From Callorhinchus milii (Eukaryota): DNA of 64,000 nt. Shown here in pieces: positions 1 to 64,000 of the stretch (position 1 is the stretch's first letter; each line of letters opens with the position of its first letter). The stretch is from the NCBI RefSeq assembly GCF_018977255.1, contig NW_024704743.1, positions 6,760,001 through 6,824,000 of the forward strand, written 5' to 3'. The translations under genes were made by a program, and so were the position numbers. The notes under the pieces are model-generated. The model did no database searches, had not been told where the DNA came from, and saw only the letters and a program-made list of their open reading frames with translations.

Positions 1-583
1 TTGATTATTCCTAATAGGATCTGCTGAAAATTAAACCCATAATTTGTTGCATTGTCAAATGTGGTGCAATAATAACTTCACCTCAGAACCCTGTAAAACT
101 AATTTATTGCGTATTTTACAATCCTTGGTTGAATACTGCTATCCAGTCCGATTATAAACGGAGATATTGCCACTGCACCCCACTCCCCTCTGCACACACA
201 CTAGACTTGAACGGATAATGACACAGATCCAGATCTTTCCAGGCTTCACTACAAAGGGAGAATCCTTTGAAGGAATTTTCTGTAATTGAATTCAACTCCT
301 CTTTAGCATGGCCCTCTTTGATGCACAGCAGATGTTGGGAGGAAATACTTAAGAAATTATCAATGGAAAGATAGCTGCCAATACATTGTTTTACATTGTT
401 TCACGAATATTCTTAAGATTTGAAGATAAGAGTTGAAGATATTTGGATTTTGTTCTTCGCAGTGATGTTACTACCCAAATGACGAATTTATCTTGCAATC
501 TTTTTTGACAAAATCTTTAACATCTTATTAAGATTCTAAGAGCAAACTTGGTGTCTAACTTGGTGTCTAAACTGTGACAGTTT

Positions 584-968
584 CAATTGGTATATCTGTG
601 GGAGTGCCAAACACTCTGGATTCTATACAAATCAGCTTTGTGGGGGGAGGGGAGGTGAAGAGACATGTTCTCCCTTTAATAACAATTGAGTTGCAAATGC
701 AGGTTCCTTAGGGGAACCTGGAGGTGTGAAACACAAAACTCCGCTCCGGAGGCATATTGTGTTGGAGTGGAACAAGACTCCTCTTTGTGACTCAAAATCA
801 GCCATGTCCAGCAAACAGAAAAGTCAGCCCCTCTGGGTACGTGGGTGGAATGGACTATTCCATCCAATAAAACTCCCCAATTGGTATATCTGTGGGATTG
901 CCAAACACTCTGGATTCTATACAAATCAGCTCTACTGAGGGGGGGGGGGGGGGAGATATGTTCTCCCT
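584..968. repeat. Spaced direct repeat
   Basis: 584-637 and 878-931 match at 53/54, and similarity extends through a G-rich run to gaga(c/t)atgttctccct. Confidence 0.9.
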
Positions 969-2524
969 AAAATGCACTCTTTTTGTACAAACTGCATTAA
1001 CAAATCTTTTCATTTTGATGCAATGAAAACACTGGGCCCTCATTTCTAATCTCCTATTTAGCCCAGTTTCATTCTGGTTTCCCCAGACTCTAATCACATT
1101 GAGAGGACTAAGGAGCTGCTAGCCACTGGTCATGGCAGTCTCTTAATTTGTAATGAACGACAGCAACGTATCGGAGCTACTGCTCAATTATTTCCACAGA
1201 TAAGCTTGAGGTATTAACAAGTCGTAGAGAATCAGGAATAAGTAATTCCTTTCTTAAATGTGGAACCTATGAAACCATTGACTCTCCGAAGATCCACAGG
1301 CTGAGTTCAGGCAAAAGTACTTGAACTGAATGTGTGGAGTAACTAAAGATCATCAAAAGAATAGTTACTCAAAAAATGACAGCCCTTCCTCCAGCAATTT
1401 TAAAGTCGGGCAGAAGGTCCAACTTGAAAATAAAGACCTGAGATCTGCAGCTCCTCACAAAATACAGTCACTCCACTTTACAGTAAACTTTACAGAGAAG
1501 CACTTTGAAACGTCTCAGCGGCGTGTTAAGTCACTTATATCAAATACAAGGATTATTCTTCTTCTCCCATATTAATGTGGTGCAATATGAACATTGTAAA
1601 CTTCTCCCTTTGGAGAAAACAGTTCAATTTCCTTAGGTCATGATAGGAGTATAGAAACAAGAGACCATTTAACCCATTTAATCATTTAACTCTGCCATTA
1701 GCCCACAACAGCTCCTTTACCTTTTTAAAACCACTGTTTATTTTAATACTCTTACTTACCAAGTACCTATCTACTTTGTTCTCAAACACCTCAATTGATT
1801 CTGAGTCGACAGTCATGTGGGACAGGACATTTGCACATTCTCACACCCCCATTGTGTGAAGAAATTGTTCCCTCCTGTCTTTGAGGCAGACGATAAACAG
1901 GAGTAGAAACCTTCAACTTTATGGTTTGTTCGGGCATCCCCAAACGCTAGTGAATGAAGTGAAGTATCCACTTCCATGAAAGTACAGCCATAAGGACTGC
2001 ACTCTTCATTTGCTCATGAGTGAATGATTTCTGTAGACCTTGGAAACCATCCAGGAAAAAAATGCAAGGCTAGTCTATGTCAAATAACATCTCGGATCCA
2101 GAATTTCAGAGACCATTGATTTCCACGGTCTTTATCCAATACAATTTTTATTCTTGTCCTACTTTTCATGTAGTCCTTGAATAGATCCCTGAGGAAGTAA
2201 TTATAGCTCTTTTGAAAAGAAGTCTCCCTACAACAAGTGTTATTCCCCAATATCCTTGCTCCCACAATTGCAAACATCAATGCAACTTTGAGGTAGTTGA
2301 AAGTACTATGGGTTCAAGCCCTATGTTGAGACTTTGCGTTCACAATCTAGGCTTACACTCTGGTGCAGTACTCGGGGAGCTCTATTGTCAGAAGTGCCGG
2401 CCTTTGGATTATGTTTTAAAGCAAGGTCATGTCTGATTGTTCAGGTGGAGGCTGTTCAAACGACACTATTCAAAATAGTTGAGCATTTGCGTTCACAATC
2501 TAGTCTTACACTCTGGTGCAGTAC

Positions 2525-2850
2525 ATAATAGTTTTCAATTCATGCCTTCTTCGTTCTGACCCATACATCATTGTAACTATCCTTTCTCTATTTACCCAAA
2601 CAAAACCATTCAAACCTCCAATAGATAACCCCTCCCTCACTCTTAATTTTCTCTGGTCCACCGATAACTCCACTGACTTTTCAAGTCTCTCCATGCAACT
2701 ATCACTTCTCATTCTTAGTAACATTTCAGTAACATTGCTGTATCATCTCCGTAATTGTGATATCCTTTCTATAATGAGATTTGAAACCCAGATGCAAAGC
2801 ATTAACTGGAGCCTTACCTTATCGACCATTCTACTAAACTTTCCCCAGTA
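2525..2850 (-). mobile_element. Degenerate CR1 ORF2 fragment
   Basis: ERLEKSVELSVDQRKLR...NGFVWVNRE...RRHELK resembles the CR1 C-terminal YEERL..LGLFSLE.RRLRGDL..RGH.LK motif. Confidence 0.6.
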
Positions 2851-3352
2851 AATAACTGTGGTCCTCAGATTTGAGTCATGTAAAGATAACAGGTACTGGC
2901 CATTAAATGCATTTGTCTCTTGACTGATCACACATCACTTGATTTGAGGTTAGGCCTCCTTATGCTGTGACTCGACTGTGCATGTGGAACAAAAAGGGCA
3001 TTTGATAAATACTATGGAAATAAGAGTAATGTCTGCTGTTGACACCTCCACCTGGCCAGTGCTTTTCTTATCACCGCAAACTAAACACTAAGCCTAAACC
3101 AGGTACAAATTAGTGCAGTAATACACAGCTAAATCATCAAAAATGGTACCCAACTAAAAAGAGAAACAAGTAATATGGCCAACCCCTTCTTATTTCTGAC
3201 GTTGCTCAGCCCAAATTGTGGAAATGATGGTAATCTCACTAGAATATCATTCAAGCAACCTAAACAAGTGGACACTAGGCAGCACACCTAGGGTCAAACA
3301 ACTGCCCAAAAAGACAAACAATATACAAATCAGAGTTAAAATGACCATTTAC

Positions 3353-3523
3353 CAACAAAGACAACGAGCCTGTACTTCTCGCTGGGCTGCCGCTGGTAAA
3401 AGACCACTTCTTCATAGGTTGGAACATCTGCAGTGTCGTACTGTTCACTTCTTTTACATTCGTACATGGATTTATTCATCTTCCTGTCTTTTCTGCTCAG
3501 TCGAAAACTTCTTCTGAAGCCAG
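3353..3523 (-). CDS. MPP7: MPP7 coding exon (HOOK end, start of guanylate kinase-like domain), 171 nt, phase 1-1
   Basis: Acceptor cttcattcttgcAG, donor TTG|GTaaat. Translates [56 protein letters not shown](G). Confidence 0.96.
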
Positions 3524-5759
3524 CTGCAAGAATGAAGAGTCATTAGTCTTACTTCTCACAAACAATCGCTTCCTAAAAACATCACAAAACTAAATAGAAC
3601 AGTCACTTATTGTGACGCTAAAACCTACTCAGAACCATCAAAAGAAGCAGTGCAAATTAAGCTTGTCTTCCACAACCTGTATTGCATGCTGAAATGTAGT
3701 TTCCAGAGTTTTCTTCTCCTCTCTCAAAGGCCAGAGCTAAATAGCATTTAAAAATAACACTTTAGGTAATACTAAGACTGTAACTAAATCCTAAAGTCCA
3801 CCTTAAAACAAAGCTCAGAAATGCAGTGCTCGCTTGGTGAAAATGGCAGATTTATTCCTTACTTGTGTCCCTGTATGATTAAAAATTGCAGAATATCTCG
3901 TAGCAGCATAATCATGGGAGCACATTAGATGCAATAAACCAATACGTTTATTTTATGTAGAAATTTAAAACATTTTCTTTAAAAATAACATTCAATAGGT
4001 ATCAAATCCTATTGAATAACATCAATTCTACATGCAAACAGATATGCACCAACTTGGGCAGGGATAACTGGTAAAATACATACAGGTAGAAGCTGCGTGG
4101 TGAACTTACCAACAAGATTTACAAGGATGTTACAAGTGATTAATGGATACAGCTATCAAGAAAGATTGGATAGGTTGCATCTTTTCTCTCTGGAGTTGAG
4201 ACTACCTGACAGGTGTTTAAGATTATGAAAGAATTCAATAAAGTGGATTTTGATTAAAATAAGACTGCACGGATACCATGATTCGGTTCATAAATGTGAT
4301 AGTTAGAATCATCAAACTTACTTTTAAGATTTAAATTTGCTGGAATGATAAATTATGATTCATATGATTAGAAAAAACATAATCACCAGAGTCTCTAAGT
4401 AAAAAACACAAATGATATTCATATGATCTTCCTGGAATACACAACAAGTAGACTGTCTATTGAGCTTATTAGCATGAATTGACAGAGGTCTGAGCTTCAT
4501 TTGGTGAACTTCAATTGGAGTTCTTTTTATTGGTCTGACACACAGAAACTTTTCATTATGCTTTAAACAACTTGGAGTTATTGAGTTTAAAGCTGTGGGA
4601 CTACAGAGATGAGGTCTGAGATCAGTTCAGTTATTTCAAGGACCATTAATGCAGATAAATAAAACACTGGTCTGGGAAATTTCCTTAACTTCATTATAAA
4701 ATATATATATATAATATATATATATAGATCTACCAATAAAATAAATAGAACCCAACTCAGCTAAGAAAACTATGTTTAAGTTTGTGTTGCTGTTGGAAAT
4801 CTATAATTAGATGCAACAGACGACATAAGGGAATTGATTTCACTCGGAAATAATAAGGAAAATAGAGACAGAAGTTGTGAGTAATGCAAAAACCCAAGCA
4901 AATATTTTATGGGAACTTAAAGGAGGAAATACATGACAAATGTCAGGAGCATCTGTATCTGATCAAGCAAAGAATGTTAGTTTGAAGAGGATTTATACCT
5001 ACATATCAAAAACACAGCTTCAAGTTAGGTTCTATCAACCCAAGATCAGAATCAGTGATGGTATGCACCCAACACTCACGCAGTTATTTTACAACTCCCA
5101 TTGCCAATTAATGTGAGTTACCAAGAGGTCTGAGCTTCATTTGGTGAAGCTGAGTCCAGAAATATTTCAGACAGTTTTATTGCAGTACGTTAGTCACCAA
5201 GAAACACATTTAAAGAGAAAAGTTTGAGTATCTGTGGAGTAGGATTAATGCACATCACCAAAATTTGCTAGTTAACCTAATTAACTACAAAGAACTCAAT
5301 GTTCCAGATCGATGGGGCCCAACAATTTAAGAACAATTTTACATGATGTGGGTTTGAGTCATCCCCAGACAGATAAAACTGATGGCCTTCCACCTCATTG
5401 CTGTTAACATTCCTGTTGAAATAGGCCTGGGCAGGATCAGTTCAAGTGCACAGTGACAGGAATCCATAACACCAATTAGCCCTAAATTGGTAAATCTGTT
5501 CAAGCAAGAGGCCATAAGGATGCTGAGTCTTAGAAATGGAGACGTGGTATTGGAATCTGAAGAGGTGATCTGAGGATCAAGTATAGCCAATGTGGGGACA
5601 ATATACGAGAGGTCCACACTGCATCCAGCTCAGATGGGACAAGATGCGAAAATTCTTAATTCAGTCACTGGGTGCAAAGAAACATTTCTATTCCACCCAA
5701 AAACTGTTGTGTTTCACTGTGATGAGTGTAAAACAGTACATCCCCGAAACTCCGGAACT

Positions 5760-5945
5760 CTTTCCCGCAATCCCTCTGCCTTGCCCCCTCCATCCCTATT
5801 GCCAAATCTTACCTAATGACCTTCCTTTTTACGGTCACCTCCCCCCTCCCTCTATCCCTGTCTCTGGGTCAGACTCCAACACTGTCCAGCTCTCAGGGAT
5901 GTTATCCCGGATGAAGGATGCTGTATAAATGCAAGTTGTTGTTGT
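5760..5945 (+). mobile_element. L2 LINE 3' end
   Basis: Pyrimidine-rich 3' UTR ending gctgtataaatgcaag(TTG)n. Related ends at ~15735-15960(-), 23390-23730(-), 41480-41542(+), 44120-44297(+) and 61275-61345(+). Confidence 0.7.
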
Positions 5946-6299
5946 GCTTATACAACTATTGTTTATTTAGCGCCTTCACGTGGAGGAGCATCTCTTAGCA
6001 CATTATACTTCATGTTGATGACAAAATGCTACAATATTTGCAGTGTAAACACGTCCAATGCAAATTTAATTTGTTTCCCTTCATCCTTTAGACAGACTAC
6101 AAGCTTTAATTTGAACATTTTTAATGTTACGAAGGACCAGCTTGCTGTTCAAGCCAAGCACTACAAGTTTGATATTTCCTAACTGTCCATCACTTTAACT
6201 TGCTCTCATTAGTTTCATCGCACTCAGCATGCTTTCTTGTACAAATATTAATGCTCCTGCTGCAGCATCTTTATACCTACCGCCTCTCTCTCTCTCTCT

Positions 6300-6880
6300 C
6301 ACACAGGCCAAAACTGCTTTCAATTCCCAGGCCATTCTGGAGGCCAAAACCACCCCCAAAGTGATGTTCTTCACCAATCATCATCTTCTCCATGTGCCTC
6401 TCAAGCACCCTCGATCCTCACATCTAGTGCCAAGTACGATGAAGTCTTCATCCCTAGTGCGATGGATTTCTTCATTTCAAAGATAGAAAACATCCGCCCG
6501 GCCGCCTCCTCCCCCGTGTCCCCTAACACCCCTCCCCCAACCATGTACGAACCTTACCTCTTGCTGCCACTGAATAAATCTATATAAAAACTCAGGATAA
6601 AGAGAACAGATATCTTTGGATTTAGTGATGAAAATAATATATTTTTTTCATAACAGATGACCAATGTACTCTCACTCTGCAATCAGGGCTCCCCCTGTCT
6701 TAATGTCTTCCTCAACCGTTCTGCTGCTTTTGATACTGCTGACCATTCCATTTTCCTTGACCGTCTCTCCATCCTTATCCACTTCCACTCTTCTGTGTCC
6801 CAATCATGAGTAAGAGCATTTTCTTTCATCTTCACCACTTTCCCCGCCTCAGCCCTTATCTCACACCAAATGCCCACCAA
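6300..6880 (+). mobile_element. L2 ORF2 fragments
   Basis: SAAFDTADHSIFL (~6720-6760) matches the L2 RT motif DLSAAFDTVDHSILL. Confidence 0.7.
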
Positions 6881-7560
6881 GTACAAAAGTCAATCCACCT
6901 TACTGTAAATCCTGGGAAGCACATTGAGACGTCTCGACGATATTATATGGCGCTACATTATTTGCAAGGATTAATGTATCTATTATTATAATAAATATCA
7001 CTGAATCCCTCACTCACTCCTTGTTACTTCCTGATACAACTTCTTAAAATCTATTTGAATTCTTTGAAGACTATTTTGAAGATGGAGATTTGTTACCATT
7101 ACAAATCATTTGATAAAACTCTCAAAGGAAATTGATAGGCTAGAATACAAATCCTGTGAGCCAATATGAAATTATGATGGGATGGTTAATGGCTAGATAA
7201 CAGCGAATATGGGATAAAGAACACTTCTAGGTATGTATGTCTGCACTGACAGTAACACTATATATGCCATACATCCTGCAGCTCAGCAGAACTAAAAATA
7301 TTTGGCTTCTAACTAGTGTTGGCAACACTGGACATTCAAGATATATTCCTATAATATGTAACATCTGGGAGTTAAAAAAAAGCTTTCAGGTATGTTTTGC
7401 ATTACAAAATGCAATGTTTGAAGAAAACGATTATGGTTTCCCTGCAGACTATGGACCCAATAGCGAGACTCAGATATGATAATTAGTGTAGCCTAAAGCA
7501 GATTTATAAAAGTTCACCATTTCTGCTTCTTCAGTGCAACTCACACATTAGTTTTCTGCT

Positions 7561-7630
7561 CCAGATCCTCAGAATTCTGAGCCAGATCCTTAGATTCTGA
7601 GCCAGATCCTCAGAATTTTGAGCCAAATCT
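7561..7630. repeat. ~21-22 bp tandem repeat x3
   Basis: ccagatcctcagaattctgag repeated; the core ctcagaattctgag is a perfect palindrome. Confidence 0.9.
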
Positions 7631-7845
7631 ATTAACTACTGGAACAGGTAGCGATTTACAACTGATAGATTTTTTGAAAAAAATGCAATGCTGGAAATTG
7701 GAAATAAAAACAGAAATGCTGGAAACCTGCAACAAATTAATCATCATTTGAAAGAGATAGTTTGAAATTTCAGAGACAGCCCTTGATCAGCACAGCAACA
7801 GTAAGTAGGATAAGCCCCCTCCATATAATAATGCTAATAATATTA

Positions 7846-8218
7846 ATAATCATCCTTACATTTGATATAGCGCCTTTTCATGTCTTCTAGACGCCCCAAA
7901 GAGTTTCACAGAATATACTGTAAAGTGAATTGACTATATATTTTGTGGGCGAAACGTGGCAGTTGTACACAATTGTGTACAGCAGTATCCCACAAACAGT
8001 CGTGGATTGAAGTGACCAATTTATTATTTTTTTGAAGGAATTATTGTCCCCGGAAACGCAATCCGCCAATCGACTAACAACCGGCTTCCTACTTACTGCT
8101 AGGTAAACAGAGGGTGTGGAGTAAGGAAACTTGTCCAACATTTCGCCCTGCTGGGAATCGAACCCAGGTATCTCAATTGCGAGGCAAGTGCTCTCAACAC
8201 TGAGCTACAGGACTCCAC
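7846..8218 (-). mobile_element. tRNA(Ala)-derived SINE, long variant
   Basis: Reverse complement begins GTGGAGTCCTGTAGCTCAGTG (Pol III A box), carries the extra ctctgtttacctagcagtaagtaggaa block and ends in the shared tail. Confidence 0.9.
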
Positions 8219-8831
8219 ATAGAGGAGAGATAACCTACATATCTGTGACAAGTCAGGAGAGATAAGCACCTTGAGATGTCCTTCCAATGTGAAAGGGCTG
8301 TATAAATGTAAATTTGTATCATTAAAGTCAGTTTTTATCTGGTGTCTTATTTTTCAAGTGCTATTTTGCCATTTGCAATAAAAAAACAGAAGGTGTGGGG
8401 GGGGGCTGGGGGTAGAATTTGCTACAACTCCAGTAAGTTTGGTGAAAATTGCGACTTATTCTGGAACATCAAACAACAAGCCACATTAAGCACAGCAGTT
8501 AGAACATGACAGCTGGGACCCACAAGGTCCTAAACAATATTATAATGGGGCGCAATCACGGTAAGTGCCTCCAAATTCACTGTATACATGTGCAGAAAGC
8601 TGGCTGACTCCTTCAGTAAAGAAATGGATGACACCCAGGTCATCAGCTCGTCTATGACAATATTTCTTTCACCTTGAGTGTTCACAGGACACGGGAAATG
8701 ATGTTTCCAGTGACATGATGATCCTGAGGTTGTTCAGTATTGAAGCGAGTGAGAAACCATCTGGTGTTTTGAAGCAAACCTCTAAAGCAAGGCTTTGCAC
8801 ACACAATTTAATTTCTCTAGTTGGTAAGTTT

Positions 8832-9155
8832 GTGGAGTCCTGTAGCTCAGTGGTTAGAGCACTCGCTTTGCAAGCGAGAGACCTGAGTTCAATTCCAGGC
8901 AGAGGGCGAAACCTTGGGCAAGTTTCCTTACTCCACACAGAGCCTAATAATAATCCCTCCAAAACCAAAACAATAATAAATTGGTCATTTTCAATCTACG
9001 ACTGTTTGTGGGACATTGCTGTGCGCAATTGGCTGCCGCGTTCGCCCACAAATATACAGTCAATTCACTTTACAGTGTGTTCTGTGCAGCGCTTTGGGAC
9101 GTCCTCCTGATGTGAAAAGCGCTATATCAAATGCAAGGATTATTATTATTATTAT
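8832..9155 (+). mobile_element. tRNA(Ala)-derived SINE, short young variant
   Basis: A box TAGCTCAGTGG, anticodon arm CTCGC-TTTGCAA-GCGAG, B box GTTCAATTCC, tail AAATGCAAGG(ATT)n. Near-identical to copies at 20205 and 27037. Confidence 0.93.
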
Positions 9156-10099
9156 AAGTAAATGTCAAGGTTCACGCCATAATATGAGTAAACCCAGTTT
9201 CCAATGAAACGCGTTTCAATGAGGTTCTGCTCAAGGGACAAACATTATTTTTTGAAAAAAAGTGCCTCCTCAGACCAAGGCAACAAATCTAATCCATTCT
9301 TTTCATGTCAAGATTAGTAATGTGATGAAACCATAAAAACTTACAGTACAGAAGGCGGCCATATGGCCCATCGTGTCCTTGCTAACCCCTTTAAGAGCAA
9401 ACCTTTCAATCCCATTTACCTGCCCTTTCCCGATCCCTCTGTGGGATGTCCTTTTAAGAATGATGGTCAATTGGAAAAGGAAACAATAAACTGAAAAACA
9501 GGAAGTATAAATGGGCACTGGGCAAGATTATATAGTAGTTGGGAGGATTGACTTGGCAATAGATAAACTGCCTAACACACTCGTGCTCTGGAATGCGTAT
9601 TGTTGCACTGTGTCAGAAGTAAACTGAACAGACCGCAAGATTGGAAATGAACATTAGAAGAAGCAAAATGTATTTAGGAGCAAGAGAAACAGATTACACG
9701 ATAAAGGATGTGCAAATACCGTGACCCCTGAAATTAATGAGAAACAAAAGAAATAAATGGAACAGGTTTGAATGGGGATTTCTGAATCTTTGCAATAGCC
9801 TCTAATTTTCTGTAACTGCTGCAAAGACAACAAACTGCTATGCAGTAATACTCACTTAAGTTGTATCAGTCAGGACCATGACATTTAATACGACTTACGC
9901 AAACTTGTATATATTGTATAAAATGTAATTTAATCAATAATTAATAAGCATGCGTAATACAATGCAGCCGGTACATGTGGATGTGGTAGTTTGTCACTGC
10001 AGACTGTAAGGTGGTGATGGGTCAAGACTATGTTTCCTGTAATTCAATGTGTCGCCGCATGTGCACTTACCAACAAGCATTGATTTGCGGGAAATGAAG

Positions 10100-13000
10100 T
10101 TCTTTTGCGCATGAGTCAATGAATCAAGGCTACGTTTGATTCAATGAAGCCAGTAAGTGCGGGAGCAATAGAGGATATGGGAGCAGCATTATGAGATGAT
10201 AAATACGAGCAGTGGTTTTGATAGGAAACTAAATAGCTCTAAGGTGGATGTACAACTTAGACCATTATATGATTTATAAAGAAGACTTGTGCGTGTTTAC
10301 TGTATTCCTGAATGTAGCAGAAGTAGCAGCAAGGGAATATTTTGAAACTTTAGAGAGAGATGTGGAAATGCCATTAGATGATATCATGAATATTGTGCAG
10401 TGACGATGTTGTGGATAAAAAAACCATGTGACCACAGACCAGTACCAAATTTGGTACAAGAAAACAAAGGCCTACAGAGCTGATTATACAATATTTTGCG
10501 GTATTCAGATCATTAAGCTAGTCATCAATTAGGGAGTACTGAAAGAGGAAATGATTAGGGATCAGAGGGTGATTGGAATTAGACAACAAAATACACAATA
10601 AACTCTTAAAACAGGATTTTACATTGCAGACAGCAATACAAATAATAAATGTGGAGGAAAGTCAAACATATATGAAGGAAAAAGAGAAAGAAACAATAAG
10701 ATATGGAAATAGATAACTTGCTTCAAAGAATAGCTGGAATTACTGTGACACATGTGAGAAATGCAGATTAGAACATCTGTTAAGGAGATGTCCAACGGGA
10801 GGGAAGGATGTTATGTTTGCAATAAATATGGGCACAATGCAGGGAAATGCAGAAATAGACAACGAGAACCTGAGAGGATCTATGGAAGAATACAAGCGAT
10901 CAGAGGAAAGAATGATACGCGAAAGAAAGGAAGACAAAAGGATCGAGCAAGTGCGATCAAGGCACAATGAACTAGTGGACGGCTGGGAATTGGAATCCAG
11001 CGTTAGTGAAAAGGAAGACAAGTACTATATTGATATAAAGGAACTTGAAGGGAACAGAAGGGAAGGTAGTATCTCTGCACTAAAGAAAGAAAATACAAAC
11101 AGTGCAAATTAGATAAGAACCACAGGTAAATGCTGCTGGAAGAATAGCTAAAGTTGGGAAAACCAGCTATAGATAGATAGGAAACTGGATAGCCTAGAAC
11201 AAAGGGAAAATTGAAACAGTTGGCAGAGTGGAGCTAGAAAAGTAGGTTACACAAAATAACATTTTACATATTGAAAGGCCGACACTCTGGTTGGCCTTCA
11301 AGATAATTATAATGGGACTGCTTAAAGTCAGAATTGTGAATAAAGAAGACAGCAAAAGATTAGAACTTGAAGAAATGGTGAAAAACGTTTTCTGAGGGGA
11401 AAAGAGGATTAATGATATAAGGCTAAAGGAAACAGTAAAACCTATTATACAGCCCGTTAGAGTACAGTTTCATTTGTCCCCCGACCGCCTTCCCCGAAAG
11501 CAATGGTTGAAAGACTATAAAAACTTTAAAGGAAATGGTTTAACAACAACAACAAAATTACATTTGTATGGCTCCTTTCACGTCAGGAGGACGGTGATGG
11601 GTCAAGAGGCTGGACAATCAGTTTTTCGGACCCGAGCTGAGGATCAGATCATAAAGAAGGTAGAAAAACCCTGGCTGGTGAGTGCTTTAGTGATAATAGA
11701 AAAAACAGTCATTGATATGTTTAGACCCACAACAGCTAAGCAAAGCCATAAGAAGAGAGCTTTTATGCTGTATCTACTATGTAAGATACACATGCATTAT
11801 TATGCAGAGCAAAATTCTTTCCCACTAGATTGTCCATCAGGATATTGGCAGGTTAAGTTGACTGAGAATAGCATTTACGTGACAACATTTTCAACACCGT
11901 ATGGAAGATATTGTTTCCAGAGAATGTCATTTGGCATAAAGTCAGCCCAGGAAGTATTTCAAAAGAAATTAGTACAGAAGGAATACCAGCTGGAATAAAT
12001 GACATTGATGAACTAATAAACAAAAGAACAAGAAATTCTATGTACGCACCAGTTAAGATTTGTAGACGCAAGCAAAGCAGGGATACGAGCAGTACGATAA
12101 ACAAGAAGATACCATAGCATTTGCATCAAAAGCATTATCCAAAACAGAAAATACATCTAAATAATAGGAGAAAATGATCATAATTCATTTTTAAAAAAGG
12201 ACTCAATGAAACAAGTCAGTCTGCACTGGATGCAAATACTATTACAAAAATACAATATAGAATTTAAATACAAACCAGGACAGACAGATGCACTGAGATG
12301 AGCTACCAGTCAAGAAGGAAATGAAGGCAAAGGCGATGAGACAAAAAAGAGAGGCAAACAAAAGAGTTGGGAGTTAGTAATGCAATAAATATGTTGCAAA
12401 ACGGATGGCATGAAAAACAGGGCAAAAGCACCAGAAATTGTTTGACCGTACTGGGACTACAGACAGGAAATATATCAACAGAAAGGAATAATCTCTCAGA
12501 GATAGAATGGTAATCCCATGAGAATTAAAAAAGAGATTCTTGAAGAACATACATGAGGACACTGGGGAATAGAAAAAGCAAAAAGAGCAGTATTTGGCCC
12601 GGCATTAGTCAGATAGAGGACTGCATTGTAAAAGTCTGAGACATGTGCAAGATATCAGTACCTGAAAAAGCACAAACTTATCATTTGGTATGAGGGCCCA
12701 CGCAGGGCACGGACAAAGTAGGAACAGGCTTATTCTATTTTAAGGATAAGGATTCCCTAATGATGGACTACACATCAAAATGTTGTGAATATACAGAACT
12801 AAACACCATGACTACAGAGCCAATAATAAAACCAAAGAATGTTTTGCCCAGCATGGAATACTACAAGCGATGGACTCCCATAACCTAGTGGATAGTGCGC
12901 AACAAACACGGGGGCTGGGGGATGGAGCACAGGACAGCTTCCCCAGGATATCCACAAAGCAACAGATTGGTGGAGAGAGCAATACATAATGTATCAAGAA

Positions 13001-13900
13001 AAGTTGTAAAAGATGGAAAACACAAAATAAGATAAACACTGGGCGAATCTGGAATATGGAAATATGCTAATAGAAAATAATGGAGGGTCAGCAGCACAAA
13101 TGGTGATGTCAAGAAGATCAAGAGACCTACTGATAAGCAAAGAGAGAAAAAATAAGCCTCAGGTTACAGCGACAACGGACTAGAGAGGAACACTGAAATG
13201 AAAAGGGAAAAAAGAAGTTTTGAAGAGAGGAAGAAAATGTGGTTCAGAAAGACATCAGAACAGAAGGATGGACAAAAGGGGAGATATGGAGAGTAGATTA
13301 AAGTTGGATAATAGATGTAAACCGAAAAATTTACAGAAGGTCATGGGAGATGTAGAAAAGAATGGAAGAGGTTGGAAGAACAAAAGGAAGATCAGGGAGA
13401 GGCATAAAAAAAATCAAGAACTGCCAGAAAGAGCAATAAAATGACCTCAAAGGTTAATTGAAAAGCGAAGAGAAAAGAAACAACTGAAGAAGGAAAGACA
13501 TGGGATATCCCTTTAAGAGTGAGGGCCAATTGGAGAAGGAACCAATGAACTGAAAACCACCAAGTATAAAAGGGATAGTGGGAAGTTAGCCATTGTGTGT
13601 GGTTAAAAGTTGGGAGTTGCCAATACAAAACCTGTCTAACACACCAGTGCTTTGGATGGCATATTGTTACACCCTGTGGTCTACTCCATTTTAGAGGAGA
13701 ACCACATTGTGGCAATATTTCCCAAACCATGTGCATCTCAGCACGTGGGATGCTTGTGCACCATAATTAAGGTGATAACTGTTTACCTTTTTTCACTATT
13801 AAAAATGGGTTATTTATCAGTTAAGCCATTCATTAAGGATAGAGGACAGGGAGGAGGTTAAAAGGGAGATAGACAATGAGACTACTGCAGTTATCACCAA
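10100..13900 (+). mobile_element. Decayed Ty3/Gypsy LTR retrotransposon internal region (gag, RT, integrase remnants)
   Basis: gag-like LKEEMIRDQRVIGI (~10540); CCHC knuckle CYVCNKYGHNAGKC (~10810-10850); RT GYWQVKL...TTFSTPYGRYCFQRMSFGIKSAQEVFQKK (~11840-11970); integrase FAQHGI and HRTASPGYPQSNRLVERAI (~12840-12985). Many stops and frameshifts; paired LTRs not recognisable. Confidence 0.9.
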
Positions 13901-14129
13901 TTGATTTGCACGTGGAGTTGCTGTTCAGTGGAGTCACATGTATGTATCCCATGAGGAGGATGGAGGAGTGGGTGGTAATATAGAAAAGACACAATTAAGA
14001 TGGGTTGATTTGGTTCAGGTTAGTTCTTCTGCTGCTTCCCCCCACCCGTGGAGATGCAAGATGAAATCCTTATTTTTGGCACAGAAACTACATCCAGCAG
14101 ATTGTTTTAGAACTGCCTCTACTCACACC

Positions 14130-14532
14130 AAGCGATACATGTAAATGCAAGAAAATGAATAACCTGGGACTCGACTCTTAAACTTGCGGGTTAAGAGTCA
14201 ACCACACAATTGCTTGTGTTGTGACCACAGAAAGCAGTCCATCGAAAAACAAAATCATAACATTACCAGATGGCGATTTCTCGCTCAAATAACTTCTGAA
14301 AGTATTCAAAAACATATGACTAAATTATTGCGCAGGTTCTTAGAACTTTTTTGCCCACAAAATACACACTCAATTCACTTTACAGTATATTTTGTGCGGC
14401 GCTTTGAGACATCTCAATGAATGTGATAAATGCAAAGATTATTATCAATGTTTTATTAGAAAATTAGCTAAACTTTGGTCTGTTTTTGAGTTGAGTCCCA
14501 GGTTATCCACTTCTTGTTAAAGGTGCACGCTT
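14130..14532. repeat. Inverted-repeat pair (probable MITE remnant)
   Basis: ataacctgggactcgactcttaaac (14159-14183) pairs with gtttttgagttgagtcccaggttat (~14482-14506) at 22/25, with weaker outer extension. Confidence 0.7.
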
Positions 14533-17006
14533 CACTAAGTTTTTTTTATTATTTGATGGGCAAACTCTTTACATCTTATTTACAACAAGTTGCACTTAAA
14601 TATAAATGAATAATGCACAAAAAACATTATGGAGGACCTTACTGCATTGATTGAAATGGAAGCTCATCAGGATGGAACTAGGAATTGACATAGTTATTTA
14701 TTTTGCTTTTTGATCAAAATAATTACTTGCCCAAAAATTCCTTCATTACACCAATGTCCTGATAACTAATCTTACAGGAAAAATATAGTTGTATTTCATC
14801 CAAACTCAATGTTGCCTCTCCTTTAGAAGGTACACGCTTACCAACGAACATCAATATCAACATATACAGAAGCTTATCTTTTTGGAACACTTCACAGGGA
14901 ATGCAGTAAGTTACCATCTTGTTGTATCATTATTTCCCTTCAATTTATCTTACACAGGGGTTCTGCTGATCAATTCACCAAAAATATTAATGCCTTTTTT
15001 TTCTGAATGGCAAGCTAGGCAATTTTAATTGGTTAAACTACAACCACATTCAGGGATCCCCAAGCCTTGGGTCTTGCCAGCCTGCACCTAATACTTTCTG
15101 AAACTAGGTAAGCAGCATGTGTCCCTCCAGAGAGAGCAAACATTCCAGATAGGGAAATTTGCACTTGTATATATACACACACAAGTGGCCAAAAAGACCC
15201 TTTAACTGCTGGTGCCCTTGGAGGATTTTGTTACTGTTCACAGCATAGTTCCATTTACCACATTCAGAACAGAAGAGGATTACAATTTATGTAATTTTAC
15301 AATTTTAAGGGGAAGTGAATTTTCCAGTGGATTTTCAGCAGCAAAATATTTGGCTTGGAAGACAAAAATGTCATGTATTATAGTTGTTAGGCACATTGAT
15401 GCTTGAAAACTTGGAATGGCTAACCATTTACAGATTGCTGTTGCTGAACCTTTTTGTGCAGGTAGGAAAAGATTGGAACCAGTAGAAAGCGACCCATTGT
15501 CGAGCAAGCTCAAGCCTCTTTTGAGGATTATAAACGAGAATAAGAGTTACAGTAACTTTATTTATACTTTGGTGACCAATACTATGAAAATCACTTCTTA
15601 TCCTCCAGCAGACAGGAAGGCAAAGTCTGAACCGAGGAAACCTGATTAAAATGGCCTGATTTGGTTGGTGTCAGTTTTCTTCCTTTCCCTTTGACACGTG
15701 TGCCCTCACTAGAAGATTTTATGCTACCATGCAATTTACACGTATGCAGCATCTTTCATGTTAGCAAGACGTCTCAAAGTGCTTGGAAGCTGCTGGTTGG
15801 GTACCTCAATTGGGGAAAGATATCAAAAGTGAGGTGAGGGAGTTAGGTCTCAAGATGGACCTTGAACAAGGTAGGGAGGGTGCGAGACAGAGGGACTCTG
15901 GGATGGAGTTCCAAAGAGCGGAGGTAGAATGTCTAAAAGCCTGCCCACTGATAATGGGGGATCTTGTCCCCACGGACATCTAATATAATGTCTAAGTTAT
16001 ACTGGAACACAATAGCAATCATTGCACGTCATTGTGTGGAGCACCCAAGATGTTTAAAGGACAACATCAAATGAGAGTATTATTTATTTTTTATTTAGTT
16101 CATTAATTAATTTGCCTTTCTAAGGACAGAACCTTCGAATGGTAACTTCAAGAGTCGTGAAACCAATCTCAAAACTATATTACAGATTTGAGCATTGAAC
16201 AAGTTGACAGGTTCAAAGATTGAAACAAAGTCTGCAATTTAATTTAGTATCCGGAAAGGCAGTCAGTATTAGTTAGTGAATATGGCAATAACTTGCGAAT
16301 ACACAGTGGACTAAATGGCTCAATGCTGAGCTGCAATATTCAATGATTCTTTCTGCTGCAAAGATCCCTTCATCTTAGACAACGACTTGCAGAGGGAGAA
16401 AGAAGAGCAGTGCAAGGTTAAGGAATGTTCACGATGGCAGAAAGGCTGCTGGGTCTAAACAAAGCAAAATTTGGGATGAAAGAACATTATACTTTAACTT
16501 TTGCTAAAAAAAATTTGAATTAGGGAACTTTTATGTATAGCTTTGTCCTGGGAGATCAAGTGGGATTATGGATAGTGTTACATGTCTAGGCTACCCCTTT
16601 TAGAAACATCAGCAGTATAAGGCAATTCAGTAGTCTGTACTTATTTAAGAAAGGATAAAGCATTTACTTTCAAATGTGATGACATAATTCCCTGTGTAGC
16701 GAGTTAGTCTTATAATCTGCTGATGCTGGAAAAAACAAACTCAGTAGGAGCAATTGTTCAACTGAACCTAAACTACAGTTCTACAATTTGGCTTTGGTTA
16801 ACCAATCTCACATTGTAAGTCAATCTCACTACAGATTTACTGGGATTTTACAAGAGTTGCATACTGAATGGCCTACTCCTGCTCCTATTTCTTATCTTCT
16901 TATAGTTATAAAGTGTTGAGCCATCACAATACCAAGACCCAACAAATAAATAATTCATAATTCACCACTTCATGACTTGCTCAGGTAAAAAAATGGGGAA
17001 GAAATA

Positions 17007-17396
17007 GTGGAGTCCTGTAGCTCAGTGGTTAGAGCACTCAACAACAACAACTTGCATTTATATAGCGCTCTTCACGCCGGGCAGCGTCTCAGAGCATCAC
17101 TCGCTTTGCATTCCCAGCAGGGCGAAACATTGCCTCTGTTTACCCAGCAGTAAGTAGGAACCCGGTTGTTAGTCGATTAGTCGCTTTTCCGGAGATGATA
17201 ATTCCTTCAAAAAAAATAATAATAAATTGGTCACATCAATCCACGACTGTTTGTGGGACACTGCTGTGTGCAATTGGTTGCCGTGTTTAGCCCACAAAAT
17301 ATACAGTCAATTCACTTTATTGTATACTCTGTGAAGCGCTTTGAGACGTCTCGAAGATGACAAGGCGCTATATCAAATGCAAGGATTATTATTATT
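17007..17396 (+). mobile_element. tRNA(Ala)-derived SINE, long variant, interrupted by a short L2 tail
   Basis: Same head and tail as other copies; antisense insert at 17040-17097 flanked by duplicated CACTC. Confidence 0.9.
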
Positions 17397-18024
17397 AATT
17401 ATTCCTGCAATCAGTGACAATAGATAAAACGTCCCAGAGTCCTTGGAATTCCTTCCCTGTATATTCTTATGAGATTTTGTGAAAGATTCTAAGAATCGCA
17501 TTTGCACGTCCACTTGGAAACCACAGCAGTAATCAGCGGTGTATAAGATGCTTTTCTTTGTTGTTTGTTTAACCCAAAACCTTCAGGAATTATTTTGTTC
17601 TAGTGCAGATTCCAATCCTAACTGCACAACGTTTCGTAACTGAGAGACAGGTTTCATGTCTTCCTTCTATACTTCTCGGATAATGTGCCTTTCTTGTAGG
17701 TGATCACTCAGTGTTGGCTCAGCACCCCCAAAACACCTTAACAACCCCAAAATAAGGTTGGGGAAACAACTGCGGTACGCTAGTACCTAACAATAATAAA
17801 TAATAATCCTTCCATTTGATATAGCGCCAAATCACACCTTTGAGACGTCTCAAAGTGCTTCACAGAATACACTGTAAAGTGAATTGAACAAATGCTACCT
17901 TTTAAAATGCTTGTATGTTAATTCATTAACCCATTCTGTTGTCTTAAAACTCTTCTGTACAATACTAAAGCAAATGCAGAACTAATTTGCAAGACACTAG
18001 ATTACTAGAATATTCTCTCTTTGT

Positions 18025-18480
18025 GCGTCGGCCTGGTTCAGTTGGTAGCTCTCTCCTCCGATTCAGCAGTTTGTGGATTCAAACCCCATGTCAATACTTT
18101 GAACTCACATATTCAAGGCTGATACTTCAGTGCAGCGCTAAGATTGTGCTGCATCGTTGGAGATGCCATCCTTCACACGTTAAATTTAAGTCCCGTCTGC
18201 CAGTTCAGGTGGGCATTAAAGATCCCATGGCATTATACAAAAAGAGAATGGAGTTTCTCCCAGTGCTTTGGTCAATGCAGCCCCAAATTAAATTGTCCAT
18301 TCAATTCATTGATGTTTGTGAGCAAAATGAACTGCACTGTTCACCTACATAATACAGTTAATATACTTCACATTATATATTGTGGGTTTTTCGCCCACAA
18401 AACATACAGTCAATTCACTTTACAGTATATTCTGTGAAGCCCTTTAAGATGCTATCATATGCAAGTATTATTATAATATC
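18025..18480 (+). mobile_element. Old Deu-domain SINE (SacSINE1/AmnSINE1-like)
   Basis: tRNA-like head, then the Deu-type core ...caggtgggcattaaagatcccatggcatta...gagtttctcccagtgctttggtcaa. Family assignment is from recalled consensus. Confidence 0.75.
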
Positions 18481-19222
18481 CTGAGATGCACTTTAAGATG
18501 TCCTCGTAACGTGAAAGGTCAATATTATATTTTAAGTATTATTATTTGTTAACTGTTTGCAAAAATGCTCAGAACTGTTCAAATCAATGTGCCAGCGCCA
18601 TAATTCTTAATCTCAGATTGATACACAAAATAAGAACACCCATATTACAAAAATCTGCATTATAAATGCGGCAAGCTTACCAAATACAATACCACTATCA
18701 GAATTTATCCAGTGTATGAGCAGGCATTCCACAGACCCAATTCTAGCCTACTCACGAGCAGTGTAATGTTAAATGTGGCATAACTGGCGAGACTGCCAAA
18801 CTGTGCCGATTTTATGTGATGAGCTTTCTTGCAACTCAAGGGCGACCATAACGTATGAGTTGCAGTTGAAAAAATAAAAGTCACGCTGAAGTCTATGAAG
18901 TATCCCTTTATAGTCCACTAGTGTACCACTGTATTCAACTGAGAGATCAAATCTGTAAAAAGGTTGTGGTTCTGCCAAATGTGCTTATTTTCCATTGTAA
19001 TGTCTAAAGAAAACATGATAGAAACGCAACAAATGTAAAATTCCAATGATGATAATGAATAATAAATAGCTTCAAAATGTTTCCAAGTTGAAAATCGATG
19101 TGTAAAAGTAAAAGTTCAGAAATTATCTTTGATTGGATATCAGTGCAAGCAAAGCAGAATTGTATTGTTTATTTTTTGTATTTACAATACAAATTTATAT
19201 TTATATAGTGTCTTTCATAAAA

Positions 19223-20660
19223 TCATAGAATTACACAGCACAGGAGGCCATTTGACACATCGTGTCTGTGCCGACTCTTTGAAAAGAACTATCCAATTCA
19301 ATCCCACTCCCCCGTTCTCTCCCCATAGCCCTGCAAACTTGTCCTCCCCAAATAATTATCTACTTCTCTCTTAAAAGTTGTTATCGAATCGGCTTCCACC
19401 GCTCTTTCAGGCAATGCATTCCAGAACTGAACAACTTGCTGTGTGAAAAAATTTCTCCTCACCTCTGTTTCTGTTAACAGCGATTTTAAATCAGTGCCCT
19501 CGGGTTCATCCTATCATACTTTTGAAAACTTCTATCAAGTCTTCTCTTAACCTTCTCTGCCCCAAGGAGAATAATCCTAGCTTCTCTAGCCTCTGCTGAT
19601 AACTGAAGTCCCTCATTCCTGGTACCATCCTGGTAAATCTCCTTTGCATCCTCTCCAATGCCTTGACATTCTTCCTCAAGTGTGGTGCCCAAAAGTGAAC
19701 ACAGTACTCTAGCTGAGGCCTATCTTATAAAGGTTCATAACTTCCTGACTTTTGTATTCTATGCCCCTATTTATAAAGCCTATAATGTTATAATAATTAT
19801 TATAATGCTATAATGATTATTATAACATAATATTCCCATGCTTTTTTTTAACAGCTTTATCTGCCTGTCCTGCCACCTTCAAAGATTAATTTATATGAAC
19901 CCTCAGGTCTCTCTGTTCCTTCACCCCCTTTAAGATTGTACCATCAGCTTATATTGCCTCTCCTCATTCTTCCTCCCAAAATGCATTACTTTACATTTCT
20001 CCACATTAAACTTCATCTGTCACGTGTCTGCCCATTTTATCAGTCTGTCTATGTTTATTTGCAGTCTGCTACTATCCTCCTCACTGTTTACTACTTTTCC
20101 TAGCTTATCATCATCTACAAACTTGGAAATTGTACTCTCTATATCCAAGTCCAGGTCATTTACAATGGTGCCAATAGTGACCCACGGGGAACACCATTGC
20201 ACACGTGGAGTCCTGTAGCTCAGTGGTTAGAGCACTCGCTTTGCAAGCGAGAGACCTGAGTTCAATTCCAGGCAGAGGGCCAAACCTTGGGCAAGTTTCC
20301 TTACTCCACACAGAGCCTAATAATAATCCCTCCAAAACAAAACAATAATAAATTGGTCATTTTCAATCTACGACTGTTTGTGGGACATTGTTGTGCGCAA
20401 TTGGCTGCCGCGTTCGCCCACAAATATACAGTCAATTCACTTTACAGTGTGTTCTGTGAAGCGCTTTGGGACGTCCTCCCGACGTGAAAAGCGCTATATC
20501 AAATGCAAGGATTATTATTATTATTATTATTATTATTTCCTCCTGTCAGAAAAACACCACCAGTCTCTGCTTTCTGTCTCTCAGCAAGTTCTGTATCCAC
20601 TGTTCCTTTAATACCATGGGCTTCTATTTTGCTTACAAGTCTCTTATGTGGCATGTCATG
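19223..20660 (-). mobile_element. CR1 LINE 3' fragment (RT C-terminus and 3' UTR), split by a SINE
   Basis: PHKRLVSKIEAHGIKG (~20590-20650) and NDLDLDIESTISKFVDDDKLG...RLQINIDRLIKWAD (~20025-20160) are CR1 RT motifs. Confidence 0.9.
20205..20536 (+). mobile_element. tRNA(Ala)-derived SINE, short variant, nested in a CR1
   Basis: Full head to (ATT)n tail; CR1 ORF2-like sequence on both sides. Confidence 0.93.
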
Positions 20661-21206
20661 AAGATGCCTCACAGTGCTTGATAATGCTAACTGGGAACCA
20701 CAGATGTGTGGGGAGGGGAAAGATGATAAAATGCAGTCAAGATTTAATGCAATGTATACTGATTGTGCGTTTGTATGAAAAACACAGCAGTGATTTGTGC
20801 ACAGCAACATCCCACAAGCAGTCATTAAGTAAAGGGTCTGACACCAGGTGAACTCATTAACGACTTCTTCCTTTAGATGTGAGCAGAACATTAGACTGAT
20901 CTAATCAAATCTGTGATGTAGCTAGGTCAATCTACAGTCCCTCAAAATCGCAGTGACTGTAAAGCCAAACCTTAAAGTATGTATGAGCTCATGAAAATAC
21001 TTTACAATGGTTTAGATTTCCTAGTATACTTTTGTCAACTTTTGTTGACATTTGTTAACATTTAACATTTTTAAAGATTTTTTTTTAAAAAAAGGTATCT
21101 TTACCTGATTTGTTTTGTTGAATCTCTCTCTAGCCAACTCAGGCTGGCTGTTGAGATCCAGTGCTGCAGTAGTTTAAGAACAGTCTTAATCTTGATTCAA
21201 ACCCAC

Positions 21207-21275
21207 CTTTCATGTCTCTGCTCAAATTCTTGTAAAGATCCCAAGTAAAAGTGCTTTCTAACGGGGTTGAATCCA
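21207..21275 (-). CDS. MPP7: Candidate MPP7 HOOK cassette exon, 69 nt, phase 1-1
   Basis: ttctgacctgttttgtgcAG|TGGATTCA...ATGAAAG|GTgggt. Open in the required frame: (V)DSTPLESTFTWDLYKNLSRDMK. Confidence 0.7.
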
Positions 21276-21477
21276 CTGCACAAAACAGGTCAGAATTTTG
21301 CACCAAACTGGCAATCTCACTTGCACAACCCATAAGACAGTGTGAAAATTATCATCTTAGTGCCATATGAGATATTCTTCTAATATTGCAGTTAAGGTAT
21401 ACTATTGAAGCAGTAGAACTAGGGCCTACTTCCACCTTGTGTTTCAAAAGTACAGTACTATCAAATCCCTAATTATC

Positions 21478-21787
21478 GTGGAGTCCTGTAGCTCAGTGGT
21501 TAGAGCACTCGCTTTGCAAGTGAGAGAGAGACCTGAGTTCAATTCCAGGCAGAGGGCGAAACCTTGGGCAAGTTTCCTTACTTCACACGCCTAATAATAA
21601 TCCCTTCAAAAAAAAAAACAATAATAAATTGGTTATTTTCAATCCATGACTGTTTGTGGGACATTGCTGTGCGCAATTGGCTGCCACGTTCGCCCACAAA
21701 TATACAGTCAATTCAGTCTACAGTATATTGTTTGAAGCGCTTTGGGACGTCTAGAAGACGTCAAAATGCAAGGATTATTATTATTAT
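21478..21787 (+). mobile_element. tRNA(Ala)-derived SINE, short variant
   Basis: Same head, body and tail as the 8832 copy. Confidence 0.92.
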
Positions 21788-22619
21788 ATCACTTCTGAAA
21801 ATAATCTTTCAGATCTGAAGGTGCATTATTAAATTTATTTTGGCAGCCATTGCTAATCTTTCAAATCTGTAAAAACACTATGCCTATAAAAACTGCTAGC
21901 AGTTTTTTTTAAGAACAAAAAACAAAACCTTTGTTGTGTTCTATTTTCTTCTATTTGATTACATTTCAGATTGAAACTGGGCACAACATTATCTTGAATG
22001 GTTACTTTGGTTGAAACCCAAACCTTTTAAGAATTGAAACTATTACATAATTTTATCTTGAGATGTGCTTTTATCAAAATATATAGTAACTACACTTTAC
22101 TGGTAATTCTTTGAAGTATTTTGAGATAGCCTCCTCACGTGAGAAGTGCTAAAGCAAATGCAAGGATCATTATTGTCATTAGGCTGATGTCAGATGCAGT
22201 TGCAGCCCTTCGCCTCACTTTCTTTAAATAAAATGGAAGTACATTGTAATGTGACATAAATATAAGTGTGGGGTAGATCTAACAAGGAATTTCGGAGGGG
22301 GTGATGAGAATGTGGAAATCACTGCTAGAAGCTGTGGGTAAAGCAAATAGCATCAATGTATTTGAGACTAAACTTGATTTATACATGAAGGAGCATGGAA
22401 TAGAGGGTTATAGTAGGGCTGAGGCTCTGTGGAGCTCTAAACACCATTATGGACCTTCCGTGCTGCATCATTCGTAAAACATTTAAAGGTTATAAACAAA
22501 ATAACTCCCATGGTGTTCTGTGCTCTTTGGAAGCTTTTTTTGGTCAGCGGAGTTTCTAACCCATCACCATGCTGAACTGTATCCAAACCAGACAGAGTTC
22601 CACATACGCATGCAAGTTC

Positions 22620-22917
22620 TGGAATCCTGTAGCTCAGTGATTAGAGCAGTCGCTTTGCAAGTGAGAGACCTGGGTTCGATTCCCAGCAGGGCAAAACCGT
22701 GGGCAAGTTTCCTTACTACACATGCCTGATAATAATCCGCCAAAAAATAAATAAATAAAAAATTTGGTCACTTCAATCCACGACTGTTTGTGGGACACTG
22801 CTGTGTGCAATTGGCTGTCGCGTTTTGCCTACAAATTCACTTGTATATTCTGTGAAGCGCTTTGAGACATCTAGAAGATGTGAAAAAGGCTATATCAAAT
22901 GCAAGGATTATTATTAT
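22620..22917 (+). mobile_element. tRNA(Ala)-derived SINE, more diverged copy
   Basis: TGGAATCCTGTAGCTCAGTGATTAGAGC...AAATGCAAGGATTATT. Confidence 0.9.
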
Positions 22918-24745
22918 ATATTAAGTTGCTTCAAACAGTTGTCTTGCAGAAGAGCAGTTTCAAAGATAGACATGCCAGAATACAATGGCTAAAATTGTTT
23001 TTGCAGAGCTTCAGCAGTGATCTCTATTTCCCCTCAGTGAAATTTGTAAAATGCGAATTTTACAGGAATTTCCCCCTAAGTGTTAGATATTCACTATCAG
23101 AAAGCAGGTTCCTGGCCCCTCAAGCAAACACTTATTTGGACCAACACTGTGAGGATAGAAATTCAAATTTTACAAATAATTTAATCTGCAATGAGTTTAC
23201 AATTGTAAATATTTTTAAATATTCATTATCGTCAAACAAATTAACCTTTCTAAGCACGGAAAACAAGAGAATTTGCACATCTTGCATTTGATACAGTTCA
23301 TTAATATATTAATAATGAATCGACTGCAGTCATTTAAATTCAATTAACTAGATACCAAAAGAGTTTCATTTACCATGTCAAGACAAGAACAAATGACATT
23401 TGTATAGCGCCTTTCACGTCGGGGAGATGACCCATGGCGCCGAGCAGTCAAGGATTTGCAACCGAGCTGGGGTTGGGATCAGGATTAGTGGAGGGCAGGG
23501 AGGATGGGGATACAGGGTGACTGAAGACACAGTTGGGCTTTGAAGGAGTCAAGGGAGGGGGCGAGGCAAAGGGACTGTGGGATGATTTAGACAGAAAGAT
23601 TTAGAAACGTAATTCCAGAGAATAGTGCATAGTAGCTGAAAGCCTGCCTGCTGGTGGTGGGACACAGGGGCAAGCAAACAGATCGAGCTGAGGAGAAGAA
23701 CAGGAGAGTGAAGCTGAAGGTGGTCACTCTGAGATCACAGTTCTGCAGGTTCCTCTCACCTACTTACAGCTCGAAAATTCCCATCAATATCTTAGAATTA
23801 ACAACATGAATAGTAATCCTTGCATTTGATATTGCGCCTTAACACACCATCGAGACGTTGGAAAGCATTTCACAGGGTTCACTGGAGAAGTGTAGTGACT
23901 GTGTATTTGCAGGCTAACGTGGCAGCCGAATTTGTGTAAAGCAATATCCCATAAACAGCCACAAAGTGAATGCCAATTCTATCTAGGGGACTCTTGCCCC
24001 GGAAACCAAAAGAAACTCTCCTCTTGACTTCACTCGCAGTCACTTTGTATGTCAGTGAAAGGGTTAATTTTAAAAAAGCAACTCTGTTGGTAAAATATTC
24101 GTCCTTGAAAGTCTTCTGGAGAAGGGCTCCCAAAGTGTAGAAATATGAGTGCAAGTCATTCCAGACTGTTGTTGATTAAGACAAAGAGGATACTTTCGAG
24201 ACAACTTTCATTTTTTAATTTAAGTTAGCAGACACAGCTGAAAGCATTGCAGCTAAAACATGGAAAATTGTGCCTCATAGCATGAAATCATGCAATGTTG
24301 GTGCCACAATAGACAAGACTTAAACATATTGTTGAAGCCAGAGGTAAATCTGCAGAGGACAGAAGTGCTTACAAATGCAAGAGACTTTTTTTAAAAAAAG
24401 ATCTTGTCAAGTGGAACATTTTTTGTGGAAGTCAAGCCATCATTAAATTACAAGACGTTGTCAGTAATTCTGATTTACTCTCTTTCCCCCATCGCTGTCC
24501 CTGTTTTTAGTTCTATAGAAATCAGCTGTAACTCATCTGACTGGAATGAATGGAAACCAATTGAAAGTGAAAAACACTAGCGTCAGCCCTGCAACTCCAG
24601 GGTCAATCTTGGTTTCCTAGTGATCAGCACTGGATATTCTGTGGCCTGTATGCCTTGCACAACGTATATAGAGTAATTAAGGGTTAAAAAATATAGCAAA
24701 CTTACATAATATTACAACATAGTTTTCTAAGCATTTTGCATAATA

Positions 24746-25065
24746 CAGTGGAGGCTAACTAATAATGCGGAGGTTGGGATCCATAAAATCATTGTGTTTG
24801 CATGCACCTGGTCAGTTTGATTTCCCTGCCAAATAATAGCACAACTTCCGGGTCGCTTCCGACATCATTTTCTGGGTCCCGCGTGTGACCACAATGTACA
24901 GGAAGTGACGGCAGCATCTAGGTTGCTGATTTTTTTTTGTGCAGGAACCAGTCAGCGTGAGAGAGCCAAATAAGCTGCTGTGTGCACAAGGAAAGAATGG
25001 GGTCCACATACTATTTGTGTGATAAACAAATCAGCGCTGTAACAAAGTTATAATAGGGGGCATTG
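24746..25065. mobile_element. Tigger/pogo-like MITE (old)
   Basis: TA|CAGTGGAGG...GGGGGCATTG|TA with degenerate inverted ends, flanking TA and a repeated subterminal motif (gggatccata / ggggtccaca). Confidence 0.55.
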
Positions 25066-27036
25066 TACATAGAGGGTTATGTTGAATTTTGCTCCTCCTT
25101 CACTTTAATCATAAGGATGCAATTCACAGCACTTTAATGATTAAAATTCTGAAATCCAGTTCCCCAATTGCCTACAAGATGAAGTGCCAAGCAGAGCAGG
25201 ACACTGGCCGAGTTTTCCCTCCTTGATCCCGGGAACGGGGGTGGGTGGGTAGGCATGTGGTGGAGAGTGTTTAGGCAGCTGACACCAACAGTAGCGCCTG
25301 AATTATAGACATGTCTGCTATCAGCAAACTTAGCAGAGACAGAGATTCAAACTTGTGAGCCACGTGGAACAGAGGGTCAGAAGTCTGAAGCCTGGGCTGT
25401 GCTAAATTAGCTGATATGAGTCATGGTTATAGTTTAGGCACAACTGCTGGACTCCACCCTCTCTGGATTGAGGGGAGAGGGAGGGAGGGAGAGTGGGGCT
25501 GGAGGGGAGAGAGAGTGGGGTGGGGGGGTAAAGAAGAGGAGAATGAAATCACATCCTGACTGCTATCAGGAGACCCCTGCTGGAAACTGCATATTTCGAT
25601 GTCGGATGGGGACAGAACAGAAAATGCATTTGATGAACCTGTTAAAGCTTGAGGTCAACACTCACACGTGAGTAATAAGCACTCAGCAGGAGGTAAGAAA
25701 GAGTGACCATGTGTAGAACTTCTCCTCAGCAGAAGGAAAAAGGAGCCAAAATGACTTGAGTACAGAAAGAGCAAATAATGAAGGAAAAAAGCTGGCAGAA
25801 TAATACATTGAAAACACTGACTAATTTTTAATCAACCTGAAAACTTTTAATTGCCTTCCCAAAAACTAGTGAACGCGTAAAACCGCAGATTGCAAAACAC
25901 ATCAGTGAAGCATACACTTAATATATTTTGACAATTTACTGCAAGAGAACAAAATTCCTTGAAACCTCGTCACGGTTTATAAACTGATGATAATAATCCT
26001 TGCATTTGATACAGGCCTTACCACGTTGTTGGGATATTTCAAAGCGCTTCACAGAATATAGTGTAAAATGAATTTACTGTATATTTTGTGGATGATAATG
26101 ATGTTTCCACAAATTTATTTTCAGGTAACAATGCATAAATTAAATTGACAGAAAATACTGTACCATGAAAGCTCTTCTTGCATACTAAAAGCCTCAATAT
26201 AAACTCCAAAATTTAGACCTTTTGCTTTTCTGCATTAATTGGATTAACTAAATATAATCAGAGCATTCACCAACTGACTGGTACAAGTATCTGTAATGTT
26301 ACAGATACACTATGGACCAATTCCAGTAAAAGGTAGCAGTCAACATGAACCCTGCACTACCGACAACTGTTAATTTATAGCTCCATTTCACAGAATCGCC
26401 TGACTGATATTATAAAAACATTGCTATTGGATGGTACTGAATTAAAAAGAAATTCTGGAAATAACTGGACTTAACATTTCCACTCATTTCATTCAAGCTC
26501 CACTGTCAAACAGCCAGAATACCAGCCGCAAATCTCGGCTGTTTATGTGGTCTTTTATTCAGAGACTCAACTTGTAATTCTAGTAAGAACATGGGGCCAT
26601 AGTAGCTCTTAACCATAAGAGAGTGATTTAACTGTTACTTTTACACTGTCAAACATCAGAACGTGAAAGAATACCTGCAAAATGTTGCTTTTAAAAATCT
26701 CAAACTTTGTGACCATTGAGCCAAAAACACCAACGAATGCATGAATCCTCATATCCAGCTTCAACAAAAAATTAAATTGCTTCTGAAACTGGAACAAATG
26801 ACCGTAATAGAACATTCAGTTCTCCCGGTTAATCCAATATCTCTGCATTGTGCTTTATCCAGTGCATGAAGTTCAACTGTAATGCTTTCAGTTATTTCTT
26901 GCATAATTTTAATAGGTTAATTTAGTTTTGTTCCACATATAGATCAGTCTTCTCCTAGCATTTCATCAACAAATGGGAGGAGACCACTCCACACGAACAC
27001 GCGATGACGCGAGGAGGACACAAAGATCCAGAGGAC

Positions 27037-27361
27037 AATAATAATAATAATAATCCTTGCATTTGATATAGCGCTTTTCACGTCGGGAGGACGTCCCAAA
27101 GCGCTTCACAGAACACACTGTAAAGTGAATTGACTGTATATTTGTGGGCGAACGCGGCAGCTAATTGCGCACAGCAATGTCCCACAAACAGTCGTAGATT
27201 GAAAATGACCAATTTAATTATTGTTTTTTTTTTTTTTGGAGGGATTATTATTAGGCGTGTGGAGTAAGGAAACTTGCCCAAGGTTTCGCCCTGTCTGGAA
27301 TTGAACTCAGGTCTCTCACTTGCAAAGCGAGTGCTCTAACCACTGAGCTACAGGACTCCAC
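27037..27361 (-). mobile_element. tRNA(Ala)-derived SINE, short variant
   Basis: Reverse complement nearly identical to 20205-20536. Confidence 0.93.
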
Positions 27362-29446
27362 AATGCGCTTGTGAGAAAAACAGCTGGGATAGCAGTAAAA
27401 AAAAATGAAAACAATAATTTGCATTTATATAGTGCCCCTCATGCAGGGTAGCATCCCAGAGTACTTTATAAAAATACCAAGGAGATTGATACTTGGGAAG
27501 GAACTCCCCTTCAGAGAAAGAGGGAAAGAAATGGGAATTTTTTTACATTTTTATAAACTATTTTTCAATTTTTGCATCTTTTTGTCAATAGTGAATAATG
27601 GTGAACTGAGGAATGGATGACAGAGCGATCACTGAGTCAAAGTCCCGACATATGGTTTGAACCCACAACCTTCCGACTCAGGCGAGAGTGCGACCAAGTG
27701 AGCCAGGCAGAAGCAGTTGATAAAAGATTCCACCAATAGAGGTGTTCAAGGTAGTCATTCTAAAACTCTCCTACCAGTCAGTGCTTGAACAATATTTAAT
27801 GGAGACTTGGATCACAAATAATTTCTAATTCAGAAGTACCAGATACCACAACACCATCAAGACACCTGCATTTTTGGTGTGTAACAGGAATTCAGATTTA
27901 TTGACCAATTTATTTATCCATTTATGCTCTGCTCGAGTTTCAGGCAGTAAGGACATATTGCGTAACTATGGTCTCAAGTTATTCTCATGAGCCCCAAAAG
28001 CCACTGGCAGGTTAAGTGGTAACTGGATGGACCGCTACAATCAGAAGGCTCATTCCCTGTATCAATGGACTCTGTGGAGGGAATGGAATACATCAGACTA
28101 ACTTTGACTCAGTGATCACAGCAGAGGATACATCCCAGCTCTCTGCAAAAAAGTAATTGCCAATTATTTCACTGATTTACAGAGATGCTTCTTTCACTCA
28201 CTTAAATGTAGGATACCTTAACTATTATAAGCCATGCTTGCCAGTCACAGAGACACCCTGCGCATTTGAAGCTGTGATGAAGTGAACTCATCGGTTAGCT
28301 TAACCTGCTGCTTCTGGCTTTCGAGGTCCAACTAGACTTCTGTAGCCTTTGCACCTCCGTTGTGACTCCTGGCTCCACGAAACCCCGGAAACAATCTTGT
28401 GTCATCCCCCCTCTCTCCGAGTCCATGGGCCTCAGCTTGGAAACCACTGGAGTAGGCAACCTTAGACACAGATATCCTTACTATTGATCTTTTTGTTATC
28501 AGTTTGCAATGAAATTTCCATAATGAAAATACTGCTATTGCCAACAATTACCATACAATAGGCTCCAGTATTTACATAAATCCCCTAAAAAAATTCAGAT
28601 ATTCCTTTCCCCCCAGGATACAAGCCTCAATGTGAAACTTGTTGCCTTGATGGCTGCATTTTGCATTTTGTTTTTACAAGTCTAGGCAAATGCATTCAAC
28701 CCAACTTTCCTGGCTCAAACCAATTCTAGTTCTTTCAACTTTACATCACGATATTAGTGACATAGCCTACATGATACGTAAGCAAAAGAATTATAAAACA
28801 GTTGTATAACATTGAAAATGTGCATTATCAAGTAGCTTTTCGTCCACAAAATATACAGTCAATTAACTTTACATGATATTCTGTGAGCGCTATATCAAAT
28901 GCAAGGATTATTATTATTTTACTGGATCTGATTGTATTGCTATAGCTATGTTATGATCAAAGATCAGTAGTTATATCTAAGGTACAGAAAGACAATTTGC
29001 AGACTTACGTTGCAGATTTAAACAATCAAATTATTCACACTGATAACAGCTGCAGGAACAGCAGTGAGAAAATGGGCACCACTGTATTTCACTTGTTTTT
29101 CACAGCAGCATTCTTGAAGCAATCACAAGATTGGATTTCAATAATTAAAGGTAGCACTGTGACACATGGGTATGGGCACATTATAGCGCACGTTGATGAG
29201 AGAATAAATTAATTTGAAAGGAAATTTAGTAAATTTGCCACAAGCTCTAAAGGTAGATAACCAGCCATTCTAAGACGTGGAAACAAAGCTATTTGGTGCA
29301 ACAATATTTAGATTTCCATATAAAAAGGTCTGGTTCTCATCTATCTTTTTCTGAGCCACTGTCAAGAAAGGAAATGAGAATGAAGAAATGAAACAACTAG
29401 CAGACAAGAAACAAAGGATTAGATTGCTCTAAGTCTATTTGCTCAC

Positions 29447-29488
29447 CTATATAGAGTCCGTTGATAACGCCACCATATTCAGCATCTT
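29447..29488 (-). CDS. MPP7: Candidate MPP7 HOOK cassette exon, 42 nt (39 nt with the distal NAGNAG acceptor), phase 1-1
   Basis: Branch-like ctctaac, pyrimidine tract, cttcctcCAG|AAG|ATGCT...ATAG|GTgagc. Reads (E)DAEYGGVINGLYI, resembling the insert I recall before AG(F/L)RRSFRL in fish MPP7 isoforms. Confidence 0.8.
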   Translation of the reverse strand, partial: KMLNMVALSTDSI

Positions 29489-32400
29489 CTGGAGGAAGGG
29501 TATAAGCACAAAGAATAAAGGCCAGGAAAAGAAGCAGAGTAGTTAGAGGTTCAGCCACAAATGCAGATACAAAGCAAGCCAACAAGCTAAGGTAAAGTAA
29601 TCTAAATTTCCTCAGGTTAACCAAGAATTTGCAGCTGTCAACATTAAATGCGATAGAATACTACTTTGTATATTTCTGTAGATGCATTAACAAATGATTT
29701 GGTTAATAGCAAAAAAAGTTACTTTAAACCAATACATTTTGAGAGCAAGCTTTGGTTTATAACTCAGAAATTGCCTTTGTGAAAATGGCAACTCGGAAAG
29801 CTCTAATAGCTTTCAAAACTTAAGTGGAAAGCAGTGCAGGATGTTATTCTAATTGTACACAAGAGCTATGGTCATCTGCATCATTTAGGTATTATTCTCC
29901 CTTTCTCTGCCTCCCACCTCCAGCCAAGTCAATCCGTACAATTGGGCGTTGGCTACAAACTGCACTTCAAATTAATGTTATTGCTGTTAACACGATGAAC
30001 ACTATTCACCAGTGCTTATTTTTCCTCCCACCACAATTTCCTTGTGATCGTTTAAAAGGAAGAGAATCATTTTAACTGAACGAGACAAGTTTTAAGTGGC
30101 ATCTTGTTACATCTGGCAATGTGTGTTGTAATTACTAGGTAATTTGAAAATGCTATTTATTCTGTAAGGACTGGCGAAAAACATACATTCAAAAACAAGT
30201 CGGAAGTAAATACTTGCAGTACTTATGAAGATTTAAACCCCTCTCACCATCTCCCTCACCCAGGTGGACAATCTACAAAGCATTCAATAGTGATGCACAC
30301 TGATGTGCTATATGCTCAGGACAGAAATACTGGCATTATGATGGTGTAAAGTTCACTTAAAATAGAATGAAGATTGCAGTGGCTGCACAAGACATAAGAA
30401 ATACAAAGAAAGTTTAAAATAAAATCTTGTGAATGATAAATCAGATTCTAATCAACAAAATGACGACTGATTTCAAAATGTTGATTTGCGGGATTGACAG
30501 GATCAATGATTCAATTTAAAATTCAGAAAGGAATCGAATGGAATTAGAGAAATTTCTCGAATGCTTTCTGTTAAATTGCTTTATTTTTATCCCCATTTTC
30601 CTTTCCCAATCAATACTTGCAGTCGATTTGGTGACCAGTTGAGTTGTGGATTAATTTCTTAGTTTCTTATAAGAACAGAGTTCTGGTTGTAGCATTGCAG
30701 AAAGGAAATTAGTTAATGGAAAAGTACAGGTTCCCGAGTGATATCAAGGAGTGAAGGGACATACTTATAAGGATTGACTCAGAACAATTAATTGGTTTCT
30801 ATTGGGAAAAGAATGTTGAATGGGGACTTGAGGTCTTCAAAATTCTTAAAAAGATTCTGAGAATATATTCCCAATGCTTATTAAATTTGTGAGGAGAGAG
30901 AACAAGCTCAAAATTGACATTACAAGAGTTAAGAGGGAGGCTGGAAAAATTTTCACAGGGGGTGGGGGAGGGGCAGGTGGTAGAATATAGAATGTCTTGC
31001 CACATTGACACTGGGCCTTGGGACGTCCTCCTGACGTGAAAGGTGCTCTACAAATATAATTTGTTGTTGGTAATTCAAACGGAGACCATACATTTCAAAG
31101 GAAATTAGATAAACATTTGAAGAGAAAGAATAGAAATGGTTACAGAAAAAGAGCAGGGAATAAGAGATTAGAGTTTTGGGTTCACAGTGTTTGGGCAAGG
31201 ATAAGCTTTGAGCTGTGGTGTGTGTGTGTATGTGTGTGTGTAATCCAGTGTTCGAAAACATCCCAATCCTGTAGGTAACCAGCTGTGAATTACGTCACAG
31301 CAAAGGAACATCACTATGATGCAAGCTCCCGTCTGAGGAGTGTTGGAACAGTGTTCTCATGCAATGGAGTGTTCTCATGAAATGGCACATTGCACATTTT
31401 GAGCTTGTTGGTGGAATAATACGTCACACCCTTAAGCTTAAAGCATAATGAAGACCAATTCACAACACTATTCTCCACCCATAAAATCCAATTTTTAAGC
31501 AGTTTCCCAAAAATTTTCAGCGGAGGCTATTTTTGGGGAATCTTAATCTGCAAATTAAGAGTATGGAGAAATTAACATTTTTGAAAAAAAACTGTCCTAA
31601 TGTTTGAGTAGTTTTATTACTGAGACACTAATAGCTTCTCAGCATCATTACATGAGCTAAAAATGTACACCAACTGGTTAGAACACAAAGACAGGAATCT
31701 CCACACAACCAATGGCAGGTTAAGGTTGATGCCCAAGACAGTGAGGTGGAAGGTGTCACTATTTTCATCATCTTAAATCCCCGCTTCCTCCACGGGAGAG
31801 CCTCACAATGTTGTATTTCAATTGTCAGCTTGCCACTTTCATGAGCTAAAAAGGGAAATGTAACCTAGCTCTGACAGAAGCAACATTTGACGAGGCTCCT
31901 CTTCTTCTGAGTAAGTGATTGTTGGGAAGATTGTCAGGCGTCAGTGCCAACGATGAAATAGATTCACCGCCTTGACCTCCTTCAAGTCATTCTCTGTCCT
32001 CGGAGTGTCTCCAAGACTCCCTTTTCCTGTATACCTAGATTTATCTCTGAATTATTGCCAGATTTGACAAAAATTAACCTTTTCAAAGTCACTCGAACAC
32101 CAAGCTGTCACAATTATGCATCTATTCGAAAAGATCAGAGTTCTTGTAACCTTACTCTGATGTGCTGCAGTAAATCAAATGAACTTACACTGTGTTTGTA
32201 ATGACATTTGATGGCATGATTTGGGTAGCAATTCACTCGTAAATGTCCAATATAAACAGGGACACGCATAGAGCAAATCAATAAGGAGCACTGCTCTTGA
32301 CATCACCTGGAGGAGGAATCACACTGGACTTGATCCACCCAAGATCTGCTCAAAGCTCTTGGATGACCATTGGGCGACCCAAGAACTTTGAATGGATGTT

Positions 32401-33051
32401 TTGAATGCTCTGAACGAGTCCTGTGATGACACATTAGAAGCCAAACATCCAATATTTATATAAGCAGAACACCAAGAGCGGGCACTGGCTCTTGGCAATG
32501 CAACAACAGCATTATCGAACAACAATCGAGAGATGCAAAACATGTGTTTCCCTCTGGACACAGTGGTGGCAGAAATCCAGTGCACCACTTGCTGTGAAAT
32601 TCCAGCAGATATTTGTATGCTATTATTCTACCTCAGCCCATTTTTCAGGAAAATCTCAGTGAATATCAGTGCAGCACAAACTTCCCACGTTGCAAACAGA
32701 ACCGTTAAACAATTGTGAACAATGGACTACAAGTCACAATTGTTTCTGTTCTCTTTGTAAAATAGTGTTGAGAGACCACCAACGAATTATACATCTCACT
32801 CACAACTGCAAAGAAACAATTGCTGAAACAGATTCACATCACATTAGGTTTTGCCAAAAATGAATTAACATAACATGACAATAGCTTCCGTTCTGCAGTC
32901 AAATGAAAATGCAAAAATACCTTCAGTTTCCTCTGGGAAGCAGAAAGGAATTGAAAAACCGCAAGATTAAAATGGCTAGAAATGAAACTGATCAAAATTA
33001 TTACTGCGATTAAATCACTTAATGAAAGACAGCAAAAGAAAGATAACCTAC

Positions 33052-33072
33052 CACTCTCAACAGTTTCCTCAT
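33052..33072 (-). CDS. MPP7: Candidate MPP7 HOOK microexon, 21 nt, phase 1-1
   Basis: Long U-rich tract then ggctgttctaAG|ATGAGGAAACTGTTGAGAGTG|GTaggt. In frame it reads (Y)EETVES. Confidence 0.75.
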
Positions 33073-35149
33073 CTTAGAACAGCCAAAAAAAACAGAGGAA
33101 AAAAAACAGAGATTTTTGCCTTTTTATAACTATCAACAAGGTAAAAAAATGAACACTCAAAACCACTTAACTCACTTGGAACAGATAGGATTTGCAATCA
33201 GAAATGGGTACGTCGTGCAAATAGACAGAACATTTCCAAGGTTTGTTAAGCTCAACAGTCTTTGCATTCCAGGTTGAAAGTGCTTTCCTTAAAAAAAATA
33301 CCAGCCTTGCATTTGGATAGAAAACAAAAATCTATAATTTTCTTTGATAATTTATACTAAGTTTGCCAATAAATGATTCACTTGGGAGTCTCAAATGTTG
33401 GGCCTTGGAATGCAATCCACTTTTTTCCTATAATATATTTTTCTGAAGTAATTTTCAATGCAATATAATTTTTATAACCCCCGGCCATTGCTTTTACTAA
33501 CATAAAAGAGTAAATGTTTCTGCATAAAGATATAGGTTCGGCGTCAGGATAGCTGTCTTTACTTTCTCCATTTGGAGCATTTATATTATACTAGCGTTTG
33601 TTTATCATGTACCTCATCTTGTGAACAGATCTGGCAGAACACTACACAATCAATAGTTTGAGAGTTAATGTCCTTTTTGGAAATAGAATCGCAGTCTATA
33701 TCACTGTATTTAGACTTGTGCCTTTCTGACAATTTAGTCCCTTAAATCACACTTATGGTCTGAGCCTCCTCCTCTTGGTTTACACAGATTCAAGAGAAAG
33801 GGTACTAATTTTTAAATTATTTTATGTCTAAAGTACTCAAGTTAATTAAGTAAACTGATTAAGAGAAATTCCTGCAAGAAGTTCCCACTACAGATGAAGT
33901 TCATTGCTGCAAGATGTAAAATTGCTTGCAAATAACTGCTTTACATTATTTCTAAACTTTTGGCCTTTTGAAAATTGGTACCATGCACAAAGCATTCTTT
34001 CTTTTGTCTCTGTTCAAGTTCAAATGCAACTGAATGTGGTACCGCAGTTGAGACAAAACTTGGTGGTTAAACTAGGTTACATCTTGTTCAAATGAATAAC
34101 ATTTGGATGCAGTTAAAAACTTCCTCCTGTTCATGTGGTCTTAATTCCATAAATCGAAGTTAAATAAAAATGAAAAAATATAACTAAACGCTATCAAAAC
34201 TTGTAGGGACCTTATAATGTACGTTTACAAGCCATTTCTGGTGCTGTAATAATGTTCAAAATTGTCTAGGGTAACAAAAGGTACAGAGGGCTTCTTTTAA
34301 TTCATTCATGGAAAATGCATATTTGAGAACATGGCAGTCCAGCTGCTTAAATCAAACACTTAAAAAAGAGTACATCATGTTTAGTATTAAATTGCCATCG
34401 TTGTTTTTTTTCCAAATAGTTGGGGAGACTGAGACTTTGGAAAGAATTTGACTGCAGCAGTAATGTGACTGTTTCTCCTCAGGCAACTACAGTGAAAAAT
34501 ATAATTCTTTGAACTGATGTTCCCCCCAAATAACCACCATATTTCTATCTCAGGTGAGAATTCTATAACCAGAGCTCCTGTAATTCATTCTGGTTCTGGC
34601 AGCATGGGACAAATTAATAGGGACTAAAAACTGGCAAGTTTTTCTTATTTTAAAATGTTGTATCAATTGAACTAATCGCAGTCGTAAAATGGAACTCAGA
34701 ACATGTCAAATGTTCGTACTGTGAAATGAAGCCACAGGCAAACAAGCTTCCAACATTTATCAGAGGTGAAGGTTAAGGAAGCAACTCAAGACTCAACATA
34801 GCATAGCATTCCACTGCCAACCAGGTGCTCAGTATTTTAGAGGCCCTACTGTCGTAATTTTCTTTCATCAATTTGGGGTTTCACCCCTTCACGGGCACTG
34901 CCCGATATGAAATCTCGCACGACACTGGGATAAATCAAGGTGTGGCAAGGTTGGAAGGGCAACAGCATTAAGCCTTCCCTGGTTGGCAGAATGGTGAGCA
35001 GCCTGCAAGATGGGAGAAATGGAGGAAAGACTCAAAGAAGCAGATCTAAAATGACTGCACTGAAACATCCAGGATTGTATTATCTAAAGATATTTACCGA
35101 AACATTCAAGTAAAAACATCTATGGCTAGCAAATGGGTTATTGACTCAC

Positions 35150-35214
35150 ATGATCGTCTACTGGAATTCCTTTGTGGTTGAACAAATGCTACAGGTCTTC
35201 TAAGTGCAAATCTC
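35150..35214 (-). CDS. MPP7: MPP7 coding exon (HOOK), 65 nt, phase 2-1
   Basis: Acceptor tctttctgcAG, donor T|GTgagt. Translates (R)RFALRRPVAFVQPQRNSSRRS; phases fit both neighbours. Confidence 0.92.
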
Positions 35215-35732
35215 CTGCAGAAAGACAATTACAAGAAGAAAGTTGATATTGGAGCCATAGGTAATTCGAGTGAAATAGAAGAGGGGAAAAGCACAGGAAA
35301 AAAAACATATACTTCCATTTTAATCTTGCAAATAATCTGAAGAAAACAATGCAATAGATTTATGTGCAGACAGGATAAATCCTTCAGTTTTCAGACTTTG
35401 GTAGTGGAGCCAGAAAATCTGAAACCAAGAGCAAGCCTTGCACATCAAACTGTGGTGTGCTGTTTCCATGCACCCTTTTCCAAACTGGAATGCCACTGAT
35501 GCTATCATTTACTGTCATTACTTCGAGTTTTGAGGAAATCCAAAATATTTTGGCATTGATTTTGCACAGTAATTATATTATACACAAACATGCTGTTTTC
35601 ATACCAATGCAATCAGAAAACAAAGCTTTTTCAAAGATATCTTCTTTCAATTTGCATTTTTGCACAAAACTATGCTTATAAAGCTCTGCCACATGATTAT
35701 GACACTGTTGTGGCTGTATATTTAGTAGCTAC

Positions 35733-35929
35733 CTCTCCTGGAACTGCTTTGAAGGGATTAGACCTGCTCTCAGATTGGCATCACACTCGCGCTTGGCTTG
35801 CCACCAGGTTCCATCATCTTGGCTGACGATCTGAAGGATATCTCCCTTCTTGAAAGAAAGCCCAGCTTCTTTACATGGAATAGCTTTATCCTCGTTAGGA
35901 TCATAGTCAAACAGGGTCCTGACAAACAT
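35733..35929 (-). CDS. MPP7: MPP7 coding exon (SH3), 197 nt, phase 0-2
   Basis: Acceptor tgttgccAG, donor AG|GTagct. Translates [65 protein letters not shown](R), a MAGUK SH3 domain. Confidence 0.97.
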
Positions 35930-36279
35930 CTGGCAACAAAAGAAAACATTTGTGTGTCAGATCACAACAGCTCCTCCAATTGTGAACAATTTACATGGCA
36001 TTATTGTAGGCACGCTGTGGAAAGTGAGCAAGAGGCTAAAGCAATTGAATCCTCATTTTGATGTTTGGGGGACGGGGACGGACAAAGCAGAAAAATATTC
36101 ACAATATTGTCAAAACACTTTAGTAACCAACATGAATAATACAGAAGGGAGAAAAGAGACCATGAGGAGAAAACCGAAGACTGGCCAAATAAAACAATAT
36201 TCCTCAGTTCAAAAGATTGAATGCATTATGGTTGTGCTTCAGTTGTAAGGACCCCAATTTATCATAGAATCAGAGTTGA

Positions 36280-36975
36280 GCTAATCTTTCACAATCATAT
36301 CTAAAGCTTTCAGAATTTAGATTGCTAAGAGGGAATGATCTCCTCTGGTCCATCTCCATAGACGTAATTTTTTGAGCCAATAAAATCATAACTATAACTC
36401 CTCATTCCTGCTTTTCTATACCATCCTTTCCATGGCTCCTTTACATAATGAGGTGCCCAAAACTATGTGTATTGTTCCAACTCTGGGTGAAGCAATGTCC
36501 TGCGTTCCAATTAGCATCACTTCCTTGCTTTTTATTGAATACCCCAGGTATTTTACTCAGTACATAAAATTAATCATAATCCTTACTTCTTTGGCCTTTT
36601 CCACCTGCAGTACCACCTTCAAAAATCTGCATATCTGTACGGCTACATATCTACATTTCTCAGCATCAGAATATTTTATGTCTTTGTTCTTTGTCCCGAA
36701 ATGTATGACGCCACATTTCTCAATTTTAAACTGCGTTTACCAACTATCGACCACAAAATACACAAAGCCACAAAACTTGTATCCAAAGTATCATAGCTTG
36801 TTTCTAAAGATACCTTGTGAATACGTCTCTACGACGTGATAGGGCGCCAGATCAAATACAAAGATTATTATTGTTATTTATTATTATCTACCCACTCTGC
36901 TGTGATGTATGTCCTCCTTCCTCAGCTTTCTATATCCTAGATTTGGCAACTTCAGCAAACTCAGAAATTATTTAA
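36280..36975 (-). mobile_element. Degenerate CR1 fragment with nested SINE tail
   Basis: gtgcccaaaact...ccaccttcaaaaatctgcatatctg...cccgaaatgtatgacgccacatttctc parallels the 19223 CR1. Confidence 0.65.
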
Positions 36976-37139
36976 ACTATGCCAAGTTATAAACCAATGT
37001 TCGAAATGTTTACAAAAGAGGAAACGTGAAGATAGGATAATCTTGAATTCCTGAAACCAAACTATTTTCCAGCCTGCAGTGTGTATACATTAGGACTTTT
37101 AAAGGGTTTGGACAATTGAAATTGAAATATGGACAATTG

Positions 37140-37455
37140 AAATATGGTCAACGCGTCTGAGTCAGAAAGTCATAGGTTCAAGCCCCATTGCGACTTGGAA
37201 CCCACAGTCTAGACTGACTCACTTCAATACTAACTGGGGAGTGCTGCATTGGCAGAGGTGCCATGCTTCGGATAAGACATTAAACTGAGGTTCTGCCTGT
37301 GCCTTTTCTGGTGAGTTTTCAAGATTCTATGGCACTATTCGAAAAGAGATGGAAGTTGCTCCTGGTGTCCCAGCCAAACAAACAAGTAAAAAACTGATCC
37401 CTGACGTCAAGGCTGTTCAATTGCTGTGGGCACATTTGCTGCCGCATTCGGCAAC
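37140..37455 (+). mobile_element. Old Deu-domain SINE
   Basis: tctgagtcagaaagtcataggttcaagcccca...aagattctatggcactattcgaaaagag; homologous to the 18025 copy. Confidence 0.75.
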
Positions 37456-40316
37456 ATTTTAGAATTAACTTCTTTATGCTGAGGTTGGATGACAAGGTCC
37501 CAAAAGGAATTAGTAAATGGATTTTTGAAGGGGGTTACTGACTATTGCCAAGATTCTGAAGAAAGGAAGAGGATCCCAAATAACACTCCATGCACTAGTG
37601 TATTTCTCTGCATTATCAACCTTGCCGAATGCCACTGCATTCAGGAGCTTAAATGTGATATGCATGAGCAAGTCATGGCCAAAGTGAGATTCTTCCAGCA
37701 AGTTCAATGTAAAACGCACAACGTCTAAATCAGCAGAACAAATGTGAACCCACCAAGTCTGTGAAAAAGTGAAATGATGTGCAATGCCATAACTGTTCAG
37801 GATGATTAAGTGATATCTCTTTAGAGTAGGTGAGGAATCTTTCAGATAGTCTCAGGCATTTATAAAGATGATTTTTTGGTGCTGGTACACTATTTTCCGA
37901 AGAATGCACCTTTGCCAATTTCATGCAAAATTAGGAATAAAGTTTGATGTGAATGCTGGCACAATTTGTAGGCTTTACACAATGCTGTCAATGTTAATGC
38001 ATTCCAGCCGGCACCATAGTACAAATGTACAATTCATAACTTTCATCAGTCAGGTTTGACGGAAAGTGAATCACCTTTTTACCTGCTGTGCACGGTCAGA
38101 AAAGCACAAACTAAGTCTTATTTGATGATGTCCTGCAGGTAATAATGTTACAAAGAGCAAGTATTAAGATAAATATTATGGTTTGGAGAACTGTTTACTT
38201 TTACAGAAGCTAACTTAGAACATTTGTATATTTAGTGGGCAACGGAGCTATTTTAGATGCAAATGTAAGATTATGTTTCACAGCTGTTTTTAAAAACATG
38301 TAGATATTTAAAGTTATTTACTAATGTTCCAATTTTACACAGTAAGACCACACCAATCAATCAATTAATCAATTCAATATGAAATTGCACTTTAGTATAT
38401 ATTTCAGTAACCTTTGGAATGATTTGGGACCCAAATAAATATTGAATAAGAAACAAATCCAAATTATGAATCCCTCTTTGCCTTTCACTTCCTCTCACCA
38501 CCTTCATAAGCCTCTTAAAAATGTAACTTTAAAACCTAACTCTTTGACTGTGCACTTGGTCAATAACAGTGAATTACACAGACTCTCCTGAAAATTTGGT
38601 GCTCATCCTACGTGAAAGGTGCTGCCTACATAAGTACTGAATCGTAAACAAATAAAGTAATGAACAATGGGCAAATGACCAACATTAATAGTTTCAGGCA
38701 GGATTAGGCCATTTATTTGTCCATCCAGCTAACCCATCCAAATTTCCAAGGGATTCTATCAACACTGCTGCATCTCCATTATTGTAGCAAGCGATTAACG
38801 GGATGATAGAAGGTGAACTAGATGGACATTGGTGTTTTTTCGTCCAGCAGTTCCTATGTTCTATATGATCGTATAATAAACTCTTTTAAATTCCAAAAAG
38901 TTATCCAGCTTCATTTTCAAGATGCTTCTTCATTCCTTGATCCACCACCAGTACTGGCAGTTTGTTTCACAAGTTTATGGTCTTTTTCTAAAAACATTTC
39001 ACTCACACTTTCTGTTCACTTTTTGTTGTCCATACTTTGGAGCTGGGTCTCCTTGTTCTTTTCTTACATGGCATGAAATCTGGGTCCAAATGTTTTGAAC
39101 CGTTTATAACAGTAAACACTTATATTCAATCCCAGCTCAGTCTTCTTGGTCAATAGAGAAAAGTGTTAGGTTGGCCAATATTTGCTCAATGTTCTAATGC
39201 CTAAATTCTGGAATGTATCTCGTAGCTCTCCATTACATACCCACGAAGGACGGAATATCTTTATTCGCCTTTTGCAACAACACGTTTTTCAGATCCAAAT
39301 GAAAAAAAGGACAAAGTATTCTGGCTGCAAAGACAAGGGAGTTCCCGGTGTGCTGATCAACAATCCCCCAGATCAAATTGGTCATTCACCTCATGGTTGT
39401 TTGTACAAAATACACAGTCACTGTGAAAGCACAGTAAATCCTGTGAAGTGGTTTGACACATCCAACCGATTTGAAAAACTCTATATTAAATGTAAGGTTA
39501 ATCGTTGTCATCATTATTGTAACATGGACTATTTCTAGCGAGTGGGTGGTTTATCGTCAAATCCACTCTTGCAATAATGAAAGAAAGAAATAAAAATGTG
39601 AAAACAGCAGTTTTATACCCCCAACCCCTCACCGCCCTTAGGAACGAAAATCTAAAGCAAATAAATTATTTGACAGACAACTCAGCTAACCTTGAAAATA
39701 ACACCTGATGTCACGGGGGATTGACAAGGCAGCAGTAGCAACAGCAGCGGACAACAGAAGTTTTATTTAATATTTTTTCCCTCCATTAATCTAAACTTGT
39801 CACCCCAGCTATTGCAGCCGAAACCTGTGCCAAGGTACCTTGTGGGCTTGAGGAGAGCCATCCCCAGCAAAAGACCACCGTAAAAGCTTTATATGCTTGA
39901 CTGGTTTTATGGGCTGCTAACCACAAACACACTGCAGAAGTGAATGCATTTATTGAGCAGGACAAACACTTGGGTATTTGTGTTACTTGACAAAAGTTCC
40001 TACATATGTAGAGACCAGACACACGGATATTTAGAAGTATGCATTCATAGATGTACAGACCGACTCAAGACAGTGTCATAACACATCCCACTATTTCCAG
40101 AATTTCAACAGGATTTTTTTATTTCCAAAAAATATTAACTCAATATTAAAATTAATATTGAATGAGAGATTATTTTTTAATTAGATTTGCAGTGGATAAA
40201 TATTCAAAATATCTTTCAAGAGCACAGCGCTGATTTAAATGGAAATTAACAAGAGAAATTACGTATTTAAGGATAGCAGAAAACAAAGATCGTCATAAGT
40301 ATTATTTAAAATAAAT

Positions 40317-40722
40317 GTAATAATCTCTGCATTTGATATTACACCTTTTACGTTGGGAGGATATTTCAAAGAGCTTCACAAGATTTTGCTGTAAAGTGTA
40401 GGGACTGTATTTTGTAGGTGAAGACAGCAGTTAATTTATCCACAAATACCCAAGAAGTGAGTAAACAATTGTGTTTGGAAGATTATTTGCCCATAGAGGA
40501 GAAATTCCTTTCTCTTTCTGAATAGTGCCATGGGATCTTTAACACCCCCCTGAACAGGCAAATGGGACTTCAAATTGATGTCTCATCCGAAGAACAGCAC
40601 CTCCAACAATGCAGCACTAACCCCAGTACGGCACTGGAATGTCAACCCAGACTTGGTTCAAAGTCTCAGTGTGGGACTTGAACCAACGACCTTTTGACTA
40701 ACAACCGAGCCAGGCTGACACC
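40317..40722 (-). mobile_element. Old Deu-domain SINE, near full length
   Basis: Contains aatagtgccatgggatctttaac (reverse Deu core), head near 40720, L2-type tail near 40320. Confidence 0.78.
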
Positions 40723-40989
40723 AAATAATGGAAATATTATTCAAATTGGTTCAAGGAAATATTAACTTGCATACCAAAAGGAAGATTATTTTATTTCTGT
40801 GTGAATTCCAATTGGAAACTGAACAAAATACTTAATGTTCTTTCCACTTCCATGTAATGCATAAATTACATAACTTTGTTCAACCCAGTTTCCTGTACAG
40901 TCCTGAATTTGCAATATCTAAATGTATTGCACAACATACAATAAAAATATTAAACAAAGCACAGCAAAACCGGCTGCAAGTATTTATAA

Positions 40990-41395
40990 TAGTAATAACT
41001 TACATTTGATACAGCAACTTTCACATTAAGAGGGCATCTAAAAGCGCTTCACAGAATGCACTGTAAAATGTAATGACTGTATTTTACAGGCGAATGCCAC
41101 AGCCAATCTGCACACAGCAATGTCCCACAGCCATGAAGAGAGTGATCAATACCAATTTTACTTTTGACCATAAAAAAAACTTATTTTTGGATTGCTGGCC
41201 AGGTCCTCAAAGACACTCTCTACTCTTGTACCATGGGATCTTTTAGACTCAACTGAACAGGCAAACGGGATTTACTGTCTCACTTGTAGGAATGCACCTC
41301 CTACAAAATAGCACACCACCAGCACTGTATTGAAGTATCAACCTAGACTGAGATCAAAGTCCTAACATGGTGCTCTCAATTAAGCCAGGCTGATA
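40990..41395 (-). mobile_element. Old Deu-domain SINE
   Basis: gtaccatgggatctttt...ctgaacaggcaaacggga; same layout as the 40317 copy. Confidence 0.72.
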
Positions 41396-42060
41396 GACAC
41401 AGTTTAACTTTTATTTAAATTAAAAAGAGCGTAAAAAAAGAATGTGCACTGCACTCATATGGCTGGCAACCAAGGTGTACAAGCACTCTGGGACGCTACT
41501 CTGGGTGAGGGGCGCTATATAAATGCAAGCTGCTGTTGTTGTACAAATCCGATATTCATCCCAACCCTAACCTGGTCCAGTGCAAATATGGCAGAAACAA
41601 AGTAAGCATAAATATTAGCAAACTTGTAGTACACAAGAGGTTAGACTGAAATTTGATGGGATTCCCAACACCACATTGAAGATTAGCAACCAGTTGCTGA
41701 TATATCCACTGTACAGTAGGATGCTGTGTTAATCACACTGAATAACAAGGTAGTCTAGTGTTTGTAACTGAATAACGAGAATAGATTGCATTAGTGATTG
41801 TGTATCAGTACTGTTGTCCTGAGAGCAATAACCTTCAGTGAAGAAGCACATTCAAAGATAGATAGCATTCAAGTCAGAACACTTAGATTTTACCTTATTT
41901 GCACTATAGACAGGCGGATCACTTCACCCATTCAAGAACATCTTGAATGTAGTCACCAGCACTACATTAAGACGAAGTGCAACAAACTCAAAGTCAAAAA
42001 TCTTTTTTTAAAACAAAAATATACCTGTATCCCTCAAATGTTCATGCTTAACATGCCTAC

Positions 42061-42135
42061 CTTGGTTTCTTTCACTTCTGTCTCCTCTTTGATGCCAGGG
42101 ATTATTTTAAAAGTTATTGCTCCTTGTGACTGAGC
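42061..42135 (-). CDS. MPP7: MPP7 coding exon (PDZ end, linker), 75 nt, phase 0-0
   Basis: Acceptor ttttttgtccAG, donor AAG|GTaggc. Translates AQSQGAITFKIIPGIKEETEVKETK. Confidence 0.95.
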
Positions 42136-45029
42136 CTGGACAAAAAAACGAGAAGCCCACATCAGCAAATGGGTTTTTAGTTTAAAAAAAGTATCAATCA
42201 GCTTCACATCATGTGTCACAATGAAAACCCACTCATTCATAGCATTTGAGATCAATAAAGATGATTTATCACTACATTTCTTGATTATTCAAAACAAACA
42301 AACAATCTGTGTGTCGTTTTTCTTCGTGTTTTTTTCTGAATATCCTGAATACAGAATGCCATTCAGCAGTGTCTTTAGAAATACACAACAAAATATCTTT
42401 TAACATCAGCATACGTTTGTGGCTTCAGTTTTTTGCCTCCAAATAAGCTTAATCAACAGCATATATAAACACCTAGAATTGTGTACACCTTTAGCAAAAG
42501 AGAATGAGCTAATTATACCTGCAGTCTCTATGAAGGCAGTGTTGAATTCAGGCCTACCAGTGTAGGCTTGATGATAATACATTCCTCGTAATATCCGAGA
42601 ACTCTTCCCCCACACCAAGCCAGACTATTTCGGGCCAAATAAATGTTGAAATTTTGAATGGCCTGGCGAAGGAGCAGGCTAAATGCACGTACCGTAAAAG
42701 CATCAAATCATGACAATGTTATCGTAAACAGAGTGAGATTTGGGAAACTAATTTTAACAGGCTTCAATCTGTGCCCCAGTAGGTATTTTGAAAAAGAATA
42801 TCAAGTTTTAAAATGTATAGTATATAGTCACCTGCCTAATATCAATCGAAACCATTCTGTTTCCGTTTACATATACAATTTATAGCTTCTTCACTTTTAA
42901 CCACTTTTCCTATTATAGAGAGGCTTAAATGCTTTCTGAAATCAACAATGTTAATCACATTATCTTCACACACTGTTAGATTAGTTAATATTATCTGGAT
43001 TTCACAAACCGATGAGAGATAGGCTTTACTGCCTTTGCATTCAGCACTGGATTGCTTGCTTAGTACTCATATTTCATCTCCTCTCCCTTATCGATATTCA
43101 AGTTAACATACCTGTAACTCCCATGATAGTTGTGACCTATTTTAACATTGGAAGATTCTGAGCTATTTGCCAAAACATCAAATTTCCACCCACCATCCCC
43201 TGAATTCTGAATTAATTTTGTGCTCTCAGATTGGATTCCGCTTGGAACCACTGATATATGAATGCTGCGTTTGCCTACAAAAGGTCGCTATATTTGACAG
43301 TAATTATCTATCAAACGTTTTGAGACTTAAACATAAGGTGCTGTAAAAATGCTTTTTATTCCCTCCGTCTTTTTTTAAAAAAAGATTTAGAGTAAAGTAA
43401 ATCTGGTAGAGTCAATTCGCCCCCTCCCCACTGCAATAGTTTGACAAAACAATCATCTCACCCATATCACCTCTCATCTTTAAGAGTTCCCACTTGTTCC
43501 ACAATGTTTTGCCTGTTAGACATGCTTAAAGAATTTCTATTTTCCCTTATGTTCATTGCAGTTTTTTCCAAACTCATTGAACTTCATATTATTTCCATCT
43601 CTTCACAAATACGTTTTCCAATCTGCCCTCTTCTCATTTGCTTCAAATTACTTTTGATTTTCCTTAACATTTTTTCCTATCCTTCCTACTTAACTGTTTA
43701 GGGTCTAGATTTGGACATTAACTAGCTACTTCTGAAAATTACTCATTTCATTTACATTTTCTCCTGTTTTTTCTTCAAATTATTAAATGTTTGTTTAAAC
43801 TTTCCCCCGCTAGTTCTGATGAATCCAGTGTTCAGCTCCAGTCCCAACATCTCTGATAATGTCCACTTCCAGCAAGACTTGAATAACTCTCAAGCTGGGG
43901 CTGACAAGTGGCAAGTAACATTCATACCACATAATTACCAGGGACTGACCATCTCCAACAATCACCTCGCCCTCACAACCAACACCGAGTCCCCACATCT
44001 ACATCTGGAGGCCACTGTTGGGACGATATTTAACTATTTAAGAGGAAGCTAGATATACACGTGAATGAGGAGGGAATAGAAGGGTATGGGATGGAAATTC
44101 TGGAATTCTCTCCCTCAATTCTTCCGCCTTGCCCCCTCCTTCCCCTTTTGTGCATCACGCCTAAAGACCTTTCTTTTCAAACATGCTTACAGTTATCTCC
44201 TCCCTCCTACCAGCTCAACGTCAGGCTCTGCCACTGTTAAGTGCTGTGAGACATTACCCTGAATGAAGAGCACTGTATAAATGCAAGTTGTTGTTGTACT
44301 ATCTTAAGTTGTTGCTCTCGTGTCACTGACTCACTGACAGGTAGAAATATTTTCCACCTATTAACTCTATCATAATTTTAAAGATCTGTATCTCAACCTG
44401 TTTTGAACTCACCGCTCACTTGAATGGGTGCAGTGAAAACACTCGTTCACTCACCATCCTGATTTGGACATGTATCAGAGTTCCCTGGTTAAAATTCTGG
44501 AACTGTCAACAACACCACATGTGCAAGCAACATGGGGTGTTGTGAAAGGATTGCAGTGGTTTTAAAAGGGCCCATATCACCTTCATCCCTTCACACCCTC
44601 CCCCAACATCAATCTTTCTTTCTTCATAACCCTAAAATTTGGCACAAGTTTTATTTGGGGATTGTTTTGGTGCTCAATAATGTCCAGCGTGTGTTACATC
44701 CTCAGTATCAAGCACTGCCAAGTCAGACATAGCATGTAAGCTAAATAATGAAGCTCTCCTTTATACTGTACCAATAAATATACCTTCAACACCACCTCAA
44801 ACTGCACCTTCTCACTGCTCCAATGTGGCAGTTCCATTCTCACCCAGCCAGCATTTTACCACAATGCCAATTTGTGCTGCATTAAGGGAAGGAACCTTTA
44901 GAATATAGGTCTGGGAACATTGAGAAGTAGGTATGACTTGCAACTTGCACTTCACTATCTTACAACGTTATAAGGAAGCAGCTAACTTCATGTCTATCTG
45001 ACTTGAGGTACAGACCGCAAAGTTGAAAG

Positions 45030-45750
45030 GACAATTTTATAACCACACCAATCCCAAATGCTGTCCATGTCTGGTTATCAAATTATCTCTGGCAGGATAT
45101 TAGCCCCTTGAGAAGGTACAAGATGATCTATTGCAACAGAAACGTAAGTTATGAAAGGTTAAAAAAGTAGTGCCTCTCTCTCTGCAAAAGAGATGTGGGT
45201 GATATGTTTGAGTTTTGAAGATTTTGCAGATATTTTTGAGTAAAGTTGATTCAGGAAAATTGTTCGCAATCTTAAACAGTTCATAGTACTAGAGGAGAAA
45301 TAAATTAAATCGTACTGAATTATTTATTTACCTATTTTGCATAAACTTGCAGAATAAATTATGAGGGAAGATTAATTAAACATGTAGAACAAACAAGTTC
45401 AAGATACATTTCCAGAGAGTTTCTGGATAAGAGACGGATTGCAGGCCTAGTTGATGCATTAGTCGAATTAAAAAGTGATAGGGTTTGTGATTAAGGTACA
45501 ATAGCCCTGTTCTGAAAATATTTTATCCCAAAAGAAACTAAGGGGAAGGTTAGGAAGAAATTCTTTACTCAGAAGGTGATAGAATTCTTTGGACCAAAAT
45601 GGGGCAGACAACAGGAGTCCACACTATCTTTTGAAAGGGAATGTGCAGATGCTTGAAAAAAAAGGAACATTAAAGGATTTGGGGGAAAAAACAGGAGTGG
45701 AGACTTGTAGGGCTGAATGGCCTGTTTCTGTGCTGGAGTCTTTAATTTCT
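45030..45750 (+). mobile_element. Degenerate CR1 3' end
   Basis: ttgagaaggtacaagatg...aggaagaaattctttactcagaaggtg...gggctgaatggcctgtttctgtgctg. Confidence 0.65.
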
Positions 45751-45936
45751 TAAGTTGAGTGCTTATCTTCTATTTAGAAATAATTTGACATCTTAACTTC
45801 TAAAGAGATTTGAAAGAAATCTGAGCTAAGAAGCACCAAAATATAAGCCAACGAAAGCGAGAGGTTTCTGCTGTGGAAGATGACTGAAAATGCCTCATTT
45901 CTCGAGGCATAAAAACAGTCCTGAAGACCTGCCTCA

Positions 45937-46239
<303 letters not shown>

Positions 46240-46285
46240 TTACAATGCACTTTTGCTTTTACAAAACAGAGAACTAAAATCATAC

Positions 46286-46367
46286 CGCTTCTGTCGGCAG
46301 CCCCTCCTCGCATGATTCTTGCCACAACAATCGCACCGGTTTGTTCGTCTCTTCTTATTGTTGCTCC
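46286..46367 (-). CDS. MPP7: MPP7 coding exon (PDZ), 82 nt, phase 0-1
   Basis: Acceptor tttattAG, donor G|GTatga. Translates [27 protein letters not shown](G), the p55-MAGUK PDZ signature. Not in the ORF track. Confidence 0.95.
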
Positions 46368-47619
46368 CTAATAAACCAGAAAGGGAAAGAAAGTGGGGGG
46401 GGAGAGGAAATTTTCATTTATTATCAAAATAAAGATGGCTCATTTTTAATTTTTGTCAGTACTGAGGAATGAGGCTCAAATAGTTATTGAATCTTAGAAA
46501 ACATTGCAATAGGAAGTGTTTATATTTATTTCATTATCAAGTATAAACAGTTTATCCCATTTCAGAGAAGCAGAGAATGTTACAGCATAGAATCAGGCAA
46601 TTCAGCCCATCACGTCTGTGCTGGTACCTTTTTCCACATGATCCACCTAATCTAATCACACTCTCCATACCCTTTAATACCCTTTTTTTCAAATATCTAA
46701 TTCTCATTTGAAATAATTCCACTGTTTTAAGAAAATAAAAATAATTCCCCAAAGCAAAAGTTTGTCCAGCCACTATTAACGTCAGAATAGCTTCAACGTT
46801 TGTGATTGAATTAAACTTAATCCAGTGGACTTCTGGGTCACAGTTAACTTTTTTAAAAAAAATAATCAAATTACTGAGATCCTGGGGCACTTCGCAAGGA
46901 CAGCGGGTGGAAGAGAATAAAGACTTTGGAATGAAGCAAATTTCAGTAATCTCCAATACAAATAGAATCACTTCACTTAAAGGGGAAAGGAAATCTTGCA
47001 GCAGTACTTTCTTCAAAGTAGTCCTCTTCTCCCCCACTCCAACCCACCCCCCCCCCACCCATATAGAAGAAACTGGACCTGCGTCCTTTTCAAGGCTCCT
47101 CCAGGGACTTCACTGATTGTGAGGAGTCAGTGGAGTTCCAATGTGACTATTGATTTAAATAGGTTGGAGTTTATTTGGAGTTGGATAACCATGTCATATA
47201 TCACTTAAACACGAGAAAGCACAAGGGGGAGAATGCAAAAAAACTCCCTCATTGGTATTTCTCATTCCAGGGATAAATGTGTTTTTACATCTACACTTAT
47301 TCTTTCCATAATCTAGGAGAAGTGCTTTGTTCAGAAAGCATTCCCTCCAGACTCAAGCTTCCCCTTGAAATGTAAAAGCTAACATTTTTAAGTCTAGTGG
47401 AAACTCGCTATTTAGGGAAGTCAGTAGAAGAAATTTATTTTGTTCTGGTCAGGATTTTGGACACTTTCACTTACACATTAAAAAAACAAAACATAAAAAG
47501 TGGCCTGAATTGTCCTCATTACTGAGTTTTTTTTGTATCTTAAAAGGAGCCGAAAGATAAACTGAGATTTGATTATGAACAAGGAAAACGATTGAAAGGA
47601 TCAGCATGTTAATCGCTTA

Positions 47620-48045
47620 CAATCTTTAACCATGTTACAGAACACTTCTTGACGGCCCTATGGACCACAGACTGTCCACCACTATCCTAACTACTCTGTG
47701 TGAAAAAGAAATCTCTTAACCCCCTCATTTGCTCATCTACTATCTTACACTGATGCCCTCCAGGCCCTGATTCACCAAATAGTGGAAATAATTTCTCCCC
47801 ACTAACTATCAAAACCCTTTATAATTTTAAAGACCTCTTTCAGGGTCAACTCTCAACCTTGTTTCTTCCAGTTTCTCCAGTCTCGCTCATAGGCCAAACC
47901 ACTTGTCCCAAGTATCATCCAAGAAAATCTCCTTTGTATCCCTCTATCATCTTGACATCTTTCCTAAAGGAGGTGGGGGGCGAAGAGAGGATGGGCCACT
48001 AATAGATAGAATATTCTAATTGAGATCTACCTAATGTTTCATTAT
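47620..48045 (-). mobile_element. Degenerate CR1 fragment
   Basis: Parallels 19430-19720 (tgtgtgaaaaa...aaatctcctttg...cttgacat). Confidence 0.65.
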
Positions 48046-49029
48046 ACAAATTGACATTCTTAGCCAGGTCACTGCAAGTTTCTCTCTGTACATAAATAGT
48101 GGAATAAGATCTTTAATAGCTAACCAAGCCTAAAATATGTTTTGGTCAACTAGCTGTCTGAAATATTCAGAAATCCTCCACCATGCTTAAGAGCACTTAA
48201 ATAAGACAGAGTTCCACATATGTATGCCACCTACACATGGAACTTTCTGGAATGGAATGCATCCTGAGTGGGATGCTCCCTGCCTTTCTAATTCCAGAGA
48301 TTATTAGGCACAGGTTAGCAAGAGCCAAGTTTTGGGATTCCTAGAATGTGCCTTATGGTAATGATGGGAGTTTAACCAGCTAATACCACATAGCTTGCCA
48401 CAGACTGGTAAACTTCCCGCTGCTTGTCAAGCTAGGAATACCCTAGCTATTAGGTGTTTGGCTTGTAGGATTAAGGGGGGCTGAGTTGGAAGAAACCCTG
48501 CTCCCAGTATGGTAGTCAAGATCTAGATTTAACATCTCATCTGAAGGATGGCATTTCTCACAGTGCAGTTTCCAGTACTACACTACAATCTCAGTCTAGT
48601 CTGTGAGCTAACGTTGAAAAGTCATGTTTTAAACCACAGCTATCTGATCCAGAGGCAATAAAGCCAAGTTAATACAGTATATCCTGCAATCAACCACAAA
48701 TATTGTGTATGGTTATTTAATTATCTGCAGATTAGCTGGATACATAAATTCACAACGCTGTTTCAGTGTCTGCAAATTTAGTTCAAATAATCTCAGCATG
48801 AATTCAGAACCAAACGGATGTGACTGTTACAGTGGCTGTTTGGCGACTGCCAAAAGTGCAATATCCGGTGTTAGTTTAAGCAGGACAACTTCCAAGAGAG
48901 TAGAAACTAAGCAAATCCTTGGTGGGTCAATGTGAACTGACAGATCACTTAATGGTCTGGTGATGACTCTTCATCATAACTGAATCCTTAAACCATTGTC
49001 ATTTTCAGTGTTGATAATCTGCTGTTTTT

Positions 49030-49245
49030 ATCTGGAATGCACTGCCTGAAAGGGTAGTGGAAGCAAATTCATTAATAGCTTTCAAAATGGAATGGATATT
49101 TGCTTGAAAAATAAAAAAAATTGCAAGGCTATGGGGAAAGATCAGCGGAATGGGACTAATTGGATAGCTCTTTTAAAGAGCCGGCATACGCACAATGGGA
49201 AGATGGGCTGCTTCTGTGCTGTGGGATTCTTTGATTCTGTGATTG
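49030..49245 (+). mobile_element. CR1 3' UTR fragment
   Basis: Reverse complement matches ~19225-19430. Similar pieces at ~1640-1865, 4110-4310, 22250-22470, 46570-46700, 49380-49555, 51340-51545, 54380-54850, 55740-56200 and 62220-62470. Confidence 0.75.
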
Positions 49246-49797
49246 ATAATTTCTAGCATCTGAACTCTCAGTCTGGTGTGGATACTCAAGTGAAGTAATA
49301 GATTTCTGCATATGCTAGACACCCAGCGGCCCCGGCCCCCACCCCCCAAAAAGTTGTTAGAATACGGAATGCCTTGACACAAGTGATTATTGAAGCTATG
49401 AGCAAATCATTTGAATGGGAATTAGATAAAGGAACAACATGAAAGGGTATGGGAAGAACAGGGAATTGGGCTTAGAGTAACTCACTCCAATGGAGATGCC
49501 AGCACCAATATCAACGGAATTACTTCCTTCACTCTGTGCTGTAATCTCTATGATTGATCCCTTTGTCGAAGAAACATAACTGCACCCATCAGAGTGTGCC
49601 CAGAGGTAGATACAGCAATGAGACGGGAGGCAGACTCCACATCGGCTGTGATTTGCAGATATCACAAGATCTTAAAAGAATGAACTTCAGAAACAAGCTG
49701 ATAACACTGTATAGCTAAGTTGCTAACAGGCTGCCTTGAAGAAATACTTAATCAAATATCTATATAAAAAANTATAAATGAGAACATGTCACTATAC

Positions 49798-49929
49798 CAG
49801 TGGCTCTTTGTTTTTGACAAGACGAATGATTTTCACTGAATCTTCATCATCATCGAGGTCATCAGGCATTGGGGGTAACACAGGGTCATAATTCTTCGAA
49901 GCCACTGTGTCATGAACAGATAGTAGAGC
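49798..49929 (-). CDS. MPP7: MPP7 coding exon (end of L27C domain, start of PDZ), 132 nt, phase 0-0
   Basis: Acceptor ttataaacAG, donor CTG|GTatag. Translates [44 protein letters not shown], closely matching recalled MPP7 sequence. Confidence 0.95.
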
Positions 49930-51759
49930 CTGTTTATAAGTAAATGTGCAGCAATAAACACAGCGTACAATGCAGAAACACCCGGCCTTAAACCAAGACA
50001 TTGCACACTGCAAATTGAAAGGAAGTTTGTTTTTGGACTTGAAAGGTTCAGTTGCCCACGCTATGCTACAATTTTTCATATTCCAATTTGCTAATCACAA
50101 GCCTGTCGTGCCATCACTGGAGGCAGAGCTTTCAGTCACTTTGTCCCAACAATACAACAATAGAAGTTGTTGTATTTAACTTCATATAAAGGTGGATGTC
50201 AGCTCATATATAAAATGAATGATCCATATTTCTGTTATGCAACATTATTGGCATATTTTAATAGGTTTTGACCAGCTGAAAATCGAATAACAAATGTTCC
50301 TATCTGAACCAGTGTATTCTGGCATAGATAAGTTGACGTCTTAGATTCAGTAAGATTCATATTCCATTCCAGTAGGACTGCAAGCGAAATACCGATTTAG
50401 ACCAGTTATACTGAATCAACCTAAAATCAATTAAAGTACATGACGCAACTACCCCACAATAGAACACAACAACATTGCACACACATTATGAGGCATTCAG
50501 ACCAGATTCACAATAGTGAACTCTGGATTCCCTTATTCTGGTGCGGCTCAAATCGGGAACAGCTGGAATGACTATGCTGTACATCAGGGACCAAGTTCTG
50601 GCTGGATTCAGTAAACCACCACAGTCCACAGTATGCAGTGTTAATGGGGGCAAATTTGCTTGTGCGAAGTGGATTGAGTACAGTGGTTAGAGGAGACACA
50701 ATGTAGGAATGTAAACACAAGCATAAATATATCAACTAGTTTTGAAAGAAAAACTAGTGGGAAAGAGATTTATCTTTACTATCCTGTACTTCACATTGTT
50801 GTTATTTGTCAAAGCAGCTTTGAATGATTCCAAACCATGTGTGCACCAACACTAAATTCCAACTGAATAGGAAGTGATCAGCTACGCAGTGCAAAAGATG
50901 CATTCTAATTGTGAGACACTGAACACCTCACTAAAAACAATGCAAGTTTGAACTTTTGACCAATCATTTTACCTCTTTCTAACACCAATTCAGAAAGGGC
51001 AAAACAAGCTCCGAAAAACCTCAGTTTTACTGCAAGAGCAGGTGAGCTTTCACACCTTGAAACTCTAGACTTGCTGAATAGCACTCACTGCCAATCTGGT
51101 ACTGCAGTGATGATGTTTTCGAAAGGTACTCCCACATTTTTGGTGATGACCACAGGCAATACTGTGCTACAGATGGAGTTAGGGTGCAGCGGGTTTGAAA
51201 TGTTTGAAAAACTTCAGACATTTGTGTTCACATTTTTGATGAGTGAGAGAAATGGACTGCTCTTTTCAATCATTAGAATTTCACAGGGGCTCTGTGGACG
51301 TGCAGTGGCTAGAGAGGAGACACAGTGTGAATACAAGCATAAAGGAGAGTGGAAATCTGGAACTCTCTCCCCCAAAAAGCTGTGCATGCTGGATCCATTC
51401 AAATTTTCAAGGCTGAGGTGAATAGATTTTTGTTAGGTAAGGGTATCAAGGAGTATGGGGCAAGGGTGGGTAAATGGAGTTGAGGTACAGATCATCCATG
51501 ATCTAATAGAAGGGCGGAACAGGCCCAAGATGCTATGTTCCTATGATGTGGATGCTTTATAACAGAGCATAACCATTGGTAGTGGCTGGGGTCAAATTTG
51601 CAGGTTGGGTTGACAACCCATGAACAATATTTGCAGGTTGTGAAGCAATGTGCAAACACTGTTCAGAAAGAACTTCAAGTGCTCCCTATACTGTACTAAT
51701 CAACAAATGTTTAGCAAAGACAAGTGTCTAGCTCAGACCTTTTCCCAAAATAAAACAGA

Positions 51760-52050
51760 GTAGCTCTACACTGATAATTTTAGCGCAGTTTAGCTCACGC
51801 TGGTAGCAATTCTACAACAGCATTGCTCACAATCATAGCAATTTTATAACTGCTTTGCTAACATTGTTTGCAATTTTATGATGACTTTACTGACACTGAT
51901 GAAAATAGTATGATAGCTTTGCTCATATTGATAGAATTTTTTATAATGGCTTTGCTCACAAAGATAGCAATTTTATAATAAATTAGCTCACACTAAATTT
52001 TATAGCAATTTAGTTCACACCGATAATTTTAGAAGTTTAGTTCATAGCAG
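51760..52050. repeat. Degenerate ~32-bp minisatellite, about 9 units
   Basis: Recurring unit resembling gctcacactgatagcaattttataatagcttt. Confidence 0.85.
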
Positions 52051-55000
52051 CTTGGCCTATATATATCACATAAACATTCATATTTCAATGCAGAATTTGG
52101 AATTGCTGAGAAGCGATTTGCACATCATTAAAATACTTAGTTCATTTGTTCAGACGAATATAAAAAAAGGTTGCATTAAATTCACAGGGTGGTTTTAATC
52201 TCCCAGGGCTACAAAGGATTATTTAACCAGACGTTTGTATACATTTGTGCTTGTGGAACCTAAATGATTAGCAAGCCACACTGTTATACCAGACTCTACT
52301 GAGAGTTCTCATCCCCAGCAACATTCCTTGAAGTTTGGTTGTAGTGAAATTCGCAGCAACACAAAAGCATGTTTTTATGTGGTAGATAACACACACTTTT
52401 ACTTCTGCAGATGCTACCATTTTGGCGTAACTGAAAACATATGCATTATAACTTCAAGAATTTGAACGCTCAACACTGCCCAAGACTCAGATTTATGAAA
52501 CTGAGTTATATTGTGGATTTATCACTCATTTCCATTTTAACACTATAGTATCACTTTTCTATTTGGCTTATATGAAGCTAGATTAGAAGTGAAAAAAACA
52601 AGATTTATTCAAGTCTTTGTAAACTCTCTACGCTTTGCAAAAAACATTATTTCTGGGAGTTGGGGGGGAGAGACAAAAACAGCTGTTATAAATACCCCCA
52701 ATGCTGTGTGGATACAGAAAACAACCAATACATTTTTATAGTACAGTATATTCAATCCCGTTAAACTCTTAACGTGGACAAATATGATGTGTAAAAATGT
52801 TATTTTAATTTGTGCCAGTAGGGGAGCAAAACAAAATTAATATACATTTATAGAACACCTTTCACTTCAGGAGGACATTTCAAAGCACTTCACATAACTG
52901 TGAAAATAACGATTGAAGAGATAGGTCTTTGGGAAGCAGATTTGGAAGGAAAAGTAATACAATTTTTGCAAAATCCAGCAACAAAAACAAACCAACAAGA
53001 AACTGAATGTTTCACGCGCACAATTTATTGCGACTGAGGATGGAAAATGAATAGAAATTATTTTTCAAATACCGTCCCTGGCACCACAATTTTTTTTCCA
53101 AACATGTTCCAAACATAATCCAATATTCAGCTAACACTGGGTTTTTGCATCAATGTCAATCATCTGTAATAGCTTTCAGCGGCTGGATTCTTGGACTGTG
53201 CTGGAATCATCCGCTGATACAACAAGCCAGGATTTGAAAACAAGAATGTGTCTCAAAAGGTTTGATGTGAATTAAAAAAAAACAAGTGTGGAAAAGCCAA
53301 AAAACATACTGTAGTTATTTAACACTCCTGTTTAGCCCTTGCCACATAAGCATTTCTATCCACTTAATTCAAAAATATTAATGTTCCCAAATACACTTCA
53401 ATTAATGTATTTTCCACAGGTGATTATCAATTACCTCCCGGTACATAAGCTACACAGTTAAGGCCCCCATCTCAATTCTCACCAAAGTTTCAATTACTAT
53501 CAATCTGAAATTGCAAACCCATTTCTGGTTTATTACAAATTAACATTTAGCACAAATTATATTGCCCTTTACTGCACTCCGTATATCTTCTCTTTAGAAA
53601 CATAACCTTCTCACAGTGTAGACAATTACACACCAATTCATAATTATTATTGCTTTGGGATTTACAGATAATTTTATTGCTGTCACACCACAGAATTCTA
53701 ATTTGATTTGATCCTGAGGTTTTCATGTTGGGAGGACATCTCAAAGGGCTTTACAGGATTTACTTTAAAAAAACAGTGACTGTATTTTGTAGACAAATAC
53801 AGCAATGTCCCACAAACAGACATTAAGTGAAAAGATCACCACTAATGAAAAGATCAAACTTTTAATGCACTTTGTAATGCACTCTAATACACTCAACAAC
53901 ATGGAGAATTTTTTTCAAAACAGGCACACACAGTAGCAGCAGGCACTTTAGCGAAGGTCAGCTGTTATTTAACCCTTCAAATTATTTCCAAAGTAACCAT
54001 CCAAACTCCCAAGGCTTTACATCAACCCATTCTGGAGGAAATATGCTCTTAGAGTATGTTCCATATGTTACTTTTTTTCATGTCAAACACCGTCAAACAC
54101 ATATTACCTGTATTAAAAGTCAATGCTTATAGCTTGACAAAATATACCTACAGTTTGAAAATACACAGACATCTACAAGTGGTGGAGTTTTAAAGTCAGC
54201 CAAACACCTAATATTAAGAAAACACTGTTCAACTTCAATCCTCTTTGAACACTGGTGATGACATGTTGGGGAGGTAAAGAGAGGGAAGAAGGGAAAAGTA
54301 AATTATTAGTATACACATGAAAATCGCAATATAAAACCTACCATTCTATTTTTTTTAATTGTCTATTTACTCGCACTTCTGCTGTTTAAGAGCCAATACT
54401 TCCAAACCACAGATTCTCTGTACTTCTTCCCTCCATTAAAAATGTTACCATTCAGGATATGTTTCCTTTCTTTGTTCTTCCTCCCCAAATGTATTACTTC
54501 ACAATGCTCTGCATTGAATTTTACTTGATATCCAGCTAAGGCATGAAATTGATGGTTGGACTTCATAAAATCTTTTTCTAGCATTCCTGGTATCAAATCC
54601 ATGTGTTTAAACATAGGGCGGCTTTTCACATGGGGCTCAAGAGTACACAACATATCACAGAACAAGGAAAATCCATTTGGCACATGAAGCTCACTCGTCC
54701 CACAGCCCGTGTATATCCACAACCACAGGTTCCACACGACCCGTGTCAAATCCATGGGAAAGTACTGCATAAATATTACCAGATTCAGACATGGGGGTCA
54801 TTGATAAGTTGGCATTCTATGTTAATAGTTTGATAACAATTCTGCTGTAATAAGACAGTGGACAAGCAAATCTCTAGCATTGTTGTGCATTTCCATTACT
54901 CAGCTTCGTTCAGCTATTTGTCCGACCACCCCGCTGCCCTAGCTCAACTCCTCCAGTACCCAGTGAACATCTCAGTTTGCAGCCTTAGCCCCCAAAACTC

Positions 55001-56249
55001 TGATTCCAATCTCAACCTAATCACCTCCTTTTTGAAGCAGAACAATTGCCATTTTTATAGCGCCTTTTCACAACGAAACATCTCAAGAGTTTCAGGTGGT
55101 AGTTATGTTTACGTGCTGTAATCGTCTTGTAGGCAAATGTGGCAAACATAAGGACTTCTCCTCTCTTTTCAACTACTACTAATAATAATTCTTACATTTG
55201 GTAGAGCACCTTTCACATTTGGAGTTTATCTCAAAGTTCTTCATAGGACCATGTGGGAAAACACTGCAGCCCATTTCCGCACAGCAATGGCCCATAAATA
55301 GTCATGCAGTGAGTGACCAATTTTATTTTGGGAGATTATTGGGCCAGAACACTGGGAGAAACTCCCTTTTTTTTCGAATAGCTCTGAATACATGGAAACG
55401 TCCACCCGAACAACTCCACTGCAGTGCCCGCCCACGTCTGGTCTGGCTCATCGGGATGTCCTCACCTCTGATTGGCCGATGGACTCATCGGTCAAGTCGT
55501 AAGAGGGACCAACCAGGCACTTGCCATGGCCTCCTGTGCTTATTTTATAATCATGCGTTTTCATTTTACACATTGTGTTTCACATTATTTTGTGCTATTT
55601 TGTAATTGTAAAAAATGTGGGGCTCAACTCATACTACTGTTCTCAGGGTAGGGGAGAAGTGGGTTCACAAGGAAAACTTGACACTTGTTAAATTTAAGTC
55701 AGCGTCTTCTGCTTCTGTACTCACAGTCTCAATAAATTAGTCTGCATACATCTATCTAATCTTTTCCCAAAATTGGACAGAATATTCCAAGACAGCCTCA
55801 CTTGTGATCTATATGAGGTAAGAAACCCAATGGCCTGTAGGTGATTTAATAGTTTTTTTCCTCTCTTTCACCACAACTATTGACGTATGAACAATCAGGT
55901 CCAAATCCCTTTTCTTCCCCACTGTGACTAACGAACATTCTTCAGCAAATGCACATGTTATATGATTCCTCATCCAATATGCATCTCCCTACATTTATCT
56001 ACATGAAAATCCATTTGTTATTCCTATTCGGTAATCTGTACCAGATTTTTCAGACTTATTTCCCCATTTTTGTCACCCAGCCATATTGTCTGGGAATGGG
56101 ACTAAATGTTATAAATATTCTTGTCATTGAGAAACTGTGACAAGAGTGATGGGATGGAAAACAAACTTCCAGGGGCTATCCACAACCGTCCCCCCAAACT
56201 AAACTGAATAATACATTTTGCTTTCCATTGTTAAGCTAAATATCAAATA

Positions 56250-56688
56250 CAGTAAAAGTCACATAAGTCGTATCACTTGGGTCCATAACATTTAATGTGA
56301 CGTGCAAAGTATGAGTTGTGGCAAACTTGCATAAGTTGCATCATATATGATTTATGTAAAGATCTGTATAAGTCGGATTTTATACGACTAACACATAACA
56401 AATGCACAAGTACTGGCTGGTGGCATTAAGGCAAGGTTTCAAAATGGAAATTTTCAGCCCCATCAGTTTCTGGAATAACCAGTTTTATGTATTTTTCAAC
56501 CAATTTTACTTTCTGTATATTTTTCGTTTGAATGTTCCTGTTGTCTTCCTTGATTTGATTGTACAACTAGTGTAAATACATTTAAATGGATTTAATAGGA
56601 AATTGAATAGGACTTGGGTCCTATGACTTGGGTATGAACTTAGGCGATTATACGATTTATACAGATCAGATTTAGGCTAGTTTTATTG
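56250..56688. mobile_element. Tigger/pogo-like MITE (old)
   Basis: TA|CAGTAAAAGTC...CTAGTTTTATTG|TA; repeated internal acttgggtcc and tatacga motifs. Confidence 0.6.
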
Positions 56689-56691
56689 TAA

Positions 56692-57085
56692 CAATAATCC
56701 TTGATATAGTGCTTTTCATGTCAGGAGGACTGTTCAAGGTGCTTCACATGATTTACTGTGAAGCTTAGTGACTATTTGTTATAGATCGTGGCAGCTAATT
56801 TGCACACATCAATGTCCCACAAACAACCACAAAGTGAATGATCGATTTCATGTGGGAGATTGTTGGCCATCTTACAGGGAGAAACTTTCTTCTCTTTTTG
56901 AATAGTGCCACAGGATATTGAACATCTCCCCAAACAGGTGCAGGTTTAACATCTCATACGAAGGACGGCAACACACCCCAACCACTGCACTGGAGTGCAA
57001 CCCTAGCCTCTTAGCTCAAAGTCACAATGTGTGGCTTGAAACCACAACTTCTGAATCAGGTGAGAGTGCTACTAACTTAGCCAGT
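56692..57085 (-). mobile_element. Old Deu-domain SINE
   Basis: gaatagtgccacaggatattgaacatc...ttctgaatcaggtgagagtgctac. Related partial copies at ~27625-27710, 48510-48670 and 55180-55430. Confidence 0.75.
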
Positions 57086-57965
57086 AAACAATCAGGGTAT
57101 CAGGCAGAATGCAATTCTGACTCAGAATGGAAATCTTGTGCAATACCACTTCATCACAAGCCCTCTATCCTTTCCTGTGACCTGAACCCACAAAATCCTT
57201 GATCTTATCTGAATCACAGTCTCTCTGCAGCCCAGTTATCCAGCCTTTCCAACGTTGTCTGGGAGGTGAGGCAACACTTGTGTGTAAAAATACTTTTAAT
57301 CTTTCAAAGTTTCACCTGATGCAAGACCTGCCACAAGATTTAACTTTGATTGTGCTTTTGCTCATTTTTCTTCTCCCCACCCTCTGCTTGGGTGCAAATC
57401 ATTATTGTTAAATGCCTTTGGGGCATCCTCCCGACATGAAAAGTACTATATAGATGTAAATTTGTGTTGCAAGTTAATCCTTTTAACTTTCCGTGTGTTT
57501 AGAGTGAGCAGGTTTTAAGACAAAATTCTTCTACTGACAGTACATATAAAAATGTGGATAGTATGCTATAAAATACCGGAATTAACATAGAGATTATCAA
57601 TAATTCATATAACAATAATTCATCAGTATATTCACTTTTTAAAAAAATATTGCAGCACAATCTAGCAATGAGATGCTTTGACTGTAGCCCTTATTGCCGC
57701 AAAGCCACAAGGAACTTTCTGGTCTGGAAACGAAACACCTCTTTTACAAACAGCACTTCTTTCCTGCTAACAGCAGTACAGAAACGTAACTTCTGAAAGT
57801 TAAAAACTATTGTGATGCCAAAAAAAGTACCAAAACTGGAAAGTGTTTCACCCACCAGCCTGCCCAGCTTATTTACTGTATTTAAGGAAAGCTGACTCGT
57901 AGAAATGTTCTCCCATACCTCAGAACCTTTGTAAAGAACTTTAAACTGGAAAGAACACAGTAGGG

Positions 57966-58000
<35 letters not shown>

Positions 58001-58976
58001 CGCACTTAATCGGAAACAGTATCATTACAGAGCACAACTCCTTTTGAAACTTCCATGGAGTCTTTGTTACATCCATGAGGAACAGGACTGTAACTGTAAG
58101 AAACCTCAGCTGGTAACCATGTTGTTACTACTGAAATTCCACTGAGAACACTTAACAGCAGAAAAAACAATAAAGGCTTCTATCGAGAGCCACAGCCCTT
58201 CAGCCCGCAGGCTCTTTCTATTTGCACAAGCATTTGCAAATTTCTTTCTGCATAGAGCTTGGGCAACATAGCTGCAAACAATTTTGGTAAGTCTTTAAAT
58301 AGTACTTTGCTTAACATTACTTAATAATGAATGGATGCCGAATCGCTTGCCAAACGTTATTCTAATAAAGCAATTACAAATAACAAAGAAGGATCCAGTC
58401 ACTTGATCATAACCCTGATGTCCTGGCATCGCTTTCCCATTCTATACTAAAGTGGAGTCTGAATAAGATGCAAACAATGACATCTAAAACAGAACCTCAA
58501 TGATCCTGCTGAAAGCTGCTAAATGCTGCCATGTATTCTCAGGATGGAAGGCTCTGAAAACCTTGCTACTGTTATGGCCAACCAGATGTTACTCAGCTGC
58601 TCATAGCAACCTCTACAATCCTATCCACCGTGACCTAAAGCAATAGAAATGGTTTTATAATGCAGGACAACCACATTCATCCAATTTATCATTCTTTAAA
58701 GATCCATGACAAGATAATTTAAAAAATGGACAAATGTAAATATGCCAACAAATGATCTTGCTTTTCCTCAGTTTCTAAGGCTGCATGTTAGGCTCCTTCT
58801 TCTAGGTTTATATGATGCAGTTACACTGGATTCTCAGTTTGGTTTGGATACTCTTTAGCGTGGTGATGGGTTTCCGTAAACAAAAGCATATCTTCAGTTC
58901 ACAGCAGCATTACCAGAGGTCTGGGACTGGTTGACTGCCTCCGAGCAGGAGGAAGAACATAAAGAGGCAGAAGAAG

Positions 58977-59607
58977 GGAGTCCTGTAGCATAGTGGTTAG
59001 AGCACTCGCCTCACAAGTGAGAGACCTGAGTTTGATTCCTGGACAGGACGGAGTGGAACCAGGAAAGGGTGAAACCTTAGGCAAGTTTTCTTACTCCACA
59101 TGCCTCTGTTTACCTAGTAGTAAGTCAGAACCTGGTTGTTATTCGATTGGTTGATTGCTTTCTGGGGTAATAATCCCTTCAAAATACATACATGCATAAT
59201 TTGGTCACTCAATCCACAACTGTTTGTGGGACACTGCTGTGCACAATTGGCTGCCGCATTTCGCCCACATAACAACAAGAAGAAGATTGCATTTATAGAG
59301 CGCTTTCACGTCGGGAGGACGTCCCAAGGTGCTGGACAGTTGGGTCGGGACCCGAGCAGGGCGGAAATGGTCAGGGTGAGGGAAGGGAGGGAGCGAGGAG
59401 GGGGTAGAGAGTTGAGAGGGGAGGTGAAGGCACGGTTGAAGAGAAAGGTCTTGAGACCGGCCTTGAAGGAGGAAAGGGAGGAAGCAAAGCATAATATACA
59501 TAATATACACTCAATTCACTTTACAGTGAAGCACTTTGAGACATCTCATCAACATGATAAGGCTCTATACCAAATGCAAGGATTACTATTATTATTGTTA
59601 TTATTAT
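58977..59607 (+). mobile_element. tRNA(Ala)-derived SINE, long variant, with a nested antisense L2 3' fragment (~59270-59490)
   Basis: SINE body breaks after tttcgcccaca and resumes near atatacactcaattcac; the insert begins with an (AAC)n-type tail and tgcatttatagagcgc. Confidence 0.88.
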
Positions 59608-60225
59608 AAGAGAACTTCAAGTGAACAAATGAGCAGAGTTTAACATTAATGCTAGGGTCCACAATATTGCATCATACTGATGAAACTGCATCATTTAAAA
59701 AAAAGGATTTTATTTAACAATGGTTTCGTGATTTTCTAATCAGACTGGTTTTATATGTCCCTTTCCACTTGCACCATCCTGAATGGTGACAGGTTGGTTG
59801 GGTGAAAACGTGCATCATCAAGAATTTCATAATTTCAAATCACTATGCCACCAGTTGGAGGTGCATTTCGTTTAATAAGTCCCAGATGATGTGGTGGTAA
59901 TTACACAACATCACTGTGCTGTCACTTCCTCACTTCAGGACCAGGTTTCACACTGCTACTAACACTCTCCTCCATTAACACCTCAATTTTTTAAAAAAAT
60001 CACAAGCGACACAGAATCATTTGATGGACTCACGAAAAGTGGAGAATTTTTCTTACAAACAAAATCTCTGAAGTAACACTCTTATCGAGCTTTGTTGACA
60101 AAATGTCAACCAACTATTGGCACAGGAAGCAAATCACCATTGCAACTGCACTATTTCTCTGCAATACTATGCAATAAACACAATGCTGGTTCTAATTTCT
60201 AATTTTTCCCCACTTTATATCTGAA

Positions 60226-60395
60226 TAATAATTCTTGCTTTTGATATAGCACCTTACCATGTCTTTGAGACATCTCAAAGCGCTTCACTGAATACATTGT
60301 AAAGTGAATTGACTTTATAGTTTGTTGGTAAAACGAGACAGCCAATTGCACACTGTAGTGTCCCATAAACAGTCATGGACTGAGTAACCAAATTA
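60226..60395 (-). mobile_element. SINE 3' fragment
   Basis: Matches the SINE tail. Similar tail-only pieces lie at ~1458-1560, 6880-6985, 14350-14447, 17795-17890, 23810-23965, 25990-26093, 28838-28917, 36750-36880 and 62056-62176. Confidence 0.8.
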
Positions 60396-60530
60396 CGATT
60401 TTTAAATTTTATTTTGTTACTGGGAAACAATTTTTTCCATCAAAACCCCTCAAAAATGTCAAAGACCTCCATGAGGTCACCTGTCAACCTTTTTTTCTCT
60501 CCAAAGAAAAAAGTCCCAGTTCCTGCAGTC

Positions 60531-60737
60531 TAATAATAATAATCCTTGCATTTGATATAGCACTTTTCACGTCTTCTAGATGTCTCAAAGCGCTTCACAG
60601 AATATGCTGTAAAGTGAATTGACTGTATATTTGTGGGCGAAACCCGGCAGCCAATTGCGCACAGCAGTGTCCCACAAACGGTCGTGGATTGAAAATGACC
60701 AATTTATTATTGTTTTGTTTTGGAGGGATTATTATTA
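60531..60737 (-). mobile_element. SINE 3' two-thirds; head replaced by a microsatellite
   Basis: Matches the short variant from taataataatccctcc to the tail. Confidence 0.9.
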
Positions 60738-60741
60738 ATTC

Positions 60742-61040
60742 TGTGGTGACTGTCTGTGTGTTTCTCTGTGTTTGTGCGTAGGAGTGTGAATATATATGAT
60801 TGTCTGTGTGTATGTCTCTCTATATGCATTTGTAAGTGTCTGCGTCTCTGTTTGTGAGTGCCTGTGTGAGTGTGTCTGTGTCTCTCTCTCCTCTGTCTGT
60901 TTGTGAGTGTCTCTATGTGACTGTCTCTGAGAATGGATATCTCATTGTGTCTGTGAGAGTGTCTCTCTTTCTCTGTGTCTCTGAATGTGTGTGTGTGTCT
61001 CTCTGTATCTGTGTGTGTCTCTCTCTCTGAGTCTGTGTGA
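60742..61040. repeat. Compound (TG)/(TC) microsatellite
   Basis: About 300 nt of mixed GT/CT dinucleotides. Confidence 0.92.
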
Positions 61041-61093
61041 GGTGCTGGGCACTGGACTCTCAGGGCCCAGCACCACACACAGACTCAGAGAGA
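61022..61093. other. Near-perfect hairpin, 29-bp stem and 14-nt loop
   Basis: tctctctgagtctgtgtgaggtgctgggc pairs with gcccagcaccacacacagactcagagaga at 28/29. Confidence 0.9.
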
Positions 61094-61349
61094 ATCAATA
61101 AAGTGAAAAAATGTAGGCTGGCGGTAAAATGTACATAAATAGCACCAATCAACTCCCCGCTATTTTCTCCAAAACCTGTAAAACAAATTTCCCCGCATGA
61201 TCTTCGAATCTTCCCGTAATTTCGGGCAAATATTTCCGCACTTTTCTAATGACCCAGGTTATTACACTACACCACTGAGCTCTGATTAAGTGCTGAGATG
61301 CTACCCCGCGTGAAGGATGCTATATAAATTCAAGTAGTTGTTGTTAAAA

Positions 61350-61830
61350 GGTAGATGGATGAAAGAGTGACTCAGTGTTTTGGCTGTGATGGGGTGCGGT
61401 ATGGATGAAGCCAGGGCATGTTACAGAGGTGGAGGAAAGACTTAAAGGAAACTTGAGGCCCAAGCAAACTGCCAAGATTGAGCACAAGCTTCGTCAGCTG
61501 AAATGAGCGGCCGGAGAAGTGAGACAGGTAAAAAGGTTTCAGTGGAAACCAAGCAGGATGGCTTCGAATTTGTTGTCATTCAATTGGAAGAACTTGACGA
61601 ACCTGTCAGTTCGTCAGGTTCTGTCAATTTAGCACTGGTCCTGGAATCAAGGGCCGAGATAGAGAGGTAGAGTTGGGTGTTCATTCACCTGTATGAATCT
61701 CACCAAGAGACATGGTGAAGACCTTGAGACAGGTCAGAATGGAACAGGAAAGTGAAGTGTGGTGCAGGGAGGAAAGACGGAGGAAATGGATGGAGTGATC
61801 AACAGTGTTGAGGGATTTTACCCTCGCTAA
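61350..61830 (-). mobile_element. L2 ORF2 fragment
   Basis: NTVDHSIHFLRLSS motif in ORF 61681-61881 plus C-rich L2-type coding remnants. Confidence 0.65.
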
Positions 61831-62744
61831 GAGCCGCATTGGTGAAATAAATAGTTTCAAATGGTAATAACACAAATTCAAAGCACCTTATTTGTGTTTG
61901 GATTGTATGGCCTGGTAGCTGTGGTTCTGTTAGAGGCTAGGTTGAATCCATCAAGACTTTCACACTGAACTCTGCTGTGAAAGGTTTGTACATTTATGCA
62001 AGGAGGGACAAATGGTTCATAATGATTCAGAGAAAATAATATATAATACTCCTTATAATCCTTGCATTTGATTTAGCGCCTTATCACGTCGTTGAGACGT
62101 CTCAAAGCGCTTCACAGAATATATTGTAAAGTAGATTGACTGTATATTTTGTGGGCAAAACACGGCAGCCAATTGATAGAGTATCAATAGATATCAAATA
62201 TCAACAGAACCCTAGTGTTTAGAATTAAAGTTTATTACTGACTCTGCTGCCCATCAACTCTGCGCTGATGTTAGTCTCCACATGAGCCACCATGCCAAAT
62301 CCCACTCTCCTGCACACTCCCCACACTCTGACATTCCTCTTTTTCAACCGTCTAATCTAATTCCTTTTTAAATAATTCATAGGCTTTTGCTTCAACATCA
62401 GTTTGTGACAGAGAATTCCAATTCCACCCACCCTCTGTGCAAAGAATGTTTTTTTTNCTAACTTCCCCGTTTACGACCACAACCATTACAACACATTAAC
62501 CACAGTCAGGCGCTTGGGTCCTCAGGTGCCGTCAACTCAAGGTTCTTGTTTCAGGTGAAACAGGGTATTTTAATTGTGGACCAAAGTTTCAGGGAGACTT
62601 TACAAACAGATTTTTTTAAAAAAGTGATCTTAATTCTTCCAAGTCTTTAAAAGGTCAAATGCCCCTTGTAAAAGATTGAGTCTGAAAGATCGTCATTCTT
62701 CACAAGCAGCAAACAATAGGATCCCAAAGTACAAACTCTGCGTT

Positions 62745-63640
62745 CAACAACAACGTGCATTTATATAACACCCTTCATATGGGTAACGTCTCAGAGCGCT
62801 TAACAGTGGCGGAGCTTGACATCAAGCTGGGTGGGGGGAGAGAGGGAAGGTGAAGAGGAAGATCTTCAAGTGCAAGGTAAAGACAGGCAAGGAGGGGGCA
62901 AGGTGGAGGAATTCAGGCAGAGATTTCAGAGGTTTCAGGGTGTTGTGGCTGAAAGCACAAACAAACCAGTCGATCTTCAGGATTTGAAAGCTGACAGGAA
63001 AACGTTGAGGCAGCGGGATTTCAAGAGAAAATTTCAGAAGGAAGGGTCAAAATGGCCTTCAATGGGGCAGATATGGTGGGGGGCATGAAGCTGGCTGGAA
63101 TAGGTGGAGTGGCCAGGGGAGAAACATTCAAAGTCATGGAGGCATTTGAAATTGAGAATGAAGTTGTTAACTTCATCCACTAGGGAACAGTGTGGCTGGA
63201 TGAGAATGGGGGCAACGGGAAGAGGACATGGGCTGTGGCGTTCTGTATAGCTTACAGGGTTTATGTGGGGTGGGGCTGGGGATGCTAGCAAAAGGATCTA
63301 GGATCAAGGAGTCTGGAGGCAATAAAGGGTTGAATGTCAGTTTTGGGTGTGTTTGGGGTGAGGGTTGCAAAGATGAAAAAATCAGACTTGGTGAGAGATC
63401 GGATTAAAGGTTTGAAGGAGAGTTGTGGGTTAAATAAAACACTGAAGATCCACACAGGTCCTGATTTGCGGGCAGAAAATTCATAGGAGCCAAGCAGGAT
63501 AGGTCCAGTTTGTTGACACTAAAATGACTTGATGTCACTAGGGGGAAGCAGAACCCTATGGAATGTCTCTCATGACTGTGCAGGGGCAAGAGGAGGAACC
63601 ATTAGATGAGACGAAGTGAAGATGCTGGGATGAGTACGAA
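62745..63640 (-). mobile_element. L2 fragment with 3' tail
   Basis: caacaacaacgtgcatttatataacacc tail at ~62745 followed by L2-like body. Confidence 0.65.
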
Positions 63641-63649
63641 TGAGCGCTT

Positions 63650-63893
63650 CTCAACGTGCTTCACAGAAGATATTGTAAAGTGAATTGACTGTATATTTTG
63701 TGGCAGCCAATTGCGCCTGGCAGTGTTCCAAAAGCAAGTGTAGATTGAGTAACCAAATTATTATTTTTTTTGAAGAGATTATTAACCCTGGAAAAGCGAT
63801 CTAACACTCCTTCCTTACTGCTGGGTAAACAGAGGTGTGTGGAATAAAGAAACTTGCCGAATGTTTCGCCCTGCCTGGAAAGCGAGCTCGGGT
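63650..63893 (-). mobile_element. Diverged tRNA-SINE, long variant, partial
   Basis: Reverse-complement match to the SINE body including the ctctgtttacccagcagtaagg block. Confidence 0.8.
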
Positions 63894-64000
63894 CGAAGCA
63901 GGCACAGGGAGCTATATAAAATAATCACGAATATTATGCTTTGACCAGGGATGTCTCAGTATCATGGGCAGAGCGAAAGCCAGAGTGGAGGGACTTGGTA

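Follow-up and report, generated by a model that had tools for sequence, protein, structure and literature searches.

Exon layout of the MPP7 HOOK region

The window, as we call the whole 64,000-nt stretch of Callorhinchus milii DNA that was analysed, contains MPP7 exons that are identical to those of the C. milii records. A tblastn search with the isoform record P0123 placed the SH3 exon at 35932-35732, followed by the HOOK exons and then by a match at 3524-3351. PALS1 structures aligned to MPP7 residues 135-292 and 375-599, the gap between the two blocks being the HOOK region. Mapping and structure alignment together set the cassette exons described here between the SH3- and GK-coding exons of an MPP7 gene. 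They lie in a host intron of 31.6 kb (Table 1), and the exon downstream of it showed 100% identity with four C. milii records. Within the intron, the 21-nt exon is followed after 119 nt by the 12-nt exon, which is separated from the 42/39-nt exon by 3432 nt. All the segments considered (21, 12, 42/39 and 69 nt) are multiples of 3 and in phase 1-1; those of 21 and 12 nt fit the microexon rule (3-27 nt, multiple of 3), and the 42/39-nt exon is short without being a microexon. The first-pass annotation had described three segments, of 21, 42/39 and 69 nt, with AG/GT bounds, and all of them are seen in the sequence with the position, length and phase given for them. The set was nevertheless incomplete: it overlooked the 12-nt microexon, which belongs to the long isoform as annotated.

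Table 1. Features of the MPP7 HOOK region, in window coordinates
Feature	Position	Strand	Remarks
Upstream MPP7 exon of 65 nt, in which HOOK begins	35150..35214	-	ends in T, phase 1; matches C. milii records
21-nt microexon	33052..33072	-	in RefSeq X1 and X4; mouse 21-nt Mpp7 exon NEURAL-UP (probable orthologue)
Candidate SRRM3/4 element: UGC at -10 from the acceptor of the 12-nt exon	32940..32942	-	
12-nt microexon	32921..32932	-	in RefSeq X1 and X4; human and mouse 12-nt exons probable orthologues (length, order, spacing)
42/39-nt cassette exon	29447..29488	-	tandem (NAGNAG) acceptor 29488/29485; 42 nt in RefSeq X1/X4, 39 nt in X2
69-nt AG/GT-bounded open segment, probable pseudo-exon	21207..21275	-	no record, no homolog; chance level 0.23
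Downstream MPP7 exon of 171 nt, carrying the basic motif, the remainder of HOOK and the beginning of GK	3353..3523	-	

Twenty-four exon combinations were built from the window and compared letter for letter with stored proteins, and three of them equalled stored proteins exactly. The product that skips every cassette corresponds to seven C. milii records, including RefSeq X3 (XP_007903646); inclusion of the 39-nt form alone gives RefSeq X2 (XP_007903645; P0004); and the 21+12+42 combination gives RefSeq X1 (XP_007903643/4) and X4 (XP_042202822) (P0123, P0124). The MPP7 isoforms measure 576, 589 and 601 residues. Both inclusion and skip products are on record for the 21-, 12- and 42/39-nt exons, and these exons are already known, being present in the RefSeq gene models for C. 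milii, whose isoform entries are predicted models. The suspicion that some of the exons, here those of 21 and 42/39 nt, might already be annotated was borne out; the description of them as hidden was not, the cassettes being contained in X1, X2 and X4. UniProt record P0005 carries an odd HOOK segment that does not map cleanly to the window. Contigs of 4 of 13 runs, assumed to be RNA, over 17000-36500, a stretch that excludes the downstream exon, have no bearing either way; the tables of joints (15 listed, 239 unlisted), loose ends and pieces were filled with repeat-derived rows, and among the rows listed none touches a cassette.

Conservation and splicing of same-size exons

Homologous inserts were found in rays, bowfin, dragonet, lungfish, Xenopus, axolotl, turtles, squamates, alligator, birds, deer, sheep and ibex. 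Between chimaera and deer MPP7, the insert is identical at 19 of 26 positions and the flanking upstream exon at 14 of 22. Conservation was judged at the protein level and mammals were represented by three ruminant genera (the region search with the insert gave 7 proteins from 10 candidates). On these protein comparisons, the three-member cluster (21, 12 and 42/39 nt) is conserved from chimaera to mammals, and the cartilaginous-fish copy dates it to the jawed-vertebrate ancestor. The ruminant records, together with human and mouse splicing tables, show that the cluster is not confined to non-mammals. HOOK inserts private to a lineage also occur elsewhere, with 7 aa in frogs, 10 aa in lacertid lizards and 14 aa in dragonets.

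Published tables contain MPP7 exons of the same sizes. Upon SRRM4 expression in HEK293 cells, the PSI of the human 12-nt exon HsaEX0039996 rose from 0 to 93 and that of the 42-nt exon HsaEX1024120 from 0 to 57 (PMC7935315 S4 Data). The mouse 12-nt exon MmuEX6000123 shows a PSI of 93 in retina, 49 in neural and 3 in other tissues, and the chicken 39-nt exon GgaEX0010525 shows 77, 34 and 8.5, respectively (PMC9303857 file 2). A mouse 21-nt Mpp7 exon is listed as NEURAL-UP (PMC8395343 Table S2), and rows for mpp7, mpp3 and mpp4 were absent from the supplements of PMC13281805. These SRRM3/4-dependent events belong to the same gene and have the same lengths (12, 42/39 and 21 nt) and the same order as the exons of the window; the mouse 21-to-12 intron measures 122 nt against 119 nt in C. 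milii, whereas the 12-to-42 intron measures 1336 nt in human against 3432 nt. Judging by length, order and spacing, the human, mouse and chicken events are probably orthologues of the chimaera exons. The measurements come from human cells, mouse and chicken; by analogy, the chimaera may regulate its cassettes as those species do, and the tissue-specific inclusion anticipated at first pass appears likely from these tables.

In excerpts of PMC12871342 and PMC9303857, a UGC near the acceptor is described as an SRRM3/4-type motif. Such triplets lie at -10 and -31 of the 12-nt exon and at -20 and -48 of the 42-nt exon, and none was found within 60 nt of the 21-nt exon acceptor; they are present also at constitutive exons and at the 69-nt segment. 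Pyrimidines make up 75-82% of the acceptors of the 21-, 12- and 42/39-nt exons, where stretches free of AG extend over 41-96 nt. In such a scheme, SRRM3/4 would switch the cluster on in neurons and retina.

Junction stop codons and the 69-nt segment

With a terminal T in the upstream exon and exon starts of AG (12 nt) and AA (42 nt), 10 of the 24 combinations contain a stop codon. Joining the upstream exon directly to the 12-nt or the 42-nt exon creates the stop, and what can follow it stop-free is the 21-nt exon, the 39-nt form or the doubtful 69-nt segment. The 12-nt and 42-nt forms thus depend on the 21-nt exon, and cassette inclusion is hierarchical, not freely combinatorial. The claim that the segments are all open held for 21+42+69, which keeps an open frame and lengthens the product by 44 aa (from 78 to 122 residues), and failed for the full set of combinations; as a protein, the 21+42+69 product matched none of the 152 proteins compared. 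NMD would be expected to remove the stop-forming junctions, leaving the 21-nt exon as a gate for the 12-nt and 42-nt forms. MPP7 has just two rows among the 314 exons of the SRRM4 list, neither of them a human 21-nt exon, and a gate in human would thus be hypothetical.

That these stops amount to a selected gate is another matter. We regard it as probable that they are a by-product of phase-1 exons starting with Glu after a terminal T, and that one regulator co-includes all three exons. AA and AG exon starts are likely in an acidic insert, SRRM4 co-regulation explains joint inclusion, and in lungfish the middle piece opens with Asp, which would give no stop there. Two observations pull the other way: the stop-implying Tyr/Glu junction residues recur from chimaera to deer, and rays, bowfin, axolotl, turtles and alligator all retain the short acceptor that rescues the frame.

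The 69-nt segment, for all its AG/GT bounds and open frame, is likely a chance look-alike and not an exon. None of the 11 C. milii records contains it, and the 42/39-nt exon, carried by 66 of 177 anchored records, joins directly to the downstream exon in all 66. Its peptide yielded no homolog: among 336 proteins the best local score was 34, against 119 for the peptide with itself, and a protein database search with the frame gave 6 candidates, not one of them with an E-value of 10 or less, which is a weak blank. Splice sites were scored with an ad hoc matrix built from consensus frequencies, using 200 shuffles of the 31.6-kb intron; shuffled introns held on average 0.27 open pseudo-exons scoring as well as the segment, and 23% of shuffles had one or more. 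The score was rejected as a discriminator, the real 21- and 12-nt exons standing at chance level themselves (70% of shuffles reach 7.1). The acceptor of the segment is 55% pyrimidine with an AG-free run of 30 nt, a measure that cannot exclude it because the tract of the downstream constitutive exon is equally poor. Against these records it seems unlikely that the segment is a genuine fourth cassette, limited to holocephalans and spliced in a tissue that the annotation lacks, such as retina. In its favour, it ranks second by score among 8 intron-scan candidates, ahead of the 21- and 12-nt exons that are real; its donor is good, a branch-point-like CTGAC lies at -18, and UGC occurs four times. 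It is also open after every upstream member, lies outside the window's repeat family and would join the private inserts of frogs, lacertid lizards and dragonets. In the exon set of the first-pass annotation, then, the 21-nt and 42/39-nt members are real cassettes in RefSeq, and the 69-nt member has no record or homolog and splice scores at chance level.

Free combination of the symmetric cassettes into many independent HOOK variants, as first proposed, is highly improbable and at the codon level is refuted for C. milii by the 10 stop-containing combinations: every cassette is indeed a multiple of 3 in phase 1-1, and the records do hold partial forms (21 only, 21+12, 21+42 and 39 only) beside the full one, but in the insert table of 177 records the 12-nt-type piece always comes with the 21-nt-type piece and the short acceptor is the one used in all 28 records where the third exon stands alone, a pattern of stop-free forms that is expected by construction because annotation pipelines drop stop-containing forms.

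HOOK charge, proposed function and related MAGUKs

The net charge of the HOOK region is +12 in the skip form, +11 with the 39-nt form only and +3 with the full insert, in keeping with the earlier expectation of an acidic insert beside the basic HOOK motif. AlphaFold gave pLDDT <50 across residues 302-374, with the insert at 318-343, and predicted no ordered structure for it. Full inclusion would add an acidic, predicted-disordered 25-residue insert beside the basic motif, and this insert would weaken or redirect binding to the motif, tuning HOOK binding. Candidate partners are PALS1/MPP5, the protein 4.1 family, calmodulin and acidic membrane; the MPP7-PALS1 interaction is mentioned in a background sentence in an excerpt of PMC12781724.

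All in all, we give a probability of about 85% to the reading that MPP7 carries a conserved HOOK cassette cluster (21, 12 and 42/39 nt), already in the C. milii gene models and likely switched by SRRM3/4 in neurons and retina, which would add the acidic insert and thereby likely tune HOOK binding, the 69-nt segment likely not being an exon. A bolder version appears doubtful to us. There the cluster would be a splicing logic gate under selection that predates the MPP3/4/7 duplications, with the 21-nt exon as key and the 39-nt form as a charge-neutral escape; it would force a three-step charge switch (+12, +11, +3) setting Crumbs-complex or protein 4.1 partners in photoreceptors and neurons, possibly with a private chimaera step of 69 nt.

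As a discovery the cluster has little weight, the exons being in RefSeq, and catalogues for human, mouse and chicken listing same-sized exons as neural, retinal or SRRM4-responsive. Our search of open-licence PubMed Central and bioRxiv found no paper testing the effect of the insert on MPP7 or noting the junction-stop dependency, and the cluster offers a ready test case for the tuning of a disordered MAGUK linker by microexons.

Similar inserts are found in the paralogues. In MPP3 and MPP4, as in MPP7, an acidic stretch ending in Gly-x-Tyr-Ile/Leu immediately precedes the same basic motif; MPP3 of birds occurs in a +21 aa form and a skip form, and in fish MPP4 a 5-aa middle piece is present in some forms and missing from others. 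The sequences have diverged from MPP7, the exon boundaries are deduced from proteins only, and some MPP3/MPP4 skip forms may stem from tiny exons left out of the gene models. These counterparts suggest that the cluster is older still than the jawed-vertebrate ancestor. The likeness to DLG1/SAP97 is one of analogy, with no homology claimed. There, according to excerpts of PMC9307800, alternative splicing of inserts I2, I3, I4 and I5 in the disordered HOOK between SH3 and GK alters charge and partner binding, and the I2+I3 combination also gives a stop. The DLG1 inserts keep the HOOK net positive and I2 and I3 are mutually exclusive, whereas the MPP7 pieces are acidic and additive.

Cassette exons of the MPP7 HOOK intron

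The minus strand of the window carries part of the MPP7 gene. The exon that follows the HOOK intron (3523-3353) showed 100% identity with MPP7 in four Callorhinchus milii records. When the 601-residue record P0123 was compared with the window by tblastn, exons for PDZ, SH3 and HOOK were placed along it. Because MPP7 residues 1-104 gave no confident match in the last 14 kb (49932-64000), the upstream intron likely extends beyond the window.

The first-pass annotation had proposed freely combinable cassette exons of 21, 42/39 and 69 nt in this intron. Their positions were right, and all three segments have AG/GT edges, a length divisible by 3 and phase 1-1; the 42/39 nt choice corresponds to a tandem acceptor. 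The set was nevertheless incomplete, as a 12-nt microexon had been overlooked. When the 24 combinations of five pieces between the flanking exons were compared with 152 proteins, 3 had exact matches, all to predicted gene models of C. milii: the skip product (7 records), the product with only the 39-nt form (RefSeq X2) and the 21+12+42 product (RefSeq X1 and X4). The 21+42+69 product put forward earlier had no exact match among these proteins. The exons of the cluster are already annotated in C. milii and catalogued in splicing tables of three other species. All in all, the cluster is real, one member had been missed, one likely false member had been added and the freedom of combination had been overstated. 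In a further C. milii record, P0005 (UniRef A0A4W3HNX0), an unrelated HOOK segment that maps poorly to the window replaces the 65-nt upstream exon (35214-35150); this segment is probably a gene-model error.

Features of the MPP7 HOOK intron (window coordinates)
Feature	Position	Strand	Remarks
HOOK intron	35149 to 3524	-	31,626 nt
21-nt exon	33072-33052	-
12-nt microexon	32932-32921	-	119 nt past the 21-nt exon; in RefSeq isoform X1
42/39-nt exon	29488/29485-29447	-	acceptors 29488 and 29485
69-nt segment	21275-21207	-
9-nt candidate	12561-12553	-	in-frame AG/GT; chance-level score
45-nt candidate	4431-4387	-	in-frame AG/GT; chance-level score
~320-nt repeat	21475-21787		copies near 8832, 20204, 22620, 27041, 77-87% alike

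Junction codons and conservation

The upstream exon ends in T, so that its junction with the 12-nt exon creates TAG and that with the 42-nt form TAA (35150 to 32932 or 29488), and 10 of the 24 combinations carry a stop. The junction codon is TAT with the 21-nt or 39-nt form and TCT with the downstream exon. Free combination of the cassettes is thus ruled out by these codons in this species; since their split codons at the upstream junction are stops, the 12-nt and 42-nt forms require the 21-nt exon, and the 39-nt acceptor restores an open frame after the upstream exon. Transcripts with such stops, having many exon junctions downstream, are expected to be removed by nonsense-mediated decay, and clearance of stop-forming MPP7 transcripts by this route would be a candidate step.

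From 185 database records we retained 177 anchored on both sides of HOOK, leaving out 8 that lacked an anchor. The set is redundant (several isoforms per species) and its counts are not independent: 93 records skip all pieces, 66 include the third exon and the remaining 18 have other inserts, either partial or private. The third exon alone used the short acceptor in 28 of 28 records and the middle piece was never seen without the first among the anchored records, a pattern that agrees with the junction codons; annotation pipelines would discard stop-containing forms regardless. Lungfish has Asp where the middle piece begins, and the human SRRM4 list has no 21-nt MPP7 row (PMC7935315); a selected gate therefore stays a candidate only.

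Inclusion forms were found in rays, bowfin, dragonet, lungfish, Xenopus, axolotl, turtles, squamates, alligator, birds, deer, sheep and ibex. Between chimaera and deer, 19 of 26 insert residues are identical, against 14 of 22 in the upstream flanking exon. MPP3 and MPP4 records contain a comparable acidic stretch that closes with the same Gly-x-Tyr motif and is followed by the basic motif, with inclusion plus skip or partial forms in MPP3 (P0190, P0200, P0345, P0349) and MPP4 (P0196, P0353, P0354), which suggests that the HOOK insert module is older than the MPP3/4/7 duplications. Lineage-private HOOK inserts occur in frogs (7 aa), lacertid lizards (10 aa) and dragonets (14 aa) (records P0107, P0170, P0175; P0071 cluster; P0163 cluster).

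The 69-nt segment

That the 69-nt segment is a genuine cassette exon appears improbable, and this member of the proposed cluster is likely false. It has a good donor and a branch-point-like pentamer, private inserts are known in the three lineages just named, and it ranked 2nd of 8 intron candidates with an ad hoc splice-site matrix; the same matrix gave an equally good candidate in 23% of 200 shuffled introns. The segment is absent from all 11 C. milii records, and in 66 of 66 third-exon records that exon joins the downstream exon directly. Its peptide scored at most 34 among 336 proteins (self 119), and a database search, which is weak evidence, returned no match. The 9-nt and 45-nt candidates were found in no record examined. 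The ~320-nt repeat, SINE-like by size, lies 200 nt from the 69-nt segment without overlap.

Putative effect of the insert and probable neural regulation

In P0123 the insert corresponds to residues 318-343. AlphaFold with a 72-row alignment gave pLDDT <50 over residues 302-374, and solved PALS1 constructs lack a matching stretch. From the SH3 end to the GK-leading strand, net charge is +12 in the skip form, +11 with 39 nt and +3 in the full form (+4 in the deer full form). MPP7 is said to bind PALS1 via SH3-HOOK (PMC12781724), members of the protein 4.1 family interact with MPP HOOK regions (PMC10606877), EPB41L5 and MPP5 being a case (PMC2982133), and DLG1 HOOK splicing alters calmodulin binding (PMC9307800). 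Given real exons, the odds are about even that the neighbouring basic motif is shielded or displaced by the acidic insert, as would happen in neurons and photoreceptors. A search of open-licence PubMed Central and bioRxiv found no functional study of the MPP7 insert; subscription literature and closed bioRxiv supplements may contain more.

Published splicing tables report that SRRM4 expression in HEK293 raised PSI of the human MPP7 12-nt exon from 0 to 93 and of the 42-nt exon from 0 to 57 (PMC7935315). PSI in retina, neural and other samples was 93, 49 and 3 for the mouse 12-nt exon and 77, 34 and 8.5 for the chicken 39-nt exon (PMC9303857). The mouse 21-nt exon is listed as NEURAL-UP, with PSI 0.13 vs 0.40 in two islet models (PMC8395343). 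UGC triplets, an SRRM4 element (PMC12871342, PMC9303857), lie upstream of the 12-nt and 42-nt acceptors, and none lies in the 60 nt upstream of the 21-nt acceptor. If both tables share an assembly, 122 nt separate the 21-nt from the 12-nt exon in mouse, and their order is that observed here. The chimaera 12-nt exon equals in length both the human exon strongly induced by SRRM4 and the mouse exon enriched in retina.

Follow-up and report, generated by a model that had tools for sequence, protein, structure and literature searches.

The intron in the HOOK loop of elephant shark (Callorhinchus milii) MPP7 holds three cassette exons, A, B and C, rather than two, and some of the possible joins between them and the upstream core exon create a stop codon across the junction. 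The anatomy of the cassette, transcripts that contain or skip all three exons, and use of both acceptors of exon C were observed in the elephant shark. The junction-stop arrangement is real, ancient and common to MPP7 and MPP3. The explanation that we favour, with slightly more confidence than doubt, is a cassette in which the stop serves as a passive filter, having come about as a by-product of split Glu codons. A filter function is plausible, but unproven.

Exon layout of the HOOK-loop intron

The window, the whole stretch of 64,000 nt analysed here, carries on its minus strand a gene identified from its encoded protein as MPP7, a cell-junction scaffold gene. The domains follow the order L27, PDZ, SH3, HOOK and GK, with MPP7 as the nearest relative and most of GK lying outside the window. 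The L27 match was above the Pfam cut-off and the PDZ match was weaker, and the best PDB match was the MPP7 PDZ domain (3O46). RefSeq holds three C. milii MPP7 forms, namely, X1 of 601 aa, X2 of 589 aa and X3 of 576 aa (XP_007903643/645/646). RefSeq X1 contains A, B and C from its proximal acceptor, RefSeq X2 contains only C from its distal acceptor, and the third form skips the cassette. Residues 106–400 of RefSeq X1 were collinear in the window, exons A and B being located separately. In addition, four of 19 sequencing runs, available as assembled contigs only and presumed to be RNA, were examined. The features are as follows (positions in the window).

35733..35929, minus strand: constitutive SH3 exon of MPP7 (tblastn of RefSeq X1)
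35150..35214, minus strand: core exon, 65 nt, where the HOOK loop begins; last base a lone T, phase 1 (sequence, run contigs)
33052..33072, minus strand: exon A, 21-nt microexon encoding YEETVES, begins AT, last base G, the gate exon (RefSeq X1, run X1 contig, mouse MmuEX0029562)
32921..32932, minus strand: exon B, 12-nt microexon encoding EETE, begins AG (run X1 contig, RefSeq, MmuEX6000123, HsaEX0039996)
29489..29565, minus strand: conserved intron end upstream of exon C, with a CTAAC branch-point-like motif, a pyrimidine tract and TGC at −20/−48 (putative role)
29486..29491, minus strand: tandem acceptor CAG-AAG, cut proximally at 29488 and distally at 29485 (sequence, RefSeq, run contig)
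29447..29488, minus strand: exon C, 42 nt (39 nt if cut at 29485), begins AA (RefSeq X1 and X2, run X1 contig, HsaEX1024120, GgaEX0010525)
3353..3523, minus strand: exon D, next constitutive exon, end of the HOOK loop, SH3-closing strand and start of GK, begins CT (100% identity to four C. milii MPP7 entries)

The 518-nt intron between the SH3 exon and the core exon was spliced in all four runs. The flanks of exon A read tAAG/AT...G/gtagg. The RefSeq peptide was scored against AG..GT candidates of matching length from the 31.6-kb intron. Exon A came first of 73 and exon B first of 86, both at full self score, indicating that neither is a chance AG..GT match. The earlier note had described a cassette of two exons; A and C are indeed present, but exon B (12 nt, 32932–32921) had been overlooked. 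For extra hidden exons of the frog, lizard, molly or MPP4 type, none of the 43–76 candidates each came near the self score. The intron stretch 29489..29565 can be aligned to read-through gene models from finch, turtle and rattlesnake. Three gene models have a hydrophobic coding extension upstream of C; we rejected it and attribute it to read-through of the pyrimidine tract. Its frame is closed at 71 codons from the end of C.

Stop codons at the exon junctions

The junction bases were as the earlier note had read them. The core exon ends in TCA T/gt at 35150, the 42-nt exon (29488–29447) opens with AA after CAG, and the direct join of the core exon to proximal C gives an immediate stop (T/AA). 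In silico splicing likewise returned Glu at the junction of A, which ends in G, with proximal C, and Tyr or Asp where the core exon or A, respectively, is joined to distal C. The core–B junction reads T/AG, a stop unless A is included, and exon B is a stricter case than C because it has no rescue acceptor. Four of the 12 combinations contained a stop: the one that has only proximal C, and all three that include B and lack A. In transcripts that lack A and include B or proximal C, the terminal T of the core exon is followed by the second and third bases of a Glu codon, which places a stop after residue 317. The donor of exon D lies approximately 210 nt beyond this stop, far enough to satisfy the 50-nt rule for nonsense-mediated decay (NMD), and such transcripts are most likely degraded by this route.

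In run X1, A, B and proximal C are spliced together in one contig, with a depth of 149 versus 250 on the core exon, and by depth bookkeeping this is the only contig covering exon C in that run. The skip form was found as a core-to-D join at a loose end in runs X3 and X5 (tissues of the runs unrecorded). Both acceptors of exon C, as had been claimed, are used: the proximal in the run X1 contig and RefSeq X1, the distal in RefSeq X2, which is its sole source here, as distal use was not seen in the contigs of the four runs. Joins from 35150 to 29488, 29485 or 32932 were not among the joints listed for any of the four runs; contigs drop rare forms, joints close to contig ends are not displayed and 99 loose ends fell outside the listing, so their absence from these joints is no evidence that the joins do not exist. 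The suggestion that inclusion of C is coupled to microexon A was contradicted by the distal-C-only RefSeq form and by the distal-C-only proteins among MPP7 entries (29 of 200, with redundancy). B-only or proximal-C-only proteins were not found among the same 200 entries, an observation that is circular because such proteins would not be full-length.

The presence of only A+B+proximal C over exon C in run X1, together with the loss of the stop in some lineages, would fit pure coincidence without any consequence, with A, B and C tightly co-regulated, C-only transcripts choosing the distal AG, and stop-forming joins hardly made. We regard this as improbable. CAG is generally a stronger acceptor than AAG, and C-only splicing should therefore often take the proximal site. 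Furthermore, a mouse event table gives the upstream partner of B as A and also as the core exon, and this direct core–B pairing, in conjunction with mouse RefSeq X8, suggests that stop joins occur. Mouse RefSeq X8, a protein of 317 aa that terminates exactly at the core exon, partly bears out the GK-less product proposed earlier; the annotation of X8 does not show which exon follows the core.

In run X2, a base change at 29487 destroys the distal AG. A-to-I editing was not supported as its source: 99 of 100 shuffled sequences fold better than the surrounding 401-nt region, the site lies in none of the 25 inverted repeats, and the changes in run X2 run in both directions. A polymorphism is more likely.

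Conservation and SRRM4 response in orthologues and paralogues

Exons A, B and C are already catalogued exons, known from elephant shark to mammals. The catalogued MPP7 exons (VastDB-type ids MmuEX0029562, MmuEX6000123, HsaEX0039996, HsaEX1024120 and GgaEX0010525) share gene, place, lengths and order with them and have alignable peptides, and the A–B intron is 119 nt in elephant shark versus 122 nt in mouse MPP7. The catalogue rows, as far as retrieved, give inclusion only and do not note that a stop arises at the junction or that B and proximal C require A. For mouse exon B (MmuEX6000123), the PSI was 93 in retina, 49 in neural and 3 in other samples, and for chicken exon C (GgaEX0010525, 39 nt) it was 77 in retina. 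In the presence of SRRM4, human exon B (HsaEX0039996, 12 nt) rose from 0 to 93 and human exon C (HsaEX1024120, 42 nt) from 0 to 57. By analogy with these mouse, chicken and human orthologues, inclusion in the elephant shark would be neural, retinal and SRRM4-dependent. Mouse MmuEX0029562 is a 21-nt exon at the place matching exon A; a human 21-nt exon was not found among the MPP7 rows retrieved. Exons A (21 nt) and B (12 nt) have the length of SRRM3/4 microexons (at most 27 nt, a multiple of three), and exon C, at 39–42 nt, is longer. TGC precedes the acceptor at −10/−31 for B and at −20/−48 for C, but also at −5 to −7 at constitutive exons, and none lies within 60 nt upstream of exon A.

The terminal T of the core exon was conserved, as anticipated: of 343 full spans, 342 carry Y, S, C or L as the residue across the core junction, codon-level conservation here being deduced from proteins and not from orthologous DNA. 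Judged likewise from proteins, distal C use is annotated in chimaera, rays, turtles, alligator, frog, lungfish and chicken, which implies that AAG is required at a synonymous site.

MPP3 resembles MPP7 in having a core exon with a terminal T, a 21-nt exon and a 42-nt exon that opens on a split Glu codon, and its truncated products stop at the same register. The first residue of C was Glu in 119 of 120 MPP3 entries and Ala, without a stop, in one turtle. Unlike MPP7, MPP3 had no exon B in these 120 entries, and its skip on record splices the core directly onto the small exon that comes next; in MPP7, by contrast, the default would be a productive skip of the whole cassette. The mouse Mpp3 21-nt exon (MmuEX0029537) is alternative and classed as a simple event. 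Human MPP3 mRNA rose 2.1–2.9-fold in four of six lines at 24 h with wild-type SRRM4 compared with the mutant control, and 2.3-fold in SRRM4-induced xenografts. The increase fits a rescue from NMD, but is no proof of it. In MPP4 of characiform fish, segments resembling A, B and C follow one another as in MPP7, and an additional exon-like segment lies ahead of A; this shared order suggests that the cassette is older than the MPP3/4/7 split. Rows for mpp3, mpp4 or mpp7 were absent from 12 files of PMC12626424.

By-product or selected device

Under the favoured explanation, the three exons would represent an ancestral HOOK-loop cassette of the MPP3/4/7 scaffolds, which SRRM3/4 in neurons and photoreceptors may promote as a set. 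Inclusion would lengthen a disordered SH3–GK loop (pLDDT was below 50 for residues 302–374) by at most 25 residues, the majority of them acidic. Transcripts that survive the filter would be those that begin with A or take the distal acceptor. The stop probably originated incidentally, through the splitting of Glu codons, and probably persisted because flawed combinations are cleared; in MPP3 this arrangement may serve as an active switch of expression.

To regard the stop instead as a built-in device, selected as such, is a matter of interpretation. In that case the T/Glu split and the tandem acceptor would be kept by selection, with A as an obligatory gate, the acceptor tied to the upstream exon, and NMD tuning expression. 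The first residue of C was Glu in all 13 distinct MPP7 versions, and the MPP3 counts, the cross-clade annotation of the distal acceptor, the simple mouse Mpp3 event and the response of MPP3 mRNA to SRRM4 point in the same direction. However, position 4 of C, away from the junction, was equally invariant (Glu in 13 of 13), and a split codon that follows a G-ending exon would be stop-forming by chance with a probability of approximately 0.27–0.31 in the protein and 0.5 in the insert, so that in Glu-rich inserts junction stops are likely to occur by chance (~0.3). Moreover, lungfish have Asp and molly has Ala as the first residue of exon B, which removes the stop there as in the turtle MPP3, and the run X2 variant abolishes the distal AG. 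The SRRM4-responsive event HsaEX0039967 was assigned to MPP3 by its neighbouring id alone, a search of 18 files giving no match that would confirm the gene, and the rise in MPP3 mRNA could stem from the inactivation of REST by SRRM4 described in a published abstract. Taken together, we consider selection of this logic rather unlikely.

Far less probable is that the stop forms are purposely made and translated into a 317-aa GK-less L27-L27-PDZ scaffold competing with the full-length protein. Proteins ending at the core exon are represented by mouse MPP7 X8, a pangolin model and a crow MPP3 model, and also by eight unnamed MPP3 contig translations, although the latter may simply end at contig branch points. 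An MPP3 variant without GK is reportedly generated by loss of a 21-bp exon. Against such a scaffold, the stop lies where NMD is expected, and the product would be without strand 379–385 of the predicted structure, which closes the split MAGUK SH3 fold.

As in poison or essential exons of AS-NMD, exon choice here sets a premature stop far upstream of later junctions. The difference is that the cassette exons are all in-frame and stop-free, the stop being built from two exons; passages in PMC13247117 treat in-exon stops and frameshifts. Full-text literature searches, judged on titles and abstract openings, found no paper on the MPP7/MPP3 junction stop.

Frame-preserving microexons are usually taken as minor protein edits. 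A wider and tentative proposal, which we hold to be doubtful, is that a 21-nt in-frame neural microexon acts as an antidote exon that removes a stop existing only at the joint, in a cassette predating the MPP3/4/7 duplication. This cassette would be an SRRM3/4-driven NMD-rescue switch in MPP3 and an order-enforcing proofreading gate in MPP7, as one of a wider, overlooked class of split-stop microexons. If so, the antidote exon would act by separating a T-ending exon from Glu-starting exons, the MPP7 gate would make the NAGNAG choice seem dependent on the upstream exon, and in-frame microexons of this class would set gene level through split stop codons. As the order of inclusion would decide between a protein and a premature stop, event-by-event catalogues would miss the outcome, and deletion of exon A alone in a microexon screen would amount to a partial neuronal knock-down, not to the loss of 7 residues. 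Thanks to the MPP3 expression data, the idea could be tested cheaply on SRRM4 and UPF1 datasets that already exist. Should the stop be a mere by-product, the finding is that known retinal and neural MPP7 exons trace back to cartilaginous fish.

Gene, exons and the stop at the core junction

The cassette is housed by a p55-type MAGUK gene on the minus strand. An L27 domain of this gene scored above the Pfam cut-off, the top solved-structure match of its PDZ exon was MPP7, exon 3523–3353 matched four Callorhinchus milii MPP7 entries at 100% identity (120 of 853 matches being listed), and RefSeq isoform X1 aligned exon by exon across the window. The core exon and exon D flank the 31.6-kb intron that contains the cassette, which falls within the HOOK loop (residues 302–374, disordered by prediction); PALS1 chains 4WSI and 7M4R align to residues 135–292 and 375–599 with continuous numbering, the loop being missing. 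The exons are as follows.

35214–35150 (−), core exon, ending in a lone T
33072–33052 (−), exon A, 21-nt microexon
32932–32921 (−), exon B, 12 nt, starting AG, 119 nt past exon A; it has a pyrimidine tract, and TGC stands at −10 and −31
29488–29447 (−), exon C, 42 nt from the proximal acceptor (cut 29488) or 39 nt from the distal one (cut 29485) of a CAG-AAG tandem
3523–3353 (−), exon D, next constitutive exon

Also in the long intron, a 200-codon open frame (11396–11998, +) looks by eye like a decayed retroelement reverse-transcriptase fragment. A short, very high-copy repeat segment lies at about 31010–31070 (bin depth 3,000–29,000 in four runs), with similar text near 59200–59600.

The earlier note had proposed a stop built into splicing, the core's T and C's AA giving TAA unless the microexon or the distal acceptor is used. 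Every base that it gave for the core end, the microexon and the 42-nt exon matched the window sequence, and the junction stop was confirmed; its interpretation was partly supported and had overlooked exon B. RefSeq isoform X1 exceeds the skip form by 25 residues, not 21, and a third exon was therefore sought and found. Among 12 combinations spliced in silico, eight frames were open and four stopped after residue 317, namely, proximal C alone (T joined to AA) and three having B without A (T joined to AG). B lacks an alternative acceptor that could avoid the stop, which makes its dependence on A stricter than that of C. The CAG-AAG tandem is an automatic consequence of GAA followed by a codon starting with G. 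A tentative and rather doubtful reading is that of an antidote microexon, in which in-frame exon A removes a stop existing only at the exon joint. The cassette exons themselves are already catalogued; no description of the MPP7 junction stop was found in the literature searched, which mostly excluded subscription papers. Conservation of the intron end before exon C, 29489–29565 (−), extends to finch, turtle and rattlesnake, where automated gene models mistranslate it as a hydrophobic stretch.

Transcripts, neural regulation and stop forms

Transcript evidence came from contigs of four of the 19 listed runs, their RNA nature being guessed. In sequencing run X1, a single contig linked proximal-acceptor C, B (as reverse complement letters) and A at a depth of 149, compared with 250 for the core exon. 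The bin depths over C matched that of this contig within 0.1%, so this run retained no alternative path through C. Runs X3 and X5 joined the core exon to exon D. Core-to-C and core-to-B joins were not listed in the four runs, whose contigs drop rare forms, so that absence is not implied. RefSeq gives three isoforms: A+B+proximal C in X1 (601 aa), distal C alone in X2 (589 aa) and the skip form in X3 (576 aa). An unspliced contig of run X2 carried A to G at 29487 (transcript sense), changing CAG-AAG to CAG-AGG; the distal AG is lost, while Glu after A or B and the stop after the core exon are retained. This argues that the distal acceptor is dispensable in elephant shark. No pairing structure that would support editing at 29487 was found, and polymorphism is therefore the more likely source.

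The mouse 21-nt exon (chr18:7430395-7430415) is NEURAL-UP in Table S2 of PMC8395343 and classed as Neural in PMC8797185, where the event for B names the core exon as direct upstream partner. The mouse 12-nt exon, 122 nt downstream of the 21-nt exon, has a PSI of 93 in retina, 49 in neural tissue and 3 elsewhere, and the chicken 39-nt exon 77, 34 and 8.5, respectively (PMC9303857). Upon SRRM4 expression, the human 12-nt exon rose from 0 to 93 and the 42-nt exon from 0 to 57 (PMC7935315), and the two reached 66 and 26 in MCF7; the human 21-nt exon was absent among the supplement rows found. Exon B of the window is orthologous to the 12-nt microexon that is retina-enriched in mouse and SRRM4-induced in human.

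Mouse RefSeq X8 (XP_017173498, 317 aa) has its C-terminus exactly at the core exon; read-through into the intron would append Cys, as in 17 other entries. By the 50-nt rule, a stop far enough ahead of a later junction leads to NMD, which would be expected for the stop forms from their sequence because the stop lies approximately 210 nt upstream of the exon D donor. Any surviving 317-aa protein would be without GK and strand 379–385, which closes the split SH3 fold of MAGUKs. Kantardzhieva et al. 2006 (FEBS J 273:1152) reportedly described a GK-less MPP3 variant through loss of a 21-bp exon; that such a GK-less protein is functional here seems very improbable.

Conservation in MPP7, MPP3 and MPP4

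Cassette forms among 200 MPP7 entries (redundant isoforms, not independent species)
Form; entries; lineages
Skip form; 112
Distal C only; 29; chimaera, rays, turtles, alligator
A+B+proximal C; 18; chimaera, turtles, birds, frogs
A+proximal C; 10; rays, squamates
A+B+distal C; 2; frog, lungfish
A+distal C; 1
A+B; 3
A only; 3
A+B plus frog exon; 3
Lizard-specific exon; 10
Odd models; 2
Entries without the span; 7

Mouse X7 carries A+B+proximal C. No full-length entry among the 200 had B or proximal C without A, an argument that is circular. The core's terminal T held up in a wider comparison: the junction residue in 343 full MPP7 and MPP3 spans (655 proteins) was mostly Y (202) or S (135), followed by C (3), L (2) and G (1), and Y or C implies that the core exon ends in T. 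Squamate C exons have Glu as their second residue, and use of the distal acceptor would therefore presumably be no rescue there. In lungfish, exon B starts with Asp, and in molly with Ala; no stop is formed in either. In lacertid lizards, frogs and mollies, the same intron of the HOOK loop holds additional exons specific to the lineage (P0070, P0173, P0345), for which no counterpart was found in the window.

At the same place, MPP3 had 7-residue and 14-residue segments in 120/120 listed entries, the latter beginning with Glu in 119 (120 listed of 767 matches, from a query biased toward insert-bearing forms), and segments resembling A, B and C were present in fish MPP4. In mouse Mpp3, the 21-nt exon is alternatively spliced in a simple event, with its downstream partner approximately 520 nt on (PMC8797185). 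This partner is presumably the 42-nt exon, and skipping the 21-nt exon would therefore make the same stop. In crow, an MPP3 model of 315 aa stops at the corresponding core-junction residue, as do eight unnamed MPP3 contig translations, which may be mere contig ends. With wild-type versus mutant SRRM4, human MPP3 mRNA was 2.69-fold higher in DU145, 2.93-fold in HeLa, 2.14-fold in HCT116 and 2.13-fold in MDA-MB-231; in the same file, MPP3 has no entry for the remaining two lines, and the sole MPP7 entry, for SH-SY5Y, is at a near-zero level (PMC7935315 file 9). This rise fits rescue from NMD, as if the 21-nt exon removed the junction stop; REST inactivation is a possible alternative cause. HsaEX0039967, its gene unnamed in the source, changed in PSI from 9 to 92 in xenografts and from 7 to 91 in neurons, and was tentatively assigned to MPP3 from an adjacent id.

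Selection or by-product

G is the last base of both A and B, and Glu makes up 8/25 insert residues; a split Glu codon, and hence a stop after T, therefore has a chance prior of approximately 0.27–0.31 from the whole protein or 0.5 from the insert. The junction Glu was unchanged in 13/13 distinct versions of C, but the non-junction Glu at position 4 was equally so. The age of the arrangement, its occurrence in MPP3 and the expression data for MPP3 point towards use, but this chance prior, the invariance of position 4, the lineage exceptions and the run X2 variant point away from strict design; we consider selected splicing logic rather unlikely. A coincidence without consequence appears improbable. 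We lean slightly towards the junction stop as a passive filter.
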